A DNA stretch of 64,000 nucleotides from Methanosarcinales archaeon. Its GTDB lineage: Archaea > Halobacteriota > Methanosarcinia > Methanosarcinales > Methanocomedenaceae. Within the stretch, counting starts at the first letter, position 1. The number at the start of each line of letters is the position of its first letter. The position numbers and the translations under genes were made by a program. The notes under the pieces were generated by a model. The model saw only the letters and a list, made by a program, of their open reading frames with translations, was not told the origin of the DNA and ran no database searches. The DNA lies in the NCBI GenBank assembly GCA_021108405.1, contig JAIOQW010000336.1, forward strand, positions 1,777 to 65,776, in the 5' to 3' direction. Shown here in pieces: positions 1 through 64,000 of this stretch.

Positions 1-2879
1 AGGTTAAATTTATTACTACAACATCTGATACACCAATACCAATAGATTTTCCTCAGCCTGTTAATGTGGTATTAGGTGAGGAAAATTCTGATAACTCAAT
101 TGATTCAGGTGAGAGGGTTGGCTCAGGTGAAAGTTATGTAAGTGGAAATGGGTCAGAATTCTCAAAACTAATGATCGACAATAATCTTACTGATATAGGA
201 ATAAGGGCAAGAACAAGTGGGCTTGAACTCGGTGATGCACCTGATCCGACATATCCGTCTTTACTTGCCAGTGATGGTGCCAGGCACAACCCGACCGATA
301 CGGAATGTTTTGGTTTGAGAAGTGATGGTGACTGGAAAGAGTCTGAACCGGATGCCAGGATTTCTGATTCTGACCCATTTGATGATGGGTTGAAAAATAT
401 TTTCATATTATCAGATAATTCCAGTCAAACAGTTACTTTTGAAGTAAGTGACCTTATGGCTCCATCATCAAATCTCATAGTTAACATCCTGATCGATTTA
501 AATAAAGACGGAGACTGGGAGGATCAGGGAGAACATGCTGTTTGTAACCAGCAAATAACAACAACCAATCAGGAAGAAGTAATTATTTCCGACCCCTTCT
601 CAACAATCGGGACAACCATGGGACCCACATGGCTCAGGATTACACTGACCAGACATGATATTTTAAATACGCCATGGGATGGAACAATGAGCGGATATGC
701 TCCTATGATTCCATTTGAATATGGTGAGACCGAAGATTGGGAGGTATATCTGATAGAAGAGGGGGCATTTGTCCATAATCTGAATACTGGTGAGGATTTC
801 TCAACGATCAATGCTGCAATAAATGATATTGATACAAAGGATGGTCATACGATCACTGTTGATCCCGGGACGTATTATGAGAATGTAATAGTGGACAAGC
901 AATTATCTATTCTTTCCAGTTCTGGGAATCCTGTGGATACGATCGTAACTGCAGTTGATCCGAACAATCATGTTTTTAATGTAACAGTCGGCCATGTTGA
1001 CATCTCAGGGTTAACAGTGACAAGAGCCAAACGCAGCTATAAAGCCGGGATATATCTTGGGAGTGGTGTGGATCGGTGTAATATTTCCAATAATGATATA
1101 TCTAATAACTTCAACGCAATCTACCTGGATTCTTCAAATAATAATATACTTTCAAACAACATGGTAAAATCGAATAACCTTAACGGTATAAGCCTGGATT
1201 CTTCAAATAGCAATACACTTAAGGATAATATTGCTACAGAAAATTTTGAAAACGGTATCAACCTGCTTAATTCCACTAGTAACACACTTACGGATAATGA
1301 TGCATCAGGTAATGCCTTTTCCGGAATCTTCTTAGGATATTCTGATGACAACATTATTAATAAAAACTCAGCAAACTTAAACGGTCTTGGTATCTATCTA
1401 CTGACTGCGTGCAATAACACACTCGTGGATAATTCAGCGTGTTTGAACTACTATGGTATTGAAGTATTATCTTCAAATACTAACATGCTTATAAATAACA
1501 ACGCATCAGGTAACTACTTCATCGGTATTCGTCTGTGTGATTCGAATAATAATACGATCATGAACAATTCAGCAAACTCGAGTGACTACATTGGTATCTA
1601 CGCGCTATTATCAAATAATAATACATTCACGAGCAACTCGGTAAACTCGAATGAATACTATGGCATCTCATTGGAATTTTATTCAAACAACAACCTTGTC
1701 TATAACAACTACTTCAATAACATACACAACGCCTATGATGATGGAATAAATATCTGGAACACAACAAAGACAATACGGACGAATATTGCAGGTGGTCCGT
1801 ATCTTGGCGGCAATTACTGGTCGGATTATTCAGGAAATGATATGGATGGAGATGGTCTTGGTGATACATTCATTCCATATAATTCCACTGGAGGAATTAT
1901 AAACGGCGGCGATTACCTTCCACTGGTCCATGTCGAATCGGTAAATGAAATAAATATATATGTCAACACGACTGGCTGGTGGCGCAAAGGCAGCGTATTC
2001 AATACAAGCTCAACACCGATACAGGCAGCGATAGATAATGCGATCAAAGGTGAGCATGTGTTTGTGTACAATGGCACATACACCGAGAATGTGAACATTA
2101 ACAAGCAGATCACACTGGAGGGCGAGGGGCCGGACAAGGTGAGTGTGACTGCAAAGTCGATATATCATGTATTTACAGTGAATTCAGACCGGGTGAATAT
2201 ATCAGGGTTCAATATTATTGGGAAGAAAAAAGATTCTGATAAATTTTATCCTGGTAATGACGGGATTGTTGTTTTAAATGATCATGGGAGTGATATAGAT
2301 CATTGCATTATTTCCAATAATAACATCTCGTACAACTGGAATGGCATTCAACTGTGGACTTCAGGTAACAATACGCTCATGAACAATAGTGTTTCGAACA
2401 ACTGGAACGGCGTCTTCTTGAGATCTTCAAGTAACAACATGCTCAATAACAATAGTGTTTCGAATAATTGGAACGGCGTCTTCCTGGAATCTTCAAGTAA
2501 CAACATGCTTATGAACAATGACTTCTTATGCAACTGGATTGGCTTACACCTGGGAACTTCAGGTAACAATACGCTCATAAACAATAATGTTTCAAATAAC
2601 ACTAACGGAGTCTACCTGCGTCTTTCGAGTAACAACATAATCTATAACAACTACTTCAACAATATAATGAATAACGTCATAGGTCATAGAGACAACATCT
2701 GGAACTCAACAAAGACAGCGGGTACGAATATAGTAGGTGGCCCGTATCTTGGTGGTAACTACTGGTCTGATTATATTGGTATTGATACGGACGAAGATGG
2801 AATAGGAGATACGGATCTTCCATATAATAAAAGGATAAGTAGTGGCGGTGATTATTTGCCTCTGATCCCGGAGGAATAA
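1..2879 (+). CDS. Cell-surface protein, probably 5'-partial: GEVED-like domain followed by two right-handed beta-helix (PbH1/NosD-like) modules
   Basis: The frame is open from nt 3 to the TAA at 2877-2879. The track ORF 66..2879 starts at an internal GTG, so the true start probably lies upstream of the window. GDAPDPTYPSL..GARHN ... YGETEDWEV resembles a GEVED domain. Dozens of N..SNN/GI.L rungs are present. Each module ends in GGPYLGGNYWSDY.G.D.D.DG.GD..PYN...GGDYLPL. Confidence 0.75.
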   Translation, partial: VKFITTTSDTPIPIDFPQPVNVVLGEENSDNSIDSGERVGSGESYVSGNGSEFSKLMIDNNLTDIGIRARTSGLELGDAPDPTYPSLLASDGARHNPTDTECFGLRSDGDWKESEPDARISDSDPFDDGLKNIFILSDNSSQTVTFEVSDLMAPSSNLIVNILIDLNKDGDWEDQGEHAVCNQQITTTNQEEVIISDPFSTIGTTMGPTWLRITLTRHDILNTPWDGTMSGYAPMIPFEYGETEDWEVYLIEEGAFVHNLNTGEDFSTINAAINDIDTKDGHTITVDPGTYYENVIVDKQLSILSSSGNPVDTIVTAVDPNNHVFNVTVGHVDISGLTVTRAKRSYKAGIYLGSGVDRCNISNNDISNNFNAIYLDSSNNNILSNNMVKSNNLNGISLDSSNSNTLKDNIATENFENGINLLNSTSNTLTDNDASGNAFSGIFLGYSDDNIINKNSANLNGLGIYLLTACNNTLVDNSACLNYYGIEVLSSNTNMLINNNASGNYFIGIRLCDSNNNTIMNNSANSSDYIGIYALLSNNNTFTSNSVNSNEYYGISLEFYSNNNLVYNNYFNNIHNAYDDGINIWNTTKTIRTNIAGGPYLGGNYWSDYSGNDMDGDGLGDTFIPYNSTGGIINGGDYLPLVHVESVNEINIYVNTTGWWRKGSVFNTSSTPIQAAIDNAIKGEHVFVYNGTYTENVNINKQITLEGEGPDKVSVTAKSIYHVFTVNSDRVNISGFNIIGKKKDSDKFYPGNDGIVVLNDHGSDIDHCIISNNNISYNWNGIQLWTSGNNTLMNNSVSNNWNGVFLRSSSNNMLNNNSVSNNWNGVFLESSSNNMLMNNDFLCNWIGLHLGTSGNNTLINNNVSNNTNGVYLRLSSNNIIYNNYFNNIMNNVIGHRDNIWNSTKTAGTNIVGGPYLGGNYWSDYIGIDTDEDGIGDTDLPYNKRISSGGDYLPLIPEE

Positions 2880-2990
2880 AATCCTCCCTTCGGTCGGATT
2901 TTCTTGACTGAAGCTTCGAAGAAGCTGAAGATTAAAAAATGTGACCGAAGTGAGCATTTTTGATATATCAAGTTATACTTGATATACTAT
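2878..2990 (+). repeat. Interspersed three-hairpin element, family A, copy A1
   Basis: Starts inside the stop codon of the upstream CDS. Composed of AAAATCCTCCCTTCGGTCGGATTTT (hairpin), AGCTTC-GAA-GAAGCT (hairpin), AGATTAAAAAATGTGA..GAGCATTTT, and ATATCAAGT-TAT-ACTTGATAT (palindrome). Related copies lie at 5127, 15525, 16262, 44743 and 57220. Confidence 0.9.
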
Positions 2991-3035
2991 AAAAAATATA
3001 CGAACTACAGATTTATGTAAAAAGACTAAATAGAA

Positions 3036-4022
3036 ATGAAAAAAAGAAATCAATCAAACGATATACCTGCAGCCGTATGGCCAGGGCAAGACCTGCTTAA
3101 TAGTAAACCAGTAGGATCACTTACTATAATCTTTCGTACTATAGGATGCTACTGGACCGGATGTACGATGTGTGGATTTTACAATGAGAGTGCAATAACA
3201 CCACCTACAGAGGATGATCTTTTATCTCAACTTGAATATGCTATTAGAAAAATGGAACCTCAGACCAATCTTTTTAAGATATTCACATCCGGTAGTTTTT
3301 TTGATAACAGGGAGATATCACCTTCTACAAGAAACCTGATACTTGAACGTATTGCCAGTACGGGTACTATAAAAAAAATAGTAGCTGAAACACGTCCTGA
3401 ATTTATAAATAAAAACACTCTTTCCAGTGCCCTTGAGACACTTGAAAAATATAATGTAAAGCTTGAGGTCGCTATGGGGCTTGAAACCAGCAATGATGTT
3501 ATCAGGGATGAATGTATTAATAAAGGATTCAATTTCACTGATTTTGTTAAAGCTTCCGGTATAGCCGGTGAGATGGGAGTATCTACTAAAGCATACCTAT
3601 TATTAAAGCCACCATTGTTATCTGAAAAAACAGCAATAAATGATATGCTGGCATCTATCAAAGATACCATACCCTATTCCTCAACGATCTCATTAAATCT
3701 TTGCAATGTACAACGAGCTACGAAAGTAGAAAGGCTTTTTAATAAAAAGGATTACCGTCCTCCCTGGCTCTGGAGTGCGGTGTTTATTTTAAGTAAGGCA
3801 AAAAAGATGTTTCCTGATGTAACGTTTATGTCTGACCCGGTTGGTGCAGGTGCAAAACGTGGTCCGCATAATTGCAGAAAATGTGATAAAGATGTAGCCC
3901 AATCACTTCGTGATTTTTCTATTACCCAGGACACGAATATATTATCAAATGTAGACTGTGACTGTTACTATCTATGGGAGAAAGTGATTGAGCTTGAAGA
4001 TTTTGCTTATGTACCTTATTAG
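3036..4022 (+). CDS. Radical SAM protein (archaeal TIGR01210-like family; possibly the archaeosine-pathway RaSEA type)
   Basis: 328-aa ORF with the Cys cluster GCYWTGCTMCGF near the N-terminus and a TIM-barrel-like remainder. The family assignment is from memory of the motif only. Confidence 0.55.
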   Translation: MKKRNQSNDIPAAVWPGQDLLNSKPVGSLTIIFRTIGCYWTGCTMCGFYNESAITPPTEDDLLSQLEYAIRKMEPQTNLFKIFTSGSFFDNREISPSTRNLILERIASTGTIKKIVAETRPEFINKNTLSSALETLEKYNVKLEVAMGLETSNDVIRDECINKGFNFTDFVKASGIAGEMGVSTKAYLLLKPPLLSEKTAINDMLASIKDTIPYSSTISLNLCNVQRATKVERLFNKKDYRPPWLWSAVFILSKAKKMFPDVTFMSDPVGAGAKRGPHNCRKCDKDVAQSLRDFSITQDTNILSNVDCDCYYLWEKVIELEDFAYVPY

Positions 4023-4423
4023 ATCAAGAATTTGATCAGGTCTTTACTTAGACGTGTTTCCATTTCCAGGCGAGAACGGATATCCTCATCTGATATCCCA
4101 TCTATTCTAAGTTCAGTGATCCGGTCAAATATCTGGGGCTTTATCTCATAATATTCATTGATATCCTTTCTGTGACCCCAGACATCTCCTTCAAGTAGTG
4201 TAACATTCTGCATTTCCAGGAACATTTCAGTTGATTTGGATAGTGTCTTTTTATAAGAACTTGGTACATGTATGGCTTTCAAGCCGGGACATGTCTGAAC
4301 AAGAGTAAAAATATCTTTATTTGATGGTCGAAAAGCCATGTGTACTATCTCTTCACTGTCTCCAAGTGAATCTATTTCTTCTTTAGAACTAACAACTCTA
4401 ATTTTCATATTTTTTACCTGCAT
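4019..4423 (-). CDS. Conserved hypothetical protein
   Basis: 134-aa ORF, convergent with 3036..4022 and overlapping it by 4 nt. A more likely start is the internal ATG at 4408 (MKIRVVSSKEE...). No domain recognised. Confidence 0.5.
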   Translation of the reverse strand: MQVKNMKIRVVSSKEEIDSLGDSEEIVHMAFRPSNKDIFTLVQTCPGLKAIHVPSSYKKTLSKSTEMFLEMQNVTLLEGDVWGHRKDINEYYEIKPQIFDRITELRIDGISDEDIRSRLEMETRLSKDLIKFLI

Positions 4424-4547
4424 TTTTTAAAAATTTTTTTTGAATTCTTTTTTAATAATTAATAGTATTTAATAGGTTAATATTGTTTAAATATTAGCCC
4501 ACATATAAATATCTTTCCCTTTTAACAGTATCTCCAAAAAACTTTTT

Positions 4548-4633
4548 GACACTGATTTCGCAGATACATCCACCTTTCATGAAGGTGAATGCCTGCAACG
4601 CTTACAAGGGCGTGCAGGGAAAACAGATTTTTT
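4548..4633 (+). repeat. GC-rich double-hairpin element, family B, copy B1 (divergent)
   Basis: ACACTGAT..CAGATACAT, then hairpin CACCTT-TCATG-AAGGTG, then hairpin CCTGCAACGC-TTACAA-GGGCGTGCAGG, then AAACAGAT plus a T-run. The architecture matches 5363..5497, but the first stem has a different sequence. Confidence 0.8.
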
Positions 4634-4851
4634 AAGTCAAAATGCTAATTTGATGATTTCCATTGTATTACAGGTATAAATAACCATTCCGGAATAAATC
4701 AGATTTCAACCTTATCGATTATTTCTTTCATACATCGAGTATTTTGAAAGGAAATTAAGTAATTTGTTAGATCTTATGTACCATCTCATCCTGAAAGCCA
4801 TATTGCTATAATATCCTGGAGATCGGCTATGGACATTAAGTGTCCTCTTAC

Positions 4852-4986
4852 TCAAATATCTTTTAACCAGTGATGAATAGCATCTTGACCATCATCATCC
4901 ACAACCCACGTTGCACCACCTGCCACATTCACTAGAGCAAATACTATTGTGACTGTAACCACCAGCATTGGTAACAATCGTATCAT
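4852..4986 (-). pseudogene. 44-codon relic: signal peptide plus the first residues of a beta-helix surface protein
   Basis: GGAGG lies 8 nt upstream of the ATG at 4986. The ORF reads MIRLLPMLVVTVTIVFALVNVAGGATWVVDDDGQDAIHHWLKDI*. The ATWVVDDDG opening is typical of the N-termini of NosD-like surface proteins, but the ORF stops after 44 codons. It could instead be a genuine small secreted peptide. Confidence 0.35.
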
Positions 4987-5126
4987 AATGCTGCCTCCAT
5001 ATGCGTATTTAGATTATCCACCCTACTGTTATCATCTCTAAATAATTCCGCTGCTTTTAGCTCTTTGTCCTCAACTACGATTAAAGACATTATTGAATTT
5101 ATTAAAAAGTAAAATATACTGTTTTT

Positions 5127-5185
5127 TATAGTATATTAAGTATAACTTAATATACTCAAGAAAATCCGACCGAAGGGAGGATTTT
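5127..5185 (-). repeat. Family A element, short copy A3
   Basis: TATATTAAGT-ATA-ACTTAATATA palindrome followed by AAAATCCGACCGAAGGGAGGATTTT. The central module is missing. Both palindrome arms carry matched changes (C to T, G to A) relative to the other copies. Confidence 0.85.
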
Positions 5186-5362
5186 GTTCTAGTTATATCC
5201 TTTAATATAATCCTCTTAATACAATTGTATACTACATTAATACTATTTAAATAAAAACTTTTTTCACCTATTTCACTACCTCACAAAATTTTTATATACA
5301 AATGGCACTATCCTAAAAACCAGTTATTTCAATAGAGGATTATTTAAATCGATAATTTCATA

Positions 5363-5497
5363 GACACGGATACATTCAACTCCTGCGGAGTTGAATGCCT
5401 GCAACGCCTAAGGGGCGTGCAGGTAACACAGATACACTCACCTCCTACGGAGTTGAGTGCCTGCTACGCCTGAAGGGCGTGCAGGTTACACGGATTT
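5363..5497 (+). repeat. Family B element, copy B2 (two tandem units)
   Basis: Unit a: ACACGGATACAT, then CATTCAACTCC-TGC-GGAGTTGAATG, then CCTGCAACGCC-TAAG-GGGCGTGCAGG, then TAACACAGAT. Unit b follows directly with CACTCACCTCC-TAC-GGAGTTGAGTG and CCTGCTACGCC-TGAA-GGGCGTGCAGG. Confidence 0.9.
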
Positions 5498-5568
5498 AAG
5501 GTTGTTGTGGTCGATATCATAGGATTCCATTAAGTTTGTGATAGAAGGTATTTGATCAAAATCAAATC

Positions 5569-5601
5569 GGTGTTAATCCGTGTAAATCCGTGTCTGAAAA
5601 A
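5569..5601 (-). repeat. Family B terminus (phased octamers)
   Basis: GGTGTTAATCCGTGTAAATCCGTGTCTGAAAAA. ATCCGTGT occurs twice at a 10-nt spacing. ATCCGTGTCT is the inverted complement of AGACACGGAT at 5362-5371. Confidence 0.75.
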
Positions 5602-5754
5602 TAACTGGAAAATGGTACAGTGCCTATACAAATATAGGTATCAATTTAAATTCATTTTAATCTTTCTATTTATTCTTAATATTTTGTCTATTTATAAAAA
5701 TTCTACAAAATATAGAAAACTACGTTAAAAATATTGATCTTATATTTCATAAAC

Positions 5755-6492
5755 TCACGCTTTAGTAATAATATCAGTCTTCATCCTACTTCTAACGATC
5801 TTTGGAAGGTCACCCCATACCGCAAATCTATCTTTCTTTACAATAAGTGCCCCATCTATACCCTTAATACCCCTTATCATATCAAAACAACTCTCGATCC
5901 CATCAACATCATTCACTTCATTACCAAGTGCAGTACCCATTGCGTCTGCAAGTGGAACATCTCCTGAAACCACAACTGCAGCATCAGCATTCCCCAAACT
6001 TATCGATGGCCCCACAGTACCTGACGATGTGCAGATACCTATGATATCCTGGCATGGCGCTACATCCAATGCCAGGTCCTGTATGGAAGAGCATGCTGTA
6101 TATACTCCTACTATAACCGGCCTATCGGTAACAAGAGCAATATCCCCTCCATTATCAACAAACGCATACACTGCACCTGCATCAATCATAGCCTCTACTG
6201 CAAGAACTGCTATAGTACCTGCCACAGCACTCATGGGTCCGATACCTGCAACCTGTCCGGCGTGTGCCATACGGCGAATGATCTCAGGAGCAGACGAGAG
6301 AACTTCATATGGCTCAAAAGTAATTTGAAAGAAAGGATCTGATCTGATAAAGTCTTCCAGAAGGCTTCGCTGATATCTGATAGAGGCCCTGGCAATCTCG
6401 ATGATATCTTCTGAGTCAGCACCTATGGTTACAATAGTCTCTTTAAGTCTGTAATGGACATGCAAAGTAATATCACTGTTCGGATCAAACAT
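5755..6492 (-). CDS. UPF0280-like (ApbE-fold) conserved archaeal protein
   Basis: 245-aa ORF. The overall sequence (MFDPNSDITLHVHYRLKETIVTIGADS..., Gly/Ala-rich core) matches my recollection of the methanogen UPF0280 family. Not verifiable here. Confidence 0.5.
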   Translation of the reverse strand: MFDPNSDITLHVHYRLKETIVTIGADSEDIIEIARASIRYQRSLLEDFIRSDPFFQITFEPYEVLSSAPEIIRRMAHAGQVAGIGPMSAVAGTIAVLAVEAMIDAGAVYAFVDNGGDIALVTDRPVIVGVYTACSSIQDLALDVAPCQDIIGICTSSGTVGPSISLGNADAAVVVSGDVPLADAMGTALGNEVNDVDGIESCFDMIRGIKGIDGALIVKKDRFAVWGDLPKIVRSRMKTDIITKA

Positions 6493-6533
6493 ATATAATA
6501 GATTTTATCTGCATTAAATATAATCCAAGGATC

Positions 6534-7730
6534 ATGAAAATTGTACGCGACCCCATACACGGATCTATTGAACTTGACGAACTGGCGCTTTCTCTTATTG
6601 ATACACCTCAAATGCAGAGGCTGCGGCGCATATGCCAGCTTGGCATGTCCAATCTTGTTTATCCCGGTGCTAACCATACCAGGTTCGAACATTCATTGGG
6701 TACGTATCACCTTACCTGTAAATTGCTTGAACATGTAGATTATCACCATCCGCAAGAGATCAAGGCAGCAGCTCTTTTACATGATATCGGACACGGTCCG
6801 TTTTCACATGCAACCGAGGAACTATTGCAGTATTATAATAGAACCGGACATGAAGAGATATACCACATCCTTAAACAACCTGAAATACGGGATATATTTG
6901 AGAAATATGACATTAAGCCATCATCAGTCATTGCCCACATCAAGGGTAATAGTATGATCGGCAGTATATTAAATAGCGAGATCGATATCGACCGGATGGA
7001 TTATCTTGTAAGGGATGCACATTATACCGGAGTGGCTTATGGTATTATTGATCTGGAGCGTTTGATCCATTCCCTGAAGTTCCATGAAGGCAGGTTTGTT
7101 ATTGTCTCAGGAGGTCTCCAGGCGGCTGAGAGCCTTTTGGTATCCAGGTTCTTTATGCACCCGACAGTATATTTTCATCATGTGAGCAGGATAGCAGAGA
7201 CCATGCTACTGCGAGCATCCCAATATGCCATATCAAACAATACACTTGACCCTGCCGGATTACAGTTAATGGATGATTTCGGGCTTGAGAATGTGTTAAT
7301 GAATAGCAGCGGGTATGCAGCCGAAATGATAAACAGGATAAGGGAGCGCAGACTTTTTAAACGTTCTCTATATGCAAGTCTGGAATCTATTGAATGGAAT
7401 ATAGTAGAACAATACCAGGCCAATCCACAAAGACTGGAATGGGAACTCTGTGAACAAGCACACGTTCCCCATGGATATATACTGGTTGATATACCGGATA
7501 TGCCTGAAATGGCTGAGATGAAAGCTGTGATCATGTTCGAAGGCAGGATGATAACTCTTGATGAAGCTTCACCTATTGTACGCAACCTTGAGCAGGCACA
7601 GATGGAAAACTGGAGGGTTGGGGTATATACTCTTCCTGAATACAGGGAGAAGGTAACAAAGGTGGCCAGGGAGTTCTTTCAGGTTAAGAAGGATATAAGA
7701 CAGGTTAATTTTAGTGAATTGCTAGAGTAA
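6534..7730 (+). CDS. HD-domain phosphohydrolase (SAMHD1/dNTPase-like)
   Basis: IRDPIHGSIEL..LIDTPQMQRLRRI.QLG, RFEHSLG, LLHDIGHGPFSH, DIDRMDYLVRDAHYTG. Confidence 0.8.
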   Translation: MKIVRDPIHGSIELDELALSLIDTPQMQRLRRICQLGMSNLVYPGANHTRFEHSLGTYHLTCKLLEHVDYHHPQEIKAAALLHDIGHGPFSHATEELLQYYNRTGHEEIYHILKQPEIRDIFEKYDIKPSSVIAHIKGNSMIGSILNSEIDIDRMDYLVRDAHYTGVAYGIIDLERLIHSLKFHEGRFVIVSGGLQAAESLLVSRFFMHPTVYFHHVSRIAETMLLRASQYAISNNTLDPAGLQLMDDFGLENVLMNSSGYAAEMINRIRERRLFKRSLYASLESIEWNIVEQYQANPQRLEWELCEQAHVPHGYILVDIPDMPEMAEMKAVIMFEGRMITLDEASPIVRNLEQAQMENWRVGVYTLPEYREKVTKVAREFFQVKKDIRQVNFSELLE

Positions 7731-7838
7731 TTTTGAAGAATATCGGGCTAATAGTAATGTTTATTAATGATAATAACCTTAGAATAATAGGATAAATATT
7801 CAATCCGTTCCGTAAATTAATAGGGGGAGTGTTAATTC

Positions 7839-10800
7839 GTGGAGTTAGACAGATATATCTTATGTAATCCGGTAAGTAGTATTAAGGGCACTTTATCTCG
7901 TGTTTGTATGGCTATAATGCTGTTGTTTGTAGTCGCAGTATTTTTCTGTGCAACAGTGAATGCAGAAGAATTGCATGTTGGGTCGGGAGAGGTGTATTCT
8001 ACTATATCAGGTGCTGTGGATGCTGCTTCTGATGGGGATGTTGTTATTGTACACGCTGGCAATTATATAGAGAATGTGGATGTGGACAAGCGACTCGATT
8101 TACAGGGTGCGGGTGCGGATGTAGTAACTGTAACTGCTGGAAATCCGAATGATCATGTCTTTGATGTGTATGCGAATAGAGTAAATATTTCCGGATTTAC
8201 AGTGACAGGGGCGGAATATGGGACTAATGATGAAATGATTGGTGGTATTTATCTCTATACTATGGGACACTGTAACATCTTAAATAATAATATATCAAAT
8301 AACGGCTGGGGTATCATCTTAGATGGTTTCAACAATACTCTTACAAACAACATTATAAATTCTAACGAAAATAACGGTATCGCTTTAATTGGTTTCAACA
8401 ATACCATTACAAATAACACTATAAATTCTAACAAATATGACGGTATCAGCGTATATGCTTTCAACAATACTATTAAAAACAATATTATAGATTCGAACAA
8501 AGGATTCGGCATATCTATAGCAGAGCCGAATAACACACTCTTACATAATATCATATCGAACAATAGGGTAGGCGTCTTGCTAGGTGAGTACAATCACGTT
8601 CTTATAAGTAACAATATATCAAACAATGAAATTGGTATTTCACTTAGCCACAGTGTTCATAACATACTCGTAAATAACACCGTATCAAACAATGGGATAG
8701 GCATTCAACTGCACAATTCGAATTCCAACAAGCTTACTAACAACATTATAAACTCGAATAATAATAGCGGCATCTTCATGTCTGAATCGAGATACAACAA
8801 GATTATCAACAACACTGTATTAGATAATGAAATGGGTATCTACCTGGATTTATCTGGTAGTAACCGCATCTACAACAACTACTTTAATAATATAAACAAT
8901 GTTTATGACAATTTTATTGAACGTAGCAGTACTATCGCTGGGACAAATATCTGGAATATATATGAAAAAACCCCGGGAACAAACATCATAGGAAGGTCTT
9001 GGCTTGGCGGCAACTACTGGAGCGATTATACAGGAAAAGACACAGACGGCGATGGACTTGGAGATTCACAGATTCCATACAACTGCTTAGGAAATATTAC
9101 AGAAGGCGGTGATTATCATCCATTGGTCCGATATGGACCCAGATCGCCGCCAATCATAATAACTGCACCAACCGGATCTGCTCCGGTTTGCAGAAATGGT
9201 GCAGAGCAGTTGTGGATAAATTTTACTTGCTTTGTACCGGATCTAAAGAACTATACTATCATAATAAGAAATAGCACAGCAATTATAAACTCTGCCACGA
9301 TCGAAAGTACTGCCAGTGGAACAGAACACTCAATTAGTGAAAATTTTTATCTTAATTCGACAGCAACGGATGGTTTATATAACGTATCAGTTGAAGTATA
9401 TGATAATGCATCAAATTATTATTTTTCGTACCAGAATAATTCAGTAGTTAAGTGTATCTATAATGCTGTTATCTCACAGCCTGCGGATCAAACAACATAC
9501 CCTGATAAAAATGCCACATATGAACTGGAAATTACCAATACGGGAAATTTCAAAGAGACATATGTGCTTGCTATTACCATGATCGACCCTGTAGATATTG
9601 CAGTGCTGGATAAAACGGAAATAACAGATATCGAGGTAGGTGAATCATGTGATGTTATATTATACATAGCAGATGCAGATACTGGAATATATAGAGCCAT
9701 TCTTAATGTTATATCCAAAAGTACTGGAATTAAGGTAGCACAGACTGACTGTATAATGACTTTTGTTAATTATGATAATGTAGGTCCGGCAGATATCTAT
9801 GTCAATACAAGTGGGTGGTGGCGAAAGAACGGTAGGTTTAATGGTTGTATGGCACCAATCCAGACAGCAGTAAATATTGCAGCAACAGGAGAAACCATTT
9901 TTGTGTATAACGGCAGCTATACAGGACATGTGAGCGTGAACAAACGACTCACACTGCAGGGTGAGAGTGTAAATGGTGTAATTGTACACGGAGTGTGTAA
10001 TTGGAAAAATGTAATAAATGTGGAAAGTGATTGGGTAAATATATCCGGTTTTACTCTGGTGGAACAAGGTGCCGGGAAGTTTCAGGGTTACAGTGATGGG
10101 ATTGGTGTTTTTGGGAATAATTGTATTATTTCTAATAATATAATATCATCTAGTACGGGTAGTATTTATGTTATAGGAAATAATTCTACTATCTCAAATA
10201 ATATATTTGGTGGTGATAAGATTCGTGTTTTTGGGGATTACTGTAATATCTTGAATAATTCTGGTAGTGGGATTTTTATTAGTGGAAATTACAGTAATAT
10301 CTTGAATAATTCTGGTGGTGGGATTTATATTAGTGGAAATTATTGCAATATCTCTTATAATATTGTATCAAATACTAACGGCGATGGCATTCACTTAGAT
10401 AATTCAAGCGATAATGCACTCACTGGTAATACACTATTAAACAACCGTTGTGGTCTCCATTTGGATTGTTCAGAAGATAATATTATATTTAACAACTACT
10501 TCAACAACTCATACAACGCTTATGACAATGGAAATAACACCTGGAACACCACCAAAACAGCAGGATTAAACATCATAGGCGGCCCCTATATCAGCGGCAA
10601 CTACTGGATTGACTATACAGGAAACGACACAGACAGCGACGGATCTGGAGATACACAGATTCCATACAACTGCTCAGGAAATATAACAACAGGCGGCGAT
10701 TATTATCCCCTGGTCACTACCAACTCCACAAAAATATATATTGAAAACATTGTTGTCGATCCCGAAGAAAAGATCACAGTCCCAATCATGATCAAAAGCC

Positions 10801-11660
10801 CAACCGACCTTGGAATCTGTGCAATAAATATAAATTTCAATTCCTCGGTTCTTCATGTACTAGACATTACACCCGGTGATATGGGTGATCTGATATATAA
10901 TTTCAACAACACAACTGGCTGGATGTATATTAGCGTGATAAACAGATCAGGACTAAGCGGGAATGTAATCTTTGCATATCTCAAACTTGCTGCGACTGGT
11001 AGTATAGATGATACAAGTTTTCTTGATATCACTGTAGAGCAACTTTATGACATTCATTACATGCCAATCGATCATATTGTATCCAATGGAATGTTCACCA
11101 TAACAGATAACCGGCCACCGGTTGTAACAGATGCATCAGCAAGCAGGAATACTATTCTAAACGATAATGGCAGACCCAGAGCACCTGGAACAAATGTTAC
11201 CGTATTAAGTGCCATAGTAACTGACGCAAAAAGCAGCAGTATATCAAAAGTTACCATTAACCTATCATCAATAGGAAGATCAGCAGTCCAGCCTATGGAA
11301 CGAATTCCAGGAACCAATATCTGGGAAGTGACCACAAATGCAGTGGAGGGTATTAACCATACACATCAATTGACTATCAATGCCACGGATATTAGAGGTA
11401 ATTATAACAATTCAGTGAACATCACACTAAGCGTTCTAAGAAGAGGTGATGTAAACAGGGATAATATCATTGACAGTAAGGATGTGATATATATAGCAAG
11501 ATACCTTGTATCATTAGAACCTGAATATTCAAACCCACCAGGCATACTGGTCGCAGATGTTGTGGGCATATCAGCAGATCCGAAGGGTGATGGTGTAGTG
11601 GATTTATTGGATGCACTTTATATAAAAAGGTATGAAGTCGGTTTGGAGGATGAGCCATAA
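7839..11660 (+). CDS. Giant surface protein: signal peptide, two beta-helix modules, Ig/CARDB-like region, cohesin domain, Ig-like domain, C-terminal dockerin
   Basis: The likely true start is ATG 7908 (MAIMLLFVVAVFFCATVNA signal peptide). AEELHVGSGEVYSTISGAVDAA..GNYIENVDV opens the beta-helix. Two GGNYW.DYTG.DTD.DG.GD..PYN motifs are present. The cohesin-like segment is ~10728-11105 (KIYIENIVVDPEEKITVPIMIKSP..LHVLDITPGDMG). Dockerin-like duplicated Ca-loops lie at ~11439-11657 (GDVNRDNIIDSKDV...DGVVDLLDALYI). Confidence 0.75.
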   Translation: MELDRYILCNPVSSIKGTLSRVCMAIMLLFVVAVFFCATVNAEELHVGSGEVYSTISGAVDAASDGDVVIVHAGNYIENVDVDKRLDLQGAGADVVTVTAGNPNDHVFDVYANRVNISGFTVTGAEYGTNDEMIGGIYLYTMGHCNILNNNISNNGWGIILDGFNNTLTNNIINSNENNGIALIGFNNTITNNTINSNKYDGISVYAFNNTIKNNIIDSNKGFGISIAEPNNTLLHNIISNNRVGVLLGEYNHVLISNNISNNEIGISLSHSVHNILVNNTVSNNGIGIQLHNSNSNKLTNNIINSNNNSGIFMSESRYNKIINNTVLDNEMGIYLDLSGSNRIYNNYFNNINNVYDNFIERSSTIAGTNIWNIYEKTPGTNIIGRSWLGGNYWSDYTGKDTDGDGLGDSQIPYNCLGNITEGGDYHPLVRYGPRSPPIIITAPTGSAPVCRNGAEQLWINFTCFVPDLKNYTIIIRNSTAIINSATIESTASGTEHSISENFYLNSTATDGLYNVSVEVYDNASNYYFSYQNNSVVKCIYNAVISQPADQTTYPDKNATYELEITNTGNFKETYVLAITMIDPVDIAVLDKTEITDIEVGESCDVILYIADADTGIYRAILNVISKSTGIKVAQTDCIMTFVNYDNVGPADIYVNTSGWWRKNGRFNGCMAPIQTAVNIAATGETIFVYNGSYTGHVSVNKRLTLQGESVNGVIVHGVCNWKNVINVESDWVNISGFTLVEQGAGKFQGYSDGIGVFGNNCIISNNIISSSTGSIYVIGNNSTISNNIFGGDKIRVFGDYCNILNNSGSGIFISGNYSNILNNSGGGIYISGNYCNISYNIVSNTNGDGIHLDNSSDNALTGNTLLNNRCGLHLDCSEDNIIFNNYFNNSYNAYDNGNNTWNTTKTAGLNIIGGPYISGNYWIDYTGNDTDSDGSGDTQIPYNCSGNITTGGDYYPLVTTNSTKIYIENIVVDPEEKITVPIMIKSPTDLGICAININFNSSVLHVLDITPGDMGDLIYNFNNTTGWMYISVINRSGLSGNVIFAYLKLAATGSIDDTSFLDITVEQLYDIHYMPIDHIVSNGMFTITDNRPPVVTDASASRNTILNDNGRPRAPGTNVTVLSAIVTDAKSSSISKVTINLSSIGRSAVQPMERIPGTNIWEVTTNAVEGINHTHQLTINATDIRGNYNNSVNITLSVLRRGDVNRDNIIDSKDVIYIARYLVSLEPEYSNPPGILVADVVGISADPKGDGVVDLLDALYIKRYEVGLEDEP

Positions 11661-11725
11661 TTAAGAGCAAACAATTATGTACATAGTCAGGCATTTACCA
11701 TCCTAAACTATAGACCCTGACAATC

Positions 11726-13432
11726 ATGTTCCTACAATTCAGATCAGAAGTAATAGAAGTCCTATCCACAACCTTAAAAGAACTCGATCTCCCTGTCAAT
11801 GACCTTGATATTGAAGAGTCCATTCACGCTGATCTTGCTTCTCTGGTTGCATTCAAGTTAGCACCAATATGCAAAAAGAGTCCCGTGGATATAGCCCGAA
11901 TGATACACTCATCTATCAAACTCCATGATGATGGGCTTATCGAGAAAGTTGAAACAACAGGTCCGTATTTAAATTTCTTTGTTACCAGGAAGTTTTTAGA
12001 TAAGACACTATACAACATTCAAGAACAAGGAGTGGATATCAAGTCCCTTGAGAACCGCGGTAAAGTGATCCTGGAGCATACATCGGTCAACCCCAACGGA
12101 CCGCTGCATGTTGGACATATCCGAAACTCCATTATTGGTGATACACTTACCAGGATCCTCAAAAGAGCTGGCTATGAAGTAGAATCCCAGTATTACATCA
12201 ATGATATGGGCCGGCAGATCGCTATAGTTTCATGGGCACTGGAACAATTCGATTTTGATCCTGAAAAAAAACCTGACCATGCTATTGCTGATATTTATAT
12301 CAAGGCTAATCAAGTGCTGGAACAGGAACCTGAAAAGGTAGCCTACATAGATGAACTGATGCAGCGTATCGAAAAGGGTGATACTGAAATTGCTAAGCAG
12401 TTCAAGCACGGCGTTGAGCTGGCTATGGACGGTATCAAGCATACACTCGATCGCATGAATATCAAACATGATTCCTTTGCCTGGGAATCTACATTTGTCA
12501 GGAACCAGGATGTAGATAACACTATAGAACGTATAAAGAAGACTGGCAGGGCTAAAATCCATGACGGCGCATTAATGGTTGATCTGTTAGATTACGGCTT
12601 TAAGAAAAAACTGGTGATCCAGCGAAGTGACGGGACATCCCTGTATACCACCAGGGATCTTGCCTACCATCTCTGGAAAGCCGGAAGGTGTACCTGGATG
12701 ATCGATGTTCTGGGTGCTGACCACAAGCTTATATCAGGTCAGTTAAAGGCTGTTTTGAATGCACTTGGCGAGAAGGAACCTGATATTGTAATATTCGAGT
12801 TCGTATCCCTTCCCGAAGGCAGTATGAGCACCAGGCGCGGAAAATTCATAACAACTGATGAACTGCTGGACCAGGTCGAAGCCCAGGCATTGCTTGAAGT
12901 AGAGAAGCGCAGACCTGATACTACTTCGCAGTTCAAACAACAGGTGGCAAAATTTGTTGGTATCGGAGCAGTCAGGTATGATGTGATCAAGGTATCACCG
13001 GAAAAATCCACTGTCTTTGACTGGCGTGAAGCGCTTGATTTTGAGAAACAGGGTGCTCCTTTTATCCAGTACAGCCATGCCAGGGCATGCAGTATACTGG
13101 CTAATGCGAAAGGATCAGGTTTTTATCAAATAAATACGGATCACGATATTGATGTATCTGTGCTGATCGAAGATACTGAGATCGAGCTGATCAAACAATT
13201 AAGCCGCTTTTTGTGGGTAATAGAAACGGCTGCCAGGGACCTGAAACCTCATTATCTTGCTGTATATGCCAGAGAGCTGGCAGATTCGTTTAACCAATTC
13301 TACAGGGATGTACCGGTACTAAGCGCTGATGAACACCTGCGCGGCTCAAGACTTGTACTGGTGGACTGTGCCAGGACCATGCTGGAAGTAGCGCTTGATA
13401 CCCTGGGAATATACCCTCCGCAGAATATGTAA
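11726..13432 (+). CDS. argS: Arginine--tRNA ligase
   Basis: 568 aa. Class I HIGH variant NPNGPLHVGH, typical ArgRS body, and the C-terminal DALR-type anticodon-binding region (...YARELADSFNQFYRD). Confidence 0.9.
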   Translation: MFLQFRSEVIEVLSTTLKELDLPVNDLDIEESIHADLASLVAFKLAPICKKSPVDIARMIHSSIKLHDDGLIEKVETTGPYLNFFVTRKFLDKTLYNIQEQGVDIKSLENRGKVILEHTSVNPNGPLHVGHIRNSIIGDTLTRILKRAGYEVESQYYINDMGRQIAIVSWALEQFDFDPEKKPDHAIADIYIKANQVLEQEPEKVAYIDELMQRIEKGDTEIAKQFKHGVELAMDGIKHTLDRMNIKHDSFAWESTFVRNQDVDNTIERIKKTGRAKIHDGALMVDLLDYGFKKKLVIQRSDGTSLYTTRDLAYHLWKAGRCTWMIDVLGADHKLISGQLKAVLNALGEKEPDIVIFEFVSLPEGSMSTRRGKFITTDELLDQVEAQALLEVEKRRPDTTSQFKQQVAKFVGIGAVRYDVIKVSPEKSTVFDWREALDFEKQGAPFIQYSHARACSILANAKGSGFYQINTDHDIDVSVLIEDTEIELIKQLSRFLWVIETAARDLKPHYLAVYARELADSFNQFYRDVPVLSADEHLRGSRLVLVDCARTMLEVALDTLGIYPPQNM

Positions 13433-13475
13433 GCAAATACCGAAAAAGTAATCATTGATATGCTCATACAAATCT

Positions 13476-13502
13476 ATTATTATTATTATTATTATTATTA
13501 TT
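13476..13502. repeat. (ATT)9 microsatellite
   Basis: Nine perfect ATT units sit between the argS stop and the purS start. Confidence 0.95.
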
Positions 13503-13507
13503 AGATA

Positions 13508-13774
13508 TTGAGGTATAATATAATGCAATATCATATTGAAGTTACTATCGGACTTAAGGACGGGATGCTTGATCCCGAAGCTGCTACCATAAGAAAAGCA
13601 CTTGAACACCTGGGATATCCCACTGTTTCTCTGGGATTGCAGAAAAAGTTTATCATTGATCTGGATGAAGCATCATCGGATGAGGCATATAGTAAAGTAG
13701 ATGAGATGTGCAAAAGACTGCTGGCAAATCCGGTGATACATAATTATGACATTGTTATAGAGGAATCAATATGA
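13508..13774 (+). CDS. purS: Phosphoribosylformylglycinamidine synthase subunit PurS
   Basis: ~84 aa. The likely start is ATG 13523 (MQYHIEVTIGLKDGMLDPEA...). The stop overlaps the purQ start (ATGA at 13771-13774). Confidence 0.85.
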   Translation: MRYNIMQYHIEVTIGLKDGMLDPEAATIRKALEHLGYPTVSLGLQKKFIIDLDEASSDEAYSKVDEMCKRLLANPVIHNYDIVIEESI

Positions 13775-14472
13775 AGATCGCAGTTCTTCAGTTCGGCGGC
13801 AGCAATTGCGATTATGATGTGCAGTATGTACTAAGTGAGATCATCGGAGTGGATACTGATCTTGTATGGTATAAAGATGAGTTAAATGGATATGACGGTG
13901 TGGTAATACCAGGAGGTTTCTCATACGGGGACTATCTGCGTGCAGGTGCTATCGCAGCCAGGACGCCTATTATGAATTCCATCAAGAGGATGGCAGAAGA
14001 AGGTCTTCCGGTCATAGGTATCTGCAACGGTTTTCAGGTTCTGGTAGAATCAGGTATGCTGCCCGGCGCTCTGATGACTAACCAGTATCCAAAATTTCGA
14101 TGTCAATGGGTTTATCTCAAAGTAGAGAACAATACTTCACCTTTTACCAGGGAATTTAAGGAAGGTGAGATTATCAGGATACCTATTGCTCATATGGAAG
14201 GAAATTACTTTGCCGATGAATCTGTTATATCCGGGCTTAATTCCAGGCATAGGGTCGCATTTCGATATGTGGATCCAGGTGGTAATGCCACAGAGGAAGT
14301 AAATCCTAATGGTTCAAAGCAGAATATTGCAGGAATCCTGAATGTACAGGGTAATGTACTCGGGATGATGCCCCATCCTGAAAGAGCATCAGAGGAGATA
14401 CTGGGCTCAAAAGATGGAAAGAAAATATTTCATTCGATGATAAAATATATTTCGTCCCTGGTTTCTACTTAA
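13771..14472 (+). CDS. purQ: Phosphoribosylformylglycinamidine synthase glutaminase subunit PurQ
   Basis: GGFSYGDYLRAGA, catalytic GICNGFQ, and a C-terminal MPHPER triad motif. Confidence 0.9.
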   Translation: MKIAVLQFGGSNCDYDVQYVLSEIIGVDTDLVWYKDELNGYDGVVIPGGFSYGDYLRAGAIAARTPIMNSIKRMAEEGLPVIGICNGFQVLVESGMLPGALMTNQYPKFRCQWVYLKVENNTSPFTREFKEGEIIRIPIAHMEGNYFADESVISGLNSRHRVAFRYVDPGGNATEEVNPNGSKQNIAGILNVQGNVLGMMPHPERASEEILGSKDGKKIFHSMIKYISSLVST

Positions 14473-14490
14473 GCTAATGGCAAAATTCGT

Positions 14491-14937
14491 ATGACGATTT
14501 TTAAGGGCGATAATATGGGACAAAACATTATTTCAAAAAAGTTTTATAAATTTGTACCACTAACATTTTTCATAGTAATAGGCATTATAGGTATCATCAT
14601 GTTCTACCCCTCATCAGAGTTACCATTTTATATAAGTATCATGTCAATTCTACTTGGTGCAATATACGGAGCATGCATGGGATGGATAGGTAGTATAGCG
14701 TATCAAATTAGAAAAACCAATAAAATTGATTCCTTAAAAATTATAATCGCTGTCATACTTTCTTCACCGCCGTATTTAGGAATTGGTTACTTAATTATAA
14801 AGGTCCCGGAGAAATGGGATGTGTGTCTTCTTGCAGGATCAGGTATGCTAATAGGCTCAGGAATTTATCTGTTTATCTGGTATATGAGTCATAACTGGAA
14901 ATCAACTCAGGGATCAGACAAACAGTCTATACACTAG
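14491..14937 (+). CDS. Hypothetical membrane protein (4 predicted TM segments)
   Basis: Hydrophobic stretches throughout. An alternative start is ATG 14515. No recognised domain. Confidence 0.5.
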   Translation: MTIFKGDNMGQNIISKKFYKFVPLTFFIVIGIIGIIMFYPSSELPFYISIMSILLGAIYGACMGWIGSIAYQIRKTNKIDSLKIIIAVILSSPPYLGIGYLIIKVPEKWDVCLLAGSGMLIGSGIYLFIWYMSHNWKSTQGSDKQSIH

Positions 14938-15458
14938 TTCTCTATATTATTTTCATATAGCACCCAACCCGATGAATCAATTTTTCCATTTGGTAGTATT
15001 ACTATTGTTCCATCATCAGTTTTAATACGTGTTTTTCTCAATGTTACATCAAATATTTCTCCACTGTGACCCATGGTTTTGATACTATCTCCTATATTGA
15101 AATGTCTATCTAATAAAAGAAATACACCCGCAACTGCATCAGCCAGAATATCCTTAACAGCAAGAGCAATTGCAGCACCAACAAGAACAGATGCTCCCAT
15201 AAGTGGTAGAAAGATCTCTTCTAAATTTAATTCTATAGTGGTGTACATCAAGACAGCGAAGCATAAAAGATATATTACGATCCTTCGCAGGAGGAATTGT
15301 ACGTCTATAGGTAAAAGTGTATTATTCAGCAATCGCTTAATAAACCTGCTAATTAAAGTAATTATAAAAAAAGCAGCGATTATAACTAATATAACTTTTA
15401 CATATGGTAAAATTTCTTCATACTCATTAAGAAAATTCATATTTTCTGATACATTCAT
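14934..15458 (-). CDS. Small MscS-family mechanosensitive channel-like protein
   Basis: Three N-terminal TM helices, then LLLDRHFNIGDSIKTMGHSGEIFDVTLRKTRIKTDDGTIVILPNGKI, which is the MscS beta-domain signature. Confidence 0.6.
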   Translation of the reverse strand: MNVSENMNFLNEYEEILPYVKVILVIIAAFFIITLISRFIKRLLNNTLLPIDVQFLLRRIVIYLLCFAVLMYTTIELNLEEIFLPLMGASVLVGAAIALAVKDILADAVAGVFLLLDRHFNIGDSIKTMGHSGEIFDVTLRKTRIKTDDGTIVILPNGKIDSSGWVLYENNIEN

Positions 15459-15524
15459 TTCTATTTCCTCATTTTATTCCACTGGTGTCGGACTCAAGTA
15501 AAGGAATCTTCGTATTTATCTGTT

Positions 15525-15668
15525 ATTTCTTTTTATAGTATATCAAGATAACAATAGGAACAAAATCCTCCCTTCGGTCGGATTTTCTTGACTGAAGCTT
15601 CGAAGAAGCTGAAGATTAGAAAATGTGAAACATTTTCGATATATCAAGTAATACTTGATATACTATAC
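15525..15668 (+). repeat. Family A element, copy A2, with 14-bp terminal inverted repeats
   Basis: TATAGTATATCAAG (15525-15538) and CTTGATATACTATA (15654-15667) bracket the core AAAATCCTCCCTTCGGTCGGATTTTCTTGACTGAAGCTTCGAAGAAGCTGAAGATTAGAAAATGTGAAACATTTTCGATATATCAAGTAATACTTGATAT. Confidence 0.9.
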
Positions 15669-15858
15669 AAAAATTTCAATAATTACTTATATGATTAATA
15701 CTTAAGCAAACTCACACATAATAGCAATCGATGATGTTTCTGATTTTATTCAGGTCAATGGATATGGATTCGCAGAGAAAAAACTTGAAAATCCAATATT
15801 CATGGAGGGGATAAAAACGCAAATTGTAAATGATTGTTATTAATTTGGAGGATAAGAA

Positions 15859-16233
15859 ATGAAAAAAAATATACAAATAACAGCAATTCTTATGGCACTT
15901 GCAATATTTGGATTGTGCGCACTTATTGCCCCTGTTTGCGCAGATTCTGAGGCTACAGATGCCGAAGAAGTAGTTGCTGAAGACGAAGGAAACGCAAGTA
16001 ATGAATCAGAAGCTGCAGACGCAGATGCAGACTCTGAAGCAGCAGATGCAGATGCAGACTCTGAAGCAGCAGATGCAGTTGCAGACTCTGTAGCAGTAGA
16101 CGCAGATGCGGACTCTGAAGCAGCAGTTGCAGATAATGATTCCGAAGATGCAGAACCCTCACCAGGCTTTGGCATAGTCGCTGTAATGATCTCAATGGCA
16201 GTATTATTCCTATTAATTAGGAAGAATGAATAA
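15859..16233 (+). CDS. Small secreted acidic repeat protein with PGF-CTERM-like anchor
   Basis: GGAGG lies 8 nt upstream. The signal peptide is MKKNIQITAILMALAIFGLCALIAPVCA. The D/E/A/S-rich body has 9-aa repeats (DADADSEAA). The C-terminus is SPGFGIVAVMISMAVLFLLIRKNE. Confidence 0.75.
   Translation: MKKNIQITAILMALAIFGLCALIAPVCADSEATDAEEVVAEDEGNASNESEAADADADSEAADADADSEAADAVADSVAVDADADSEAAVADNDSEDAEPSPGFGIVAVMISMAVLFLLIRKNE
16018..16152 (+). repeat. 27-nt in-frame tandem repeat (4 good units plus 1 degenerate)
   Basis: GAYGCAGATGCAGACTCTGAAGCAGCA units at 16018, 16045, 16072 and 16099, and a degenerate unit at 16126. Confidence 0.9.
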
Positions 16234-16259
16234 AGAGCCTTATGGCTCTTCTTTTTTTT
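16233..16259 (+). terminator. Hairpin plus T8 terminator-like signal
   Basis: AAGAGCC-TTAT-GGCTCTT followed by C and eight T, starting within the stop codon of 15859..16233. Confidence 0.6.
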
Positions 16260-16261
16260 AA

Positions 16262-16389
16262 ATATATCAAGTATAACTTGATATATCGAAAATGCTCACT
16301 CTGTTCACATTTTCTAATCTTCAGCTTCTTCTAATCTTCAGCTTCTTCTAATCTTCAGTCAAGAAAATCCGAGCGTTAGTGAGGATTTT
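16262..16389 (-). repeat. Family A element, copy A4
   Basis: ATATCAAGT-ATA-ACTTGATAT, AAAATGCTCACTCTGTTCACATTTTCTAATCTTCAG, three tandem TCTAATCTTCAGCTTCT-type units, then AAAATCCGAGCGTTAGTGAGGATTTT. Confidence 0.9.
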
Positions 16390-16426
16390 GTTTCAAAAAA
16401 TTGTTGAAATAATTAATGTTAAACAA

Positions 16427-16439
16427 AACCTTTAAATTA
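16427..16439 (+). promoter_or_regulatory. BRE/TATA-like motif AACCTTTAAATTA (copy 1)
   Basis: Identical 13-mer to 16707-16719, but ~155 nt upstream of tRNA-Met with no ORF in between. Confidence 0.4.
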
Positions 16440-16592
16440 AAGAATAACATTACAAGGAGTCGAAAGATAACGGATATAATGTTATAGAACTTTAATCGTG
16501 AAGTCACCGTCTGTTAAATATCTTTTACGGCGTACATCAATCCGAATGTCAAAGGTTTTTAAGACCTGTTGACAGCGCATAAGCTTCCAAGG

Positions 16593-16667
16593 GGGCCTAT
16601 AGCTTAGTCAGGTTAGAGCGCCCGGCTCATAACCGGGCGGTCACCGGTTCAAATCCGGTTAGGCCCA
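16593..16667 (+). tRNA. tRNA with anticodon CAT (elongator Met or Ile2; not initiator-like)
   Basis: Manual cloverleaf: GGGCCTA/TAGGCCC acceptor, anticodon stem CCCGG/CCGGG, loop CTCATAA, T-arm ACCGG-TTCAAAT-CCGGT, discriminator A. 75 nt with no encoded CCA. It lacks the GGG/CCC anticodon-stem signature of initiators. Confidence 0.9.
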
Positions 16668-16706
16668 TAACGATCAATAATTTATCCCGAGTACCGCATT
16701 GAACAC

Positions 16707-16719
16707 AACCTTTAAATTA
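16707..16719 (+). promoter_or_regulatory. BRE/TATA-like motif AACCTTTAAATTA (copy 2), promoter of tRNA-Asn
   Basis: Centred ~48 nt upstream of the mature 5' end of tRNA-Asn, consistent with an archaeal TATA box plus a short leader. Confidence 0.5.
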
Positions 16720-16760
16720 GAGCATGTCAATAGAACGTGTCAATAGAAAATAGACATAAT

Positions 16761-16857
16761 GCCGCCATAACTCAGTTGGTAGAGTGTCTGGCTGTTAAAT
16801 AACCTTAAGTGGTATGCAGCAACCAGAATGTCACAGGTCCGAGTCCTGTTGGCGGCG
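16761..16857 (+). tRNA. tRNA-Asn (GTT) with a 24-nt intron at position 37/38
   Basis: GCCGCCA/TGGCGGC acceptor, D-arm ACTC-AGTTGGTA-GAGT, anticodon stem TCTGG...CCAGA (16787-91 and 16823-27), anticodon GTT at 16794-96. The intron is ~16798-16821. T-arm ACAGG-TCCGAGT-CCTGT. 73 nt after splicing. Confidence 0.9.
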
Positions 16858-16890
16858 TATTTAACAGTTTAAGAAAAAGGAGGATTTAGT

Positions 16891-17361
16891 ATTAAGACGA
16901 TCGAAGTTCCAGAAGCATTAGGTGGGGTATTAAATGGATTTCGTAAGATCACCAAGTATTCTAAGATAATAACATTCATTGGTACACCAGGGTTTTGCAC
17001 TCCATTTGCGGAATTAATATCCTTTGTGATTCGAGATAGTGGAATCGAAATAGCTTTTATACCCAACATCTCAGTTGATAAGGCAAGGACCATTATCTCT
17101 ACTTCACAGGGCATGCAGCTCGGTGAGAGTACTGATCCGTCATGTGATACGGTAGTTCTGCTGGGTGGTCTCGCTATGCCGAAGATGAAAATGGATGTCA
17201 ACAAAATTAAGAATATCATAGAAGACATCACAAACACTGATAAACCCTTAATAATCGGGATTTGTTTTATGAGCATCTTCAAGGAATCCGGATGGATAGA
17301 TGTGATTGATTTCGATTATATAATTGATTCCTACATAAAAAATACTACACTTGAAAAGTAA
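16891..17361 (+). CDS. Conserved hypothetical protein (DUF2124-like?) with uncertain, possibly non-canonical start
   Basis: The frame is open from 16873. The first ATG/GTG/TTG in frame is GTG 17026 (track ORF). The 45 upstream codons look like real protein (IKTIEVPEALGGVLNGFRKITKYSKIITFIGTPGFCTPFAELISF) and are preceded by GGAGGA (16879-84) plus 6 nt before ATT 16891. Confidence 0.45.
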   Translation: MKTIEVPEALGGVLNGFRKITKYSKIITFIGTPGFCTPFAELISFVIRDSGIEIAFIPNISVDKARTIISTSQGMQLGESTDPSCDTVVLLGGLAMPKMKMDVNKIKNIIEDITNTDKPLIIGICFMSIFKESGWIDVIDFDYIIDSYIKNTTLEK

Positions 17362-17458
17362 CCGGCAGTTCCGAGTTCCTATTAGTATTGCCAGGTACGA
17401 TTCCGGACAAAGATTAATTAGTGATAATAGATCATATATTATGTCAGGAGGATAAAAC

Positions 17459-18250
17459 CTGGAAGAAGTTGCTTTATTATGTGAGGACGTTTCATTAGCA
17501 GTAGCCGATGCTATAAAAGGACTTGTTGGGTCTCCACGGGGAGATAAAGTTATTGGAATGGGGGCAGATGGAACTCCCTCAAGGTTAATAGATATCGCGG
17601 CCGAAGATGCTGCTCTTAATATCCTTTCATCCTCTGGTATTGATATGAAGATCGTTACTGAGGAAAAAGGGATAATAATTTTTGGAGATAAGCCTGAATT
17701 TACTGTAGTGCTTGACCCATTGGACGGGACATATAATGCTACTCACAATATTCCTTTCTATTCAGTATCCATAGCCATTGGAAATGATGAAATAACAGAT
17801 ATAAAGTATGCAAAAGTATACAATCTTTCCAATCGAACGGATTTTACTGCAGAACTGGGTGGAGGTGCGTTTTATAATAATAACGAGATTCGGGTCTCAT
17901 CTACGTTAGAAATAGAAGAATGTGCAATAGCTGCCTATGGATATAATAAAGGGGAAGAGGTATTTAAACGTCTGGCCAGACGGGTACGGAGGATCCGCTC
18001 TTTAGGTAGTGCCGCTCTTGAGTTGTGTTATGTAGCTTCAGGCAGGTTCGATGCTTTTATAGATCTGAGGAACAGACTGCGTCCTACGGATGTAGCTGCT
18101 GGTATACTTATTGTCAATGAAGCAGGTGGTATAGTAACTGATGGATATGGTAATCCTCTATGTATTAAACTGGATGTTATCAGTAAGGTCAATCTTGTAT
18201 CTTCCAACAGTTTGATACATAATACTCTTGAAAAAACAATAGGATTATAA
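17459..18250 (+). CDS. Inositol monophosphatase-family phosphatase (candidate NADP phosphatase / FBPase-IMPase); start uncertain
   Basis: MGADGTPSRLIDIAAE, VLDPLDGTYNA and W.IDP-like motifs mark the IMPase family. The frame is open from 17456. The 34 codons upstream of the first ATG (17558) look like the family's N-terminal helix (LEEVALLCEDVSLAVADAIKGLVG). AGGAGGA (17446-52) lies 6 nt before CTG 17459. Confidence 0.7.
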   Translation: MEEVALLCEDVSLAVADAIKGLVGSPRGDKVIGMGADGTPSRLIDIAAEDAALNILSSSGIDMKIVTEEKGIIIFGDKPEFTVVLDPLDGTYNATHNIPFYSVSIAIGNDEITDIKYAKVYNLSNRTDFTAELGGGAFYNNNEIRVSSTLEIEECAIAAYGYNKGEEVFKRLARRVRRIRSLGSAALELCYVASGRFDAFIDLRNRLRPTDVAAGILIVNEAGGIVTDGYGNPLCIKLDVISKVNLVSSNSLIHNTLEKTIGL

Positions 18251-18310
18251 TACTATACGATATAACAGGTAATTAATAGAGTTGAAAACCAATGATACAG
18301 GGGTTATAAA

Positions 18311-19138
18311 TTGATCAAGAAAGTAGGATTGGTCTCACGCTGTGATAAACCGAATGCGATTGCAATTGCAAAAGATATCATAGCATATCTAAAGAACAGG
18401 ACTGATGTGTTTGTAGATCCTTGTACTGCCCGTAAACTGAACATGGAAGAAACCCAGGTTAGCAGAATGCGGGAAAAAGGAGTTGAGATAGTGATAACTG
18501 TCGGTGGAGACGGGACTGTATTAAGAACAATACAGCATATGAGTGATCCACTTCCTGTTCTTGCTATTAATATGGGTACTCTGGGCTTTCTCGTGGATGT
18601 GGATGTAGAAGATGCAAAACAGACGATTGATTCAGTCCTATCAGGATTTACAGTCGAAGAACGATTCAGGTTCAACGTGTGGATCAATGATCATTTACTT
18701 CCTCCTGCTACCAATGAGGTAGTGATAATCACATCCCAACCTGCCAAGATGCTGGGTTACAGGATCCTGGTAGATGATCATGAACTTGAACAATTGCGTG
18801 CAGATGGCCTGATCATAGCTACCCCTACCGGTTCCACTGCATATGCCATGAGTGCGGGAGGTCCGATTGTAGACCCAAGAGTAGATGCAATGGTAGTAGT
18901 ACCCCTGGCACCTTTCAAATTAGCATCAAGACCGTGGACCGTGCCCGGCCAAAGTGTAATAACAGTTGAACTCATGCTTCCTGATAAAGAGGCCCAGGTA
19001 GTAATAGATGGACAGTATTTTAGAAATATTGCTGCAAGTGATACGATCAAGATCGAAAAGGCATTGATTCCCGCCCGTTTTGTACATATCAAGGATGATA
19101 ATATCTATGATAAGGTGAAGAAAAAACTTCATCAATAA
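18311..19138 (+). CDS. nadK: NAD kinase
   Basis: TTG start. The signature is GGDGTVLR, plus TPTGSTAYAMSAGGPIV. Confidence 0.9.
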   Translation: MIKKVGLVSRCDKPNAIAIAKDIIAYLKNRTDVFVDPCTARKLNMEETQVSRMREKGVEIVITVGGDGTVLRTIQHMSDPLPVLAINMGTLGFLVDVDVEDAKQTIDSVLSGFTVEERFRFNVWINDHLLPPATNEVVIITSQPAKMLGYRILVDDHELEQLRADGLIIATPTGSTAYAMSAGGPIVDPRVDAMVVVPLAPFKLASRPWTVPGQSVITVELMLPDKEAQVVIDGQYFRNIAASDTIKIEKALIPARFVHIKDDNIYDKVKKKLHQ

Positions 19139-19187
19139 AACTTCTGTATTTAAGTTATTATATGACATAGAGCATGCAGGTAATAAT

Positions 19188-19859
19188 ATGAAAATTGTAA
19201 TATCTATCGGTGGGTCAGTGCTGATCAGCAATCAGGATCTTAAAAAGATCCGGTCCTTTGCTGATACCATTAAAAAACTTGCAAAGGATCATACTGTTTA
19301 TGTAATAGTAGGCGGGGGCTGGATCGCCAGGGAATACATATCAACAGCCAGGTCATTAGGTGCCAATGAAGCAGAATGTGATTGTTTGGGTATTGATATT
19401 ACCCGTATAAATACCAGACTTCTTATTACGGCTCTTGGCGAAAAGGCATATCCTTTGGCCCCAACAAGTTATCAAGACGCAAGAAAAGCGGCATTATCAA
19501 AAAAGATCGTCGTGATGGGGGGTTTGATACCTGGCCAGACCACTGACGCAGTTTCTGCCGTACTGGCTGAATACGAAGGGGCTGATCTTCTTATCAATGC
19601 TACATCAGTGGATGGTGTATATACTGCTGATCCCGGGCACAATAAGGATGCAAAGAAATTTACTACTATGACTGCATCGCAGTTGGTTGATATTGTAACA
19701 AAAATAGATATTTCGGCGGGTTCCAACTCACCTATTGACCTGCTTGCTGCCAAGATCATCCAGCGTTGTGGTATCAGGACAATCGTGATCGACGGTCATG
19801 ATCCGAATAATATTATTGAAGCTGTAGAAGGACGAAATAACGGGACATTGATCGAATGA
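19188..19859 (+). CDS. pyrH: UMP kinase (archaeal type)
   Basis: MKIVISIGGSVL, VGGG..AR.Y, GQTTDAVSA and VDGVYTADP are amino-acid-kinase fold motifs. Confidence 0.85.
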   Translation: MKIVISIGGSVLISNQDLKKIRSFADTIKKLAKDHTVYVIVGGGWIAREYISTARSLGANEAECDCLGIDITRINTRLLITALGEKAYPLAPTSYQDARKAALSKKIVVMGGLIPGQTTDAVSAVLAEYEGADLLINATSVDGVYTADPGHNKDAKKFTTMTASQLVDIVTKIDISAGSNSPIDLLAAKIIQRCGIRTIVIDGHDPNNIIEAVEGRNNGTLIE

Positions 19860-20656
19860 ACTTCGGATTTAATGTTAAGGGGATCAGTTTATCATCTACT
19901 GCAGCCAATGCGACCACAAGGTCATTTGATTGGGTCTATGATCTGGAAGATATGGGATTTACCGGATGGGAGATCGTTTGTGAGGGAAATCAGGCTCTAA
20001 GTAAGAAGAACATGCCTGAAGTATTAAAAATCATCGAGACCACTGATCTCACTCTTACTATCCACCTACCCTTCTCTGATCTGAACCTTGCCAGTCTTAA
20101 TGACCCTATATGGAATGAGACTATCAGGCAAATGAAAGATTATATTGAACTGGCATCGCCTTTTGCAAGGCTTGCAGTAGTACATCCTGGTCATCTCTCA
20201 CCTCTTGGTATGCAGTTACCTGACATGGCATGGCAGAGGAATATTGAAGGACTGAGAGTTTTATGCGATCATGCGGCGCAGTTTGATATGACCGTTGGTG
20301 TTGAGAATATGGTCAATATGCATTTTATCTTTGGTAAACATGCAGAGGAAATGCTCGGAATGATCGAATCAGTTGACAGGGATAATCTCGGTCTGACCTT
20401 TGATGTGGGACATGGTAATACTAATAAGGCTGTGGATATTTTTATTGAGAAGTGTATTGATAAGATTGTGCATGTACACCTTCATGATAATAACGGAATA
20501 CGGGATGATCATCTTCCGGCAGGGAAAGGTATGATCAACTGGGCAGGGGTTGTTGATAGACTGAGCAGATTAGATGTGCAGTTCGTATTAGAAGCGCGAA
20601 GTGTTAATGATGGTAAAGCCAGTATTAATTTTCTTAGATCACTTGTAATTGATTAG
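19856..20656 (+). CDS. Sugar phosphate isomerase/epimerase (xylose isomerase-like TIM barrel)
   Basis: Start overlaps the pyrH stop (ATGA). Motifs are VHPG, VENM, FDVGHGN and HLHDN. Confidence 0.6.
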   Translation: MNFGFNVKGISLSSTAANATTRSFDWVYDLEDMGFTGWEIVCEGNQALSKKNMPEVLKIIETTDLTLTIHLPFSDLNLASLNDPIWNETIRQMKDYIELASPFARLAVVHPGHLSPLGMQLPDMAWQRNIEGLRVLCDHAAQFDMTVGVENMVNMHFIFGKHAEEMLGMIESVDRDNLGLTFDVGHGNTNKAVDIFIEKCIDKIVHVHLHDNNGIRDDHLPAGKGMINWAGVVDRLSRLDVQFVLEARSVNDGKASINFLRSLVID

Positions 20657-20670
20657 CTTAGTATTTATTA

Positions 20671-21417
20671 CTAAACCATGGAATGAATTACTGAATCAGT
20701 GGGAAAAACCACAATTCCATTATCAATTATAGTATATGGATGCATAATCTCGTCATGCTTTACTCCCCTCATTTTCAAGATCTCAATAGCTTTTTCCTTG
20801 TTCCCGCCTATTCTAAACACATGAAGCTTGATCACTCCTTCACAAAGGTATTCCTCTACTGAAAAGGAACTGTTCTCCTTTATTATCTCACTTGATAACA
20901 GAGTGGTACAGTCAAGTTTCTCAAGGTTCTTGATCATTTCCATTATGGTAAAACGTACCATTGATTCATCCGGAGATATTTTAAGTGAAGTGATGGAATC
21001 TATAAAGAGCCTCCTGGCATTAATTTCTTTGATCATCAATTGTACCTGGTCAAGCGTGCTCTTGAGCATATTTCCTTCGGGCTTTAATTGAATGGCTGCG
21101 GAATGTGCCTCTTTAATTATAAAATCCTTGTACCGGATCGGATCTACCTGGATGATCCTTAGCATATTTTCTCTGACATGCTGTTCTAAGTCCCACCCGA
21201 ACCTCCACATATTCCTGATCACTCGCGCCGGTGTTTCTTCAAAGGAAACATATATCCCTGGTTCATTCTTATCCTTGATCCCACCAATAAGGTATTGTAT
21301 CCCAAAAGTGGTTTTACCAGTACCAGGCCCACCTGTGATAAGGATAACATCATTTTCTACAAACCCACCTTCTATTAGATCATCAAGACCTGGAATAGAG
21401 GTACATACACGGCTCAT
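20671..21417 (-). CDS. KaiC/RecA-superfamily single-domain ATPase
   Basis: IPGLDDLIEGGF....ILITGGPGTGKTTFGIQYL (Walker A), and RLFIDSITSL (Walker B-like). Confidence 0.8.
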   Translation of the reverse strand: MSRVCTSIPGLDDLIEGGFVENDVILITGGPGTGKTTFGIQYLIGGIKDKNEPGIYVSFEETPARVIRNMWRFGWDLEQHVRENMLRIIQVDPIRYKDFIIKEAHSAAIQLKPEGNMLKSTLDQVQLMIKEINARRLFIDSITSLKISPDESMVRFTIMEMIKNLEKLDCTTLLSSEIIKENSSFSVEEYLCEGVIKLHVFRIGGNKEKAIEILKMRGVKHDEIMHPYTIIDNGIVVFPTDSVIHSMV

Positions 21418-21914
21418 GTAGTCACCTCTTCTACATTGTTAGAAATGTATCCGGTTAAAAATACTATCATCACTATTAGTAGAATGGCTTTCAAAGTTCA
21501 GATCCTCCCACATTAATTATACTATTATAGTTATATAATTACTTAAGAATTTCGTATTGGTATAGCTCAGATCACATACTATCTCGGTCGAAATGATTTG
21601 AAGTATATTCATGGTATGGTAATCTATTTCTTTAAACTTAAGAGTGGCTGTGCTCTTTGGTATTTCATCATTTTAACGCAAAGGCGCAAAGGCACTAAAA
21701 CGCAAAAAGTATTATTATTTTTCTTTGCGTCCTGGCATCTTTGGGTTTTTGTTATGTTCTTGCATTAGAGTAAGAACAAAATCACTCAAAAATGGAGTTT
21801 GAATTCAAATAACTAAATGATGATAATAATATGTGTCGATTGATCGAAAAGTATAAATATCTACAAACCAATTAGTAAGTGCATAGAGTTGTGTGAAAAT
21901 AAATTAAGAATGGA

Positions 21915-22181
21915 ATGATGAAAATGAGAGTAAAATGCAGGTACCCGGGATGTGATGTTATTCTACATACTACTGCTGGGCGTGACTATCATGAAGAAAC
22001 AGCTCACGGGATGATCTACAATAAACCATTGCAACCATTACTTCAACAGATGCAATTATTTAGTAATATTACTAAGATCTTTAAATCCACTGAACTGCAA
22101 TTAAAGGAAATCCTGGATATAGCTTTTGTGGATATGACAAATTCTCACATTCAACCAATCGGATTGGAATGCAACAGATAA
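21915..22181 (+). CDS. Small hypothetical protein with C2H2-like zinc-finger motif
   Basis: CRYPGCDVILHTTAGRDYHEETAHG (C-x4-C...H-x6-H). Otherwise no similarity recognised. Confidence 0.4.
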   Translation: MMKMRVKCRYPGCDVILHTTAGRDYHEETAHGMIYNKPLQPLLQQMQLFSNITKIFKSTELQLKEILDIAFVDMTNSHIQPIGLECNR

Positions 22182-22317
22182 TCGATCTTCATTCTAATTA
22201 TTGGTATAAGTTTTTATAAGCGGCTGGGTGCTGGGAGGTGCGGATCCCGCTGTAAGAGGGGGAAGGTGCGTCGGTAGATTGAAGGAATTAAAAGGAATTA
22301 TAGTTAATTTCTTTATA

Positions 22318-22542
22318 TTAAGCAATTGTATTCACAGTCACGTTTCCAATTACAAATTCCCTATTGGCATATATCTCCTGAAGACCTTCCTTCAAAGCTA
22401 TTATATGGGTCTCTATTGCTTCTTTCACGTGTTCCATTGTCTCTTCTACTGTTTCACCTTGAGAATAACAACCAGGAAGGGATGGTACCTCTGCCCAAAA
22501 GCCTCCTTCTTCATCCTTGTAAATAAGTACTGTATAATCCAT
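22318..22542 (-). CDS. hicB: HicB-like antitoxin (UPF0150)
   Basis: MDYTVLIYKDEEGGFWAEVPSLPGCYSQGETVEETMEHVKEAIETHI is the classic HicB N-terminal domain. GGAGG lies 8 nt upstream. Confidence 0.8.
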   Translation of the reverse strand: MDYTVLIYKDEEGGFWAEVPSLPGCYSQGETVEETMEHVKEAIETHIIALKEGLQEIYANREFVIGNVTVNTIA

Positions 22543-22553
22543 AATCTTACCTC

Positions 22554-22724
22554 CTATTGTATTAATATCTGAAAATCTTCCACAGTCAACCCGGCTTTTT
22601 TGATTGCTGCTCGAAGTAAACCAACTTTTAAGTCACTTGAACAGAGCAATGTGATTATCTGACCATTTGGTATCTTTATATTAATGTGGTCCCCTTTACC
22701 TTTTCGTATGGTTCTTCCTGCTTG
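22554..22724 (-). pseudogene. hicA: HicA-like toxin, 5'-truncated
   Basis: Hand translation: QAGRTIRKGKGDHINIKIPNGQIITLLCSSDLKVGLLRAAIKKAGLTVEDFQILIQ*. This is the HicA core (G.GDH..., L..G.L..I.K.AGL). The ~20 N-terminal residues and any start codon are missing, and an in-frame TAG lies immediately upstream at 22725-22727. The stop is 11 nt before the hicB ATG. Confidence 0.7.
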
Positions 22725-22726
22725 CT

Positions 22727-22993
22727 ATGATAACGCCGATGACCACTCCGAAGGAGACCGCTAAAGGCATATTCAGTTATGTGATAGCAGTACTTGTGGT
22801 TGTAGTAATCATCTCGTTTATCATATCCGGTGATATGACAAGCTTAGAACGCTGGTACAAATGGTCTCCGGCATTTCTTGGGCTTATGATGGTGGGAGCT
22901 TTTCACTATATGGGATCGAAGTCAGGAAGCGTTCGTTTTCAGGTCTTTGCTGTCGTGTCAGTAACACTCGGCTTTGTTTGTCATGATCCATAG
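22727..22993 (+). CDS. Small two-TM membrane protein (first gene of the GC-richer insertion)
   Basis: 88-aa ORF with two hydrophobic helices. It lies directly upstream of a PadR regulator, a common pairing. Confidence 0.45.
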   Translation: MITPMTTPKETAKGIFSYVIAVLVVVVIISFIISGDMTSLERWYKWSPAFLGLMMVGAFHYMGSKSGSVRFQVFAVVSVTLGFVCHDP

Positions 22994-23028
22994 AAAAGTA
23001 TATAACCATTCCACATATAGAGTATTCT

Positions 23029-23571
23029 ATGGATAGAATATCAAATCTGGAGGTTGCCGTCCTCGGACTGCTCTGCGAAAGACCGCGCTATGGCTACGAG
23101 ATCGAAAAGACGATCGAAGAGAGGAATATGCGCAACTGGACAGATATTGGTTTCTCTTCGATCTATTATGTCCTGAAAAAACTGGAAGAGAAGGAATTGA
23201 TCAAGAGTAAGACCGAAGTGGTCGAAAACAAGCCGCCCAGAAAGGTATACACCGTAACCGATGAGGGCTACAGTGTGATGAAAGAGAAGGTAAAGCAACT
23301 GCTCTCCGGGTTTGAGAGGGTTATCTCAGCATTTGATCTTGGTCTCATGAACATGTCCCTGCTTGATACGGACGAAGTAGTCGAATGCTTTGGGAAGTAC
23401 CTGCACTCGATTGACGATACCCTCGTCTTTCTGAATAATTCAAAGCGTGAAATGGAGGAATTCGGACTGCCCGAACATGTGATTGCTCTTGCGACAAGAC
23501 CGCTGGTACATGTTCATACCGAGAAGAGATGGATTGAAGACTACATGAAAAATATACTGGAAAAGGAATGA
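23029..23571 (+). CDS. PadR-family transcriptional regulator
   Basis: LEVAVLGLLCERPRYGYEIEKTIEERNMRNWTDIGFSSIYYVLKKLEEKELI...KVYTVTDEG is a winged-helix PadR signature. Confidence 0.85.
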   Translation: MDRISNLEVAVLGLLCERPRYGYEIEKTIEERNMRNWTDIGFSSIYYVLKKLEEKELIKSKTEVVENKPPRKVYTVTDEGYSVMKEKVKQLLSGFERVISAFDLGLMNMSLLDTDEVVECFGKYLHSIDDTLVFLNNSKREMEEFGLPEHVIALATRPLVHVHTEKRWIEDYMKNILEKE

Positions 23572-24419
23572 TCAATATGAATGAAGTATACGAAAATGCA
23601 AAGGTATTCATCCTTGAAAATGGAAATGAGGTTCAAAATAAGCTATTTCTGCATCTGATAGGAGAATCCGACCTGAGTTGTGCCATTGAAGCACTCAAGA
23701 GATATCAGAACGAAGACGGCGGGTGGGCAAACGGACTTGAGATCGAATATAACGGGAATGTGAGTACACCTATGACAACGGCTGCTGCGCTCGGGTATAT
23801 CTACTTCTTTGACCTGTTAGAAACAGAATTGCTCTCAAGGACGCTTCACTACCTCAAGTCCACGCAGAAGGAGAACGGAAGCTGGGATGATCCAAAAGAG
23901 ATAACGAGGTTCGAACTCCCGCCATACATGGGACCCGGAATCTATGTGGAGTTCAAGACCGGTATGATCATAAAGTGGCTGAGCCGCCTGAACCTGAATA
24001 TCGAAGATAGGGAGATGATCATAAGGGCAAGAGACTATCTCATCGAAGAATTCCCACAGGTGTCAAAAGGAGATGATATATGGTCTGCAATCGCTTATAT
24101 CAACGCTTTCGGTGAGCTGCCTCCATTAGAACAATCTGAACATATCCAGCAGATCATGGGGTGGGCGATGAGTATCCTGATGCCGGACGGACCTCCTGAC
24201 CCGGATACGGATGAACTGGAATGGACATTTGTCCAGGGCATGATCCATGATGATAACCCAGTACTCGATTCCATGAAAGAGAAGGTGGCTCATGCCATCG
24301 TGGCGAACCAGCTCCAGTCTGGCGGATGGCAGCATCAGTTCGGAATGTACAACGCAGTATGGGCAGCCATACTGATTGTCAGGTTCCTCTGGAGAAACGG
24401 GTCTATCACGATTGCGTGA
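23568..24419 (+). CDS. Alpha/alpha-toroid repeat protein (prenyltransferase/terpene-cyclase-like repeats)
   Basis: Start overlaps the padR stop (ATGA). Repeats are QNEDGGW, TQKENGSWDD and QLQSGGWQ. Confidence 0.5.
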   Translation: MINMNEVYENAKVFILENGNEVQNKLFLHLIGESDLSCAIEALKRYQNEDGGWANGLEIEYNGNVSTPMTTAAALGYIYFFDLLETELLSRTLHYLKSTQKENGSWDDPKEITRFELPPYMGPGIYVEFKTGMIIKWLSRLNLNIEDREMIIRARDYLIEEFPQVSKGDDIWSAIAYINAFGELPPLEQSEHIQQIMGWAMSILMPDGPPDPDTDELEWTFVQGMIHDDNPVLDSMKEKVAHAIVANQLQSGGWQHQFGMYNAVWAAILIVRFLWRNGSITIA

Positions 24420-24547
24420 AGACGTTCATACGTTCATACGTTCAGATATCCGGTAGTCGGCAGCAGATCGATCTGATTTGGGACAACATATATCTGTACT
24501 GTGGGATGAGATAGAACCAGTCAATAAACAAAAAGAAGAGTATAGAA

Positions 24548-25393
24548 ATGGAAAACGAAAAGAATAGCACAAAAAGCACTGTACACAACACAGATAGTTA
24601 CCTGCAGAGCCTGATGGTGACAAAAACCCTGCAAGAATCCGTCATGCGCAGTGCAATCCATGCACTCGATCTCCTGCCAGGAAGCCAGGGGCTTGACGTG
24701 GGATGTGGGATCGGCTTGCAAGCCATCATGCTTGCAGAGGCCGTGGGAGAAACTGGGCATGTCACAGGTGTTGATCTGTCTCCCGAGTTCCTGGATTGTG
24801 CTAGAAGCATTGCAGAGAAGGCAGGCATCTCTGAGCAGGTCTCCTTTCAGGAGGGGGATATGAACAACCTCCCGTTCGACAACGATACTTTCGACTGGGT
24901 GTGGAGTGCGAACTGCGCAGGATACGCAGCCTGAGAGCCCCTGCCGCTACTAAAGGAGCTCGCACGGGTGGTAAAGCCCGGCGGAAGTGTGATCATCCTC
25001 GCATGGTCATCTCAACAACTGCTCCCGGGCTATCCCGTGCTGGAGGCACATCTGAATGCGACATTATCAGGGATTGCCCCGTTTGTTGAGGGAGCGGCGC
25101 CAGAGTTACATTTTCCACGCATGATGGGGTGGTTTCGTCGTGCTGGCATGGAGGACGTTACTGCCCGGACATTCACAAGCGACGTCTACGCCCCGCTATC
25201 TGATGAGATCCGGAGCGCATTTACCGCACTTATTGAGATGCGGTGGGTGGATGTGAGGGCGGAGTTATCAGAAGAGGATTGGGCGCAGTATCAGCGGCTG
25301 TGTATGCCTGAGTCGCCGGAGTTTATTCTGGATCATCCGGATTACTACGCGTTCTATACGTATTCGATGTTTTGGGGGCGGGTCGTCAGGTGA
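24548..25393 (+). pseudogene. Class I SAM-dependent methyltransferase interrupted by one in-frame TGA (24932-24934)
   Basis: LDVGCGIGLQA (motif I), and FDWVWSANCAGYAA-TGA-EPLPLLKELARVVKPGGSVII (post-I/II motifs continue in the same frame). Track ORFs 24548..24934 and 24968..25393 are in the same frame: 24968 minus 24935 is 33 nt. Confidence 0.75.
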
Positions 25394-25671
25394 ACGCTAT
25401 AACTGTTGAAGCTGTCGATGTCAAATCTTCCAGATAACGAGACGAAACGATGCCTACAAGCACACTAATAGCAAAAGCGGCAATGATCTCGATAGCAGTT
25501 TTTTTCCGATGATCGATTCGGTGTTCCTCTAGTTGCAATTCTTTAGTTACCTTAGCGTCATGAGTTACGGTAACATCACCGCTTCTCTGCGTTCCTCAAC
25601 CTCATCACTTACAGCCTTTCTGTGAATCTCAGCCTGATCGAGCGATTCTGCCTGCAGGTGCACATTCAGGA

Positions 25672-25931
25672 CTAATCATAAACATTCTTTCGATGGCCTA
25701 TAGCAATAACCACTATTATAAGATGATTTTCCTGAATGTCATATAAAAATCGATACTTACCTACACGCAGTGACCTAAACCTTTGGACCTACCCTTCAAA
25801 GGCTTACCAGATTTAGGATACTTTAAAAGGTCCTTTAATCTTTCAACTATTCGCTTCTGAGAAACTCTATCTAGTTGAGAAAAAAACTTATCAAACTTAT
25901 CTGATAAAATTATACTGTACTTAACATCCAT
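25672..25931 (-). pseudogene. relE: RelE/ParE-family toxin with a frameshift
   Basis: Hand translation. ATG 25931 gives MDVKYSIILSDKFDKFFSQLDRVSQKRIVERLKDLLKYPKSGKPLKGRSKGLGHCV*, stopping at 25761-63. The C-terminal half RVGKYRFLYDIQENHLIIVVIAIGHRKNVYD* continues in another frame from 25767 to 25672. The start overlaps the antitoxin stop by 11 nt. Confidence 0.75.
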
Positions 25932-26160
25932 GTTTACTCAGAAAATCCTCAAATGTTATGAACCGTCCTTCTTTAATGTCTCTTAAACCTTCTTCGATAT
26001 TGTTCAAAGTTTCAGGGTCATTCATAATCTCAAGGGTGTCTATTGCTGATTCAATCTCGTCATCCAGTTTTTCAAGTGTTCCTAATAGAATATTGAGGGC
26101 ATTTTTATCCTTAATTATTGAATCCATGTAAATCGCCTGAATATAATATATTATCTTCAA
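25921..26160 (-). CDS. RelB/Phd-type antitoxin-like small protein
   Basis: The likely start is ATG 26127 (MDSIIKDKNALNILLGTLEKLDDEIESAIDTLEIMNDPETLNNIEEGLRDIKEGRFITFEDF). It is helical and acidic, and sits immediately upstream of and overlapping the RelE-like reading frame. Confidence 0.6.
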   Translation of the reverse strand: MKIIYYIQAIYMDSIIKDKNALNILLGTLEKLDDEIESAIDTLEIMNDPETLNNIEEGLRDIKEGRFITFEDFLSKHGC

Positions 26161-26302
26161 CTATTTCTAATTCTCCCTTGTTCAACTCACACACGGCAAT
26201 CTGTCCTCTCACATGAGCAAGCTGGAATCTGGAATATAAGCTACAAGTGGTAGGAATGCGAAGCATTGGCGTGGCCAGCAAAGTGATTGCCAGGAGATAA
26301 GA

Positions 26303-27127
26303 TCATGATAGTCCAAGCCATTCGAGAACTCCGAGCATTTTCAATCCGACATATATCATCATAGTGATGAATATGTACTGAAGCTCTCTTGCCGGGAGTT
26401 TGTGGGAAGCTTTGACACCCACCTGTGCCATCATGACACTTGTTGTAGCAAGCACGAGCCATGAACTCAAATTCACATACCCGATCGAATACGCCGGGAG
26501 ACCTTCGACACCAAGTCCGTTGATTATGTAGCCGATCACTCCTCCGATACTTGTGAATATCATAATAGCTGTTGATGTTCCAATAGCCTGATGCATCTTG
26601 AATTTCAGTACAACTATCATCACAGGGATCATTATAATACCACCACCAATTCCAATAATACCTGACACAATACCGATTGGAAAAGCCAATAAGACCCACA
26701 GGAATTGACTATCCTTTAACTCTTCATGGAACTTAGGCGGCTTTGATGTGAGCATTCTAATAGCACTTAATAAAACCACCAGACCGAAGGCAAATTCAAG
26801 GATCGCACCAGGCAGTTGTGCCGCAATCGTAGCACCGATCACCGCTCCGATCGCACTCGTAATACCAAGAACAATTCCAGCCCTCCAGAACACCACACCC
26901 TTCTTGCTATGCCCATAAGCACCACTTATCACTGTTGGCAGCACAACCAAAAGGTTCGTTCCGAACGAGACCTTGATCGCAGTATCAGGGCACACTCCCA
27001 TTGATGTATATACCCAGTACTGCACAGGAACCATAATGAAACACCCACCAATACCGAGTAGTCCACTGGCAAACCCTACACAGATACCAGTGATAGCCAG
27101 TGCAATAATTGCTATGATCGGATCCAT
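26303..27127 (-). CDS. TauE/SafE (TSUP, DUF81) family anion exporter-like membrane protein
   Basis: 274 aa with ~8 TM segments. Duplicated G.GGG..(M/I)VP motifs (LLGIGGCFIMVP and IIGIGGGIIMIPV). Confidence 0.75.
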   Translation of the reverse strand: MDPIIAIIALAITGICVGFASGLLGIGGCFIMVPVQYWVYTSMGVCPDTAIKVSFGTNLLVVLPTVISGAYGHSKKGVVFWRAGIVLGITSAIGAVIGATIAAQLPGAILEFAFGLVVLLSAIRMLTSKPPKFHEELKDSQFLWVLLAFPIGIVSGIIGIGGGIIMIPVMIVVLKFKMHQAIGTSTAIMIFTSIGGVIGYIINGLGVEGLPAYSIGYVNLSSWLVLATTSVMMAQVGVKASHKLPARELQYIFITMMIYVGLKMLGVLEWLGLS

Positions 27128-27163
27128 AGGGATTTTATTACCTTACTTCTTTAAAGGGATAAC

Positions 27164-27874
27164 TCAACATCTTATAATACCCCATACTGACCTTATAACC
27201 TGTCTGTTGGTAGAAAATCTTATGATCGGTGGAAATATATTTATCGGTGTAAAGGTTATTTGTGCCATCATGTCCCAGTCTAGCATCGGGCCTGTAAAAT
27301 CAGGAGTGAACCTGATCTCATGTTCTGTTTTGCATGAACCAAGGGTCGCATAGAAGAAACCTGCTGTAATACCTGTGTGGGCAGGGTCATCCAGACCGTA
27401 TATTGTATCGATCTTAAGATGTCTGAATTTTATGGTATTGACCATTTCCCTGGATAATTTTCTCATTGGTTTGACCAGACCAGTGATATGTCTTATATTA
27501 TCCGGACTTACGAGTCGTTTGCTCTTATTTAAAGCACGAGAAGGTATACGGTGTTTTTTTATAAAAGAAGTGATCCTTGACTTTTTAACAGCTGGTTTCG
27601 AGACGTTTGGTTTTTTTTTTTCTGTTTTTTTTTTCTTAGGAGTTTTTCCTTTTGATACCAGATCAACAATTCTATGATTAAAAAAAAATATCTCAATCTG
27701 GCTGTCCTTTAGTGTATATTTTATCTTAAATATCAGCCAGCTTATAGCCAGGTTAAAATTTATAATTTCATTTGATCTACTTGATTCTGTATGGAATTTT
27801 ATAGGGATTATTAAGATAGCTAAAGCTAATAAGAATATTATCAGTATAATCCCTATTACCAATAACCAGAGCAT
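27164..27874 (-). CDS. DUF2953-like membrane-anchored protein (YtfI-like)
   Basis: N-terminal TM segment and a Lys-rich linker (KGKTPKKKKTEKKKPNVSKPAVKK). The C-terminal DDPAHTGITAGFFYA...FTPDFTGP matches what I recall of DUF2953. Paired with a GerW/YtfJ gene, as in Bacillus ytfI-ytfJ. Confidence 0.5.
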   Translation of the reverse strand: MLWLLVIGIILIIFLLALAILIIPIKFHTESSRSNEIINFNLAISWLIFKIKYTLKDSQIEIFFFNHRIVDLVSKGKTPKKKKTEKKKPNVSKPAVKKSRITSFIKKHRIPSRALNKSKRLVSPDNIRHITGLVKPMRKLSREMVNTIKFRHLKIDTIYGLDDPAHTGITAGFFYATLGSCKTEHEIRFTPDFTGPMLDWDMMAQITFTPINIFPPIIRFSTNRQVIRSVWGIIRC

Positions 27875-27895
27875 TTTATTAAATGCCGGTTAAGT

Positions 27896-28318
27896 TTATT
27901 CGGTATCAGTATTAGATCCGCTTTTTTCTATACTCTCAGGTGATTCCTTTTTCTTACGCCCTTCTATTATGGATTTTGATCTATCCAATAATTCAGGCAT
28001 AATATCTGCGATCTGCGTGACCACACCTTTTTCTTTCATTGTGAGTAATTTTACATCATCAGATGTTACTACAAGAAAAGCAATTGGTAAAACGGATGCA
28101 CCGCCGCCGCCACCGCCGCCTATACCTTTATTTTTTTCGTCACTTCCACCTTCTCCTCCACCACTGCCGAAACCGAATGTGACTTTGGTGACCGGAATAA
28201 TTGTAGTCCCGCTAACAGTTATATGTTCCCCTATAACAGTTTTTGTAGAGATCATAGTGGTAATCTCTTCAGTAATTATTTTTAATAAATCTTCTACTGC
28301 CATTTTTATTACCTCCAT
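27896..28318 (-). CDS. GerW/YtfJ-family protein
   Basis: VIGEHITVSGTTIIPVTKVTFGFGSGGGEG...GGGGGGASVLPIAFLVVTSDDVKLL matches the sporulation protein YtfJ (GerW) family pattern. Confidence 0.75.
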   Translation of the reverse strand: MEVIKMAVEDLLKIITEEITTMISTKTVIGEHITVSGTTIIPVTKVTFGFGSGGGEGGSDEKNKGIGGGGGGGASVLPIAFLVVTSDDVKLLTMKEKGVVTQIADIMPELLDRSKSIIEGRKKKESPESIEKSGSNTDTE

Positions 28319-28462
28319 TAATGGTGATTATATATTGTATCTAATATTAGTTATAATTTATGTGTACTTGCAATGAAATTCTATATGAATATAAAAATAT
28401 TAAACAGGATAGACAGGATATACCTCAACGTCAATATCCTGTCGATCAGGTGTGTTCTGCAT

Positions 28463-28957
28463 CTACCCGTCGGACCCAAGCAACCACTTCCAGATAGGAA
28501 CATATGTTATCCCGTCCTCTGATTTTTCAACATTCCTTGTAAGCAGGACCAGTTCTGAAATTCTTCCCTGAAAGTTCTCTTTAAATTCAAGTAATGCTTT
28601 GATCTCTCTTTCATCTATAGCATCAGTGTAAGTGACATTAATTCCAGTCAGGGTATTGTCCCTGTTTTTTACAATAAAATTCACTTCTTTACGACCTTTC
28701 CAGTAATAAACATCAAGATTTCTTCTTCTAAGTTCGATGAAAGTGCTGTTCTCTACAAGTTTACCTTCATCAGATGAGAATTTGAAAGATGCTGCATTCC
28801 GAAGACCAGTGTCTATGCAATATATTTTTCTCGGTTTCTGGATGGCTAATGACGTTTTTATGGAATACGAAAAAAAGTTAAGTTGAAAGATAAGGTACGC
28901 CTGTTCCAAATATAGGAGATATTCCTTTACACTGCTTACAGACAAACTTAATACCAA
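28463..28957 (-). pseudogene. C-terminal (DUF4143) fragment of an AAA ATPase; N-terminal P-loop half missing
   Basis: ...SVKEYLLYLEQAYLIFQLNFF....KIYCIDTGLRNA...ENSTFIELRRR...YYWKGRKEVNFIV...VPIWKWLL. The same C-terminal family occurs at 55965..56318. The ORF begins abruptly at the ~28950 junction. Confidence 0.7.
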
Positions 28958-30890
28958 GGGTGCGGATGGCCATTATAATGGAATTTATATCAGTACAAAA
29001 AATCCACCAGCCCCATTTGGACAATACAACATTGTATCAAACAATACTGTATGCGGAAGCCAGGCAGAGGATATATTAATTGATGGTACTGCTGCTGGTA
29101 CAAACGATGTTAACGATAACACCTGCGACTTATCAATTGGTGGTGCCGGGAATGGTTGCCCCTGGAACTGCAACAACCTGGTATCAGTCTACTTTGATTT
29201 CGATGAAGATACATACTACAGTGATGAGCCTGAAAATTGCGAATGCGATATAGCTGGCAGTGGTAAGTGTGCATGCTGCAATCCGGGAATGTTCAATGGA
29301 AGCGATCCTGCTAAAGCATCATACGAAGCTTCATGCGATTGCCAGTGGACTGTCGGAAACGATCCCAATGACTGCAATGCAAGTATAACTCCATCACAAA
29401 CACAGACCTACAAGATCAGCGGTTACACAGACCCGGCAGCGGACACAGTTAATATTACGAACCTGAACAAGCCGGATGTTGTTGATGATAGAGCTGCTAA
29501 CATCGCAAATGATTTTTACGAAATCACACTTAACGTCTCGGATGAGGTTGAACCAGGTGATGTGCTCCGGATCACTGCATGTAAGGACGTTGGCAATTAC
29601 GAGAGTAACTGTAATGTAACAAATTATACGGTTGTGAATGCACCAGGAGAAGATACCAACGTCAACATCACATTAAACCACTACTGTCTGAACTACCATC
29701 CGGATTATCCGTTTAGCACATGGGAGCAAGATAACTGGAGTGGACCTGCTGTCATGCAGATGATGGTTAATCATTATAGATCTATGGAGCCGGCTCAATC
29801 GGATTTAAACGAAACAGGTATTGTACATAATCAGCCGTGCAACTCAGAACTTGAGTTCGTTGATCCGGACGGTATGAGGTGGACACTAAACGATATTCTG
29901 CATAATACCTCCTCCTATGGTGGTGGTAATTATGCGAATTACGATATCGGAAATTATGACAATCTTGATAGTGTACTCCACTACATCTGCTACTGGCAGC
30001 ATAAGGGACCTGGAGTGGCGCCGACTGATGGAGACTATTCCAACTGGATGGTAATTCGAGGAATCCATACCAGTGTAAATCCGTACCCGCAGTCTTCTGG
30101 TAGCTATGACATCTATGGATTCTGGATAAATGATCCAAATCCCACTGGCATTGGAGAGAACACCTATAAGACTGTGAATCAATGGACAAACGATTATTAC
30201 TCCACTCTCACAGGAGTAAATGTCGATGATAACTACCTGAACAGGTATGTTGCAGTATGTGAGCCACCGGTACAACCCGATTGCGAAATAAAGTTAGTAT
30301 CTTCGAAGCCAAGGTTTGATGATGCAATAACAACACCACTTGCTGAGATGACGCTCACAGCAAACAGCCCTGAACAAGTGAGTTATAAGAAGGTGCTCAG
30401 GAATGATAATTCACGTAAGATCGTAACGGCTGCGATCGATGGTGTTAATGAGGAACTTGTTCCATATGATGCTGCATTTGCAGAAGTTTTTGCAAAAACA
30501 GTTTCAGGTAAACCTAAGTTTGTCTCAGGCGACAACGAGAATTACTACATAATACCCTTTGATCTTTCTGTAAAGGAACGACTAAAGCCAATCAAAAAGT
30601 CAATCGCAGATATACGGAAGATCAAGCAGAAGACACTTGTCGTTGTGCTTATTGATACAGAGGATGGAAGCTTCAAGGAGGCTTCATGGGTCGAAGATCC
30701 TGTAGAGTACTTGCCTGTATCCGAAGCAAAGGCATTGCAGCTCATACACAATGAGGCAGATATATCAATAGAAAAACCGACGACTGAGCTTGTTCATAGG
30801 GATGCAAGCCCATACTATCCGGACTGGAAAGTTACGATCGGTGATAATGTCTTCTTCGTGAGCCAGGATGGAACGGTGAGCCAGGAATAA
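28950..30890 (+). pseudogene. 5'-truncated beta-helix surface protein (last rungs only) fused to a C-terminal C39-like domain region
   Basis: The frame of track ORF 29289..30890 is open upstream to ~28944 without a start. 28950-29170 encodes NTKGADGHYNGIYISTKNPPAPFGQYNIVSNNTVCGSQAEDILIDG...NDNTCD...GNGCPWNC, a close paralogue of 32036-32260 in ORF 31214..33163. It has no signal peptide and no N-terminal module. Confidence 0.6.
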
Positions 30891-30909
30891 GTAGTAGTAT
30901 ACACATTTG

Positions 30910-30939
30910 AAAAGGGGGGTTATTATACCCCTTTTTTTT
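30910..30939 (+). terminator. Hairpin plus T8 terminator-like signal
   Basis: AAAAGGGGGGT-TATTAT-ACCCCTTTTTTTT, ~20 nt after the stop at 30888-30890. Confidence 0.6.
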
Positions 30940-31213
30940 ATATACTAAGAGGCACAATACCAAAATCCAGTGATTTTAAAAAATATATTTATAAACACTA
31001 ATTCATACAGATTTCATTACACTGCTTTTTAAATTTGTTTATGTCCCTAATTTTATCACTTTTTAGTGAATAATTAGGTTTTATTTCCAAAACCGAGATT
31101 TGTTAGAGCATATTATTAGTATACCTAACAGCAATTATCTTTTCAAGTGATCTTTGTAAATCGCTTAAGATAGATAAAAAATTAACAGAAGAAAAAATTC
31201 GGAGGATAAATGG

Positions 31214-33163
31214 ATGAATAGGAAAATATTATTTGAAATATTTCTTGTAATGATGATCATTATGGTAGGAAATGCAAGCGGCGAACTGCCTGCTTGCCCT
31301 GCACCCGGAGATACAGCAATTACAAGCAGTTGTCAACTCAATGATGACTATATTGTTACAGCAGGAAATGGTTATATTATCGGAGCAGATGATGTCGTCA
31401 TTGATGGTGCCGGTCATAAGATAAGTGGAGATGTTACAAGTGCAACATGCACTGCCGGCCAGACAGAGCCATGTGTAACACATTCCGGAATAGTCAACAA
31501 TGGGGGCTATAACAATGTGGTTATAAAGAATCTTGAAATAGAGAACTTCTGTACTGGTGTTGTGATGGGAATTTCCGTTGAGAATATGACAGTAGAGGAA
31601 TGCGAGATACATGATTGTGGTGCTTCTGATAGCGTAACACATGGCATACACATAGCAGGTGCATATAACTGCACTATAAAGGGAAATGAGATCTACAATC
31701 AAAAGGGAACAGCAGATGATACCTGTGGTGCAGGTGGAAACGGTATTTCATTACATGGAGTTACAGCAGATGAAAACTATGGAGGAGATTGGAACACCAT
31801 AATCTACAACAATCTTCATAACAATGCAAAATGTGGTCTCCATGCAAAATTTCAGTGTATGCATAACACAATCAGTCATAACCTGGTGACAGAAAATGCA
31901 AAATCAGGAATTATGCCAGAATGCAAGATGTCAAATTATTTCACTATCGAGTATAATACTATAACTGATAATGGTCCATATTATGGATTCTATACCCGTG
32001 GTCATGATAACGTTATTAGACATAATACCATTACCAATACCAAGGGTACGGATGGCCATTATAATGGAATTTATATCAGTACAAAAGGAGCACCAGGCCC
32101 ATTTGGAGAAAACAACATTGTATCAAACAATACTGTATGCGGAAGCCAGGAAGAGGATATAAAAATTGATGGTAATGCTGCTGATACAAACAATGTTAAC
32201 GATAACACCTGCGACTCGACCAGTGGTGGTACCGGGAATGGTTGTCCATATAACTGCAGCCAAACGCAATTATCACTATCAATTTCAGCCAGTCTAAGCG
32301 AAGTGAAAGTTGGTGAGGCTACGAATGTTACTTTTACAGTAACAAGCGATGACAACCCGGTTGAGGGTGCAAATGTAACTCTTAGCGGAAGTGCTGACGG
32401 TAGCGGCATTACAGAAGCCGATGGATCAGTGGTTATTTCAGTAAATGCAACCAGTGCAGGTACAATCACAGCCACAGCAATTAAGGAAAATTATACCAAC
32501 GGTACTACTACATTAACTGCCAAAGTGGATGAAATACACACACTATCAATTTCAGCCAGTCTAAGCGAAGTGAAAGTTGGTGAGGCTACGAATGTTACTT
32601 TTACAGTAACAAGCGATGACAACCCGGTTGAGGGTGCAAATGTAACTCTTAGCGGAAGTGCTGACGGTAGCGGCATTACAGAAGCCGATGGATCAGTGGT
32701 TATTTCAGTAAATGCAACCAGTGCAGGTACAATCACAGCCACAGCAAACAAGGATGGTTATACTGATGATACTACTACGTTGACTGCCAAACCAAAAGAA
32801 GATGGAGTCTCCTCATCTGTATCGCTGAGTGTGAATATCAAACCAACCATCTCATTGATAGTTACACCTGATAACATTGATTTTGGTGAACTTTATTCAG
32901 GTGAAACCAGTGATGTGCAATCCATGACTATTGAGAATAAAGGCGGATCCAGTTTCAATGTGACTACTCAGGTAAGTGATAATCCGGCAGAAGATACACT
33001 GTTCAAGAGCGGATTGCTGCTTGACTCAGCTATATGGAGTGATTATACTATATCCATAGATGCACAAGCATCAGTAATAGCTAATGGATCGCTTAATGTC
33101 CCTGGCGACTATATGGGAATTGGACAAAAACAAGGAGAAATAGTGTTCTGGGCGCAAGCCTAG
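31214..33163 (+). CDS. Secreted Cys-rich beta-helix protein (module 1) with two identical Ig-like repeats and a PapD/ASH-like C-terminal domain
   Basis: GGAGGA upstream and a signal peptide. Module motifs: HGIH, D.CGAGGNGISLH, NAKCGLHAKFQCMHN, GIMPECKMS, DGHYNGIYIS and NNTVCGSQEEDIKIDG. Two copies of LSISASLSEVKVGEATNVTFTVTSDDNPVEGANVTLSG... Confidence 0.75.
   Translation: MNRKILFEIFLVMMIIMVGNASGELPACPAPGDTAITSSCQLNDDYIVTAGNGYIIGADDVVIDGAGHKISGDVTSATCTAGQTEPCVTHSGIVNNGGYNNVVIKNLEIENFCTGVVMGISVENMTVEECEIHDCGASDSVTHGIHIAGAYNCTIKGNEIYNQKGTADDTCGAGGNGISLHGVTADENYGGDWNTIIYNNLHNNAKCGLHAKFQCMHNTISHNLVTENAKSGIMPECKMSNYFTIEYNTITDNGPYYGFYTRGHDNVIRHNTITNTKGTDGHYNGIYISTKGAPGPFGENNIVSNNTVCGSQEEDIKIDGNAADTNNVNDNTCDSTSGGTGNGCPYNCSQTQLSLSISASLSEVKVGEATNVTFTVTSDDNPVEGANVTLSGSADGSGITEADGSVVISVNATSAGTITATAIKENYTNGTTTLTAKVDEIHTLSISASLSEVKVGEATNVTFTVTSDDNPVEGANVTLSGSADGSGITEADGSVVISVNATSAGTITATANKDGYTDDTTTLTAKPKEDGVSSSVSLSVNIKPTISLIVTPDNIDFGELYSGETSDVQSMTIENKGGSSFNVTTQVSDNPAEDTLFKSGLLLDSAIWSDYTISIDAQASVIANGSLNVPGDYMGIGQKQGEIVFWAQA
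32274..32747 (+). repeat. Perfect 207-nt direct duplication at 267-nt period (Ig-like domain pair)
   Basis: 32274-32480 reads identical to 32541-32747 by eye. The 60-nt linkers differ. Confidence 0.9.
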
Positions 33164-33202
33164 AACTCCCTTTTTTTTTCGATAGAATGATGGTATGAAT
33201 TT

Positions 33203-33688
33203 ATGAAGAATATTATTATATTGTTAATAATAATTTTTTTTATATTAGAAACAGTTTCAGCTATCGGTATAGGCGTTACACCCGGGAATTTGAATTTTAG
33301 TACTCAAGTTGGCCTTTCCGATAGCAGATCGCTATATATAATCAATACAGGCACTGAGATTTCAAATTATAAAGTATACGTGGATGAAGATTATGCTAAC
33401 TGGTTTCATATTTCACCTGATAATTTCAGTCTGAATGCTAATGAGAATAAAGAAGTAATACTGAAATTCACACCGCCTATATCTTCAAAAGGAGACTTCG
33501 ATTTTACAGTATATTCAGTTTCTTCATCTCCATCTTCTGATTTCAGTGTAGGAAGCGGTATTAAAGTACCTGTTCAAGCCACAGTCTTTAATTCAGGAAT
33601 AATAGTAGCAGGATTAATACTGGTATTATTAATCATTGGAACTGGTGGTTATTGTATTTACAGAAAAAAAGGTAGAAATAATCAATAG
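33203..33688 (+). CDS. Small secreted PapD/ASH-like Ig-fold protein with C-terminal TM anchor
   Basis: Signal peptide. IGIGVTPGNLNFSTQVG...YIINTGTEISNYKVYVDEDYANWFHISPDNFSLNANENKEVILKFTPP. C-terminal IIVAGLILVLLIIGTGGYCIYRKKGRNNQ. Confidence 0.6.
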   Translation: MKNIIILLIIIFFILETVSAIGIGVTPGNLNFSTQVGLSDSRSLYIINTGTEISNYKVYVDEDYANWFHISPDNFSLNANENKEVILKFTPPISSKGDFDFTVYSVSSSPSSDFSVGSGIKVPVQATVFNSGIIVAGLILVLLIIGTGGYCIYRKKGRNNQ

Positions 33689-33700
33689 TCTTAAAAAAAG

Positions 33701-36700
33701 ATGAGAAAAAGTTTCATTCTTATGGCACTGGTGATAATATACTTTTCACTGATTGGAAGCTCCATAGCAGAGCATGCATGTGTTGTGGATGATGGCACCG
33801 CCTTCTTCTGTGGAGACACAGTAACAAAGAGTTGCACACTCAATGGAAGCATGACATGTCCGAATGCAGGATATGGATTGATCATAGGAGCAAAAGACGT
33901 TGTAATTAATGGTACAGGTTTTAAGATTATAGGAAATCGGGAAAATATTACTTGTAATAATAGTCAGACTGTGGCTGCAGAACATTCCGGAATTATCGAT
34001 ACTGATTATGGCAATGTCACAATAAAGAATCTGGAGATCGAAAATTTCTATACTGGAATCGCTTTAGGTAAATGTTCACTTGGTATTGATAACATAATAG
34101 TAACTGATTGCAAGATCCATGATTGCGGCAACTCTGATAGTATAACTCACGGTATCCATATGATAGGTGTGAATAACTGCACAATTAGCAAGAATGATAT
34201 CTATAACATTAATGGAACAGGGCCTGATTCTGGTTGTGGTGGGGGTGGAAATGGTATTTTTATGTATGGAGTAAGTAGAGACCATGGTAACTATAATAAT
34301 ATAATCCACAATAATTTTACTAATAATGTAAAAAGTGGCTTCTTTATGAAAATGATGTGCATGTACAATAATATTGGTTATAATAAAATGACTGGAAACG
34401 GTCAGGGAGGGGTTGTAATGATGTGCAAGGAATCAAATTATAATAATATTGAAGGTAATAATGCATCAGAAAATGATTGGTATGGTATCTTTACAGGTGG
34501 GAACAATAATACCATCAGATACAACACAATGACTAATAACGGGTACCATGGAATCGAATTGGGGAGAAGCGACGGGTCATACAATAACAAGTTGTATAAT
34601 AATGTAATTTGTGGAAATAACGATACAGATATAAAGATATATGGATCTGGCTCCGGAACTGCAGGTGGGAACAACACCTGTTGCACAACAATGCACTTTA
34701 ACGATGATGGAACTACTGGATGTAATTATGATTGTTCGCCTGCCCCGGATCTCACAATAATAGAAATGTCAGAAGATTTGATTGACTCAGAAGATAAGAT
34801 AAATAAGACATACAAGATCAACTATACAATCAGGAATAATGGTGATGAGGATGCAGAGGCAAGCAATACCTCGATCAAGATTGATGGAATAGAAGTTGCA
34901 GTCGATCCTGTTAAACCATTGAATGTGGGTGAGAAACACACCATCACAATCGGTCCTTTTAAAATCTCGGGAGGATACGACACAATCTGCCTCAATATCG
35001 ATAAAGATAATAATGTTTTTGAGAAGAGCAAGGAGTACAATAACTGTCTTGAGACTATACTCTTTCATCCTGAGATGCCTGACCTTGTGATATCAACAAA
35101 AACAGAGAATTGGATTACTGAAGGTTCAATATACAATATCACCTGCACGGTAGAGAATATCGGCACCACAAAAGCCAATGCGAGCAACACTTCTATCAGG
35201 ATAGATGAAATTGAGGTTGCAGTTGATCATGTTAACACATTAAACATTAATGAGAGCCATACCATTACATTCGGTCCTTTCATAATCACTGGAAATAACG
35301 ATACGGTTCTCATCTGTGCAGACTGTGATAATAATGTTGCAGAGAGCGATGAAACGAACAACTGTAAAGTGAATTCATTTGGAAACTCAAATGGAGATGA
35401 TAACAGGTCAACATGTTCGGATGGAACGCCTTATGGTGAATGCTCGGTAGATAAACCAAAGTACTGTGACAATGGAATTTTAATCGATGACTGTATTAGA
35501 TGCGGGTGTCAGGAAGGACAAAACTGTAACGAAGTATCAGGTTCTTGCTATGAACCAGGAGAAGGTGCCTGTATCGGTAAGACAAAGACCTTCTACTGCC
35601 AGGATACGGTAACAGAGTCCTGCACACTCAATGGAAATATGGTTTGTTCACCAGGACATGGCTTGATCATAAAAAAAGACGGGATCACGATTAACGGAAA
35701 TGGATACAAAATTACAGGGAGAAAATCCACTAAAGATTGTGCTAACTGTATGGAGACAGGTCCGACTGGAGGCCAAGAATCCGGGTTTTATTGTGGAATT
35801 TATAATAATGGCTATGACGATGTAACAATAGAGAATCTTGAGATCGAGGACTTCTGCACAGGAATTGGCCTTTTTGGAAATAGGCAGAGGATTATTGAGA
35901 ACAATAAAATAACCAATTGTAATATTCATAACAACGGATTTAAAACTACTTTCAATGGCCAGGATATGGTAACGCATGGTATCCATGCAAGCTTTGTACG
36001 GAATCTCGAGATAACCGGAAATGAGATTTACGAGAATGAGGGTACTGGTGATTTCTGTGGTGCAGGTGGAAATGGGATCTTCCTCTATGCAGGCGTGTCT
36101 GAAAATCATTGTGATATTAGCCACAATATATTATACAATAATGCGAAAGCAGGTTTCTGGACAAAGATGATGTTATCCAAGAGCACTATTACTCATAACG
36201 AGATATGGGGTAATGGAGATGGGTCAGGCATAGCTGATGATGTAAGAGGAGGGATCGTACTACGGTGTAAGAAATCGAGTGATAATCATATAGAATACAA
36301 TAACGTCCACGATCACGTTGCAGATGGATATGGTTACGGGATATATATTGGAGGTAGTAACAATACAATCGAGCACAATACCGTAACTTCAAATTCCGAA
36401 TCCGGGATCAATATGGGACGAAGCGATGGATCATTCGATAATAAGCTGTACAACAATCTCATTTGCGACAATGAAGTCGATATTGGTGTTACTACTGGTG
36501 TTACTGGAAATACCGGTGATGGAAACACCTGCAAAATAACAAATAATTATGACGATACCGGAACCACAAACTGCCTATATTCATGTCAGGGATCAAAACA
36601 AGAGAATGGTAGAAGGGATGTAGATTCAAAAAAGATGAAAGAAGAGGCTAAAGAAACACCGTTTGCCAAGGCTGGTGGAAATGGATCCATATCTTTAGCG

Positions 36701-36886
36701 AAGACAAAACCTGCACCTATAAAAGAAACTGAAAAGATTAACGGAGCTTCGTTATGGAAACCTGAGAAGGAGGATGGTATTTTTATAGATATCTCAATTC
36801 CATTTAAGATGGAGCATTTAGTTACATGCAGCTATTTCTTTATTACATCCATCATCGTGGTGATATTATTATGGCACCGTAAATGA
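33701..36886 (+). CDS. Cys-rich beta-helix protein with two modules (2 and 3) separated by two CARDB-like domains and a Cys-knot; C-terminal TM anchor
   Basis: Signal peptide. Both modules start with the C..F.C.DTVT.SCTLNG.M.C..G.GLII..(D/K)..ING.G.KI.G knot. CARDB-like PDL(T/V)I....Y.I.(Y/C)T(I/V).N.G...A..SNTSI(K/R)IDEIEVAVD appears twice (~34730-35380). The tail is SYFFITSIIVVILLWHRK. Confidence 0.75.
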   Translation: MRKSFILMALVIIYFSLIGSSIAEHACVVDDGTAFFCGDTVTKSCTLNGSMTCPNAGYGLIIGAKDVVINGTGFKIIGNRENITCNNSQTVAAEHSGIIDTDYGNVTIKNLEIENFYTGIALGKCSLGIDNIIVTDCKIHDCGNSDSITHGIHMIGVNNCTISKNDIYNINGTGPDSGCGGGGNGIFMYGVSRDHGNYNNIIHNNFTNNVKSGFFMKMMCMYNNIGYNKMTGNGQGGVVMMCKESNYNNIEGNNASENDWYGIFTGGNNNTIRYNTMTNNGYHGIELGRSDGSYNNKLYNNVICGNNDTDIKIYGSGSGTAGGNNTCCTTMHFNDDGTTGCNYDCSPAPDLTIIEMSEDLIDSEDKINKTYKINYTIRNNGDEDAEASNTSIKIDGIEVAVDPVKPLNVGEKHTITIGPFKISGGYDTICLNIDKDNNVFEKSKEYNNCLETILFHPEMPDLVISTKTENWITEGSIYNITCTVENIGTTKANASNTSIRIDEIEVAVDHVNTLNINESHTITFGPFIITGNNDTVLICADCDNNVAESDETNNCKVNSFGNSNGDDNRSTCSDGTPYGECSVDKPKYCDNGILIDDCIRCGCQEGQNCNEVSGSCYEPGEGACIGKTKTFYCQDTVTESCTLNGNMVCSPGHGLIIKKDGITINGNGYKITGRKSTKDCANCMETGPTGGQESGFYCGIYNNGYDDVTIENLEIEDFCTGIGLFGNRQRIIENNKITNCNIHNNGFKTTFNGQDMVTHGIHASFVRNLEITGNEIYENEGTGDFCGAGGNGIFLYAGVSENHCDISHNILYNNAKAGFWTKMMLSKSTITHNEIWGNGDGSGIADDVRGGIVLRCKKSSDNHIEYNNVHDHVADGYGYGIYIGGSNNTIEHNTVTSNSESGINMGRSDGSFDNKLYNNLICDNEVDIGVTTGVTGNTGDGNTCKITNNYDDTGTTNCLYSCQGSKQENGRRDVDSKKMKEEAKETPFAKAGGNGSISLAKTKPAPIKETEKINGASLWKPEKEDGIFIDISIPFKMEHLVTCSYFFITSIIVVILLWHRK

Positions 36887-36938
36887 TGTTAAAGATTGAT
36901 ATAAAGCGGGTTTATTATAAAATAGAAAGAGGTAAAAT

Positions 36939-38423
36939 ATGAAAAAAACAGTAAAAGGTCTCATTAGTATTGGAATTATAATAGTGTTTCTGGCAGGGTC
37001 TGTGAGTGCTAAGAACTGTGGTGATGGAATTGCTCCTTGTGATTGTGGTGATACAGTTGTATCAAACTGGACATTCACCGGTGATATTACCTGTCCTGCC
37101 GGACATGGCTTGATCATTGGATCAGATGGGATCACGATCGATGGGAAAGGATATACAATAACCGGATCCGCTCAATCGTGTGGGTATATTACTGAAACAG
37201 ATCCCTCACAGGGATATTGTGGAATTTATAATCCCGGATATGATAATATTGTGATAATAAATTTAGAAGTTGAGATGTTCTGCAACGGGATCGCACTTCA
37301 CGGCACAGGATCAAATCCTGTTGTTAGCAACTCAATAGATAATTGTAACATCCATCATAACGGAAATTCTACAGATGGTAAGAGCCATGGAATCCATGCA
37401 TGCTTTGTGAGTGAATGCATAATAAGCAATAACGATCTTCATCATAACACCGGGATAGGCGATGCCTGCGGTGATGGAGGAAATGGGATTTTTCTATATG
37501 CAGGACATGAGGAATATAAAGGCAACATTATAACCAAAAATGTTTTTCATGAGAACAGAAAAGGCGGCTTTTTTGCAAAGATGATGCTCCAGCATGCAGA
37601 GATAACACAAAACCATGCCTATGCAAACGGTCAGGGCGGGATTATATTACGATGCAAGAAATCCAGCAACAATCTCATCGAAAATAACAATGCATCGCAA
37701 AACCACGGGGATGGGATCTTTATAGGTGGTAAGAATAACACGATCAGTAAGAACATCGTAGAGAATAACATGGCTGGTTTCAAGATCAGTTCGACTGATG
37801 TCGTCGGTGATGGCGATGGGATCGATATGGGACGAAGCGATGGATCATTCGGTAATAAGTTGCATGATAATACAGTCTGTGGAAATGAGGATATGGATAT
37901 AGATACTTTCGGACCCGATTCAGGAACAATTGGGAATGAGAACACGTGTGAGACTACGGATTATTATAATGATGAGGATGTTACAGGATGCAGTTATTCA
38001 TGTATCGATCCGGAAGAGCTTGCCAGAATGCTAACCTCACAGGGCTGGATGATTTATGGCACATCCGGGGATGAGTGGTGTATCAAACAGAAAGAAGTGT
38101 TTGGAGATGCTTTTAGGAATCTGAATTATATCAACTGTGATGAAAATGAAGAGGCATGTATAAATGCCAATATTAAAAACATTCCTTGCTGGATTTCACC
38201 TAATAAAACACATTACCCTGGCTATTATGATCTGAACAGACTTTCAGAGCTTACGAAAGAATATCATAGAGCAGTTTCACCTTCAGAAAATCTACATGGG
38301 TCAAATCAGACGTCTTCCGGATCGAATTCTCTGGGTGGTTCTGTGGGTTGTTTTGAATTGATACTTACATTAATTGTGATATCTATCTTTCTGGTGGGGC
38401 AAAAAGGAAAAAACAATAGGTGA
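36939..38423 (+). CDS. Cys-rich beta-helix protein (module 4) fused to a thioredoxin-like domain and a C-terminal TM anchor
   Basis: Signal peptide. Knot: CGDGIAPCDCGDTVVSNWTFTGDITCPAGHGLIIGSDGITIDGKGYTITG. The C-terminal ~38000-38260 encodes GWMIYGTSGDEWCIKQKEVFGDAFRNLNYINCDENEEACINANIKNIPCWISPN, a paralogue of ORF 42353..42799. Confidence 0.75.
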   Translation: MKKTVKGLISIGIIIVFLAGSVSAKNCGDGIAPCDCGDTVVSNWTFTGDITCPAGHGLIIGSDGITIDGKGYTITGSAQSCGYITETDPSQGYCGIYNPGYDNIVIINLEVEMFCNGIALHGTGSNPVVSNSIDNCNIHHNGNSTDGKSHGIHACFVSECIISNNDLHHNTGIGDACGDGGNGIFLYAGHEEYKGNIITKNVFHENRKGGFFAKMMLQHAEITQNHAYANGQGGIILRCKKSSNNLIENNNASQNHGDGIFIGGKNNTISKNIVENNMAGFKISSTDVVGDGDGIDMGRSDGSFGNKLHDNTVCGNEDMDIDTFGPDSGTIGNENTCETTDYYNDEDVTGCSYSCIDPEELARMLTSQGWMIYGTSGDEWCIKQKEVFGDAFRNLNYINCDENEEACINANIKNIPCWISPNKTHYPGYYDLNRLSELTKEYHRAVSPSENLHGSNQTSSGSNSLGGSVGCFELILTLIVISIFLVGQKGKNNR

Positions 38424-38427
38424 TGTA

Positions 38428-40311
38428 TTGGTATTTATTGTAAAAAGATTCTATATTGTAGTTGTATCTTTAATGATTTACTCAATCTTTATGGTTGGAA
38501 ATGGAAGTGCGGGATGTATCGGTGAGATAACAGGCACAGACTATGGATGTGGTGATACTGTAATAGAAAGCTGCACATTCAATGAGAATCTAAGGTGTCC
38601 AAATGGTGGATTGATCATCGGAGCAGACGGGATCATTATTAATGGAAACGGATACACACTCGTTGGTACAGGTAGTGGACAGGAAGGAATTTATAATGAA
38701 AATTGTAATGATGTAACGATAAAAAATATAAATATCCGTGAATTCTGTTTTGGGATTTATTTTACAGGTGTAAATAACTGTAGTATAATAAATAACAGCA
38801 TAAGCTATGGTACTGGAAGCGGGATCTGGCTTCATAGTTCATTATACAACGAGATAATTGGCAATCGTATATATCACGGCGATGAGGGTCATGGGATCTT
38901 GTTATCATCTTTTTCACATAGAAATACTCTGGAATCTAACAACATAACAACCTTAAACGGAATGGGGATCTGTATAGAGGAATCGGATGGAACCAGGCTT
39001 TTTTGTAATTATATCTGTAATAATAAACAGGGTGATATCGTTGTTAACGGATCTGAAAACAGAGGTGTTAATAATACCTGCGGGATAACAGATAATTATA
39101 ATGATACACAAGGAACACTCTGTACCTATTCCTGCCCTTCATCCATGGATTTTACGGATGAAAGACCGATAAGTGGGGAAAAAAGTGATAGTAGTTGTGG
39201 ATGTGTATCTGATAAAGACCCATCAAAGATATTTGGCTGTGGGGATATAGTGAACGAAAGCTGCACATTTAATTGCAATCTTGAATGTGAAAAGGGACAC
39301 GGCCTGATCATAGGTGCTAACAATATAACAGTGGATGGGAATGGGTATACACTGGATGGTCTTCTTGTTGGTACGTGTGTTTTGGATGAGCGGTCGGGGA
39401 TATATAATAAGGGATATGATGACTTCACGGTAAAAGATCTTGAGATCAAGAACTTTTGCAATGGAATATACTTCGAAGGAGAGATAAAAGATACCATCTA
39501 CCAAAACACGATAGATAGCTGTAATATCCACCATAACGGCAATACAGGCAGTGGGGATACACAGACACATGGAATTAAGATGCGTTATGTTTATAACAGC
39601 ACGATAAGTAGTAATGAGGTACACCATAATCTTGGAAGTGGAGATGGGTGTGAGAATGGTGGTAATGGTATATTTTTCTATGCCGGTGATTACAACCTCA
39701 TTACGAATAACACTGTTTCTGAAAACACAAAAGCAGGCATCTTCACAAAGATGAAGCCGAAGTACAACAACATCTCCTCTAATATTGTGAAAGAGAATGG
39801 TCAGGGAGGAATTGTACTAAGATGCAAGCTATCGAGCTTGTTCATTATCGAGAACAATATTGCATCCGATAATAAGGGTGTGGGGATTTATGTAGGCGGT
39901 GAAGGTAACACACTTAAGAATAACACTGCGATGAATAATAAGAACGGTTCGGATTATGGATGGAGTGGCACGGGAATCTGGATGGATAGGGAAGCATACA
40001 ACACTACACTTATCTCAAACAATGTTACAGGGAATGATTATATGGATATGAAAGTAAAGGAAGGGCTCATCGGGATAGAAGGCTCAAATAATACCTATGA
40101 AAAATCTTCAAAATATGAGGATAATTCCAGGCAGAGCGAGATTATCGAAGGAAAGAAGGTGGAGTGTAAATCAAATAATTGGAGTAACGACATTACACCA
40201 GAAAGATCCGTATTGCCATCTGTAAATATTACGCCATTCATGGCCACGTTTCTTATCCTTCTTTTATTAATGTTTGTTTTTTTTGGTTATCTGCAAGGGA
40301 AAAAAAATTAA
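38428..40311 (+). CDS. Cys-rich beta-helix protein with two modules (5, degenerate; 6, complete) and a C-terminal TM anchor
   Basis: TTG start 4 nt after the previous stop. Knots: GCIGEITGTDYGCGDTVIESCTFNENLRCPNGGLIIGADGIIINGNGYTLVG and FGCGDIVNESCTFNCNLECEKGHGLIIGANNITVDGNGYTLDG. The tail is FMATFLILLLLMFVFFGYLQGKKN. Confidence 0.75.
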   Translation: MVFIVKRFYIVVVSLMIYSIFMVGNGSAGCIGEITGTDYGCGDTVIESCTFNENLRCPNGGLIIGADGIIINGNGYTLVGTGSGQEGIYNENCNDVTIKNINIREFCFGIYFTGVNNCSIINNSISYGTGSGIWLHSSLYNEIIGNRIYHGDEGHGILLSSFSHRNTLESNNITTLNGMGICIEESDGTRLFCNYICNNKQGDIVVNGSENRGVNNTCGITDNYNDTQGTLCTYSCPSSMDFTDERPISGEKSDSSCGCVSDKDPSKIFGCGDIVNESCTFNCNLECEKGHGLIIGANNITVDGNGYTLDGLLVGTCVLDERSGIYNKGYDDFTVKDLEIKNFCNGIYFEGEIKDTIYQNTIDSCNIHHNGNTGSGDTQTHGIKMRYVYNSTISSNEVHHNLGSGDGCENGGNGIFFYAGDYNLITNNTVSENTKAGIFTKMKPKYNNISSNIVKENGQGGIVLRCKLSSLFIIENNIASDNKGVGIYVGGEGNTLKNNTAMNNKNGSDYGWSGTGIWMDREAYNTTLISNNVTGNDYMDMKVKEGLIGIEGSNNTYEKSSKYEDNSRQSEIIEGKKVECKSNNWSNDITPERSVLPSVNITPFMATFLILLLLMFVFFGYLQGKKN

Positions 40312-41432
40312 TGAACATTACAAGAGTGATATTACTGATTTTTATATTATTTATCGCATCATCACAAGCCAGTGCAAATGAGGATGCAGAGGTGCTTGAA
40401 TCCTATGCGGAAAAGCTTGATGACGTTGGAAAATACGAAGATGCAGGTAGATTGTACGATAAAATTGCACTCCATTATGAGAACGAGAGCGATTGGGAGA
40501 ATGCATCAGGATATTATTTGCTCGCCGCAGAAAATTTTAAGAATGTGGAAATGTACAAAACTGTAGGGGCATCATATATAAATGCCGGAAATTGTTACTA
40601 TACAATACATGATTGTGATAACGCATCTAAATACTATTTACTGGGTGCAGAAAGTTATAAAAAATCTGATCCGGGGTATGATGATGAATGGATAGAAAAA
40701 AAGAATAATCAGTGCAAAGAAGGGGTGCTGATGCGCGGGCTTGCAATGTTCGGAATTCTATTCGGCATGATAAAATTCGCAAGTAAAGCCGCATTTGGGC
40801 TTGGTTTTGCAAATGTCGGAAGAAGAGAGATCTTAGCGGTTGCAGATTTTTACTTCCTTATAGCGTTTTTGATGAGCTTTTTTATCAGTATGATGCGTGA
40901 GACACTGTACGAATTCATTAATATACTTTTTAGTTTTGGCATGGCATTCGGTGTGTTTCAATTTATACTGGCATTTCTGCTGCTTACACTTGGATTTTAC
41001 ACGTTAAAAAAGTGGAAGGAGAAAAAAAACGTCTCAAAGAAGACCTTCCTCTTGATGATACTTCCATGTCCTGTGTCGCTGGTAACGATCTTTATGACGT
41101 GTGCGTTTTTTATAATCACAGGAATGGAAGCTATAAAGGTTGGAATTCTCGTAGGAGGTATATTTTCTCTTTCAATTATCGGAATAACCATGCTCATACA
41201 AAGATCAAAACTCGATAAGACCCCTTCAAACCTTGGAGCTGTTATGATATTCTTTGGAATGCTCTATCTGCTCTCTATCATATTTATACCAGCTTACCTC
41301 GCGGTATATGATATGAATATCGTAGTCGAAGGCTTTTCCGGAAAAAATATGATGTCCGGATATCTTCTTGCAGCATTTTTGATTTTTATAGGGTTTATTT
41401 ACGGACAAATAATTAACAAAAGGATGACATAA
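40311..41432 (+). CDS. Membrane protein: signal peptide, extracytoplasmic TPR/SNAP-like repeat domain, then ~7 TM segments (DUF2162-like predicted transporter?)
   Basis: Start shares a base with the upstream stop (TAATG). Three A..YY.LAAE.(F/Y)K-type helical repeats. The polytopic region contains LMILPCPVSLVTIFMTCAFFI. The DUF2162 assignment rests on memory of its co-occurrence with MotA/ExbB plus DUF2149 genes in methanogens. Confidence 0.5.
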   Translation: MNITRVILLIFILFIASSQASANEDAEVLESYAEKLDDVGKYEDAGRLYDKIALHYENESDWENASGYYLLAAENFKNVEMYKTVGASYINAGNCYYTIHDCDNASKYYLLGAESYKKSDPGYDDEWIEKKNNQCKEGVLMRGLAMFGILFGMIKFASKAAFGLGFANVGRREILAVADFYFLIAFLMSFFISMMRETLYEFINILFSFGMAFGVFQFILAFLLLTLGFYTLKKWKEKKNVSKKTFLLMILPCPVSLVTIFMTCAFFIITGMEAIKVGILVGGIFSLSIIGITMLIQRSKLDKTPSNLGAVMIFFGMLYLLSIIFIPAYLAVYDMNIVVEGFSGKNMMSGYLLAAFLIFIGFIYGQIINKRMT

Positions 41433-41434
41433 AC

Positions 41435-41995
41435 ATGTATTCTGAACTGATGAAAATATTTTTAGCTATAAGTAATGCACTATTATATCCCGTGTTGATT
41501 CTGCTTATTGTACTCATTATACTCTGCTTTATAGATCTCGGAGTACTTTTATCTGAATATCCGAAAAGAAGCAAAAATTTTGATGATAAGTTTAAAGGAG
41601 GTCATTTAAGCAGGTTTTACAATGTACTGAATGAAGTTATATTAAAATATCGTGATGATGAGGACCTCTGTACGATTGAGATAGAAAAACTGCTCCGTGA
41701 TTGCATGGCTGAAATCTCAGTGAAACTGGAGCGAATACGCCTGATGATTAGAATTGGTCCAATGCTTGGTCTTATGGGAACGCTCATACCGCTCGGTCCT
41801 GCATTATTGGGATTAAGCGCGGGAAATATCGAACAGCTTGCAAATAATCTTGTGATTGCATTTACATCAACTGTAATTGGACTTTTTATTAGTGCAGTCT
41901 CGCTTGTTGTGACCACTGTGAGGCGGCGATGGTATAAAGAGGATATGAAAGATATGGAGTATATAGCCGAGAAAATGATAAGGGGATCAGAATGA
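41435..41995 (+). CDS. MotA/TolQ/ExbB-family proton-channel protein
   Basis: Three TM segments. IGPMLGLMGTLIPLGPALLGL....LANNLVIAFTSTVIGLFISAVSLVV parallels the ExbB/TolQ signature (ap.lGLlGTv.G ... AL.tTa.GL..aip). Confidence 0.7.
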   Translation: MYSELMKIFLAISNALLYPVLILLIVLIILCFIDLGVLLSEYPKRSKNFDDKFKGGHLSRFYNVLNEVILKYRDDEDLCTIEIEKLLRDCMAEISVKLERIRLMIRIGPMLGLMGTLIPLGPALLGLSAGNIEQLANNLVIAFTSTVIGLFISAVSLVVTTVRRRWYKEDMKDMEYIAEKMIRGSE

Positions 41996-42333
41996 ATAAA
42001 AAAATCAGATTTATGGGAAAGAAAAGAGAGATTGAAGAGGAAGACGACGATCCGATGGCAGGCATTGCGAATCTATTTGATGTAGCGATCATTTTTGCCG
42101 TAGCTCTAATGGTTGCACTCGTGACGCACAACAGCTTGCCAGAGCTTATCTCTGATGAGAACTTCACGATCGTGAAGAATCCCGGAACTGAGGATATGGA
42201 GATTATTATAAAGGAGGGCGAAAAGATAGAGATTCAGAAGATCACAAACGAAACGATGAAAGGTACCGGAGAGAAACTGGGTACGACATACCTCCTGCCA
42301 AACGGGGAGGTTGTCTATGTGGTGGAAGATTAA
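41992..42333 (+). CDS. ExbD/TolR-like single-TM protein (DUF2149-type)
   Basis: ATGA overlap with the ExbB-like gene. An acidic N-terminus is followed by one TM helix with a buried Asp (GIANLFDVAIIFAVALMVALV), analogous to ExbD FIDVMLVLL. A small beta-rich C-terminal domain follows. Confidence 0.6.
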   Translation: MNKKIRFMGKKREIEEEDDDPMAGIANLFDVAIIFAVALMVALVTHNSLPELISDENFTIVKNPGTEDMEIIIKEGEKIEIQKITNETMKGTGEKLGTTYLLPNGEVVYVVED

Positions 42334-42352
42334 GACGATGCAAACATACCAA

Positions 42353-42799
42353 TTATCTTCTTCTTATCAACAAAACGATAAGAATAGCTATTAGACTATA
42401 CATAAATCCAAAACCGGCTGTATTATTATTTGCTGATGGATCAAAATGTTCTGCCCGATAGTCTTTCATTATCTCATTAAGCTCTGTCAAATTATAGTAC
42501 CCCGGATAGAATGTGCCGTTTGGTGAAACCCAGGATGGAATACTTTCGATGCCAGCATCGATGCATACCTGCATATTTTCGTTGCAGTTAATATATGTCA
42601 GATTTGTAAAAGAATCACCAAATTCTTCTTTTTGTTTGATACACCACGGGCATTGATCTGTGCCGTATAATACCCATCCATTATTATTTAATTCACAAGC
42701 CAGAACTTCAGCTGTGGTTTCTTCTGCATATACCATTCCTGTTAACAATACTAAAAGTACTGTGAAACTAATTATCAGTATAATATAAATTTTTTCCAT
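42353..42799 (-). CDS. Extracytoplasmic thioredoxin-like protein (VKOR-associated Trx type), CPWC active site, C-terminal TM anchor
   Basis: Signal peptide. GWVLYGTDQCPWCIKQKEEFGDSFTNLTYINCNENMQVCIDAGIESIPSWVSPNG.FYPGY resembles the Trx-like domain fused to bacterial VKOR homologues (YGA.WCPHC..QK..FG....YVEC.....C...GI..YPTW). The tail is GFGFMYSLIAILIVLLIRRR. Confidence 0.6.
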   Translation of the reverse strand: MEKIYIILIISFTVLLVLLTGMVYAEETTAEVLACELNNNGWVLYGTDQCPWCIKQKEEFGDSFTNLTYINCNENMQVCIDAGIESIPSWVSPNGTFYPGYYNLTELNEIMKDYRAEHFDPSANNNTAGFGFMYSLIAILIVLLIRRR

Positions 42800-42927
42800 T
42801 TTCCAACTTGCTTTTATTGCGAATGTTCAGAGTGATCGAACTATCATTCTAATAGTTGTTAGGTCTATAATAATCCTACCCTAATAAAATTAGGTGTCTA
42901 TCAAAAAGTGGTCGTATCCCCGGGTTT

Positions 42928-43155
42928 TTAACGCGTCGTTTTTACAATCTCTTCCACATCATCCTTTGAACTTGTCATTATATCATTAGTCCTGTAAAAA
43001 TCCAGTGCAGATTTTGTAAACCCGTTTTTAGGACAGACGTAGATACTTTTCCTCAAGCTTTGATACCAAACTGTCCAGCACCATTTTCTGCGGCACTTCT
43101 TCGATCTCGATTCCTTTTTGCGTAAAACCGACCCATGCACAAAGAACCGGACCAA
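42928..43155 (-). CDS. Hypothetical small ORF (doubtful; overlaps a 53-codon ATG-initiated ORF in another frame at 43028..43189)
   Basis: The track ORF has a TTG start and a basic, Cys/Trp-rich N-terminus that looks non-native. It may be a frameshifted small gene. Confidence 0.25.
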   Translation of the reverse strand: MVRFFVHGSVLRKKESRSKKCRRKWCWTVWYQSLRKSIYVCPKNGFTKSALDFYRTNDIMTSSKDDVEEIVKTTR

Positions 43156-43236
43156 GAAAATAATATCTATTTTGGATGTAGCACTTCATCTATTTGCTCT
43201 GGCGAACTCGATTTCCATCCGGCAGCATCCAACAAC

Positions 43237-43330
43237 CTTAAATCCGTGTAAATCTGTGTTACTTGCACGCCCCTTAGGCGTTGCAGGCATTCAACTCCGC
43301 AGGAGTTGAATGTATCCGTGTCTGAAAAAA
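43237..43330 (-). repeat. Family B element, copy B3
   Basis: Its reverse complement is nearly identical to unit a of B2: AGACACGGATACATTCAACTCCTGCGGAGTTGAATGCCTGCAACGCCTAAGGGGCGTGCAAGTAACACAGATTTACACGGATTT. Confidence 0.9.
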
Positions 43331-43344
43331 GGTCTGAATCAAAA

Positions 43345-44427
43345 ATGAACACCACCACCCAAATCATTACAATAAATATCACAAACACTAACAAAACCAG
43401 GCAATACTCTCTAATACAACAAGCTGCTGCAATCATTAAAACAGGCGGTACTGTAGCTTTCCCTACGGAAACAGTATACGGATTAGGAGCTAATGCTTTA
43501 GACCCGAATGCAGTTAAAAAGATCTTCAAAGCAAAAAACCGGCCGTCTGATAATCCCCTGATCGTTCATATCTCATCAAAAGAACAGATACATGACCTTG
43601 CCGAAAACATACCAAAAACCGCACTTAAACTTGCAGATGCCTTCTGGCCTGGTCCGCTTACTATGATCCTCAAGCGAAAAAAGATAGTACCTGATATCAC
43701 TACATGCAATCTTGATACGGTTGCTATCAGGATCCCTGATAATCCTATAGCCCTTGAACTGATAACACTTAGTGGTGTTCCTATAGCCGCACCCAGTGCC
43801 AATCTGTCAGGTAGGCCCAGCCCGACGACTGCCCGGCATGTGATAAATGACCTTGGTGGCAGGATAGATGCAATAATTAACGCTGGGCCGGTAGAGATCG
43901 GAGTTGAATCTACGGTAGTGGATATGACATCAAGTTTACCGGTTATTCTTAGACCTGGCAGAGTCGGAATTGAGGAATTGAAGAAATGCATTGGTGAAGT
44001 TAGAATTGGTTATACTGAGCAATCAACTGCAAAAGAGGATATTGTCAGATCGCCTGGTATGAAATATATCCATTATTCTCCACAGACAAAAGTGGTACTG
44101 GTTAAAGGTAGCAGGGATGTGGTTGCAGATACTATAATGGAACTGGTATTAAAATATCAAGAAGATAAGCTTACTTGCGGACTTCTTTTATTAAACGAAA
44201 CCCAGAAACACATCGCAGAATATATAACTATAAAAGAGATGTTCTCATTAGGTAAAAAGAATGAACCATCGGATGCTGCATACAATTTGTTTGCCGGTCT
44301 ACGGTATCTTGATGAGCGAAATGTTGATGTGATCATAGTAGATGGGTCGCTGGGACATGAAGGTATAGGAGAAGCTGTTTGGAACAGATTGGGAAAAGCT
44401 GCTGATGAAATAATAAATGTTACATAA
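43345..44427 (+). CDS. sua5: Threonylcarbamoyl-AMP synthase (Sua5/TsaC with C-terminal Sua5 domain)
   Basis: IIKTGGTVAFPTETVYGLGANAL, KIFKAKNRPSDNPLIVHI, GPLT, SANLSGRPSPT. The track start at 43306 lies inside repeat B3, so ATG 43345 is preferred. Confidence 0.85.
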   Translation: MNTTTQIITINITNTNKTRQYSLIQQAAAIIKTGGTVAFPTETVYGLGANALDPNAVKKIFKAKNRPSDNPLIVHISSKEQIHDLAENIPKTALKLADAFWPGPLTMILKRKKIVPDITTCNLDTVAIRIPDNPIALELITLSGVPIAAPSANLSGRPSPTTARHVINDLGGRIDAIINAGPVEIGVESTVVDMTSSLPVILRPGRVGIEELKKCIGEVRIGYTEQSTAKEDIVRSPGMKYIHYSPQTKVVLVKGSRDVVADTIMELVLKYQEDKLTCGLLLLNETQKHIAEYITIKEMFSLGKKNEPSDAAYNLFAGLRYLDERNVDVIIVDGSLGHEGIGEAVWNRLGKAADEIINVT

Positions 44428-44440
44428 CTGATGTGGTCTT

Positions 44441-44674
44441 ATGAAAACCGAAAAAAGAGATCAACTTACTGATGAACAACAATATAAAGCGGTTCTTAAT
44501 AGAAACAGGAAAATAAGCAGGGTAAATATATTTATTTTAGGTGCCGGATTAATATTATCATTATTGGACCAAATGGTGATAGGAACAGTCCTTATTTATA
44601 TAGGTATAGCAATATTTATATTCACCTTAACCACCAATATTCTTATGTGGTTGAAGGTACGCAAGGGAAGGTAA
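44441..44674 (+). CDS. Small two-TM membrane protein
   Basis: 77-aa ORF: a charged N-terminus followed by two hydrophobic helices. Confidence 0.45.
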   Translation: MKTEKRDQLTDEQQYKAVLNRNRKISRVNIFILGAGLILSLLDQMVIGTVLIYIGIAIFIFTLTTNILMWLKVRKGR

Positions 44675-44742
44675 AAAAAAAGATAACTGTAAGAGTGGCT
44701 TTTTTAATGGAAAAATTAATGCTATTTCAAATTAACATTATA

Positions 44743-44904
44743 ATAGTATATAAAACATAACTTTATATATCTAAAATGCTCACTCGGTTCACATTTTCTA
44801 ATCCTCCATTCTTCGGGAATGTCGGACGAAGATTCTTTGAATCTTCTAATCCTCCATTCTTCGGGAATGTCGGTAAAGAAAATCAGACCGAAGGGAGGAT
44901 TTTG
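44743..44904 (-). repeat. Family A element, copy A5 (expanded central module)
   Basis: TATATAAA-ACATAAC-TTTATATA palindrome and AAAATGCTCACTCGGTTCACATTTTCTAATCC. Two copies of TCTAATCCTCCATTCTTCGGGAATGTCGG flank the hairpin GAAGATTC-TTT-GAATCTTC. Ends with AAAATCAGACCGAAGGGAGGATTTT. Confidence 0.9.
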
Positions 44905-44951
44905 TTTTAGATCTATTAGAGGTCTATCTACAGGGATAAGGAGAAATAAAT

Positions 44952-45158
44952 ATGACTGATAGAGAATACATAATTGAATCAAAAAGATATACAGATGTAA
45001 ATGGGAAGACTGTCTTTGACAGCTGGGTCACTTCAGCTAAGATCATTGAAGTGAAACATGAAGAGGAATATATGGTATTCTTTCCATTAGAAGGAGATCA
45101 TGCTGGTAAGAAGCATTATATTCCATTCTCAAACATCCATATAGTTTATGAAAGATAA
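44952..45158 (+). CDS. Small hypothetical protein
   Basis: 68-aa ORF with AAGGAG upstream. No domain recognised. Confidence 0.45.
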   Translation: MTDREYIIESKRYTDVNGKTVFDSWVTSAKIIEVKHEEEYMVFFPLEGDHAGKKHYIPFSNIHIVYER

Positions 45159-45166
45159 ACCAGGAT

Positions 45167-46063
45167 CTAATATTGTTCGATCCTGACAGATTCATTTGGC
45201 CTGGTATACCAGGGCAGAGCAGCTATGGCTCCGATAATTCCATTACCTGACATACATATATCCACATTATTAGAACGGGCGGTCTCAAGAGCAAATTGCT
45301 TAGTAAGTATCCTTGTTCTACATTCGTGACTGTAGTCCTTTAAATGTGAAGCATCAAAATCATCCAGCACTACCATTCCGGTCTCATCAGAGACACTGTA
45401 CTGCTCAAGTGCTGAGTGTATACTTTCAAGTAATACCTGTTTGGATGAGCTATTACTACACCCGAACTCCAGTACAGTAGATACACAGTTCTGGGTCTTA
45501 GCAGGTGCAGGGAATAACTGTACCAGGGCATGAGATAAATATCTGGTATCCGGTTGATCAAGATTGGCAGCAATATTGTGTGCCAGGGACCAGGTAGCGC
45601 CCTGTTCCTTATTATCAGTATCATCAATCCCTATCAGCAGACGTTCCAGTCTGGGTACTACAATAGTGCCTTTGGCAGCCCTACCGCCACCTGATTCGGA
45701 TATATCATATCTAAGTACACCCTGGCTTTTTGCCCGGCATACTGTTGCACCGACTCCTCCGCCTCCAAGTCCTGCATAGGTGATCTCAACTTCATCGGCT
45801 GTTACTTTCACGGATTCTATCCCGGCGGCAGCTACAGAGGCTTCAAGTTCAAGTTCTTTTGTTCCCACTTCACAACAATACCTGATCATATTGCCCAATG
45901 AGCTAATATCACTGATCAGCGGACTGCTTGCATAATGCTGCATTGTCCATGCAGAACCGCCGTAGCAGGTGGACCGTTCTATAATATCTACATATCGGTT
46001 CATACGGTCGCACACTGCATATATCCCATCATATGTAACAGTATAAGGTTCATCAAGTTTCAT
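45167..46063 (-). CDS. Conserved archaeal protein with a TiaS-like IGIDDTD motif in its C-terminal half (possibly methanogenesis marker protein 11)
   Basis: 298 aa. LLIGIDDTDNKEQGATWSLAHNIA resembles the N-terminal nucleotide-binding motif of tRNA(Ile2) agmatidine synthetase. The name is from memory only. Confidence 0.35.
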   Translation of the reverse strand: MKLDEPYTVTYDGIYAVCDRMNRYVDIIERSTCYGGSAWTMQHYASSPLISDISSLGNMIRYCCEVGTKELELEASVAAAGIESVKVTADEVEITYAGLGGGGVGATVCRAKSQGVLRYDISESGGGRAAKGTIVVPRLERLLIGIDDTDNKEQGATWSLAHNIAANLDQPDTRYLSHALVQLFPAPAKTQNCVSTVLEFGCSNSSSKQVLLESIHSALEQYSVSDETGMVVLDDFDASHLKDYSHECRTRILTKQFALETARSNNVDICMSGNGIIGAIAALPWYTRPNESVRIEQY

Positions 46064-46137
46064 TTTTATTGCTCCTGTTATAGTCCTAAACCAAACTATC
46101 TTATATGTATCAATAATCTTATACTAAAGGTGTTATT

Positions 46138-46557
46138 TTGAATAAGCATTCCCCTACAAAAAAAAAATACTCTAAACCCTCAGAAGGTGAACTGCTGGCA
46201 ATTACTGTCCTTGATATTGAAAAACGTACTATAGGCTGGTCACCTGGACTTAAAAGAAGTGTATATATCAATAAATCCACGCAACAAAAAGTGATTGAGG
46301 AACTTAAGAGGGTCAGGGAAGCAGAAGTAGTTACGGCCTATGATCAAATGAATGATAAGACTTTGTTCATTGAGCTCGATGAACTTGAACATGAGCAATT
46401 TAATAAAATCTATGATCAATATCTGGAAGCAAGCGGGCAGGTATTCTATACACGTAAAAAGGAAGGACGAAAGATGCGATCAGTATTTATATTCGATAAG
46501 AGCGCCGGAATAAAGGAGGATGTTGATGTACCTGAAAAAAAGATACTTTTCGAGTAA
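46138..46557 (+). CDS. Hypothetical protein
   Basis: 139-aa ORF with a TTG start, charged and helical. No domain recognised. Confidence 0.4.
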   Translation: MNKHSPTKKKYSKPSEGELLAITVLDIEKRTIGWSPGLKRSVYINKSTQQKVIEELKRVREAEVVTAYDQMNDKTLFIELDELEHEQFNKIYDQYLEASGQVFYTRKKEGRKMRSVFIFDKSAGIKEDVDVPEKKILFE

Positions 46558-46574
46558 TATATGGAGACCCAATA

Positions 46575-47429
46575 ATGGATCCTGATATCATGCAAAAATA
46601 TCTTGAAGCTGGCAGAATTGCTTCAAAAGTAAGAAATCAAACCGCAAAGGCAGTAGAAGAAAATATGCGTTTGATAGATATCGCCGAGTATGCAGAAAAC
46701 CTCACCTATGAAATGGGGGCAAAAGTAGCATTTCCCTGCAACATATCAATCAATGAAATAGCTTCTCATTATACTCCTGAATACGGGATACAACGAATCA
46801 TGGCTAATGACCTGGTAAAAATAGATATAGGGGTTCATATAGATGGTTATATTGCAGATACAGCTACCACGATCGAAGTTGGTACACACCGTAATAATAT
46901 ACTTATCCATTCGGCTGAGAAGGCACTGGATGCAGCGATCAAGATAATTCGCGAAGATATTAATACCAAACAGATCGGAACTGTTATAGAAAAGGTGATA
47001 AAGTCATATAACTGCACTTCCGTAACTGACCTGACAGGTCACAGTGTAGATAGATATACCATTCACAGTGGTATCACTATTCCAAACTATAGCAATGCTA
47101 CATTCGGGAATACCCTGCATGCCGGAGATGTGATCGCAATTGAGCCATTCACAACCCGGGGTCCCGGACTGATAAAGCAGGGGGAGACCAGGATATTTGG
47201 TCTGCTGTATGATAAAAAGTTTAAAGATCCGGGATATCAGCAATTAGTCTCACAGTTTAATACACTTCCATTTACCAGACGCTGGATGCAAAAACCAGAT
47301 AAACTGGAGATGATCAGACGGTTCTTAAGAAGATATCCGGTCCTGATAGAAAGTAACGGCTGTCCGGTTGCCCAGGCCGAACATACTATTATTGTTCTTA
47401 AGCATGGATGTAAAGTAATTACTGATTAA
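46575..47429 (+). CDS. map: Methionine aminopeptidase, type 2 (archaeal)
   Basis: FPCNISINEIASHYTP, DLVKIDIGVHIDGYIADTA, GHS, IEPF, AQAEHT are the pita-bread metal ligands. Confidence 0.85.
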   Translation: MDPDIMQKYLEAGRIASKVRNQTAKAVEENMRLIDIAEYAENLTYEMGAKVAFPCNISINEIASHYTPEYGIQRIMANDLVKIDIGVHIDGYIADTATTIEVGTHRNNILIHSAEKALDAAIKIIREDINTKQIGTVIEKVIKSYNCTSVTDLTGHSVDRYTIHSGITIPNYSNATFGNTLHAGDVIAIEPFTTRGPGLIKQGETRIFGLLYDKKFKDPGYQQLVSQFNTLPFTRRWMQKPDKLEMIRRFLRRYPVLIESNGCPVAQAEHTIIVLKHGCKVITD

Positions 47430-47519
47430 CATTATACTTTTTTATACATTAAGAACAGTAATATAAATGTTTATTTGTGGTGGGTATAACTGTGAAAATA
47501 ATAGAAGAATCATGAAATT

Positions 47520-49610
47520 ATGCTGGAAGAATTATTTGAACCAAACTCTATTGCAGTAATAGGAGCATCAAGGGACCCTAAGAAACCAGGGGGTGCGATC
47601 CTTGCGAACCTGATCAAGGAATATAAAGGTAGTATATATCCTGTTAATCCGAAGAGTGATACAGTCCAGGGCCTAAAATGTTACCATTCGGTGGATGAAG
47701 TACCCTCGGCAGAACTGGCTGTTATCGTTATCCCTGCCAGATTCGTGCCTGATACACTGGAACAGTGTTCTAAAAAGGATACTAAAAATGTTGTTATCAT
47801 TTCGGCAGGCTTTAAAGAATCCGGGCCTGATGGTGCTGTACTTGAGAAACAGATAATAGATATCTCAAATGATACAGGGATACGCATCCTGGGACCTAAC
47901 TGCCTGGGACTGCTTAATACACACAATGGTATGAATGCTACTTTTGCAGCCGGAAGTGCAAGAAAAGGCAATATTGCTATTATGTCTCAATCAGGAGCAC
48001 TATGTACATCCATACTGGACTGGGCAGCATCTGAAAATATCGGGTTTAGCAAATTCCTTAGTCTAGGGAACAAGGCAGATATTGCAGAAAATGACCTGCT
48101 GGATTCCTGGAGTTATGACGATGAAACTGATGTCATTCTTGCTTATCTGGAAGGTATAAAGGATGGCCAGCAGTTCATAAGTACGGCCCGTGATGCAACA
48201 AAAAGAAAACCTGTAGTAGTAATCAAAAGCGGCAGGACATCAACAGGTTCCAAAGCTGCTGCATCACATACCGGGACCCTGGCAGGAAGCGACCGAGCCT
48301 ATACTTCCGCATTTGATCAAAGCGGAGTGATCCGGGCATATTCTATGGAAGAACTATTTGATTATGCCATGGCATTTTCGGCCCAACCTTTGCCCAAAGG
48401 GTTCAATGTTGCTATTATCACTAATGCCGGAGGTCCTGGGATCATGGCTGCTGATGCCTGTGAGGAAGTTGGTTTGAGACTTGCCTCATTTAAACCTGAA
48501 ACCATAGATAAACTGCGGGAGGGGCTGCCTCCCCAGGCTAATATCTATAACCCGATAGATGTACTGGGTGATGCCACTTCCCAACGGTATGGCCTGGCAC
48601 TGGAAGCAGCGATGAGCGACCCGATAGTTGATTGTATAATCGTTTTGGTATCTCCACAGGCAATGACTGATGTGGAACAGATTGCCCGGGCCGTAATCCA
48701 GGCATCCAGGGACCATAGTAAACCGGTTGTTACAAGCCTTATCGGAGGCAGTAGCATGGTTAACGGCGATAAAATACTGGATATGGGAAAAGTACCTAAT
48801 TATCCTTATCCGGGACGGGCAGCAAAAGCATTGTCCGTACTGGCAAAGTACAGACAGTACCAGGAAGTGGTCCGATCGCCATACGAACAGTTTGATGTGG
48901 ATATGAATGGAGTACGCAGTATCATTGATAGTTCTATTAAAGAGGGTATATATACACTAGGTGTGGAATCACTGGATATTCTGGCATGCTACGGGATCCC
49001 AACTGTCAGGTCAATACATGCAAGGACCATTGAAGAAGCACTCAAGGCAGCCGAAATGATCGGATACCCTGTTGCTATGAAAATAGTATCTCCTGACATA
49101 TCACACAAATCAGATGTGGGTGGAGTAAAGATCAATATAAAGGACGAAAAGGAACTTACTTTTACTTATACGGTAATGCGCCAGAATATCACAAGGATAT
49201 TACCGGATGCCCGCATCAAAGGTGTACAGATACAGGAAATGCGGTATACAGGTAAAGAGATAATTGTAGGTATGCATAAGGATGCTCAGTTCGGTCCTAT
49301 GCTGATGTTCGGTCTGGGTGGTATTTATGTGGATATACTCAAAGATGTATCTTTTGCCGTAGCTCCTATTAATAGGGATGATGCAAATAAGATGATACAA
49401 CAGATCAAGTCATTCCCGCTGCTCACAGGGGTCAGAGGCGAAGAGGCCTCTGATATCGATTCTATCGTTGACAGTTTACTGCGGCTTTCACAGCTTGCAT
49501 GTGATTTTCCCGAGATAGTCGAACTGGATATCAATCCCCTGTTCGTATATACCAGAGGTAAGGGTTGTGTTGCACCGGATTTTAGGATCATATTGGAGGA
49601 AAGAAAATGA
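47520..49610 (+). CDS. acd: ADP-forming acetyl-CoA synthetase (fused alpha/beta, NDP-forming acyl-CoA synthetase family)
   Basis: LFEPNSIAVIGAS, PVNPK, GPNCLG, SQSGAL, the phosphohistidine loop AASHTGTLAG, and a C-terminal ATP-grasp (YPVAMKIVSPDISHKSDVGGVK). Confidence 0.85.
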   Translation: MLEELFEPNSIAVIGASRDPKKPGGAILANLIKEYKGSIYPVNPKSDTVQGLKCYHSVDEVPSAELAVIVIPARFVPDTLEQCSKKDTKNVVIISAGFKESGPDGAVLEKQIIDISNDTGIRILGPNCLGLLNTHNGMNATFAAGSARKGNIAIMSQSGALCTSILDWAASENIGFSKFLSLGNKADIAENDLLDSWSYDDETDVILAYLEGIKDGQQFISTARDATKRKPVVVIKSGRTSTGSKAAASHTGTLAGSDRAYTSAFDQSGVIRAYSMEELFDYAMAFSAQPLPKGFNVAIITNAGGPGIMAADACEEVGLRLASFKPETIDKLREGLPPQANIYNPIDVLGDATSQRYGLALEAAMSDPIVDCIIVLVSPQAMTDVEQIARAVIQASRDHSKPVVTSLIGGSSMVNGDKILDMGKVPNYPYPGRAAKALSVLAKYRQYQEVVRSPYEQFDVDMNGVRSIIDSSIKEGIYTLGVESLDILACYGIPTVRSIHARTIEEALKAAEMIGYPVAMKIVSPDISHKSDVGGVKINIKDEKELTFTYTVMRQNITRILPDARIKGVQIQEMRYTGKEIIVGMHKDAQFGPMLMFGLGGIYVDILKDVSFAVAPINRDDANKMIQQIKSFPLLTGVRGEEASDIDSIVDSLLRLSQLACDFPEIVELDINPLFVYTRGKGCVAPDFRIILEERK

Positions 49611-50677
49611 AGACCATACTTATTGGATCAACTGAAGGTTTTTCAGGAAAAAGCGCTATCACTCTTGGTCTTGCTATAATATTAAAAGAGACCGGATATA
49701 GAGTAGGGTTCATGAAACCCCTTGGTAATAAGCTTAAATGGAAGAATGACCGACTTATTGATGAAGATGCGCAAAAAATCAAGAAGATACTGGATCTGAG
49801 CGAGTCTATTGATGATATTACGCCCATCCATCTAACAGACGATTTTCTGCATAAAGTATTAAAAGGTGAAGTTAGCGGTCTGGACCAGAGTATCAGATCA
49901 GCTTTTGACAAATTATCAAGGGATAAGGATATTATGCTAATAGAAGGCAATGCTGCCTTCTCAGATGGAGCTATCTACGGAATGTCAGATGCTAATGTGG
50001 CACATCTTCTTAATGCTTCAATACTACTGGTGGCAAAGTACAGGTCTATGAAGAGTATTGATAATATTATAACAGACTACAAGATCATCAGTGAACCTGA
50101 AAGGATGATTGGAGTAGTCTTGAATGATGTCCCTGAGGATGAACTCGCTGATATAGAGGATCTTGTAAAACCTTATCTGAACAACCAGGGCGTGAATGTA
50201 CTGGGAGTTATCCCAAAGGACTTTACGTTACGCTCAATAGCAGTGGGACAGATAGCTGAGATGCTACCCGGTGAGATCCTTACAGCACAACAGAAGTGTG
50301 AAGATTTAGTGGAACATATCCTGGTAGGTGCTATGGAAACTGATAGTGCACTTCGGTTTTTTAGAAAATCCCATAATTATGCTGTGGTAACAGGAGGGGA
50401 TAGGGCAGATATACAACTTGCTGCTATGGAAGCCAATACTAAATGCCTGATACTAACAGGTAACCTGTATCCAAGTGCTGCTGTACTGGGTACTGCCCAG
50501 ACTAAAGAGGTTCCGATAATTTTGGTATCTGCTGATACCATGACCACCATCGATCATCTGGAGATATTGATGGGACGCTCAAGTATGAGTAATCCTGAAA
50601 AACTGAAAAAAATAGTAAAACTGTTAAAGAACACTCTTGATCTTGATACGATAATCCGTCATATTGATAAACAGTAG
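49607..50677 (+). CDS. Pta-N-terminal-like protein (CobQ/DethiobiotinS-like P-loop fold plus DRTGG domain)
   Basis: ATGA overlap with acd. The N-terminus is LIGSTEGFSGKSAITLGLA, and VVTGGDRADIQLAA is the DRTGG motif. No phosphotransacetylase catalytic domain is present. Confidence 0.7.
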   Translation: MKTILIGSTEGFSGKSAITLGLAIILKETGYRVGFMKPLGNKLKWKNDRLIDEDAQKIKKILDLSESIDDITPIHLTDDFLHKVLKGEVSGLDQSIRSAFDKLSRDKDIMLIEGNAAFSDGAIYGMSDANVAHLLNASILLVAKYRSMKSIDNIITDYKIISEPERMIGVVLNDVPEDELADIEDLVKPYLNNQGVNVLGVIPKDFTLRSIAVGQIAEMLPGEILTAQQKCEDLVEHILVGAMETDSALRFFRKSHNYAVVTGGDRADIQLAAMEANTKCLILTGNLYPSAAVLGTAQTKEVPIILVSADTMTTIDHLEILMGRSSMSNPEKLKKIVKLLKNTLDLDTIIRHIDKQ

Positions 50678-50683
50678 TAATAC

Positions 50684-51022
50684 CTAACCATACATAAGCT
50701 CGTCCGGCGGAGGTGATTGTAGAAGGGTTATGATATATTCCATTGGTACCGGAGAATATGCTTCCATCTCATTACCGCAATTCGGACACTGCATTTTAAA
50801 TCTAATAGGTGTGGCAGTGATCTCTTCTTCAATATAGGATTCCTGGATATAAGGGTTGGGAACAGTGGTAGGTTCACCGGTTTCAAACTGATTGGTTTTT
50901 AACAGGTGATAGTAAGTGGATTTTTCTGTGTTACCGCAATCTTGGCATGTAAGAATTATTTTATTTGACAGGAATTTATCTTTTTTTTTGGTTTTGATTA
51001 GTTTGTTCAGTATATCGTTCAC
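50684..51022 (-). CDS. Zinc-ribbon protein
   Basis: CQDCGN...(60 aa)...CPNCGN form two CxxC pairs. Confidence 0.5.
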   Translation of the reverse strand: MNDILNKLIKTKKKDKFLSNKIILTCQDCGNTEKSTYYHLLKTNQFETGEPTTVPNPYIQESYIEEEITATPIRFKMQCPNCGNEMEAYSPVPMEYIITLLQSPPPDELMYG

Positions 51023-51087
51023 GGTAATCTGTATGTTCTTGGTAGATATAAATCTTTTAGTTTTTGTTAATTATCCAAAAATAGATA

Positions 51088-54000
51088 TTACTTACCCTTA
51101 TGCCACATTACCAGATACGCTACCAATATCAGCACAGTGATGGTTAATCTACAATCAAACCCGGGTACTTCTTCGTTCTCATCCGGTGGCTCGGGTGCTC
51201 GTACAATTGTCATAATACTGTTAGTATTATCCATTTCATTTTCAAAGTCTAAAGAAAAAACATTTACCGTGACATTATATATACCCGCATCCGCATCTGT
51301 TATATTTAAAGTGACATTCCAAGAAGCGCCAATACCAAGATCAAGTATAAATGACCTGTTTAATTCTGCTACATCTGCACTATCCGAATTGTTGACTGTA
51401 AGTTGAAAGCTGTCTATGAAATTTCCTGTATTCTTTAACGTTAGTACATATGTTGCATTTATATTCGGTTTGGTTATTTGTTCAGCCGGCGAAGAGATAG
51501 TTGCATTATAAACTCCTTTTATAACCGAGTTGTTCTGGTATGAGATAGCATAATTCGATAAATTATCATACATTTCCACACATAGATTATACCTGCCATA
51601 CGCCGCGGTTGTATTGATATGAAAACTCTCGTTTACACAAAGCCCGGTTCCACCCAACACACATGTATTGGTTATTTTATTTATAACTGCAGTGCTGTTC
51701 TTTATTGTGATAGTGTAGTTCTTCGGAGTTAATTCCGTATAGGTGAAGTTGACCCAAAACATTTTTCCTCCCATTCCATAAAAAGGAGATAATTTAGTTG
51801 GTACATTTATTATAACATCCGGAGGTGTGACATTTGTTAGCATAAGAGGATGGTAATCACCACCGTTTAGGATTTCTCCGGAAGAATTATAGGGGGTAAG
51901 GGTATCTCCCAGTCCATCTTTATCAGTATCAATGCCAGTATAGTCTGACCAGTAGTTGCCAGCAAGATGCAAACCTCCAATGATGTTTAATCCTGCTGTT
52001 TTTGTGATGTTCCATATGTTATTATAGCTTCCTGAAGTATTAGCGTTGTGTATGTTGTTGAAGTGGTTGTTGTAGATGAAGTTGCAGTACGATTCCTTTA
52101 GATAAATACCGTAATGATTAGAGTTTATTGTACAATTTTCTATTATTGAATAATTAGTATGAACAAGCAACACACCTTCGTAATTCATTGTTAGTGTCAA
52201 ATCTTTAATAGTAGTATTCGTTGCGTTTACGACTGCTACATAGCCGGCATCATCCGGAATTACTTTATCTTGTTCATCTATTAAGTAATAGATCGGCTTT
52301 TCATCAACAATGTTACTTGTATCAATATTTTGTATGTATCCGGAAAGATTGCTACTATAAATACCAAAGTTGTATGAATTTTGGGACATAGTATTGTCTG
52401 AAAGCGTATTTTGGCTTGATTCGTATAGATAGATACCATAACCGAAGTCACTTATGTCATCTATTCTAATATTAGAATTTGCTGTGTTGTTCGTAAGCGT
52501 ATTATTGCCTGAATTATTCAGGTAGATGCCGTAGCCGAAGTTATGGTTATTATTACAATCTCCTGTAGAATGATTGTTGTTATTGTGGCTATAACCACAG
52601 GTACCGCATTTTCCACAATTTAAATTTGCAGTACAGTTTGTAAGAGTATTGTTGCTTGATGAATACAGGTAGATACCATAACCGTAGCCATAACCTCCAT
52701 CACCACCACCATCACCACCATCACCACCTGAGCCATTGTTTGAGCTTATATTGTTGTTTACCAGCGTATTATTACTCGAAGAATATAGATAGATGCCATA
52801 ACCATAGCCATCGCCACCACCTACCCCATAATAAGAATCATAATCACTACTATCACCACCTGAGCCATTATTTGAGCTTATATTGTTGTTTACCAGCGTA
52901 TTATTACTCGAAGAATATAGATATATGCCATAACCATAGCCATCGCCACCATCACCACCTAGCCCATAATAAGAATCATAATCACTACCATCACCACCTG
53001 AGCCATTGTTTGAGCTTATATTGTTGTTTACCAGCGTATTATTACTCGAAGAATATAGATAGATGCCATAACCATAGCCATCGCCACCACCTACCCCATA
53101 ATAAGAATCATAATCACTACTATCACCACCTGAGCCATTATTTGAGCTTATATTGTTGTTTACCAGCATATTATTACTCGAAGAATGTAGATAGATACCA
53201 TAACCATAGCCATGGCCGCCCCTACCAATATTACAGTTATACTCGTTTTTGCATGATCCGCTGGTGCCTCCTTTTCCTCCATTTAAGTGTGCAATATTGT
53301 TCGAAAGCGTATTATTGTTTGAAAAAAATAAATAAATGCCATGCCCGAACCCATCATTGCCATCACCACTACAGGAAACAGACCCACCAGAAAAATCTGG
53401 ACCGTTGGTACCACCTTTTCCACTATTCAAATCTGCTGTATTGTTCGTAAGTGAATTATTACTCGAATAATGTAGGTATACACCATAACCGTAGCCTTCA
53501 CCCCCATTACTACCACAACTACCATGTGAAGGACCTCCGCTGCCGTTACCTCCGCGGCCTTTGTTTGATCTCATATTGTTATTTTCAAGTATATTATCAT
53601 TTGAATAATTCAGGTAGATGCCATAACCGTAGCCATAGCCACCGCCATAGGCACTGTATGAGCTGCAAACGCCATTTTCACCATTTCCGCTATTCAAATT
53701 TGCTGTGTTGTTCGCAAGAGTATTATTGCTTGAAGAATCCAGGAGGATACCATAGCCGTAGCCATTGCCGCTACTACTGCCCATCCCAAGATCACCTCTT
53801 CCGCCTCTTCCATTATTTAAGCTTGCAGTGTTGTTCGTAAGTGTGTTGTTACTTGAAGAATACAGGTAGATACCGTAACCGTAGCCATCACCGGCCCAGG
53901 TGCCACGATACACATCACAATCACCATCTCCACCTCTTCCATTATTCAAGATTGCAGTATTGTTCGCAAGCGTATTGTTGCTCGAAGAATATAGGTAAAT

Positions 54001-54576
54001 ACCGCAACTGTAGCCATTATCACCCTCAAAGGGATTACTACTCACAAGGCCTTTTCCGTGGTTCAAGCTTGCATTATTATCCATAAGTAGATTATTGTTT
54101 GAATGGAACAGATAAATGCCGTAGTTGTTATACAAAGCGGAAATATTAGAAATATTGCAGTTATCTACACAATTGAGATAAATACCATTTCCTGATTTCG
54201 CCCCTGTTATTGTAAACCCGGAGATATTCACATAGTCCTTTGTCACCTTTAAGACATGTTCACTTGAATTAGCCGCTGTTACATTCACCACATCCGCACC
54301 CTCTCCCCGCAGCGTGAGATATTTGCTCACTTTCACATTTTCACTATAATTACCGGCATGTATAAGAATAATATCTCCATTCGATGCGGCATCCACAGCT
54401 TCCTGTATTTTAGAATATGTCTGTCCGGAACCAACGTGTATTTCTGCTGCACTTGCTGTGTGACAAATGAGCGCCATTGATAAGAGTAGCAGTAAAATTT
54501 TTTTATTACGATAAGAAGAAAGCAGCATGGTATCTGCTATCCTCATATATACTGTGACCTGATCTTTAATTGTCAT
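51088..54576 (-). CDS. Giant surface beta-helix protein with Gly/Tyr/Asp-rich inserted loops and a PGF-CTERM-like tail
   Basis: The signal peptide probably starts at an internal Met (..MLLSSYRNKKILLLLLSMALICHTASA). The N-terminus AEIHVGSGQTYSKIQEAVDAASNGDIILIHAGNYSENVKV is paralogous to 7839..11660. About 13 rungs of type GYGYGIYLYSSSNNTL.NN are separated by G/D/S/Y loops. GGLHLAGNYWSDYTGIDTDKDGLGD is present. The C-terminus is VPGFDCRLTITVLILVAYLVMWHKGK. Confidence 0.75.
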   Translation of the reverse strand: MTIKDQVTVYMRIADTMLLSSYRNKKILLLLLSMALICHTASAAEIHVGSGQTYSKIQEAVDAASNGDIILIHAGNYSENVKVSKYLTLRGEGADVVNVTAANSSEHVLKVTKDYVNISGFTITGAKSGNGIYLNCVDNCNISNISALYNNYGIYLFHSNNNLLMDNNASLNHGKGLVSSNPFEGDNGYSCGIYLYSSSNNTLANNTAILNNGRGGDGDCDVYRGTWAGDGYGYGIYLYSSSNNTLTNNTASLNNGRGGRGDLGMGSSSGNGYGYGILLDSSSNNTLANNTANLNSGNGENGVCSSYSAYGGGYGYGYGIYLNYSNDNILENNNMRSNKGRGGNGSGGPSHGSCGSNGGEGYGYGVYLHYSSNNSLTNNTADLNSGKGGTNGPDFSGGSVSCSGDGNDGFGHGIYLFFSNNNTLSNNIAHLNGGKGGTSGSCKNEYNCNIGRGGHGYGYGIYLHSSSNNMLVNNNISSNNGSGGDSSDYDSYYGVGGGDGYGYGIYLYSSSNNTLVNNNISSNNGSGGDGSDYDSYYGLGGDGGDGYGYGIYLYSSSNNTLVNNNISSNNGSGGDSSDYDSYYGVGGGDGYGYGIYLYSSSNNTLVNNNISSNNGSGGDGGDGGGDGGYGYGYGIYLYSSSNNTLTNCTANLNCGKCGTCGYSHNNNNHSTGDCNNNHNFGYGIYLNNSGNNTLTNNTANSNIRIDDISDFGYGIYLYESSQNTLSDNTMSQNSYNFGIYSSNLSGYIQNIDTSNIVDEKPIYYLIDEQDKVIPDDAGYVAVVNATNTTIKDLTLTMNYEGVLLVHTNYSIIENCTINSNHYGIYLKESYCNFIYNNHFNNIHNANTSGSYNNIWNITKTAGLNIIGGLHLAGNYWSDYTGIDTDKDGLGDTLTPYNSSGEILNGGDYHPLMLTNVTPPDVIINVPTKLSPFYGMGGKMFWVNFTYTELTPKNYTITIKNSTAVINKITNTCVLGGTGLCVNESFHINTTAAYGRYNLCVEMYDNLSNYAISYQNNSVIKGVYNATISSPAEQITKPNINATYVLTLKNTGNFIDSFQLTVNNSDSADVAELNRSFILDLGIGASWNVTLNITDADAGIYNVTVNVFSLDFENEMDNTNSIMTIVRAPEPPDENEEVPGFDCRLTITVLILVAYLVMWHKGK
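52717..53142 (-). repeat. Tandem 132/138-nt coding repeats; two ~156-nt blocks identical at 270-nt offset
   Basis: 52717-52872 reads identical to 52987-53142 by eye. Units begin TGAGCTTATATTGTTGTTTACCAGCGTATTATTACTCGAAGAATATAGATAGATGCC at 52741, 52873, 53011 and 53143. Confidence 0.85.
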
Positions 54577-54998
54577 ACACTAATTCCTCACGCATTTTTA
54601 TTGAACGGTCCTATATCTGGTTTTTTAATCCTGATAATTTTACTACTTTTGAAATTTTTGAAAGTTTGGACAATCTGAAAATTTATTACTTTCACAATAC
54701 CTTTTTTTATCTTCCTTTGATGGATATTGTGGTTCTATTTTATCAATACAAAAACATTCATTCAAAATGTAATACATACATTTCATAAATTTCAACCTCC
54801 TCTATTGATCAATCCCCCTATAATAAATGTTACTTACTTTTATATAAATTTTTCCTTCTTTTTGAGAAGTTCAATATGTTACAGAGTTGTGGGAGATAGC
54901 TTCCCTAACAACCCATTGAACCCAATTTCAGCAACGGCATTGTAATTGGTTGTCTGAAAAGATTCTGACATCACAATCACGGCCAGGCTCTGATACTC

Positions 54999-55937
54999 TC
55001 AACATATCGCATATTTTCTATACGTCATGGCGTCCAGGCGATTAGTTTCCAAAATATCCATCAGCATCTTCAAATCATTTGAGGTGGGCTGACACTTTTT
55101 GGTGGGAGAGATTACTTTTACATCACTTTTTACAAAAAGAGCACCTCCATGCATATTAGCGCACATGTATCCCCGGGTCTTTCGTGTAAGTATCAGGTTT
55201 CCTGCACGCATATTGGCTGCTGCAAACTCACCTACATTACCTTTTACCACCACAGTACCGCCAGAAAGTAGCGTCCCTGTGTTCATGCCTGCATTTCCTT
55301 CAATACTGATAATGCCGTTTTTCATGAGTATTCCAGTACTGAGTGCCACATCCCCTATAATCTCAATATTAGCATTTCTGCTATTTCGAGCTCCTATTGT
55401 ATCCCTGAGAACACCATCTGCCAGTCTCAAGGATGGTATTTCCCCCTCATTGATGATATTTTTGGTATGATAGAATTCATCATCTTCCATTCCATTTTGA
55501 AGGATATCTGTAATAGACCTGAAACATCTATAACCATTCATATCAGAAACAACTTCAACTATATTTCCCATTGGTTCAGATACGACCCCTGATACATATA
55601 TTCTACCTGATACCATGCTGATACCCATACGGGTGCCTGTATCCCCATCGATAATAATATTGCCGGTCTCTATAGCCTTTCCACTGCCTCCGAAATATTT
55701 TAGGTCTACTCCGAGGCTTGAGGCCAGACGGCTGCCTGGATTGCCTGTTATGTGGACGTCACCTCCTGATATCAGATGCTCTACCAGGTCCTTGTAAGTA
55801 TGATCACTACCGGATTGATCAGGGATAGGTGTGCTTGGTTCAAGTTCCAAGCCTTTGTGCTGCCAGTAGAAATTATAGGTGAAATCGCACAGGCAGCTTA
55901 CAGGAGATGTGATCTTAAGTGTTAGTGTGTCTGTCAT
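54999..55937 (-). CDS. GXGXG-motif beta-helix protein (formylmethanofuran dehydrogenase subunit C / glutamate synthase domain-3 family)
   Basis: Repeated G.(V/I)...G..G......G....V.G rungs (HITGNPGSRLASSLG, IIDGDTGTRMG, IEGNAGMNTG, VVKGNVGEFAA). It is a lone gene with no other fwd/fmd subunits nearby. Confidence 0.6.
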   Translation of the reverse strand: MTDTLTLKITSPVSCLCDFTYNFYWQHKGLELEPSTPIPDQSGSDHTYKDLVEHLISGGDVHITGNPGSRLASSLGVDLKYFGGSGKAIETGNIIIDGDTGTRMGISMVSGRIYVSGVVSEPMGNIVEVVSDMNGYRCFRSITDILQNGMEDDEFYHTKNIINEGEIPSLRLADGVLRDTIGARNSRNANIEIIGDVALSTGILMKNGIISIEGNAGMNTGTLLSGGTVVVKGNVGEFAAANMRAGNLILTRKTRGYMCANMHGGALFVKSDVKVISPTKKCQPTSNDLKMLMDILETNRLDAMTYRKYAIC

Positions 55938-55964
55938 ATGTATTGATTGTTCTACTTCATTTAA

Positions 55965-56749
55965 TTATTTATCGAAATCAAATAATAACCATTTCCACAT
56001 GGGAACATATTTTATCTTGAATCCCTTTATCTCTTCTTCACTTTCGAAATCGTCTGTGATTATGAGTCCTTTCGTCAATTTAAACTCCTTCATAGCCCGT
56101 ATCAATGATCTTATTTCCCTTTCCTTTGTTTCCATACTGGTGATGCCATGACAGACCTGAATCAACTGTATCACGTCCAGGCCTTCCTTTACAACAAAAT
56201 CAACTTCTCTTTGCTGGTAATCCTTCCAGTAATATATCTCGATCTGTGGATTGAACGATTGTCTTTTTTTTAATTCTACTGCTATGATGTTCTCCATGAT
56301 CTTGCTGAGATTTTCCAAGAACCTGATACGATTACTTTTGCCTCGCTCCGCTCATGCACCCCTCTTGCAAACCTTTCCCACTCCGGGATATTCTGTATCT
56401 CATCTAAAAATATGAAAGGTTTGCTTTTCGGTTTTACTTTTTCCAGATAGGTGTTGTAGGTATCTATCATTAATTCAAGATTTCTTTGCCAGTAACGTTC
56501 GTCCTCAAAATTAACTATAAGGGTGTCAGCATTTTGCTGATCGATCAATTGTCTGGCGATCTGTTTTATAAGAGTTGACTTCCCGCTTCGCCTAATTCCT
56601 GCTATGCAGATTATCTGGTTTGTTTTTGTAATAAGGCTTATAAGAGTGTTCAGGTATTCTTTCCTTGTTATCCCTGTATTTATTTCCTTAGCCCAAAAAT
56701 TCCAGTCTGAAAGGATTTCGATTATCTGGTTTTTTTGTATCCACTTCAA
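55965..56749 (-). pseudogene. AAA ATPase (DUF4143 family) with internal deletion and frameshift
   Basis: Track ORF 56282..56749 has the P-loop GIRRSGKSTLIKQ and Walker B FIFLDEIQ, and ends ..VIVSGSWKISARSWRTS*. The overlapping ORF 55965..56318 in another frame resumes at ..ENLSKIMENIIAVEL...YYWKDYQQREVDFVV...VPMWKWLL. The ~150 aa normally between these parts are absent. Confidence 0.75.
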
Positions 56750-56790
56750 AAAGTATGGTATTTTGACATTTGTGATCGGTTAAGGAATTT

Positions 56791-56880
56791 TAATCCGTGT
56801 TAATCTGTGTTACCTGCACGCCCTTTAGGCGTAGCAGGCACTCAACTCCGTAGGAGTTGAGTGTATCCGTGTCTGAAAAA
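56791..56880 (-). repeat. Family B element, copy B4
   Basis: TAATCCGTGTTAATCTGTGTTACCTGCACGCCCTTTAGGCGTAGCAGGCACTCAACTCCGTAGGAGTTGAGTGTATCCGTGTCTGAAAAA. The stem of hairpin 1 carries a C:G pair where B2a and B3 have T:A. Confidence 0.9.
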
Positions 56881-56984
56881 ACATTTTTTGACTTTATCAA
56901 GATTACTTTCTATTCTATATAATGTATAACCCTGGATAAGAATCGTAAACAATGTACACTTTCTTGTTAGAATGTACTTTTTTT

Positions 56985-57015
56985 TAGACACAGATTAACA
57001 CGGATTTACACAGAT
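56985..57015 (+). repeat. Three phased octamers ACAC(A/G)GAT (family B terminus, opposite orientation)
   Basis: TAGACACAGATTAACACGGATTTACACAGAT. The octamers recur at exactly 10-nt spacing. Confidence 0.8.
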
Positions 57016-57219
57016 TTTTCAAGAGGCAATATTTCATTAAAAAAATTAGTAAATTATCATGATTCTTAAAGAGGTACTAATTACCCTTAGATTTGAAGTG
57101 GATACGTTTTTTTGCATAATTTACTATTATGTGGATTAAATATTTAAGTTTTTAGTTCACATGTGGGTTAAAAACCGTGTTTTTAGATTTATTTGTGGGT
57201 TAAAATTATAGATTTTTAA

Positions 57220-57321
57220 TAGTATTTCAAGTATAACTTGAATCGACAATACTTTGAATTTTCTAATCTTCGGCTCTTTTAAGAGCCTCAGTCAAGAAAA
57301 TCCGACCAGAGGGAGGATTTT
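57220..57321 (-). repeat. Family A element, copy A6
   Basis: TTCAAGT-ATA-ACTTGAA palindrome, TTTTCTAATCTTCG, the hairpin GGCTCTT-TT-AAGAGCC, then CAGTCAAGAAAATCCGACCAGAGGGAGGATTTT. Confidence 0.9.
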
Positions 57322-57373
57322 ATTCTAGTCGCTGACCTAAATCCTTTTATCATACCAGGATATTCTATATCAT

Positions 57374-58456
57374 ATGAGACTATGGGCTGTTAAAGTACCA
57401 AGAACAATGGCAGAACATGTACGCAGGCGTCTGCTTATAGCTGGTCTGATACATCCTGATGCAAAGATATGCCAGGATGGCCATTTTATTTTTATCCCGG
57501 TAATAAAAAAGCCAGATATGTCTCTATTGAATGATAATATTGATAATGCCGATAATATTGATAACATAACTATTATCGAATCTGACTTTGAACCCAATTA
57601 TCACAACAACAGGCCATCTTTAGAGGATGAGCTGGGTTTTTCTCCTGCATATGATATTATAGGGGACATAGCCCTAATTGATATCGATGACCAAGACGCC
57701 GGGAAGATCGCAAATGCCTTAATATTATGTAAAAAAAATATTAAGGTCGTATTAGGAACTGCAGGTCCTGTGTCAGGCGAGTTCAGGACCAGGGATCTGG
57801 TTGTTTTGGCTGGTGAACACAGGACGCATACAATTCATACTGAGTTTGGATGCCGTTATAAACTTGATCTGTCCCTGGTTTATTTTTCACATAGGCTGGG
57901 TACGGAACGAAAACGGGTAGTTGATACTGTAAGGCCCCAGCAAAAAGTAATAGACCTGTTTGCCGGAGTGGGACCTTTTAGCATACTTATTGCAAAGAGC
58001 GTTCCAGGGACGAGTGTGGTAGCAGTGGACAAGAACCCGAAAGCTGTGCAGTTCTTAAAAGAGAACATAAGGTTAAACAAACTTGATAATGTTGTGGCAG
58101 TAGAAGATGATGCGAGACAAGCCGCCAATGAATTTAGATATTGTGCAGACCATGTTATTATGAACCTGCCCCATTCTTCCAGGGAGTTTCTTAATAGTGG
58201 TATGATGGTAGTAAAAAACGGCGGCCTGGTACATTTCTATGATATTACTCCCGAAGATGATCTTTATGGAACTTCATGGGAGATCATACAGGATACAGCA
58301 ATCAGTATTGGAAGAAAGGTCGAATGTGTAGAAAAAAGAATTGTAAGGTCTTATGCACCACATCAGTATAATGTGTATATAGGATTTCGTCTTATTGATC
58401 CGAATATGCGGGGGGAGGGATTCGAACCCTCGCACTCCTACGAGAATGGGTCCTAA
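57374..58456 (+). CDS. trm5: tRNA (guanine37-N1)-methyltransferase Trm5 (Met-10+ family)
   Basis: YDIIGDIALI, VIDLFAGVGPFSI (SAM motif), IMNLPHSS (NLP catalytic motif). The last ~17 codons read antisense through tRNA-Leu. Confidence 0.8.
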   Translation: MRLWAVKVPRTMAEHVRRRLLIAGLIHPDAKICQDGHFIFIPVIKKPDMSLLNDNIDNADNIDNITIIESDFEPNYHNNRPSLEDELGFSPAYDIIGDIALIDIDDQDAGKIANALILCKKNIKVVLGTAGPVSGEFRTRDLVVLAGEHRTHTIHTEFGCRYKLDLSLVYFSHRLGTERKRVVDTVRPQQKVIDLFAGVGPFSILIAKSVPGTSVVAVDKNPKAVQFLKENIRLNKLDNVVAVEDDARQAANEFRYCADHVIMNLPHSSREFLNSGMMVVKNGGLVHFYDITPEDDLYGTSWEIIQDTAISIGRKVECVEKRIVRSYAPHQYNVYIGFRLIDPNMRGEGFEPSHSYENGS

Positions 58457-58491
58457 GCCCATCGCCTTTGACCTGGCTGGGCCACCCCCGC
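58407..58491 (-). tRNA. tRNA-Leu (TAG)
   Basis: Manual fold of the reverse complement: GCGGGGG/CCCCCGC acceptor, anticodon arm ATGGG-CTTAGGA-CCCAT, long variable arm TCTCGTAGGAGTGC, T-arm GAGGG-TTCGAAT-CCCTC, discriminator A. 85 nt. Confidence 0.9.
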
Positions 58492-58614
58492 AAATGGTAT
58501 TGAACAGACTAAATGCTGTGGGTAAGGTCTTAGATAGTCTTTCGTAGATTTAATAGCTTTGGTGGTCTTTTACAAAAATAGATATGGTATGTTTGTCATA
58601 TACTGTAAAATAGA

Positions 58615-59415
58615 ATGAAAAATCCGGAACATGACCCTAATTTATTAGAAATAGAAAAAAGAATAGGATACCATTTCAAAGATAAAAATCTGGGTATTAC
58701 AGCAATAACTACTCGTGCATACTCTAATCAACACCCCGAATGTACAGATAACCAGGCAATGGAATACCTGGGAGATGCCGTATTATCTCTTGTTATTGCT
58801 GAACTATTATACGAAAAATGGATGCATCTTAAGGATAATGAAGCTTTCCTGGACCTGACACCGGAAGGCGTAATGTCAAAGATAAGGCAGGAGATAGTAA
58901 ATAACCAGTATCTATCTGACTGTGCAAACAAGCATGATCTATGTAAATATATCTACAATTGTCCTGATGACCATAGTGCTCGTAACAGCAATCTGACCAT
59001 CTGTTCCGGTGGTGATATTATTGAAGCTTTGATCGCTGCAATATATCTTGATAATAGCAAATTAGTTACCAGAGCAAAACGGTTTATCCTTGATTTTCTA
59101 AATATCTCAAATCTTCTTAATAATGAACCAAAACTGATCGAAGTTGTAGTACAAAAGAATCATAAAGATGTACTGATCCATAAATACCAGAAATTGAACC
59201 GATATACTCCTGTTATCGAGTATCCTGAACTTGAAGACAGGTTAAATAAGCATGATAATACCCATCATTTTGTACTTGGGATATGTATTGATGGCATACT
59301 ACTGCCAGGGGTAACAGGAGAAGGACTAAACAAAGCTGCTGCCGAGCTTGAAGCAGCAAAAGTAGCATACCAGTTCTTAGAAGCAATCGAGTGGGATCTT
59401 TCAAAAATCCATTAA
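58615..59415 (+). CDS. rnc: Bacterial-type (class 1) ribonuclease III with C-terminal dsRBD
   Basis: NQAMEYLGDAVLSLVIAELLY is the RNase III signature. The second catalytic block is GGDIIEALIAAIYLD. The dsRBD is ...HHFVLGICIDGILLPGVTGEGLNKAAAELEAAKVAYQFL. Confidence 0.75.
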   Translation: MKNPEHDPNLLEIEKRIGYHFKDKNLGITAITTRAYSNQHPECTDNQAMEYLGDAVLSLVIAELLYEKWMHLKDNEAFLDLTPEGVMSKIRQEIVNNQYLSDCANKHDLCKYIYNCPDDHSARNSNLTICSGGDIIEALIAAIYLDNSKLVTRAKRFILDFLNISNLLNNEPKLIEVVVQKNHKDVLIHKYQKLNRYTPVIEYPELEDRLNKHDNTHHFVLGICIDGILLPGVTGEGLNKAAAELEAAKVAYQFLEAIEWDLSKIH

Positions 59416-59443
59416 TAATTCAAATAGGTGCTAAGCTTTGTTG

Positions 59444-60268
59444 TTATGCTCTATACAACTTCGCAAGCAGGAGTGCATCTTGTTCTATATTAGGGCTTTC
59501 TGAGATCACTGTACCTTTTATATCATATTCTTTCCATGACTTAATAAGTCCGTGATAGTCCATGTCAGATTCTTCCAGTGTCAGGTGCTTCTTTTCGCCT
59601 TTAGGTCCATATTCAATACCAGATATGTGGATATGCATATTATCCAATCCCTCCCTGCCCAGGTGATCTTCTATTGTACTCAAAATTTTACAAAATTCTT
59701 CGTAAGAATTATTTACACCTTCTCTGGCATGCATGTGGGCGAAATCAAAACAAGGTAGTACTCCCTCAATTTCAGCACTTATCTCAAGAAGTTCAACTAA
59801 ACTTCCGAACTGTGAGACTTTACCCATGGTCTCAGGCCTCAGTAGTATATCAAGCCCCTCATTTTCCAGTTGCTTACTTAATTCCAGCAGATGTGTCTTT
59901 ACAATCCCATATACCATATCATGTGGATCATTATGATAGAAGGCAGGATGGAACACTACTCCTTTTGCACCCATTACTGCTCCGATGCGTGCCGAGGTGA
60001 GAATATGCTTCCTGCTAGCTTCTACCTTGTTCATTTCTCTTGAATTTAGATTAATATAGTATGGTGCATGGACACTGAGTGTCACATCACATTCCTCAGC
60101 TATTTTTTTTACCTTATTTGCAGTCTGAGTGCCCATTTTCACTCCACGGACAAATTCCATTTCCATGCAGTTCAGTCCCAGTTCTTTTACCTGCTTAACT
60201 CCTGATATGCTGTCTCTGGAGGAAGAACTAATTGGAATACCGGCTGTGCCGAATTGTAATTGTATCAT
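59444..60268 (-). CDS. nfo: Endonuclease IV-family AP endonuclease (TIM barrel)
   Basis: LGLNCMEMEF, LSVHAPYYINL, VVFHPAF, LRPETMG, FDFAHMHA, HIHISG are the Nfo metal-ligand pattern. Confidence 0.75.
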   Translation of the reverse strand: MIQLQFGTAGIPISSSSRDSISGVKQVKELGLNCMEMEFVRGVKMGTQTANKVKKIAEECDVTLSVHAPYYINLNSREMNKVEASRKHILTSARIGAVMGAKGVVFHPAFYHNDPHDMVYGIVKTHLLELSKQLENEGLDILLRPETMGKVSQFGSLVELLEISAEIEGVLPCFDFAHMHAREGVNNSYEEFCKILSTIEDHLGREGLDNMHIHISGIEYGPKGEKKHLTLEESDMDYHGLIKSWKEYDIKGTVISESPNIEQDALLLAKLYRA

Positions 60269-60728
60269 ATAATTACCACTATCAGAAGATTATATAATAA
60301 TATGTATTGCGGCAAATTCATCATTATCATGACTATTATGAAAAAGTATTTATAGATTAACTGATAATGTATATTTGATGGGGAGTATTTTAGATCTTAT
60401 TCCCACCCAACAGTATATATCCGTCAAATATACCTCCCTAAAATATCTGCCCATCCTTATTTTTTTGTAGACTTTTCAATTTCTTCCAGAATTTATCAAC
60501 AACTCACCCACACTACCAAAAATTCCTGCTTTACCTTTTCGGGGGGTTGCTCAAAAATACCCAATGTCCTGTTTATCATCTTTCTCTTTTACGCTTCAAG
60601 GCACGCCAGTAACACACCAAGTCAACGACCTCAGGCTGGAAAGCCCGAGGTATCTGGACCATGCTCATTGCTTTGACTTTTTTATTTTTTATGAGCTATT
60701 TTTCGAATTCGGCACGCATTTTCGGCTT

Positions 60729-61013
60729 TTAGTTACCCGTTGATTTTATTATGTTTCCGTTTTCATCTATTGTGACTTTACTCACAATGGGAATTTTTGC
60801 CCCATCTTCAGCAGTTACAGTTTTCTTGAAAGTAAATACCTTTGCATTTGTAGGTGTTTTTTTAGGATGTTCTAGTCCCAATTTTCTTTCCACTTTTTGG
60901 GGAATACTGCGCTCCTCCTCTTGAATACTAGGTTCCACATCTTTCAATTCTGGAGATTCCTTTTTGATGTGTTCTGTTGCTATTTTTTTCAGTTGTTCTG
61001 ATGTTAAAGTCAT
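60729..61013 (-). CDS. Small hypothetical protein translationally coupled to the C25-like protease gene
   Basis: 94 aa and Lys/Glu-rich. ATGA overlap at 61010-61013 with the upstream ORF. Confidence 0.5.
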   Translation of the reverse strand: MTLTSEQLKKIATEHIKKESPELKDVEPSIQEEERSIPQKVERKLGLEHPKKTPTNAKVFTFKKTVTAEDGAKIPIVSKVTIDENGNIIKSTGN

Positions 61014-62962
61014 TCTATCTCCTCCAATTTTAATAGCGGGTCGGCAAACATCACAAATTCTAATAACGTCTTTTTACCAGTTGCATCAAGATAACCATAC
61101 ATGCGAATAGTCTCAAGTGCAAAGTCTTGTTTAGCCCTAATAAAAGCCTCTCCAAAAGTGAGGCCTTCTTTGATATGTTCATAGAATTTCAACACAATAA
61201 GATCTGCATCGGTACTGGGCGGTGATAACGGTCCATAAGCAATCTTAGTTGAACCCACAAAACAAGCTGCCTTTTTTTCCAAGAACTTCAGCGAGATAGC
61301 TTCATCCACACTCTTGTTAATAATATTTGCCCCGTAGCAAGCCTCGGTGCAAATAACTGCATTTTCGACATTCGCATTAGCTAAGTTGTCCGGACTAAAT
61401 GCAACGGGATATCTTGAACCCTCTTGCCCATACCAATTAGGGGTTTCTTCCGAACCATGAACATTAAAATAAAAATATCCTTTATCATTGATCCAGTCTA
61501 TTTGCAGGTTGTTACTGAGGACAGGTGGTGACAATTTTAATTCTTGACCAGATTTTATTGCATCATAAACAGACTCAGACGCCCATCTCCAGACCTTCGC
61601 AGATATACCAAAAGAAGATTTCTTTGCCCTTTTAATCCTGGATGTGATTGCTTCCAATAAAGAAATTAAAAATGAGGCATTCGTAGAACTGTCATCAGGC
61701 AACCTTCCCAATGCGCGTTCGGGTATGAGAATATCCTCATCTCTGGAAGTATAAGGATTGTCAGAGTATACCTGGGTATCACCATCATCTCCACACGGAT
61801 TATCTATAATATGGAATGGAATTATAGAATGCCCACCCAAGATTAAAAAGTTATTTGGGACAAGTTTTTTATCCAGATCGTCGATCAATTCTTTTATTTT
61901 GGTAGCATCTTTCGGATCAACAGGATTTAACTCATATGGAGATAAACAGTTTTCATCATCCACATATATCAGATATCCAGTAAAACCAACATTACTTAAA
62001 GCTTGTATGTAACCATTAATTTTTTGTTCAATCTGATTAAATGCATCTTCTCCGTATTTATCAATCAACTGTCCCTTGCTACTTATTATTAATGCGGAAG
62101 GATTTGAAGTTGTTCTAAGCCAATTTAATGAGTTTTGTATTAATTTTTGCTGTATGTCAGGTTCGTCAATGTCATCTATATCAAAGGCGAAGTAAACTAT
62201 TCGACCGCCATTTTCCGATTCATATGTTATTAGCCCGTATGAGATACTTGCTATACTCTCTTTTACAAGGTTACCTTCGTAGGCAACATGAGACCAGTTA
62301 TATATACCTGTGGCATCTGGTAAAATCCTGACTGCGTTTGCATCTCCTGACTTATCACCGAGTTCAGTTGGCGTGAAGCCAATGGTTTCAGGAAGAATAT
62401 TGGGTGTGGTCGCAATTGGATGCGTATTTTCTAATTTCAAATCGCCAACATCGTGATATACCCAACAAGAGTATCCCCCACAATTTCTTTCTGCATGAAG
62501 CACCTTTTCTTGAAATTCGCGATCTACGATTGTTATTCCTGTTTCCCTGATCCATCCCGCAATATTTCCACCCTCAAGTATCAGACGCCCTCCTTGAGCT
62601 ACATAATCAATAAGCATCTGCTTGCTGTTAACATCACCTATGGCAGAATAATCATCCCCGCAGCTCCAGACTACAATATCATAACTGCTCCATGTTGAAT
62701 ATGATGTATCCTTTGCTTGTTCAACTCTCACTTCATCTCCCATGTTCTGAAATGCCGACATGAACACAAGCACGCTCTGATCGTCTTCGAAATGTATATC
62801 ATTGTCACCATTTATTATTAAAACGGTTTTTCCTTTTCTTGCTGCTTTGGCTTTGGCTGCTGCTTTATCTGCTACTTTGGCTGCTCTGGCTTTGGCTACT
62901 TCTAAGGGTACGGGTAAATCTGTTAGTTCTTCTGCCGGAGGTTTTATAAATTCATTGTTCAT
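61010..62962 (-). CDS. Cytoplasmic multidomain protein: A/K-rich tail, GATase1/ThuA-like domain, gingipain-like (peptidase C25-type) His-Cys domain
   Basis: No signal peptide. The N-terminus is ..EVAKARAAKVADKAAAKAKAARKGK. The ThuA-like block is TVLIINGDND...DIVVWSCGDD...GGRLILEGGN. The C25-like block has FLILGGHSIIPF, YSDNPYTSRDEDILIPERALGRLP, the His motif YFNVHGSEE and the Cys motif ICTEACYGAN. Confidence 0.55.
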   Translation of the reverse strand: MNNEFIKPPAEELTDLPVPLEVAKARAAKVADKAAAKAKAARKGKTVLIINGDNDIHFEDDQSVLVFMSAFQNMGDEVRVEQAKDTSYSTWSSYDIVVWSCGDDYSAIGDVNSKQMLIDYVAQGGRLILEGGNIAGWIRETGITIVDREFQEKVLHAERNCGGYSCWVYHDVGDLKLENTHPIATTPNILPETIGFTPTELGDKSGDANAVRILPDATGIYNWSHVAYEGNLVKESIASISYGLITYESENGGRIVYFAFDIDDIDEPDIQQKLIQNSLNWLRTTSNPSALIISSKGQLIDKYGEDAFNQIEQKINGYIQALSNVGFTGYLIYVDDENCLSPYELNPVDPKDATKIKELIDDLDKKLVPNNFLILGGHSIIPFHIIDNPCGDDGDTQVYSDNPYTSRDEDILIPERALGRLPDDSSTNASFLISLLEAITSRIKRAKKSSFGISAKVWRWASESVYDAIKSGQELKLSPPVLSNNLQIDWINDKGYFYFNVHGSEETPNWYGQEGSRYPVAFSPDNLANANVENAVICTEACYGANIINKSVDEAISLKFLEKKAACFVGSTKIAYGPLSPPSTDADLIVLKFYEHIKEGLTFGEAFIRAKQDFALETIRMYGYLDATGKKTLLEFVMFADPLLKLEEIE

Positions 62963-63331
62963 TAATCCATCTCCTATACCTGACCATACTATATACGGTT
63001 TCTATTCTATCATTTGATAGACATTTTTTTTCAATAATTTACTTGTAGAGGTTCACACATCGATAATCCTTTAATTTAGAATATAATCGAATACCATGTA
63101 ATATAAAATTTGAAAATAGATATACTTAAGTTTTTCGATAAATAAATAAGTCCAATTATATAATTCAATGCCCCCTAATTTATTTACATATCTGATGTGA
63201 TGAAAATAAATAATTTATAAAATAAAATAACTTCAAGCAAATTTTTTTCAATTTACAATATAAATATATGGAGTTGATATTAAAAAAGTGACGTGTGACA
63301 CAATTCTTACAGTTAGAGATAATGCCCACCG

Positions 63332-63360
63332 ACCTCTTGGATAGCAATACAACAAGAGGT
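63332..63360. promoter_or_regulatory. 8-bp inverted repeat (candidate RHH operator) overlapping the RBS of 63366..63548
   Basis: ACCTCTTG (63332-39) and CAAGAGGT (63353-60) are separated by 13 nt and end 5 nt before the GTG/ATG start. Confidence 0.4.
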
Positions 63361-63365
63361 ATTAA

Positions 63366-63548
63366 GTGATGGATAAGAAAAAGAAAACACACTATCCCCT
63401 GTTAAAATGTTTTCTACTTTCTGAGACTGACTATATCAAACTTGATGAGATTGCAAATGCTAACGGAGCATCAAAATCTGAGATAATCCGAAACCTGATA
63501 CGAAATGAATATCGAGAGCTGAGGAGGAATAACAATGACTGTAATTGA
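63366..63548 (+). CDS. Ribbon-helix-helix (CopG/Arc/MetJ-type) DNA-binding protein
   Basis: LLKCFLLSETDYIKLDEIANANGASKSEIIRNLIRNEY follows the beta-strand, helix, helix pattern. Confidence 0.65.
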   Translation: MMDKKKKTHYPLLKCFLLSETDYIKLDEIANANGASKSEIIRNLIRNEYRELRRNNNDCN

Positions 63549-63580
63549 ATTGATAGATATTATTATGCCGGTGGATTAAT

Positions 63581-63834
63581 ATGACTAACATTATCGAATA
63601 CTCTAAAGCTAATAGTCAGGTAAGAACCGAAATGGATTTGCCAATGTATATAATGTATGAAGAGTTTAAAAAATCTATTATTCACTATCAGGGAAAGATC
63701 AGTTACTTTGCGGTCTGATGTGGGAGACCGGCGGCAGGATATCAGATATCTTAAATCTCAAATGGGCAGACATTAATTTTAATAAAAAATTAGTAACTAT
63801 TCAGCCCTTCTCAAATTCCGACAAACTTATTTAA
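63581..63834 (+). pseudogene. Tyrosine recombinase/integrase remnant (frameshifted and 3'-truncated)
   Basis: ATG 63581 gives a 45-codon ORF ending at TGA 63716-18. A second frame, open from 63670 to TAA 63832-34, reads ..GKDQLLCGLMWETGGRISDILNLKWADINFNKKLVTIQP. This is integrase box I with the catalytic Arg. The boxes with the catalytic His and Tyr are absent. Confidence 0.65.
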
Positions 63835-63896
63835 TTTCTTCAGTTCTGAAACTTAAATACATCATTTCTTACCTAACGGCAGTACAATCAGAGAAC

Positions 63897-64000
63897 TTAT
63901 TTCTTTATGACTACGGTCTTGGCAATGATATCCCCCAAACGTTGTTTTTTATCTGAACTCCAGATGATTATCGCACCTACAAGATATCCAAAATTGCCAT
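63897..64000 (-). CDS. RDD-family membrane protein, 3' end only (gene continues beyond the window)
   Basis: Hand translation of the reverse strand: ..GNFGYLVGAIIIWSSDKKQRLGDIIAKTVVIKK* (stop at 63897-99). The QRLGD.IAKT.VV ending is typical of RDD domains. Confidence 0.5.
   Translation of the reverse strand, partial: GNFGYLVGAIIIWSSDKKQRLGDIIAKTVVIKK

Follow-up and report, generated by a model that had tools for sequence, protein, structure and literature searches.

Two archaeal MITE families with phased subterminal arrays and a precisely mobile 52-nt double hairpin

The question raised by this locus is what kind of unit is represented by a GC-rich double hairpin that recurs at four loci of a 64,000-nucleotide stretch of Methanosarcinales DNA (the window), each time accompanied by ACACRGAT octamers spaced one helical turn apart. 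The original prediction had seen in these repeats an array of protein-binding sites, a structure under selection and a MITE-like unit, and all of the sequences that it described were found at, or a few bases from, the positions where it had placed them. Our answer, which we hold with reasonable confidence, is that what had been noticed is the interior of a non-autonomous MITE of an ANME-2c-type archaeon, composed of phased arrays and of a double-hairpin (dh) cargo that is probably gained and lost by recombination. The elements are ordinary in kind; it is the 52-base dh that is unusually conserved, and precise in its coming and going.

The ArgRS and the acetate-CoA ligase encoded in the window are identical to proteins MCD4846075.1 and MCD4846117.1 of a "Methanosarcinales archaeon" MAG, and both fall into 90% identity clusters shared with Candidatus Methanomarinus / ANME-2 cluster archaeon HR1, a clustering that makes the host, to judge from these proteins, an ANME-2c-type methanotroph and a relative of ANME-2c. 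The GC islands in AT-rich spacers that had been described are real, the dh having 53-62% GC compared with 32% GC in the surrounding intergenic region.

The unit around 5362-5601 had been called MITE-like, with an inverted AGACACGGAT/ATCCGTGTCT pair as its termini. The kind was correctly recognized, the element being high-copy, non-coding and provided with TIRs and target-site duplications, but the boundaries were not: the true TIRs are located beyond them, by 58 bp and 27 bp, the AGACACGGAT/ATCCGTGTCT pair is subterminal, and the element, termed MITE-1, ends at 5304 and 5624 (Table 1). Its ends are inverted repeats (GGCACTGTCCTAAAAACCAGTTATTT on the left, GGCACTGTACCATTTTCCAGTTATTTTTC as the reverse complement of the right); the TIRs start with GGCACT, and GGCACTGT(C/A)C...CCAGTTATTT is found at both ends.

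Table 1. Coordinates of the elements, modules and double hairpins (dh) in the window.
Feature	Positions	Strand	Description
B1	4547-4628	+	decayed module: T-run, GACACTGAT, CGCAGAT, dh 4566-4618, AAACAGAT
MITE-1 target-site duplication, left copy	5295-5303	.	TATACAAAT, 9 bp; same 9-mer at 5625-5633
MITE-1	5304-5624	+	321-bp non-coding element; unit enclosing the originally noted 5362-5601
MITE-1 left TIR	5304-5329	+	GGCACTATCCTAAAAACCAGTTATTT; matches reverse complement of 5596-5624
MITE-1 left array, 10-mer 1	5362-5371	+	AGACACGGAT
dh copy a	5372-5423	+	52-nt double hairpin; nhmmer E=5e-17; fold z=-6.9
MITE-1 left array, 10-mer 2	5424-5433	+	TAACACAGAT
dh copy b	5434-5485	+	52 nt; nhmmer E=8e-19
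MITE-1 left array, 10-mer 3	5486-5495	+	TTACACGGAT
MITE-1 centre	5496-5565	.	70-bp AT-rich region, 31% GC
MITE-1 right array	5566-5595	-	three inverted 10-mers, without dh
MITE-1 right TIR	5596-5624	-	reverse complement GGCACTGTACCATTTTCCAGTTATTTTTC
MITE-1 target-site duplication, right copy	5625-5633	.	TATACAAAT, 9 bp
B3	43238-43330	-	solo 93-bp module: T-run-C, AGACACGGAT, dh 43262-43313, TAACACAGAT, TTACACGGAT, TTAAGG
MITE-4 target-site duplication	56729-56736 and 57106-57113		GTTTTTTT, 8 bp
MITE-4	56737-57105	-	369 bp; TIR GTATCCACTTCAAA at both ends; includes both B4 pieces
B4 long module, MITE-4	56791-56881	-	T-run-C, AGACACGGAT, dh 56813-56864, TAACACAGAT, TAACACGGAT
Short module, MITE-4	56986-57015	+	three phased 10-mers AGACACAGAT TAACACGGAT TTACACAGAT, without dh
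dh copies in window	5372-5423, 5434-5485, 43263-43313(-), 56813-56864(-), diverged 4566-4618		nhmmer

The copies of MITE-1 came from a metagenome scan with GGAGTTGARTGCCTGCWACGCC, which returned at least 120 stretches. When positions 5000-5900 were compared by BLAST with the metagenome loci, more than 30 copies of 92-97% identity were present among the matches listed, and all of those listed start at 5301-5304 and end at 5620-5625 (window coordinates). Left and right ends pair at 207-383 bp, which is the size range of the copies. The flanking DNA differs each time, with a 9-bp direct repeat on both sides; at least 32 distinct insertion sites were counted in metagenomes, the duplication being perfect (9/9) in 24 of the 32 and matching at 8/9 positions in 5 more. 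The sole ORF overlapping the element is spurious, 58 aa long and extending beyond the right end. Having small size (below ~600 bp), no coding capacity, TIRs, fixed-length duplications and many dispersed near-identical copies, 5304-5624 is a classical MITE, that is, a transposed unit with a fixed-length duplication. The original prediction had allowed for its being the end of a known IS family, but no IS with a matching end was found.

As to the remaining loci, all of those originally listed exist, whereas the pieces at 56791-56880 and 56985-57015 turned out to belong to one 369-bp element. This element, MITE-4, represents a second MITE family and again a transposed unit with a fixed-length duplication, found at no fewer than 21 distinct sites with a perfect 8/8 duplication in 10 of 21; the sizes range from 114 to 679 bp among the matches listed. 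MITE-4 shares the interior plan of MITE-1, its short module is divergent from the long one, and minimal MITE-4 forms use AGACAGGAT 10-mers.

Read inward, the arms of MITE-1 are composed of the TIR, a T-run plus C, and then AGACACGGAT, TWACACRGAT and TWACACRGAT, with an AT-rich stretch of 29 nt taking the place of the T-run plus C in the left arm. The window contains 19 instances of the octamer ACACRGAT where 3.9 would be expected, a number (19) reached by none of 100 shuffles, and 14 of the 19 lie within the four named loci at a spacing of 10 nt or 62 nt, in agreement with the exact 10-nt phase that had been reported for them. From a start ~30-45 bp inside the TIRs the arrays of both arms are directed inward, an arrangement inside an outer TIR that is shared by MITE-1, MITE-4 and GAGAC-type elements. 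The same plan is seen in other lineages, where the 10-mers are built on CACAGAG, CGCAGAG, CGCAAAG or CGCAGAT and the arrays are again located ~30-45 bp inside an outer inverted repeat; about 25 small palindromic array elements in the same related DNA are devoid of a dh.

Phasing by one turn and a symmetric subterminal position are expected of multiple transposase-binding sites, and the arrays are most likely such putative sites, placed on one face of the helix; the occurrence of the same arrays in two unrelated TIR types, with 9-bp and 8-bp duplications, is nevertheless awkward for one specific transposase. Subterminal motifs are known transposase-binding sites in Ac/Ds (hexamers), En/Spm (12-mers) and Emigrant/Lemi1 (PMC1636448), and the arrays resemble those of eukaryotic subterminal-repeat transposons in being short motifs, direct and inverted, just inside the TIRs (PMC1636448). 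They differ from these in their archaeal host, in the strict 10-bp phasing and in having 2-4 repeats per arm with a binding role that is here putative. The phased subterminal arrays offer a concrete handle for finding the transposase responsible.

Turning to the dh, an nhmmer profile built from all copies detected exactly five of them in the window, four intact and one decayed (E 8e-19 to 2e-12). With up to 3 mismatches allowed, the hairpin-2 pattern matched the window 4 times where 0 matches were expected. Further copies do exist, at least 173 dh in at least 120 metagenome stretches, plus several archaeal MAGs. Scanning a genome collection with the hairpin-2 pattern produced mostly chance matches in GC-rich bacteria, together with eight loci from six archaeal MAGs: ANME-2 cluster MAG_011, one Methanobacteriota, Candidatus Methanovorans (ANME-3) and three Methanosarcinaceae. 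That one and the same dh is shared by several MITE families, and by more than one genus, goes beyond what had been noticed at first. Viral, plasmid and phage collections contained neither the dh nor the MITE, the single viral match to the MITE-4 TIR lying by chance within a structural gene of a phage.

Each dh unit is predicted to fold into two adjacent hairpins (z -4.5 to -7.4 compared with shuffles, on either strand), and the B1 copy with its altered stem 1 is still detected (nhmmer E=2e-12; fold z=-4.5). The sequences of hairpin 1 (CACTCACCTCC/GGAGTTGAGTG) and hairpin 2 (CCTGCTACGCC/GGCGTGCAGG) are unrelated, and pairing in the hairpins is imperfect, one strand being marked by a conserved mismatch and a bulged base. 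In an alignment of 57 distinct 52-nt sequences 20 columns were invariant and 19 more at least 90% conserved. The stems are near-invariant over ANME-2, ANME-3 and Methanosarcinaceae, while loops, arrays and TIRs differ; the 10-mers flanking the dh in other lineages are CGCAAAG, CACAGAG and ACGCAGAT.

Covariation was found in 1 of 21 pairs, pair 4-24 (C:G in 32, U:A in 18 and U:G in 4 of the 57 distinct sequences). The compensated T:A/C:G change originally noted in hairpin 1 is real, and B1 does have a different inner stem at that position. At pair 8-20, 29 sequences have A:T and 28 a C.T mismatch. Mismatches of the C.A type are about as frequent in the stems as G.U, so that nothing here hints at an RNA strand. 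Selection on structure, as it had been argued from these changes, is weakly supported by the one covarying pair, by the B1 stem with its divergence and by loops that vary freely; the stems are otherwise conserved as sequence. Since the stems are almost constant across Methanosarcinales, something would appear to recognise them, probably in the form of a DNA or RNA hairpin; their conservation as sequence points to a protein as the recogniser.

What had escaped the original prediction is that the dh can be separated from the arrays, in which it forms an insertion of 52 nt. MITE-1 elements with a constant set of three left-arm octamers hold 0, 1 or 2 dh: none in a 207-bp copy (L156, AGACACGGAT-TT-ACACAGAT-TT-ACACGGAT), one after the first 10-mer in a 269-bp copy (L198), and two in the 321-bp copy of the window. 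For MITE-4, exactly 52 nt set the copy of the window apart from a dh-less one (L208); they lie between ...CAGACACRGAT and TAACAC..., and there are no common bases at the junctions. In each of two MITE families some copies thus have the dh and others lack it, as an exact block of 52 nt, with neither duplication nor microhomology. In the 160 copies among the matches listed, the dh is invariably preceded on its 5' side by a 10-mer with the ending ...RGAT, ...AAGG or ...GAGG, and followed on its 3' side by the next 10-mer. Of the two arms a single one has dh, nearly always behind the first 10-mer, and the patterns of octamers and dh over all arrays in related DNA (>100), not those of MITE-1 alone, are ODO, ODOO and ODODO, with a single OODO.

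The two dh of MITE-1 belong to different sublineages that differ at several positions. Copy a is of a-type, having the T:A pair, a perfect stem 1 and a bulged A in stem 2, and copy b is of b-type, having the C:G pair, the C.T mismatch and a bulged T; the form of copy b is identical to the commonest dh form of other element families, and b-type dh are identical, loops included, to copies within ACGCAGAT-type arrays. Further variants are found: the 259-bp class of MITE-1 consists of a/b recombinants with a single dh, L214 is a chimera of MITE-4 ends and a MITE-1 interior, and L113 contains tandem dh with a period of 52 and no octamers between them. MITE-1 variants of 383 bp were considered as copies with three dh and rejected as such; the additional 62 nt are an insertion, in the AT-rich centre, of a two-hairpin element termed family A, which inserts without duplication. 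In a relative whose ArgRS is at least 90% identical, family A is present in a syntenic region of 21.7 kb, from which dh and MITE are both absent. Synteny differs around the position of MITE-1 in relatives at this level of ArgRS identity, and no clean empty site was found at the orthologous position for the window's own copies.

In the mechanism that we favour, MITE-1 would be moved in trans by a cut-and-paste transposase, putatively of DDE type, that recognises the GGCACT... TIRs and makes the 9-bp duplication; MITE-4 would be a second family with an 8-bp duplication and the same interior design. Duplications of 8-9 bp are made, among others, by the IS256, IS1, IS66, IS4 and ISH6 families, and they resemble those of hAT and Mutator, the counterpart of which in prokaryotes is IS256. 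The phased 10-mers, subterminal as they are, may be what the transposase contacts with its DNA-binding domain, with the dh as a separable cargo module between them that would stand outside the terminal symmetry. The gain and loss of the dh could most economically be attributed to ectopic recombination or gene conversion between hundreds of near-identical arrays, which would also explain the chimeras and the a/b recombinants; spread of the dh by a dedicated site-specific enzyme is an alternative. What recombination alone does not explain is why the dh is conserved far above the arrays. The dh poses a defined question, that of its recogniser and of its footprint-free movement.

The extreme conservation of the stems and the constant junction would be better explained if the dh were itself a mobile micro-element, moved as single-stranded DNA by an enzyme of HUH/Y1 type as in IS200/IS605 or REP/RAYT. 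We consider this unlikely, as we do the accompanying proposal that the dh inserts into the arrays of other transposons, seamlessly and 3' of a 10-mer (...RGAT or ...AAGG). The exact presence or absence in two families speaks for it, as do the insertion point behind a 10-mer, unchanged in 160 copies and even where a lineage has other 10-mers, the strand-marking mismatch and bulge of the imperfect hairpins, the identical b-type dh in arrays of different sequence, the tandem copies of L113 and the existence of family A as a second two-hairpin element with the same mode of insertion. Like the PATEs of IS200/IS605 and the REP/REPIN-RAYT systems, the dh has imperfect hairpins with bulge and mismatch and is inserted or excised seamlessly, and its fixed insertion point likewise lies beside a short specific sequence; without TIR and without duplication, it looks in these respects like a PATE. 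However, PATEs have similar left and right subterminal hairpins that a single TnpA recognises, and the ends of IS200/IS605 share one hairpin, while the dh hairpins are dissimilar; its junctions lie at the hairpin feet, 1 nt and 0 nt away from them, a spacing that is not known for Y1 substrates, and its carriers have TIRs and duplications. Moreover, a regular-expression screen (not an HMM search) for the Y1 motif (HUH ... Y) was empty in 1683 ORFs of related DNA, which consists of genome fragments, and no inverted dh pair flanks any gene, including one of RAYT size. Hardly any dh occupies the second junction, and none the other arm, a near-confinement that looks more like inheritance than free insertion. 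It is equally doubtful that the dh is the smallest self-contained mobile DNA yet seen in archaea, homing seamlessly into array junctions by means of a hairpin-specific enzyme and kept across Methanosarcinales on that account, with family A as a second member of the class.

We find it improbable that arrays and dh serve the host, as a small structured RNA, a 3'/5'-UTR hairpin or a phased operator array bound by a DNA-binding protein of the host, the transposons being carriers or having been co-opted as regulatory cassettes, for instance ahead of Sua5 and Trm5. Such a role would fit the conservation of the dh sequence across genera, the strong folding, the location of B3 and MITE-4 in divergent promoter regions beside Sua5 and Trm5, and the predicted fold of compact elements (e.g. 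L124 9470-9610), a four-way junction in which a closing stem of 10 bp meets hairpins 1 and 2 and the array stem. Yet only three tRNAs in the window reach the gathering score of an Rfam family, with nothing better than E=0.2 in 5300-5650, a single pair covaries, G.U is not favoured over C.A, and copies bear the hallmarks of transposons at varied sites. Nor is there a consistent gene orientation (52 vs 50 on the 3' side and 65 vs 39 on the 5' side, for loci that are non-independent), and B3 is missing upstream of the 88% Sua5 orthologue; the dh as a terminator or 3'-UTR was rejected on the lack of orientation bias relative to genes. Still more remote is the reading of the elements as archaeal REP/BIME-like mosaics, shuffled by a RAYT and recombination, instead of classical MITEs: the palindromes are indeed imperfect and extragenic, and 10-mers, dh and family A form a mosaic with variable unit number and chimeras, but clear TIRs and 8-bp or 9-bp duplications define mobile units, the hairpins of the dh lack a tetranucleotide of GTAG type at the foot, and the Y1 motif screen, the only one run, turned up no RAYT-like gene.

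On the favoured reading of a MITE with recombining cargo, an autonomous IS with either TIR might be expected to exist; it was searched for in about 0.9 Mb of related DNA by looking for TIRs paired at a distance of 0.6-4 kb, for inverted arrays paired at 0.4-4 kb and for multi-copy ORF clusters, and none was found there. The candidates were all host genes or two separate MITEs, among them CbiB-like and aminotransferase genes (L122), a methyltransferase (L179) and a surface protein (L180). A fragment of an ISAzo13-like transposase beside arrays (L161) was rejected as a partner, being itself disrupted by family A and an array element and belonging to a family with target duplications of 0-4 bp.

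Compared with prokaryotic MITEs such as the Correia elements of Neisseria, SM1-SM4 of Sulfolobus and MITEAba12, the elements are alike in being small, non-coding, high-copy and mostly intergenic, in their TIRs and fixed-length duplications, and in their size variants, chimeras and assembly breaks. They differ from these in that no matching autonomous IS was found, in having three 10-bp-phased subterminal repeats per arm, and in the separable 52-nt dh common to families with unrelated termini. The SDRs that Elhai and colleagues reportedly described in cyanobacteria in 2008 are said to be hairpin units of tens of nt, present as discrete insertions and often nested in repeats; the dh differs from them in sequence and host, and is tied to the specific context of a 10-mer array. 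No description of the present elements was found in the literature on MITEs, repeats and hairpins of Methanosarcinales, and MITE-1 and MITE-4 are previously undescribed archaeal MITE families whose unusual cargo, the double hairpin, is deeply conserved and precisely mobile.

Uncultured and important in the methane cycle, ANME-2 archaea have genomes that assemble poorly. Metagenome assemblies of the same strain end inside MITE-1, at the equivalents of 5493 (L243) and 5572 (L001), and the elements are therefore one direct cause of the poor assembly. Insertion polymorphism could be used for strain markers, and knowledge of the exact family ends lets annotators mask the elements and correct start codons, for which Sua5 serves as an example. 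The solo module B3, which has no inverted partner, ends 15 nt upstream of the ATG at 43345, and it had rightly been held to be swallowed by the longest-ORF call: the TTG at 43306 lies inside the dh, and the ATG beyond B3. The module is present in an orthologue of 95.7% identity (metagenome locus L224), and the 88% orthologue that lacks it (L175) is alignable only from 43342 onward, which supports ATG 43345 as the likely start of Sua5; the Pfam domains of the protein also fit a start at this position.

Both ends of one element in the related metagenome DNA (L214) are termini of MITE-4, a 369-bp element of the window, and its inside is the interior of the 321-bp MITE-1, with the array of 10-bp-phased repeats, the conserved 52-nt double hairpin (dh), a 70-bp centre and the inverted array; thus modules have been exchanged between the families. 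We also observed approximately 25 small palindromes of 55-75 bp, each consisting solely of two sets of three phased 10-mers (3+3) separated by a short loop, which fall into the motif families CACAGAG, CGCAGAG, CGCAAAG and CGCAGAT and are frequently nested mid-element in MITE-4-type elements. In another lineage, a conserved stretch of ~45 nt (ATCATATATMTWGCGATA..TAT.GTTGAC.CGACACTA) recurs immediately outside MITE-1-like termini. This stretch is a favoured target or else an earlier element that the MITE-1-like ones have nested within. Metagenome contig L131 (8047 bp) is near-perfectly palindromic about its centre, features at x being mirrored at 8048-x; since the symmetry is probably artefactual, having arisen in amplification or assembly, the contig's duplicate MITE copies are to be counted once.

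Coordinates of the repeats, genes and gene remnants described in the text
Feature	Location	Strand	Details
Family A copies	window 2874-2996, 15558-15673		
Family A copies	window 5121-5190, 16252-16375, 44870-44906, 57284-57325	-	
Surface-protein gene remnant	window 4700-5000	-	
AAA_14 ATPase ORF	window 56282-56749	-	
DUF4143 ORF	window 55965-56318	-	
tRNA gene	window 16761-16857		97 nt
ISAzo13-family transposase fragment	L161 5380-5958	-	Pfam DDE_Tnp_ISAZ013, E=9e-36
Chimeric element	L214 1718-2018		MITE-4 termini, MITE-1 interior
Palindromic array elements (examples, among others)	L127 13617-13672; L147 9482-9548; L051 4181-4242; L231 780-843; L232 1257-1312		
~45-nt conserved stretch	L130; L161 4960-5010; L164; L199		outside MITE-1-like termini

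A second small repeat, family A, is made up of two hairpins, AAAATCC-loop-GGATTTT and the AT-rich palindrome AGTATATCAAGTTATACTTGATATACT, and is usually located directly beyond gene ends. A 62-nt form of it occupies the centre of the 383-bp copies of MITE-1 (L154 and L192), and family A likewise interrupts the ISAzo13-family transposase gene of L161, in both cases without duplication; the latter fragment is, in addition, truncated by a palindromic array element. Family A is also a break point in the assemblies of a relative.

The AAA_14 ATPase and DUF4143 ORFs of the window (together 55965-56749) overlap in different frames and look like a single gene split by a frameshift, the predicted 5' end of which is overlapped by the left end of MITE-4. 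Within the repeat-rich spacer 4424-5754, a signal peptide followed by ATWVVDDDG runs straight into a C-terminal tail of the ...AIHHWL...MSIADLQDIIAIWLSG type; the ends of this surface-protein gene remnant resemble those of a 662-aa protein in L180, and it appears to be a pseudogene with an internal deletion. The orthologous locus L224 (95.7% identical) carries ~1.2 kb more than the window at about position 43171 (L224 1977-3160), consisting of one long minus-strand ORF, taken for a putative archaeal ATPase-type gene, of which the window retains only a short remnant.

The 5' arm of dh hairpin 1 contains TCACCTCCT, at 5438-5446 in the b-type copy of the window and in most dh copies elsewhere. 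This is identical to the anti-Shine-Dalgarno sequence at the 3' end of archaeal 16S rRNA, with a perfect AGGAGGTGA on the opposite strand. No start codon follows at a usable distance, and the match is lost in the a-type copies; it may therefore be a coincidence.

The length of the tRNA gene in the window suggests that it contains an intron, which is consistent with an archaeal host.

Follow-up and report, generated by a model that had tools for sequence, protein, structure and literature searches.

Family A copies in the window

The window, which is the whole 64-kb stretch of DNA that was analysed, carries six copies of a small hairpin-rich repeat that we call Family A, at a density of about one per 10 kb. 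The copy under study, A3, is a 108-bp long form on the plus strand (15558..15665) that runs from GAAC to ACTA, with bounds taken from the comparison of filled and empty sites. From left to right it contains the hairpin H1 (15562..15586, +, AAAATCC-TC-CC-TTC-GG-TC-GGATTTT), the hairpin H2 in its allele a (15596..15610, +, AGCTTC-GAA-GAAGCT), the hairpin H3 with its loop deleted (15620..15636, +, AAAATGT-GAA-ACATTTT; the full form is AAAATG-TGAACGGAGTGAG-CATTTT) and the palindrome P (15639..15663, +, ATATATCAAGT-AAT-ACTTGATATAC), which is followed by a terminal TA at 15664-15665. In H1 the outer stem of 7 bp is separated from the inner stem of 2 bp by a conserved 2x2 internal loop (TC/TC), and the hairpin closes with a free loop of 3 nt. 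P includes the TATA-like motif GATATAT.

Two sequences next to A3 do not belong to it. The A-run TACAAAAA (15666..15673, +) is target DNA that flanks the element and reads TAAAAAAA at the empty site of the relative L051. On the other side lies a half-palindrome TTTTTATAGTATATCAAG (15530..15547, minus strand), a weak module match that corresponds to the right P arm and the A-run in reverse complement. It predates A3, a diverged version is found at the L051 empty site, and an older copy probably left it behind. The original prediction had placed the element at 15525-15668. This interval contains A3 but takes in flanking DNA, since the half-palindrome and the A-run are also present at the relative's empty site; the insertion itself is 15558-15665.

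The other five copies differ in length and module content. A1 (2874..2989, +) is a 116-bp long form with H1, H2 allele a, H3 and P. Its GAAT head provides the TAA stop (2877-2879) of the open reading frame 66-2879, and a synteny breakpoint relative to contig L044 lies nearby at 3029. A2 (5129..5189, minus strand) is a 61-bp short form of H1 and P in which the arms of P carry a matched C>T / G>A change; its DNA fold reaches -12.7 kcal/mol (z = -5.6). The 135-bp copy A4 (16260..16394, minus strand) has the variant H1 AAAATCC-TC-AC-TAAC-GC-TC-GGATTTT and, in place of the H2 region, a tandem array of 2.8 units of 17 bp (16312-16358). It adjoins a terminator-like hairpin plus T8 that belongs to the gene at 15859-16233. 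A5 (44744..44907, minus strand) is a 164-bp extended form with two H2 allele-c units and a linker hairpin (GAAGATTC-AAA-GAATCTTC) between them. A6 (57220..57325, minus strand) is a 106-bp long form with the H2 allele GGCTCTT-AA-AAGAGCC and degenerate H3 and P. Synteny breakpoints coincide with two of these six copies.

All six copies of the original prediction are real and lie at or near the positions it gave. A scan of the window with the H1 pattern at up to three mismatches returned five matches against zero expected, and the sixth, A4, has a variant hairpin. A module-level nhmmer search of the whole 64 kb revealed no additional copies. The modules H1, H2, H3 and P exist as predicted but do not all occur in every copy, A2 being a short form with H1 and P alone.

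Distribution and architecture of the family

Over syntenic stretches, the identity between the source genome and Candidatus Methanomarinus sp. HR1 (ANME-2b) amounts to about 90-95%. The original prediction had suggested a search of relatives for copy number, and approximately 60 further copies were found in about 300 kb from HR1 and other ANME-2/Methanosarcinales metagenome-assembled genomes (MAGs). The pattern scan matched at least 40 loci, mostly of HR1. The family is dispersed across many ANME-2 MAGs. The H1 pattern gave no matches in the viral contigs that were scanned, and full-text searches of the literature gave no earlier description of Family A.

Alignment of the copies defines a mobile unit that begins with 5'-GAAC (rarely CAAG) and ends with ACTA-3', with H1 placed 4 nt in from the 5' end and P 2 nt in from the 3' end. 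The GAAC beside H1 is invariant in 48-55 of 55 copies. Information content falls to about zero upstream of (W)A|GAAC (n=55) and again past ACTA plus a 7-nt A-run (n=44). The mapped junctions are TTTTTTTA|TAGTATATCAAG... at one end and ...GGATTTTGTTC| at the other. According to both the sequence logos and the two filled/empty pairs the element is without terminal inverted repeats, as the ends GAACAAAA... and ...GATATACTA are not complementary. The 14-bp terminal inverted repeat that had been ascribed to A2 is the internal palindrome P, and the element's actual ends, GAAC... and ...ACTA, do not form inverted repeats.

Copies range from 61 to about 360 bp and fall into three discrete size classes. 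The 61-bp class consists of H1 and P, and the class of about 116 bp has H1, H2, H3 and P. The largest class, up to about 360 bp, is formed by tandem repeats of a core unit of about 49 bp that comprises H2 and a linker hairpin. The element has no coding capacity: an open reading frame reads through only one of the approximately 60 copies, and this is an interrupted host gene.

Insertion sites and target

Two insertion events could be reconstructed from filled and empty sites. In the first, a 61-bp copy lies in frame within a transposase-like gene of L037, of which about 90 homologs do not have the 20-residue insert. The empty DNA of L048 and L049 reads ...ACACAAAA^TGAAAAAG, and L037 has [GAAC...ACTA] at that position. 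The second event is A3 itself. In the relative L051 the site is empty (...AAGATAACAATAG^TAAAAAAAATTC) whereas the window reads ...AAGATAACAATAG[GAAC...GATATACTA]TACAAAAATTTC, and the empty site (...CAATAG^TAAAAAAAATTC) is embedded in a fully conserved gene order. The A3 site is filled at the identical position in the window, L053 and L050. In L050 a second, 60-bp variant element lies between the first copy and the shared A-run, and the full-length H3 is the reverse complement of the H1b hairpin in this second short element.

Both pairs give identical element boundaries, and both empty sites have the target ^T(A/G)AAAAA, with the insertion immediately 5' of it. The 3' flank consensus of 44 copies is T-A-A-a-A-A-A, with TGAAAAA at the L037/L048 site, and the orientation relative to the A-run is the same in about 44 copies. 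The original prediction had proposed looking for target-site duplications; at the two reconstructed sites no duplication longer than 1 bp was found. The likeness between head and tail of the element (AGAACAAAA vs ATAAAAAA) could be taken for a target duplication, but both empty sites already carry the A-run. Retroposition with an A-tail was rejected on the same ground, as the A-run pre-exists at the target. Two further candidate empty sites were set aside: the comparison of window positions 47484-47512 with L035 6094-6159 leaves it ambiguous whether a remnant or a deletion is seen, and the region upstream of the radical-SAM gene (3036-4022) is not a clean case as synteny differs in the relatives.

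These boundaries bear on two alternative explanations for the spread of the family. Family A could be a classical MITE, moved by cut-and-paste through a DDE transposase that recognises H1 and H3 as inverted repeats of about 25-30 bp, with P and the A-run as the preferred target. It is true that H1 and H3 match at about 80% identity in inverted orientation, that the long form folds into a single long stem and that A3 overall seems to be flanked by inverted halves of P. However, the H1/H3 inverted repeat is internal and P lies outside it; both reconstructed insertions take in P and end at ACTA, not at H3. The inserted unit of L037 and the second unit of L050 are short forms that have no H3 at all. 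With a target-site duplication also absent and the true termini GAAC and ACTA not being inverted repeats, we regard a classical MITE as highly improbable. The other explanation is that the family spreads solely by recombination at A-rich microhomologies, through gene conversion or template switching and with no dedicated transposase. Orthologous sites show that copies trade hairpin alleles and modules, the empty site of L048 (ACAAAAT|G) is similar to the head of the element (ACAAAAT), and a transposase was not found, all of which would suit such a process. Yet the two unrelated sites have only the A-run in common and still show base-identical boundaries and, as in some 44 copies, the same orientation to the A-run. 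Base-identical boundaries and fixed orientation point to a site-specific enzyme rather than to microhomology-driven copying, so that we give hardly any credence to recombination as the sole route.

We consider it likely that Family A consists of small mobile DNA elements without a transposase of their own, which occur in multiple copies in the methane-oxidising ANME-2 archaea. The original prediction had left the choice between a functional RNA or DNA element and a non-autonomous mobile element. The latter is favoured by the two filled/empty pairs, the dispersal, the in-frame insert and the lack of coding capacity, while the functional options did not receive positive support.

Hairpin alleles, covariation and folding

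The hairpins vary between copies in a manner that preserves pairing. The outer stem of H1 is invariant and its inner pair switches between CG and GC, while the loop triplet varies freely (TTC, TCT, TAT, TAC, TCC, TTT, TCG). H2 occurs as three alleles, AGCTTC/GAAGCT, GGCTCT/AGAGCC and CATTCC/GGAATG, every one of which is 100% paired, with changes on both sides in three of four scored pairs. The inner arms of P have two main alleles, CAAGT/ACTTG and AATC/GATT, with symmetry kept (AU10/UA10, CG11/GC10). The matched arm changes noted earlier in P are real, being ATATTAAGT/ACTTAATAT in A2 and TATATAAA/TTTATATA in A5. In the local hairpins of 19 long forms 95.6% of the cells are paired and six pairs have changes in both arms; 0 of 500 shuffles reached the covariation score of this set. 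The claim of compensatory change holds for the local hairpins. In 22 short forms P shows four pairs with changes on both sides. Each hairpin contributes a few discrete alleles to this covariation and the independent events are accordingly few, and palindrome symmetry in DNA can also persist by intrastrand templated repair without selection. That the central module always folds is contradicted by A4, whose 17-bp x 2.8 array has z = -0.06.

H3 is identical to the reverse complement of H1 at about 21 of 25 positions and is a flipped, diverged copy of it. As a consequence, the long form has its energy minimum in a single extended H1::H3 stem with H2 at the tip, and not in three separate hairpins. 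This stem is 95.5% paired. Fold energies are far below those of shuffled sequences for DNA and RNA alike, with z-scores of -6.0 for the sense and -4.7 for the antisense strand, the sense fold being more stable due to G-U pairs in the H1::H3 stem. As a selected structure the long-range H1::H3 pairing was nevertheless rejected: it shows zero compensatory changes and scores no better than shuffles, and the pairing is explained by the common ancestry of H1 and H3.

The strong folding on both strands and the existence of compensatory changes raise the possibility that Family A is a structured small RNA family whose hairpins are selected as RNA, either as omega-like guide or scaffold for TnpB-type nucleases acting in trans or as antisense regulators. 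The right ends of IS200/IS605 elements encode omega-like guide/scaffold RNAs, and the more stable sense fold with its G-U pairs would fit. It is, however, the G-U-bearing H1::H3 stem that is without compensatory change, and a consistent strand is not evident. The commonest non-canonical cell of P is C-A on the sense strand, which corresponds to G-U on the antisense strand, and paired positions show no strand asymmetry. A conserved promoter outside the element is absent, the flanks having information content of about zero, module content is too variable for a single RNA, Rfam gave no match and TnpB was not seen near any copy. We find an RNA family very unlikely; Family A is a new family within a known kind of element, not a new kind of regulatory RNA.

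Possible effects on neighbouring genes

Another option is that the copies are cassettes maintained by the host, for example bidirectional terminators or insulators, promoter carriers or mRNA-stabilising hairpins, which are selected at intergenic sites and for which mobility serves as delivery only. H1 is followed by T4 on both strands, the A-run is T5-8 on the opposite strand, and P has the TATA-like motif. A4 lies next to the hairpin and T8 of its neighbouring gene, and four genomes, with protein identities down to 82%, have kept an element at its site. Many copies either stop 7-40 nt short of a ribosome-binding site with its start codon or begin at a stop codon, but such proximity follows from the A/T-run target alone. 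The copies follow no rule of orientation with respect to genes: the gene next to the hairpin side faces the element with its start in 23 cases and with its end in 18, and for the palindrome side these numbers are 27 and 14. Of the 40 copies for which both neighbours were called, 17 are flanked by divergent gene starts, a setting that has no need of a terminator. A3 is missing from L051 with genes and spacing unchanged, and orthologous copies drop or swap entire modules, P and H3 included. In a terminator scan of 15300-16700 the sole call was the hairpin with T8 that belongs to the gene (16233-16250); H1 and P were not called, which also held for H1 in the consensus scan. Host-maintained cassettes thus seem unlikely to us.

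At the gathering threshold Rfam 15 detected tRNAs alone in the window, and at E<=1 the hits within 15450-16450 were chance hits, none of them meaningfully overlapping a copy. The resemblance of H1 to the anti-Shine-Dalgarno sequence, to which the original prediction drew attention, comes down to a common CCUCC core. A role of this kind was rejected, as H1 lies 27-93 nt from the facing gene start in the nearer cases and the genes have their own ribosome-binding sites. The resemblance looks like a coincidence.

Proposed mobilisation

The preferred reading, in our judgement probably correct, is that Family A is a non-autonomous, palindrome-associated mobile element, closest to PATEs and REP/REPINs, that is mobilised in trans. 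The mobiliser is likely a single-strand HUH transposase. Such an enzyme, a HUH/Y1 transposase of the IS200/IS605 or RAYT type, would recognise the end hairpins in single-stranded DNA, and recognition of this kind would explain why self-complementarity is kept in every allele of every module. Under such a mechanism the bottom strand would be the active one, with TTTTT(Y)A as the left target, P as the left-end hairpin, and a right end consisting of H1 and then GTTC. The A-run outlasts insertion and is reusable, which gives rise to tandem copies. Once inserted, the element changes rapidly: the core unit of about 49 bp expands and contracts, core deletions occur via short direct repeats (ATTTTC), and hairpin alleles are traded between copies. 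Effects on neighbouring genes, such as T-runs with hairpins that act as terminators or the stop codon supplied by A1, would be by-products. Arguing against the HUH scheme, the end hairpins H1 and P are unrelated in sequence, whereas IS200/IS605 ends are usually alike, and in IS608 the distances from hairpin to end are longer than the 2 and 4 nt of Family A.

A gene for the mobilising enzyme was not encountered near the copies. Y1 TnpA queries (approximate IS200/IS608 sequences) gave no phmmer match among the open reading frames of the window and the other loci, about 330 kb, a weak test on a small sample. Pfam detected no transposase or integrase among 50 open reading frames of the window, and in 142 open reading frames near other copies it detected no family of transposases that was represented more than once. 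A RAYT-like (Y1 HUH) gene was found neither in the window nor in 53 loci, and TnpB near none of the copies. A noisy search for H1...P pairs separated by a gene-sized gap retrieved no full-length element. AAA_14/DUF4143 ATPases are frequent near copies, with inconsistent placement relative to them. The lagging-strand bias expected for single-strand transposition was not seen, as copy orientation versus local GC skew, a poor proxy for replication direction, was 23:17 (p=0.43).

A more far-reaching and doubtful proposal is that Family A supplies the repeats in an archaeal partnership similar to REPIN/RAYT or to TnpB and its guide. The other partner would be either a domesticated HUH transposase present in single copy or an RNA-guided nuclease that works in trans, and it would maintain hairpin elements in ANME-2 genomes. 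Some copies at A/T runs would have been co-opted as promoter cassettes or as terminators that act in both directions. We know of no such partnership described in archaea.

Comparison with known elements

The palindrome-associated PATEs of haloarchaea (Haloquadratum walsbyi) are derived from IS200/IS605-type transposons and are defined as elements without terminal inverted repeats, with near-terminal palindromes, without target duplication and too short for a transposase (PMC3119063). Family A shares all of this: it has no terminal inverted repeats, has palindromes close to both termini (H1 at 4 nt, P at 2 nt) with pairing kept across alleles, inserts without target duplication beside a short target oligonucleotide, and is too short to encode a transposase. 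Further similarities are a conserved short flanking or terminal oligonucleotide and the insertion of small elements in palindromes, of which an element with terminal inverted repeats inserted in the H1 loop in L050 is an example. PATEs also have terminal-only 52-bp versions that arise via repeat-mediated core deletion (PMC3119063), comparable to the 61-bp short form of Family A. Differences are the host lineage (ANME-2, Methanosarcinales), the lack of relationship between the two end palindromes, and a core in which a hairpin unit varies in tandem number and the end hairpin recurs in inverted form. In addition, a related IS605-type transposon was not found in the approximately 330 kb searched with approximate queries.

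With the REP/REPIN-RAYT systems, which to our knowledge have been described in bacteria only, Family A has in common an imperfect palindrome that adjoins a conserved tetranucleotide (GTAG in REP, GAAC in Family A) and inverted doublets that fold to one long hairpin, here H1 with H3. Mosaic unit arrangements, the intergenic location and the many copies are also shared. It differs in the second, unrelated terminal palindrome and the defined A-run target, and in that no RAYT-like gene was found in the window and the 53 loci. The BOX elements of Streptococcus pneumoniae (boxA-boxB(n)-boxC) have a similar plan, in which constant modules at the two ends enclose a central one that is repeated 0 to 6 times in tandem, and are likewise intergenic and rich in secondary structure. 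There is no sequence relation, the BOX ends are inverted repeats and regarded as MITE-like, and the host belongs to another domain.

Classical prokaryotic MITEs have been reviewed (PMC10969869) and counted in a census (PMC11602168). Family A resembles them in being small, non-coding, multi-copy, intergenic and, probably, mobilised in trans, and an internal tandem array has a precedent in a MITE that carries an internal minisatellite (PMC4596501). The MITE-like character with terminal inverted repeats that the original prediction assigned to copy A2 does not stand, as the element lacks both terminal inverted repeats and a target-site duplication. Their absence fits palindrome-associated elements of the IS200/IS605 or REP type and not classical MITEs. 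The detection used in the census, being based on terminal inverted repeats, would not report Family A.

Turnover at orthologous sites and genome assembly

Copies at orthologous sites exchange or lose internal modules and hairpin alleles, including P and H3. The A4 site is occupied in L050, L051 and L053 with differing internal modules. The ortholog of A5 in the HR1 contig L035 is a short derivative with the other H1 allele, and the synteny of the window with L035 stops inside A5. In the HR1 contig L005 the ortholog of A6 is a 61-bp short form with a type-2 palindrome and identical flanks.

The release of marine methane is under the control of ANME-2 archaea, which have not been cultured and for which metagenome-assembled genomes are the sole source of knowledge. 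Strain tracking could make use of the presence or absence of copies and of module-number polymorphisms, and the defined target and end hairpins provide a direct substrate on which candidate single-strand transposases of these genomes can be tested. The family can also help to detect mis-binned contigs. Its density helps explain the fragmentation of short-read ANME-2 assemblies, and short-read contigs of the same strain end inside copies.

Architecture of the Family A element

All six copies of Family A named in the original prediction are present in the window: A1 (2874–2989, +), A2 (5129–5189, −), A3 (15558–15665, +), A4 (16260–16394, −), A5 (44744–44907, −) and A6 (57220–57325, −). The pattern of the end hairpin H1 gave 5 matches at up to 3 mismatches and none in 100 shuffles; the sixth copy, A4, has a variant H1. 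The palindrome P at the other end and the 'GAAGATTAGAAAATGTGA' segment also occur far above chance. Searches of the 64 kb by nhmmer with whole-element and per-module profiles gave no further copies, the lone extra match being a half-palindrome at 15530–15547, and Rfam reported three tRNAs only.

The element runs from GAAC to ACTA. In copies aligned on H1 (n = 55) its 5' edge is sharp: information content is about 0 before (W)A and about 2 bits once GAAC begins. At the 3' edge conservation continues through ...ATATACTA, weakens across a 7-nt A-run and then ends (n = 44). Short forms (22 copies, core 61 bp) consist of H1 and P, and long forms (about 12 copies, core 116–117 bp) of H1, two inner hairpins (H2 and H3) and P. 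Several extended copies measure up to about 360 bp through up to six repeats of a ~49-bp unit made of H2 and an GAAGATTAGAAGATTC-GTA-GAATCTTC linker hairpin. In H1 (AAAATCC-TC-CC-NNN-GG-TC-GGATTTT) the outer stem is invariant and the 2 × 2 TC/TC internal loop conserved, the inner stem is CC/GG or GC/GC, and the loop triplet is free. The inner arms of P have two main alleles, CAAGT/ACTTG and AATC/GATT. The three H2 alleles share no sequence relation, and every one is self-complementary. H3 is identical to the reverse complement of H1 at about 21 of 25 positions, and the end hairpin of a second short element in L050, a relative's contig, is the exact reverse complement of H3; by this match H3 is an inverted copy from a second subfamily of H1.

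Because of the resemblance between H3 and H1, the long form folds at lowest energy with H1 and H3 joined in a single long stem, H2 as its cap and P as a separate hairpin. As RNA it folds with −39 kcal/mol in the sense (z = −6.0) and −33.2 in the antisense direction (z = −4.7), and as DNA with −22 (z = −6.3). Three independent hairpin modules in every copy, as first proposed, are not found, since A2 is a short form and the center of A4 is unfolded. Nor does the central module always fold, the one in A4 being a 17-bp × 2.8 array without a fold, and the 14-bp terminal inverted repeat ascribed to A2 is simply P.

Filled and empty insertion sites

The original prediction left open whether Family A is a functional RNA/DNA element or a non-autonomous mobile element. 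Two filled/empty pairs with identical boundaries support the latter. The first is the short copy in L037 (Methanosarcinales CSMAG_508), the only one of ~60 inside an open reading frame. This frame encodes a 'transposase-like protein', of which ~90 homologs lack a 20-residue insert precisely there. The empty site in L048 and L049 reads ...TACGAAACACAAAA^TGAAAAAGTCAGG; in L037 it reads ...TACGAACACAAAA, then the element GAACAAAATCC...CTTGATATACTA, then TGAAAAAGTCAGG, so that 61 bp were inserted with no target duplication. The interrupted family (P0001–P0092; L037 3551–3622 and flanks) comprises proteins of ~155 residues with a C-x2-C...C-x2-C zinc ribbon and an ELDELWTFVKK motif. It is plentiful on short metagenome contigs, one member carrying the 61-bp element in frame, and the query fragment had no Pfam match.

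The second pair concerns A3, in a gene order (ArgRS, PurS, GATase, ORF, MscS, A3, small PGF-tail gene, A4, tRNA, DUF2124, inositol phosphatase, NAD kinase) that is kept in three relatives. The A3 site is filled in the window, L053 and L050, and empty in L051 (82% MscS identity), where it reads ...AAGATAACAATAG^TAAAAAAAATTCAATAAT. In the window ...AAGATAACAATAG is followed by the element GAAC...GATATACTA and by TACAAAAATTTCAATAAT. The boundaries are those of the first pair, there is no duplication, and the A-run pre-exists at the target. The element predicted at 15525–15668 is therefore present but with narrower limits, 15558–15665. Since the A-run already sits at the empty target, the conserved 'A-tail' of the family lies outside the element and is a target preference, insertion taking place 5' of T(A/G)AAAAA. 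In L050 the second element, a 60-bp variant, separates the first copy from the A-run of this site; the target outlives insertion and is reused. These comparisons show a hairpin-ended, non-coding unit that inserts in one orientation and without duplication beside a short A-rich target, which is then reused. A non-autonomous mobile element with the boundaries GAAC...ACTA and this target is very probable.

The gene between A3 and A4 (15859–16233, +) encodes a small secreted protein with a signal peptide, acidic ADSEAA-type repeats and a PGF-CTERM-like tail, and has no Pfam match. A composite transposon formed around it by the inverted bracketing copies was ruled out, A3 being younger than A4.

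Distribution

A scan for the H1 pattern with one genome per species found at least 40 loci. Among the matches listed, most come from 'ANME-2 cluster archaeon HR1' (Candidatus Methanomarinus sp. HR1, Methanocomedenaceae), which is about 88–95% identical to the window across syntenic stretches, and the remainder from other ANME-2/Methanosarcinales MAGs. Profile searches of the loci gave ~60 copies in roughly 300 kb. Viral contigs had no H1-pattern matches. The gene content of the window is ordinary chromosomal (ArgRS, NAD kinase, Sua5, Trm5, TiaS, NosD-like surface proteins, acetyl-CoA synthetase), and none of the 50 window ORFs scanned is a transposase or integrase.

Copies also occur on contigs filed under bacterial MAGs, namely Anaerolineales SFP3_US_05_5 (L012, L020, L023, L030, L033, L036) and Desulfobacterales C00003106 (L018). 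These are probably mis-binned ANME-2 contigs, because L033 shares 93% identity with the Methanosarcinales MAG contig L037 over 1.3 kb; the AAA_14/DUF4143 ATPase of L018 resembles that of L011.

Changes after insertion

The A4 site is occupied in the window, L053, L050 and L051 with different internals: the 17-bp array in the window, two different H2 alleles and a linker in L053, an unrelated ~150-bp element inside the H1 loop in L050, and in L051 a copy with the other H1 allele that has neither P nor H3. The terminal inverted repeats of the L050 element (1762–1909, −) are 16 bp long (GCTGTCCCAAAACTAA), and GTTA may be duplicated; small elements thus go into Family A hairpins, a behavior also reported for haloarchaeal PATEs. 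At the A5 site, where the window has an extended copy, HR1 has a short derivative, joined at the direct repeat ATTTTC and bearing the other H1 allele. A6 is a long form in the window, and between identical flanks HR1 has a 61-bp short form carrying the type-2 palindrome. Such differences point to slippage in the tandem units, core deletion between repeats and swapping of sequence among copies.

Synteny with HR1 (L035) stops inside A5. In L044 (Ga0255426_10222, ~91% identical) window position 20649 is fused straight to 3029, a rearrangement with its breakpoint 40 nt past the end of A1, which puts a xylose-isomerase-like gene beside a radical-SAM gene. Similarity to L044 also stops near 4525, and the region from DUF1699 (4019–4423) to A2 (4423–5127) has only short broken ORFs, such as a 44-residue signal-peptide-like fragment (4852–4986), and looks like pseudogene debris. 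Same-strain short-read contigs (L041, L042, L043; 99–100% identical) end inside A5 and inside or near A2, so Family A is a cause of assembly breaks in ANME-2 metagenomes.

Covariation of the hairpins

The predicted matched arm changes were recovered as compensatory changes in the local hairpins. Across 19 long forms, pairing held in 95.6% of the cells of these hairpins and 6 pairs had changed on both sides; the covariation score was matched by 0 of 500 shuffles, and pairing dropped to 27–47% in slid controls. Pairing in H2 reached 100%, two-sided changes affecting 3 of its 4 scored pairs, and P had four doubly changed pairs in 22 short forms (AU10/UA10, CG11/GC10). These changes form few discrete alleles and thus represent few independent events. 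The long-range H1::H3 stem was 95.5% paired, yet showed zero compensatory change and was no better than shuffles; its pairing reflects the common ancestry of H1 and H3. Paired positions had no consistent strand asymmetry, and the commonest non-canonical cell in P was C-A in the sense, i.e. G-U in the antisense strand. Taken together, these covariation results fit DNA-level recognition of hairpins or palindromes better than a single-strand-specific RNA.

Possible mechanism and related elements

The proposed mobilizer of Family A is an HUH/Y1 transposase (IS200/IS605 or RAYT type) that would act in trans and recognize the end hairpins in single-stranded DNA. PATEs by definition have palindromes near their ends without terminal inverted repeats, use a short targeting oligonucleotide, leave the target unduplicated and give rise to terminal-only derivatives when the core is deleted (PMC3119063). 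The exact match to this feature set argues for the HUH step, as does the likeness of GAAC with its imperfect hairpin and of the inverted hairpin doublets to REP/REPINs; recognition of hairpin shape would also explain the self-complementarity of every allele. Against it, H1 shows no relation to P, no partner transposase gene was found among the window ORFs or those near other copies, and orientation showed no bias relative to local GC skew (23:17). For the HUH step the chances are even at best.

Every testable PATE feature was found except a link to a known IS200/IS605 transposon, searched for in the window and loci. The earlier MITE-like label was not borne out: the two features by which classical MITEs are defined, terminal inverted repeats and a duplicated target, are both lacking in Family A. 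A census that detects prokaryotic MITEs by their TIRs (PMC11602168) would miss the family. In its modular A-B(n)-C layout Family A is similar to the BOX elements of pneumococci, and for its internal minisatellite a bacterial MITE provides a precedent (PMC4596501). Literature searches gave no earlier description of it in ANME or Methanosarcinales. Family A is a new family of a kind already known and does not constitute a new class of system; it has uses in ANME-2 genomics and offers a defined substrate for finding its transposase.

Neighboring genes

By rough ORF calls, starts outnumber ends among the neighboring genes by 23 to 18 on the hairpin side and by 27 to 14 on the palindrome side, and 17 of 40 copies with both neighbors called lie between divergent starts. 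Some copies begin at stop codons or end 7–40 nt before a ribosome-binding site, as a preference for A/T runs would bring about, since terminators and leaders contain such runs. A consensus scan of 15300–16700 made no terminator-like call on H1 or P, its sole call being a gene's own hairpin with T8 (16233–16250). Since there is no gene-orientation pattern, the target would explain placement, A3 is dispensable in L051 and no terminator was called at H1 or P in that scan, effects on neighboring genes are treated as by-products. A1 supplies the TAA stop of ORF 66–2879, and T-runs with hairpins are possible terminators. The supposed anti-Shine-Dalgarno resemblance reduces to CCUCC, too distant from starts to matter.

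Bacterial-type RNase III is uncommon in archaea; the ORF at 58615–59415 (+) has RNase III domains (PF14622, PF00636), and its product would cut long Family A-like hairpins, if transcribed. Among 142 ORFs near copies (L001–L049) the commonest Pfam families after Radical_SAM were the archaeal ATPase families AAA_14 (7), ATPase_2 (6), DUF4143 (4) and DUF234 (3), inconsistently positioned relative to the copies. The AAA_14 gene beside A6 (55968–56779) is split.

The window also holds a second repeat family of AATCCGTGT(T/A)AATC(C/T)GTGT decamer doublets (56715–57100, also 5565–5593 and 43241–43259), including a perfect 19-bp inverted pair 177 nt apart (56792–56810 and 56988–57006). The ~390-bp stretch with this pair is missing from the HR1 ortholog (L005), which suggests that a further small element is polymorphic for insertion there.

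Follow-up and report, generated by a model that had tools for sequence, protein, structure and literature searches.

A predicted proton-driven module of a methane-cycle archaeon is joined here to Cys-rich beta-helix surface proteins, which replace the chelatase usually found with it, and the pairing of motor and beta-helix protein recurs in many related archaea. The genes lie within a window of 64,000 nucleotides, the whole stretch of DNA analysed. Four of them, designated E, F, G, and H (Table 1), have about an even chance of being the core of an archaeal, TonB-less envelope module of the HmuTUV type, likely for metal acquisition.

Gene order and the Cys-rich beta-helix proteins

Eight co-oriented ORFs (A to H) span positions 31214-42333, and the ninth (I) is convergent. 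The first-pass annotation of this DNA had counted nine co-oriented ORFs in that interval; its ORF coordinates are borne out. So are the close junctions that it described: gaps of 12 nt (33688/33701), 4 nt (38423/38428), and 2 nt (41432/41435); overlaps of TAATG (40309-40313), where the F start meets the E stop, and ATGA (41992-41995); and the 19 nt that separate the last co-oriented ORF from the convergent thioredoxin-like gene. A hairpin and T tract upstream of A probably form the 5' boundary of the locus. A run of nine T residues lies 3' of A and a TATA-like box lies 5' of D, which allow for internal transcription units.

Table 1. Features of the locus, with positions counted from the first nucleotide of the window
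Feature	Position	Strand	Description	Evidence
Hairpin	30910..30939	+	G/C hairpin, then T8; in the spacer separating the upstream gene (29289-30890) from A	Read from sequence
A	31214..33163	+	Secreted; one module (aa 32-352), Ig-like domains	Beta_helix 6.4e-14, NosD; module HMM score 440
B	33203..33688	+	Small Ig-like protein (ASH/PapD-like fold), signal peptide, C-terminal TM anchor	Sub-threshold Ig-type Pfam matches only
C	33701..36886	+	1061 aa; two full modules (aa 21-348, 620-965)	Beta_helix 1.2e-18; module HMM scores 476, 460
D	36939..38423	+	Module (aa 21-358), thioredoxin-like domain (aa 359-451), C-terminal TM anchor	aa 359-451 55% identical to I
E	38428..40311	+	Short module (aa 27-239), full module (aa 256-570)	49-74% full-length identity to orthologs
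E tail	40123..40308	+	G-K-K-V/M juxtamembrane motif, linker, TP(F/L)MAT motif, TM helix, GY plus basic residues	
F	40311..41432	+	Signal peptide, extracytoplasmic TPR, polytopic DUF2162	DUF2162 8.9e-38, TPR/SNAP (Pfam)
G	41435..41995	+	MotA/TolQ/ExbB-family proton-channel subunit	PF01618 45.3 bits (cut-off 22.9), 9e-12
H	41992..42333	+	DUF2149; single-pass, small outside domain	PF09919 1.3e-28
I	42353..42799	-	Membrane-anchored extracytoplasmic thioredoxin-like protein, CPWC motif	Weak Pfam Thioredoxin_2 match

Six paralogous Cys-rich beta-helix modules, each of about 330 aa with 11-17 Cys, were delineated by self-BLAST and a module HMM (pairwise identity 34-47%). The annotation had the number of modules right; these fall in four ORFs rather than five, with one module each in A and D and two each in C and E, because B has no beta-helix and no module HMM match. 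Likewise, the C-terminal TM anchors that it assigned to these proteins are present in B, C, D, and E, and absent from A. Matches to Pfam Beta_helix (PF13229) / NosD (PF05048) exceed the cut-offs in each of A, C, D, and E. Cys content is 4.0-4.5% in C, D, and E, and 0.7-1.8% in the window's other proteins, among them three further beta-helix proteins of NosD type, none of which matches the module HMM.

The modules come with various additional domains. A contains two near-identical Ig-like repeats, visible in the DNA as a 267-bp tandem repeat at 32274-32791, along with a third Ig-like domain. C carries two CARDB domains (the CARDB call is upheld by a Pfam match of 4.5e-29), a C-terminal anchor, and a mini-domain rich in Cys ('KPKYC'). 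D-type fusions of module and thioredoxin-like domain also immediately precede the E ortholog in four related loci (L095, L096, L097, L099). A, C, and D may be paralogous accessory or receptor-like surface modules.

By Foldseek (best matches with E values down to 4e-6), the beta-helix fold resembles glycan lyases, epimerases, tailspikes, and NosD about equally, and the likeness to polysaccharide lyases and epimerases is a generic similarity of fold only, at 8-15% identity. The beta-helix proteins of the locus show none of the known metal- or heme-binding motifs, CxxCH among them.

Protein I aligns with the thioredoxin-like domain of Synechococcus VKOR (3kp9/3kp8; phmmer E 5.5e-11), including the CPxC motif and a second Cys pair. 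Unlike the cyanobacterial domain it is free-standing, or, as its relative in D, fused to a beta-helix module with DEWC in place of CPWC; no VKOR domain was detected among scanned window ORFs of at least 150 aa. Homologs of I are the next genes upstream of E orthologs in five loci (L002, L004, L089, L100, L105). I, which is of the VKOR-fused type, is probably an oxidoreductase that forms disulfides and, because of this match, probably folds the Cys-rich beta-helices of the locus. The numerous disulfides of the surface proteins are presumably made or rearranged by I and by the thioredoxin-like domain of D.

Conserved synteny and a shared C-terminal tail

The synteny survey had been set beforehand as the refutation test for the association between the membrane trio (F, G, and H) and E-type beta-helix genes. 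The refuting condition, a complete lack of synteny, is decisively contradicted: in each of 13 related archaeal loci, from Methanosarcinales, ANME-1, Syntrophoarchaeum, and Altiarchaeota, and in all 20 informative metagenome contigs, the gene immediately preceding DUF2162-ExbB-DUF2149 is an E ortholog. Junctions between E and F across the surveyed loci are mostly overlapping or no longer than 22 nt. Outside the E-type loci, the partner of the trio is almost always a CobN/HmuS-type chelatase. The surveyed loci contain either a CobN-like partner or E, never both, and the E-type (class-2) loci contain no CobN.

What E shares with these chelatases is its C-terminus. An AF2 model of E (pLDDT 82.8) comprises two beta-helix domains, after which the sequence continues with some 35 aa of disordered linker and then a conserved, TM-anchored tail (aa about 566-627). 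Searched against 6,743 ORFs, an HMM of this tail matched only E orthologs and the C-termini of CobN-like partners, and the reverse search agreed; the matches are modest, with E values from 1e-6 to 5e-3, and take in a TM segment. On these profile matches, the tails of E and of the CobN/HmuS-type chelatases are taken to be homologous. E and the chelatases thus appear to be alternative effectors for a single kind of motor. Giant beta-helix proteins lie upstream of a second pair, ExbB'/DUF2149', and each motor type is accompanied by a conserved partner tail of its own.

The membrane trio and its relatives

Pfam HMMs confirmed the annotation's calls of MotA_ExbB, DUF2149, and DUF2162 for G, H, and F, respectively. 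The G match covers profile positions 21-126 of 127, including both C-terminal TM helices, and G also gives weak direct matches to TolQ and MotA structures. Genes for G and DUF2149 proteins adjoin in essentially all of 80 genome loci, and one locus (L006) encodes a DUF2162-ExbB fusion protein. The proposal that H is ExbD-like holds for architecture: an N-in single-pass protein whose TM helix carries a conserved acidic residue (D30 in 'NLFDVA', invariant in 30 archaeal homologs), encoded beside an ExbB-like gene. It does not hold for sequence family, as H matches DUF2149 only in Pfam, and a PDB search with a profile of the 30 homologs yielded neither ExbD nor TolR chains at E<=10.

The annotation knew of no characterised system of this composition. 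For the trio, however, there is a counterpart in the hmuYRSTUV heme-uptake operon of Bacteroidota, and the trio's usual partner is a CobN/HmuS chelatase. H shares about 50% identity with HmuV (47-58% with the DUF2149 genes in Porphyromonas and Prevotella hmu loci), G is a HmuU-type MotA/ExbB protein, and F occupies the HmuT gene position (HmuU and HmuV annotations of hmu loci from PMC10434189 and PMC11681262). The DUF2162 family aligns with 37 Bacteroidota HmuT ORFs (hhalign 96%, E 2e-9, 202 columns), a type of score that TM proteins inflate; HmuT itself has no Pfam DUF2162 match. Judged from sequence and gene position, G and H are the archaeal counterparts of HmuU and HmuV, and F is probably that of HmuT. 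The partner protein has a C-terminal tail of the HmuS kind, and in both settings iron import downstream falls to Feo (PMC12583661). The systems also differ: the archaeal host has no Gram-negative outer membrane; the locus lacks the HmuY hemophore, the TonB-dependent HmuR, and the CobN/HmuS chelatase, and the window as a whole is free of CobN-Mg_chel, HmuY, and TBDT domains; a Cys-rich beta-helix protein serves as effector; and F has an added TPR ectodomain. In the F model, the DUF2162 transmembrane part is of low confidence, and the fold search returned TPR matches only.

Closer to home are the DUF2162-ExbB-DUF2149-CobN clusters of Methanosarcina, Methanococcoides, Methanoculleus, and some ANME-1, in which arCOG03208 is described as 'linked to TolQ' (PMC9425974). 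These have the same three membrane genes in the same order, and a secreted partner anchored by a homologous tail. However, the partner there is a CobN/Mg-chelatase-family protein of 1300-2000 aa encoded downstream, whereas the beta-helix proteins here are encoded upstream, and G and H form a separate, closer group (bit scores 229-267 vs 122-154).

Two other comparisons concern the logic of the system. Like the 5:2 motors of ExbB-ExbD-TonB and TolQ-TolR-TolA, the module has a MotA/ExbB channel subunit (G), a single-pass partner with an essential-looking TM aspartate, and a membrane-tethered protein, presumably energised, that reaches outward. It differs in having no TonB, TolA, or outer-membrane receptor (neither the nine locus proteins nor the flanking proteins match TonB or TBDT families), in the position of H outside the ExbD Pfam family, in a tethered protein that is C-terminally anchored and has its own functional domain, and in its third polytopic subunit, DUF2162. 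In NosDFY(L), which delivers copper or sulfur to N2O reductase, a right-handed beta-helix of the NosD Pfam family faces the periplasm and works with an energy converter in the membrane to move a metal, as is proposed here. There, however, the energiser is the ABC transporter NosFY, and this locus has no ABC genes; the present modules are rich in Cys and anchored by a tail, and the best scores against the NosD subfamily TIGR04247 were 48.6 bits (E) and 20.6 (D), with a cut-off of 300.

Metal acquisition and other possible roles

Genes around the unit in related lineages point to metal. DtxR-type repressor genes adjoin it in three loci (L001, L005, L093). A ChuW/HutW-like radical SAM gene, three copies of FeoA, and FeoB lie 3' of H in L084 and L116, and the radical SAM gene is also 3' of H in L110; the ChuW-like match is below the equivalog cut-off (219 vs 400 bits). 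FeoB lies upstream of the unit in L092, and a CobW/HypB-like GTPase, an ABC ATPase, and a SBP_bac_6 protein are encoded directly upstream of E in L094. The window's own locus has no metal-related gene, and no DtxR-like operator was found in it. Among the three roles that the annotation had considered, metal capture is strengthened by these DtxR, Feo, ChuW-like, and CobW neighbours, and the locus probably serves metal (iron) acquisition; matrix remodelling stays among the candidates. HmuS is described as a membrane-anchored heme de-chelatase that supplies Fe2+ to FeoB, and the roles of HmuTUV are unresolved in the literature (PMC12583661, PMC12094164).

The following model is proposed for the TonB-less HmuTUV-type module. 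By family analogy, G and H would form a proton-driven, stator-type complex with which F is associated. The beta-helix protein E would be exported and then tethered by its tail, in the place held in most other genomes by the CobN/HmuS-type (de)chelatases. The motor would act on, or gate, this tail-anchored effector, thereby using the proton gradient for work outside the cell. The most likely purpose would be to strip or hand over iron, another metal, or a metal-tetrapyrrole for import, with F, whose DUF2162 domain bears an invariant intramembrane PCP...C motif, as the possible conduit.

Alternatively, the beta-helix proteins might be adhesins or matrix enzymes (CASH/pectate-lyase-like) that bind or cleave glycans, with the motor powering their movement, exposure, or turnover on the cell surface in aggregate formation, adhesion, or a gliding-like process. 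Tailspikes, alginate lyases and epimerases, and pectate lyase are indeed the top fold matches; family members include dockerin domains, and cohesin genes flank one locus (L081); nosD-like proteins of ANME communities have been read as adhesion factors (PMC13452462); and the Lys, Arg, His, and Asn conserved on successive rungs would fit a groove for acidic sugars. We nevertheless consider this unlikely, as it explains neither the use of the same tail and motor by CobN/HmuS chelatases nor the DtxR, Feo, ChuW-like, and CobW neighbours. More doubtful still is a dedicated sorting or processing machine, in which the tripartite tail is the sorting signal, DUF2162, with its invariant Cys, is a sortase-like enzyme, and the motor energises release or attachment. 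The arrangement of motif, TM helix, and basic cluster does resemble PGF-CTERM and PEP-CTERM signals, DUF2162 is polytopic with its PCP...C motif, and the pairing of motor type with partner tail extends to the giant beta-helix proteins. However, known exosortases and archaeosortases operate without ExbB-like motors, no His or Arg catalytic partners stand out in DUF2162, and HmuS is described as staying in the membrane via terminal helices (PMC12583661). On the PGF-CTERM profile itself (cut-off 18.8 bits), I scored 17.2 and its L002 homolog 16.8.

The membership of G in the TolQ/ExbB family, together with the abundance of the beta-helix proteins as surface proteins with CARDB and Ig domains, could also be accommodated by Tol-like envelope maintenance, with the motor stabilising or remodelling the envelope or sheath and the beta-helix proteins as structural wall components. 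This is very improbable: TolA-, TolB-, and Pal-like genes are absent, the partners elsewhere are enzymes (CobN/HmuS), and the distribution is narrow (741 clusters of 1.84 billion) rather than that of a housekeeping function. Finally, beta-helix surface proteins might simply be numerous in this genome, with three more NosD-type giants elsewhere in the window, and happen to adjoin the trio. Those giants, however, are the ones outside the module family, and the orthologous E-F-G-H order, with overlapping junctions, is kept across four archaeal lineages. Chance adjacency is effectively refuted by the synteny survey: the pairing of beta-helix protein and trio is not accidental.

Organization of the locus

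The locus encodes eight co-oriented proteins, A to H (the first-pass annotation had counted nine), followed by the convergent gene for I. The annotated ORF positions proved exact, as did every quoted junction and the 19-nt spacing before I. The upstream gene at 29289-30890 was considered as a further member of the system and left out, because a hairpin with a T8 tract stands between it and A. Its product (533 aa) and that of 61010-62962 (minus strand; 650 aa) have no Pfam match, and the former is also without an NCBIfam match or a PDB relative by sequence. The remainder of the window carries ordinary archaeal housekeeping genes.

Features of the locus, with the junctions between neighboring genes
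Feature	Position	Strand	Content	Junction with next gene
Hairpin + T8	30910-30939		sets the locus apart from the upstream gene	
A	31214-33163	+	one module	
B	33203-33688	+	zero modules	12-nt gap (33688/33701)
C	33701-36886	+	two modules	
D	36939-38423	+	one module	4-nt gap (38423/38428)
E	38428-40311	+	short module + full module	TAATG (40309-40313)
F	40311-41432	+	DUF2162 + TPR	2-nt gap (41432/41435)
G	41435-41995	+	MotA_ExbB	ATGA (41992-41995)
H	41992-42333	+	DUF2149	19 nt to convergent I
I	42353-42799	-	thioredoxin-like, convergent	

Self-BLAST and an HMM of the Cys-rich beta-helix module recover all six paralogous copies that had been proposed (34-47% identity; 11-17 Cys each). They lie in four ORFs rather than five, B having none, and the C-terminal TM anchors attributed to the beta-helix proteins do not extend to A, which lacks one. 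Cys makes up 4.0-4.5% of C, D, and E, against 0.7-1.8% of the other window proteins, three NosD-type giants included. Pfam backs every domain call: Beta_helix/NosD in A, C, D, and E; CARDB in C; DUF2162 (8.9e-38) with TPR in F; MotA_ExbB, scoring over its cut-off, in G; and DUF2149 (1.3e-28) in H. Small miscounts aside, the initial observation is confirmed, and its interpretation is supported and sharpened.

Several details of these genes deserve mention. Within gene A, a 267-bp unit is repeated in 1.9 copies at 95% identity (32274-32791) and corresponds almost exactly to one Ig-like domain, which indicates a recent internal duplication. Protein C carries a Cys-rich mini-domain between its beta-helix modules (PYGECS..KPKYC..G.L.D.C..CGC..G..C; 35420-35560, residues ~575-620); KPKYC-type mini-domains also lie between the modules of the Altiarchaeota E orthologs P0163 and P0164 and of other E orthologs. 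One metagenome contig, L095 (LGVF01134705.1), is 97% identical to the window over C-D-E-F; its C gene is broken into ORFs of 783 and 288 aa, through either strain variation or an assembly frameshift. The three NosD/Beta_helix giants are surface proteins with ordinary Cys content (66-2879; 7839-11660; and 51088-54576, minus strand); a GEVED domain is present in one of them and a dockerin in another.

Protein I is similar to the Trx-like domain found in the Synechococcus VKOR fusion (3kp9; E 5.5e-11), and contains a CPWC motif and a second Cys pair. I and the carboxyl-terminal domain of D share 55% identity, with DEWC instead of CPWC in D. The gene directly upstream of the E ortholog encodes either a free I homolog or a D-type fusion in at least nine other loci. 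The simplest reading is that I and the D domain act in oxidative folding or isomerization of the many disulfides in these exported proteins.

Gene order and the carboxyl-terminal tail of E

Proteins F (DUF2162), G (MotA/ExbB-like), and H (DUF2149) form a trio whose relatives were surveyed by using a DUF2149 alignment to scan genomes, one for each species. The window proteins and the module HMM then served as queries against the ORFs of the resulting 80 loci. Homologs of G and H are side by side in essentially all 80 loci, which split into two classes by partner gene. Class 1 comprises most bacteria (including the Porphyromonas and Prevotella hmu operons), along with Methanosarcina, Methanococcoides, Methanolobus, Methanoculleus, and some ANME-1. 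Here, the ExbB-DUF2149 pair adjoins a giant protein of the CobN/Mg-chelatase family (PF02514, E = 0), and in the archaeal members is preceded by DUF2162. Class 2 contains the nearest relatives of the window genes: two Methanosarcinales MAGs, ANME-1 GoMg2, and two Altiarchaeota. CobN is absent from these loci, and a full-length E ortholog (49-55% identity over ~620 aa, with the short-plus-full module layout kept) lies directly upstream of DUF2162-ExbB-DUF2149.

Contig look-ups added eight independent class 2 loci with the same order (13/13 in total), and a metagenome scan seeded with E orthologs yielded 58 further loci. DUF2162 follows the E ortholog in all 20 metagenome loci with sequence beyond E; ExbB and then DUF2149 follow wherever the contig reaches. 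The E/F junctions are mostly overlaps or spacings of at most 22 nt. The synteny between the trio and this beta-helix family, on which the original proposal turned, is found in all 13 class 2 loci and in all 20 informative metagenome loci. Within the window, the module HMM matches A, C, D, and E only. Because it spares the three other NosD proteins, the link between E and the trio is family-specific, not a by-product of plentiful beta-helix genes. The family is scarce (741 clusters of 1.84 billion at E<=1e-30), and concentrated in anaerobic alkane- and methane-oxidizing archaea and in Altiarchaeota.

Over a C-terminal stretch of ~60 residues, E orthologs conserve, in order, V-E/R-G-K-K/R-M/V; a linker; (T/A)P(L/M)(M/I)AT; a TM helix; and GY with basic residues after it. 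In its AF2 model (pLDDT 82.8), E comprises two beta-helix domains, a disordered linker of ~35 residues, and this terminal helix. Apart from E orthologs, the E-tail HMM picks out no sequences among 6,743 ORFs except the carboxyl termini of CobN-like partners (E 1e-4 to 6e-3). The reverse HMM, made from eight archaeal CobN tails, has just two kinds of match: E tails (1e-6 to 1e-3) and bacterial HmuS tails. Terminal helices are reported to anchor HmuS in the membrane (PMC12583661). E and CobN/HmuS, unrelated in their ectodomains, thus have homologous tails, and the gene for each adjoins the same type of three-gene module. Nothing else argues as strongly that E functions as a partner of the motor and that it fills the position held elsewhere by the chelatase. 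The literature searched contained no description of this arrangement.

Many loci contain a second set of genes, without DUF2162: a giant beta-helix protein (1,800-2,150 aa, with CARDB and several modules), followed in turn by a divergent ExbB' (241-270 aa) and DUF2149'. This triad is present in L003, L004, L084, L087, L089, L094, L116, and L139-L142; the window has no second ExbB/DUF2149 pair. The giants have conserved C-terminal tails of their own, such as VVAPVFL...LFYLGYRKEKKMHRR. An ICMT/PEMT-like membrane methyltransferase (~150 aa) is encoded between DUF2162 and ExbB in L002 (6476-6928) and L004 (8965-9432), both Methanosarcinales MAG loci; the window lacks it.

Relation to HmuT, HmuU, and HmuV

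In the iron-induced hmuYRSTUV operon of Bacteroidota, DUF2149 is HmuV and the adjoining MotA/ExbB protein is HmuU (PMC10434189, PMC11681262). The roles of HmuT, HmuU, and HmuV have been described as unclear (PMC12094164, PMC12583661), and an arCOG survey of methanogens recorded DUF2149 just as "linked to TolQ" (PMC9425974). Bacterial HmuV is ~50% identical to H, which has a single TM helix with an invariant Asp. Such a residue is likewise typical of ExbD and TolR. A DUF2149 profile found no solved relative in the PDB, so "ExbD-like" describes architecture and pairing only.

The HmuT ORFs of 37 bacterial loci align with DUF2162 end to end (hhalign 96%, E 2e-9), a result that calls for the caution customary with membrane proteins. 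Invariant features of DUF2162 are an intramembrane PCP motif and a Cys 11 residues on; a PAY motif is also present. A fold search with the F model returned TPR matches only; its DUF2162 TM part is modeled at low confidence and had no significant match. In L006, a Methanobacteriota MAG locus with an adjoining CobN-like gene, one 363-aa ORF (4297-5388) fuses DUF2162 to an ExbB-like domain. Together, the identity of H to HmuV, the alignment of DUF2162 with HmuT, and this natural fusion argue that F-G-H corresponds to HmuT-U-V.

Possible function

The system is best described as an archaeal HmuTUV-like module, among the ExbB/ExbD-type envelope energy-transduction systems, with a tail-anchored, Cys-rich beta-helix protein as its effector in the place of a CobN/HmuS chelatase. 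What that effector does is not decided by its predicted fold alone: for E, Foldseek gives comparable scores to tailspikes, alginate lyases and epimerases, pectate lyase, and NosD. (Canonical NosD was rejected, with the TIGR04247 subfamily score far under its cut-off.) Glycan or adhesion work is one rival, nosD-like proteins of ANME communities having been read as adhesion factors (PMC13452462); sorting directed by the tail and envelope maintenance are others.

Neighboring genes in related loci lean toward metals. DtxR-type iron-dependent repressors are directly beside the unit in both Altiarchaeota loci and L093; L092 has FeoB upstream; and L094 has, immediately upstream of E, a CobW/HypB-like GTPase, an ABC ATPase, and an SBP_bac_6 protein. 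In L084 and L116, the genes after H encode a radical SAM protein and then three FeoA proteins and FeoB; in L110, too, this radical SAM gene comes after H. The best NCBIfam match of the L084/L116 protein is the anaerobic heme-degrading ChuW/HutW (8.6e-65, under the equivalog cut-off). HmuS frees Fe2+ from heme for FeoB (PMC12583661), a route that parallels this Feo/ChuW-like context. (Iron or corrinoid ABC transporters were also considered as flanking archaeal class 1 loci; Pfam identified unrelated housekeeping genes there.) The window itself contains no DtxR-, Feo-, ChuW-, or CobW-type gene, and no match to the canonical DtxR/IdeR operator at up to three mismatches, a result that does not bear on archaeal operators. 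Proteins A to E have no CxxCH heme-binding motif, and E no recognized metal or heme motif. A metal role for the system is therefore given an even chance.

A broader reading is offered tentatively, as possible though rather doubtful. DUF2162-ExbB-DUF2149 (HmuTUV) might be a general "plug-in" proton-motor platform, common to Bacteria and Archaea, that recognizes a conserved C-terminal tail and powers interchangeable extracytoplasmic effectors. In archaea of sulfidic sediments, the effector would be a Cys-rich beta-helix protein that works outside the cell, independently of ATP, to extract iron, a different metal, or a metal-tetrapyrrole. Such a platform would be an archaeal functional equivalent of TonB-dependent uptake. 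The locus couples an ExbB/ExbD-like motor to a defined surface-protein family, and so bears on how archaea lacking both TonB and an outer membrane perform proton-gradient work outside the cell, and on the iron and metal supply of ANME and alkane-oxidizing archaea in sulfidic sediments. The shared tail also provides a testable idea for how HmuT, HmuU, and HmuV act with the heme de-chelatase HmuS in gut and oral Bacteroidota. E, F, G, and H, with the tail, form a target set for structures of a possible new class of 5:2-type motor complexes.

Two further features of the window lie outside the locus. Rfam identifies a 97-nt tRNA (16761-16857; 58 bits), not reported by ARAGORN, beside tRNA-Met; this is possibly an intron-containing archaeal tRNA. 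RNase III domains are clearly recognizable in the product of the ORF at 58615-59415 (Ribonucleas_3_3, 1.5e-19); this family is uncommon in archaea.
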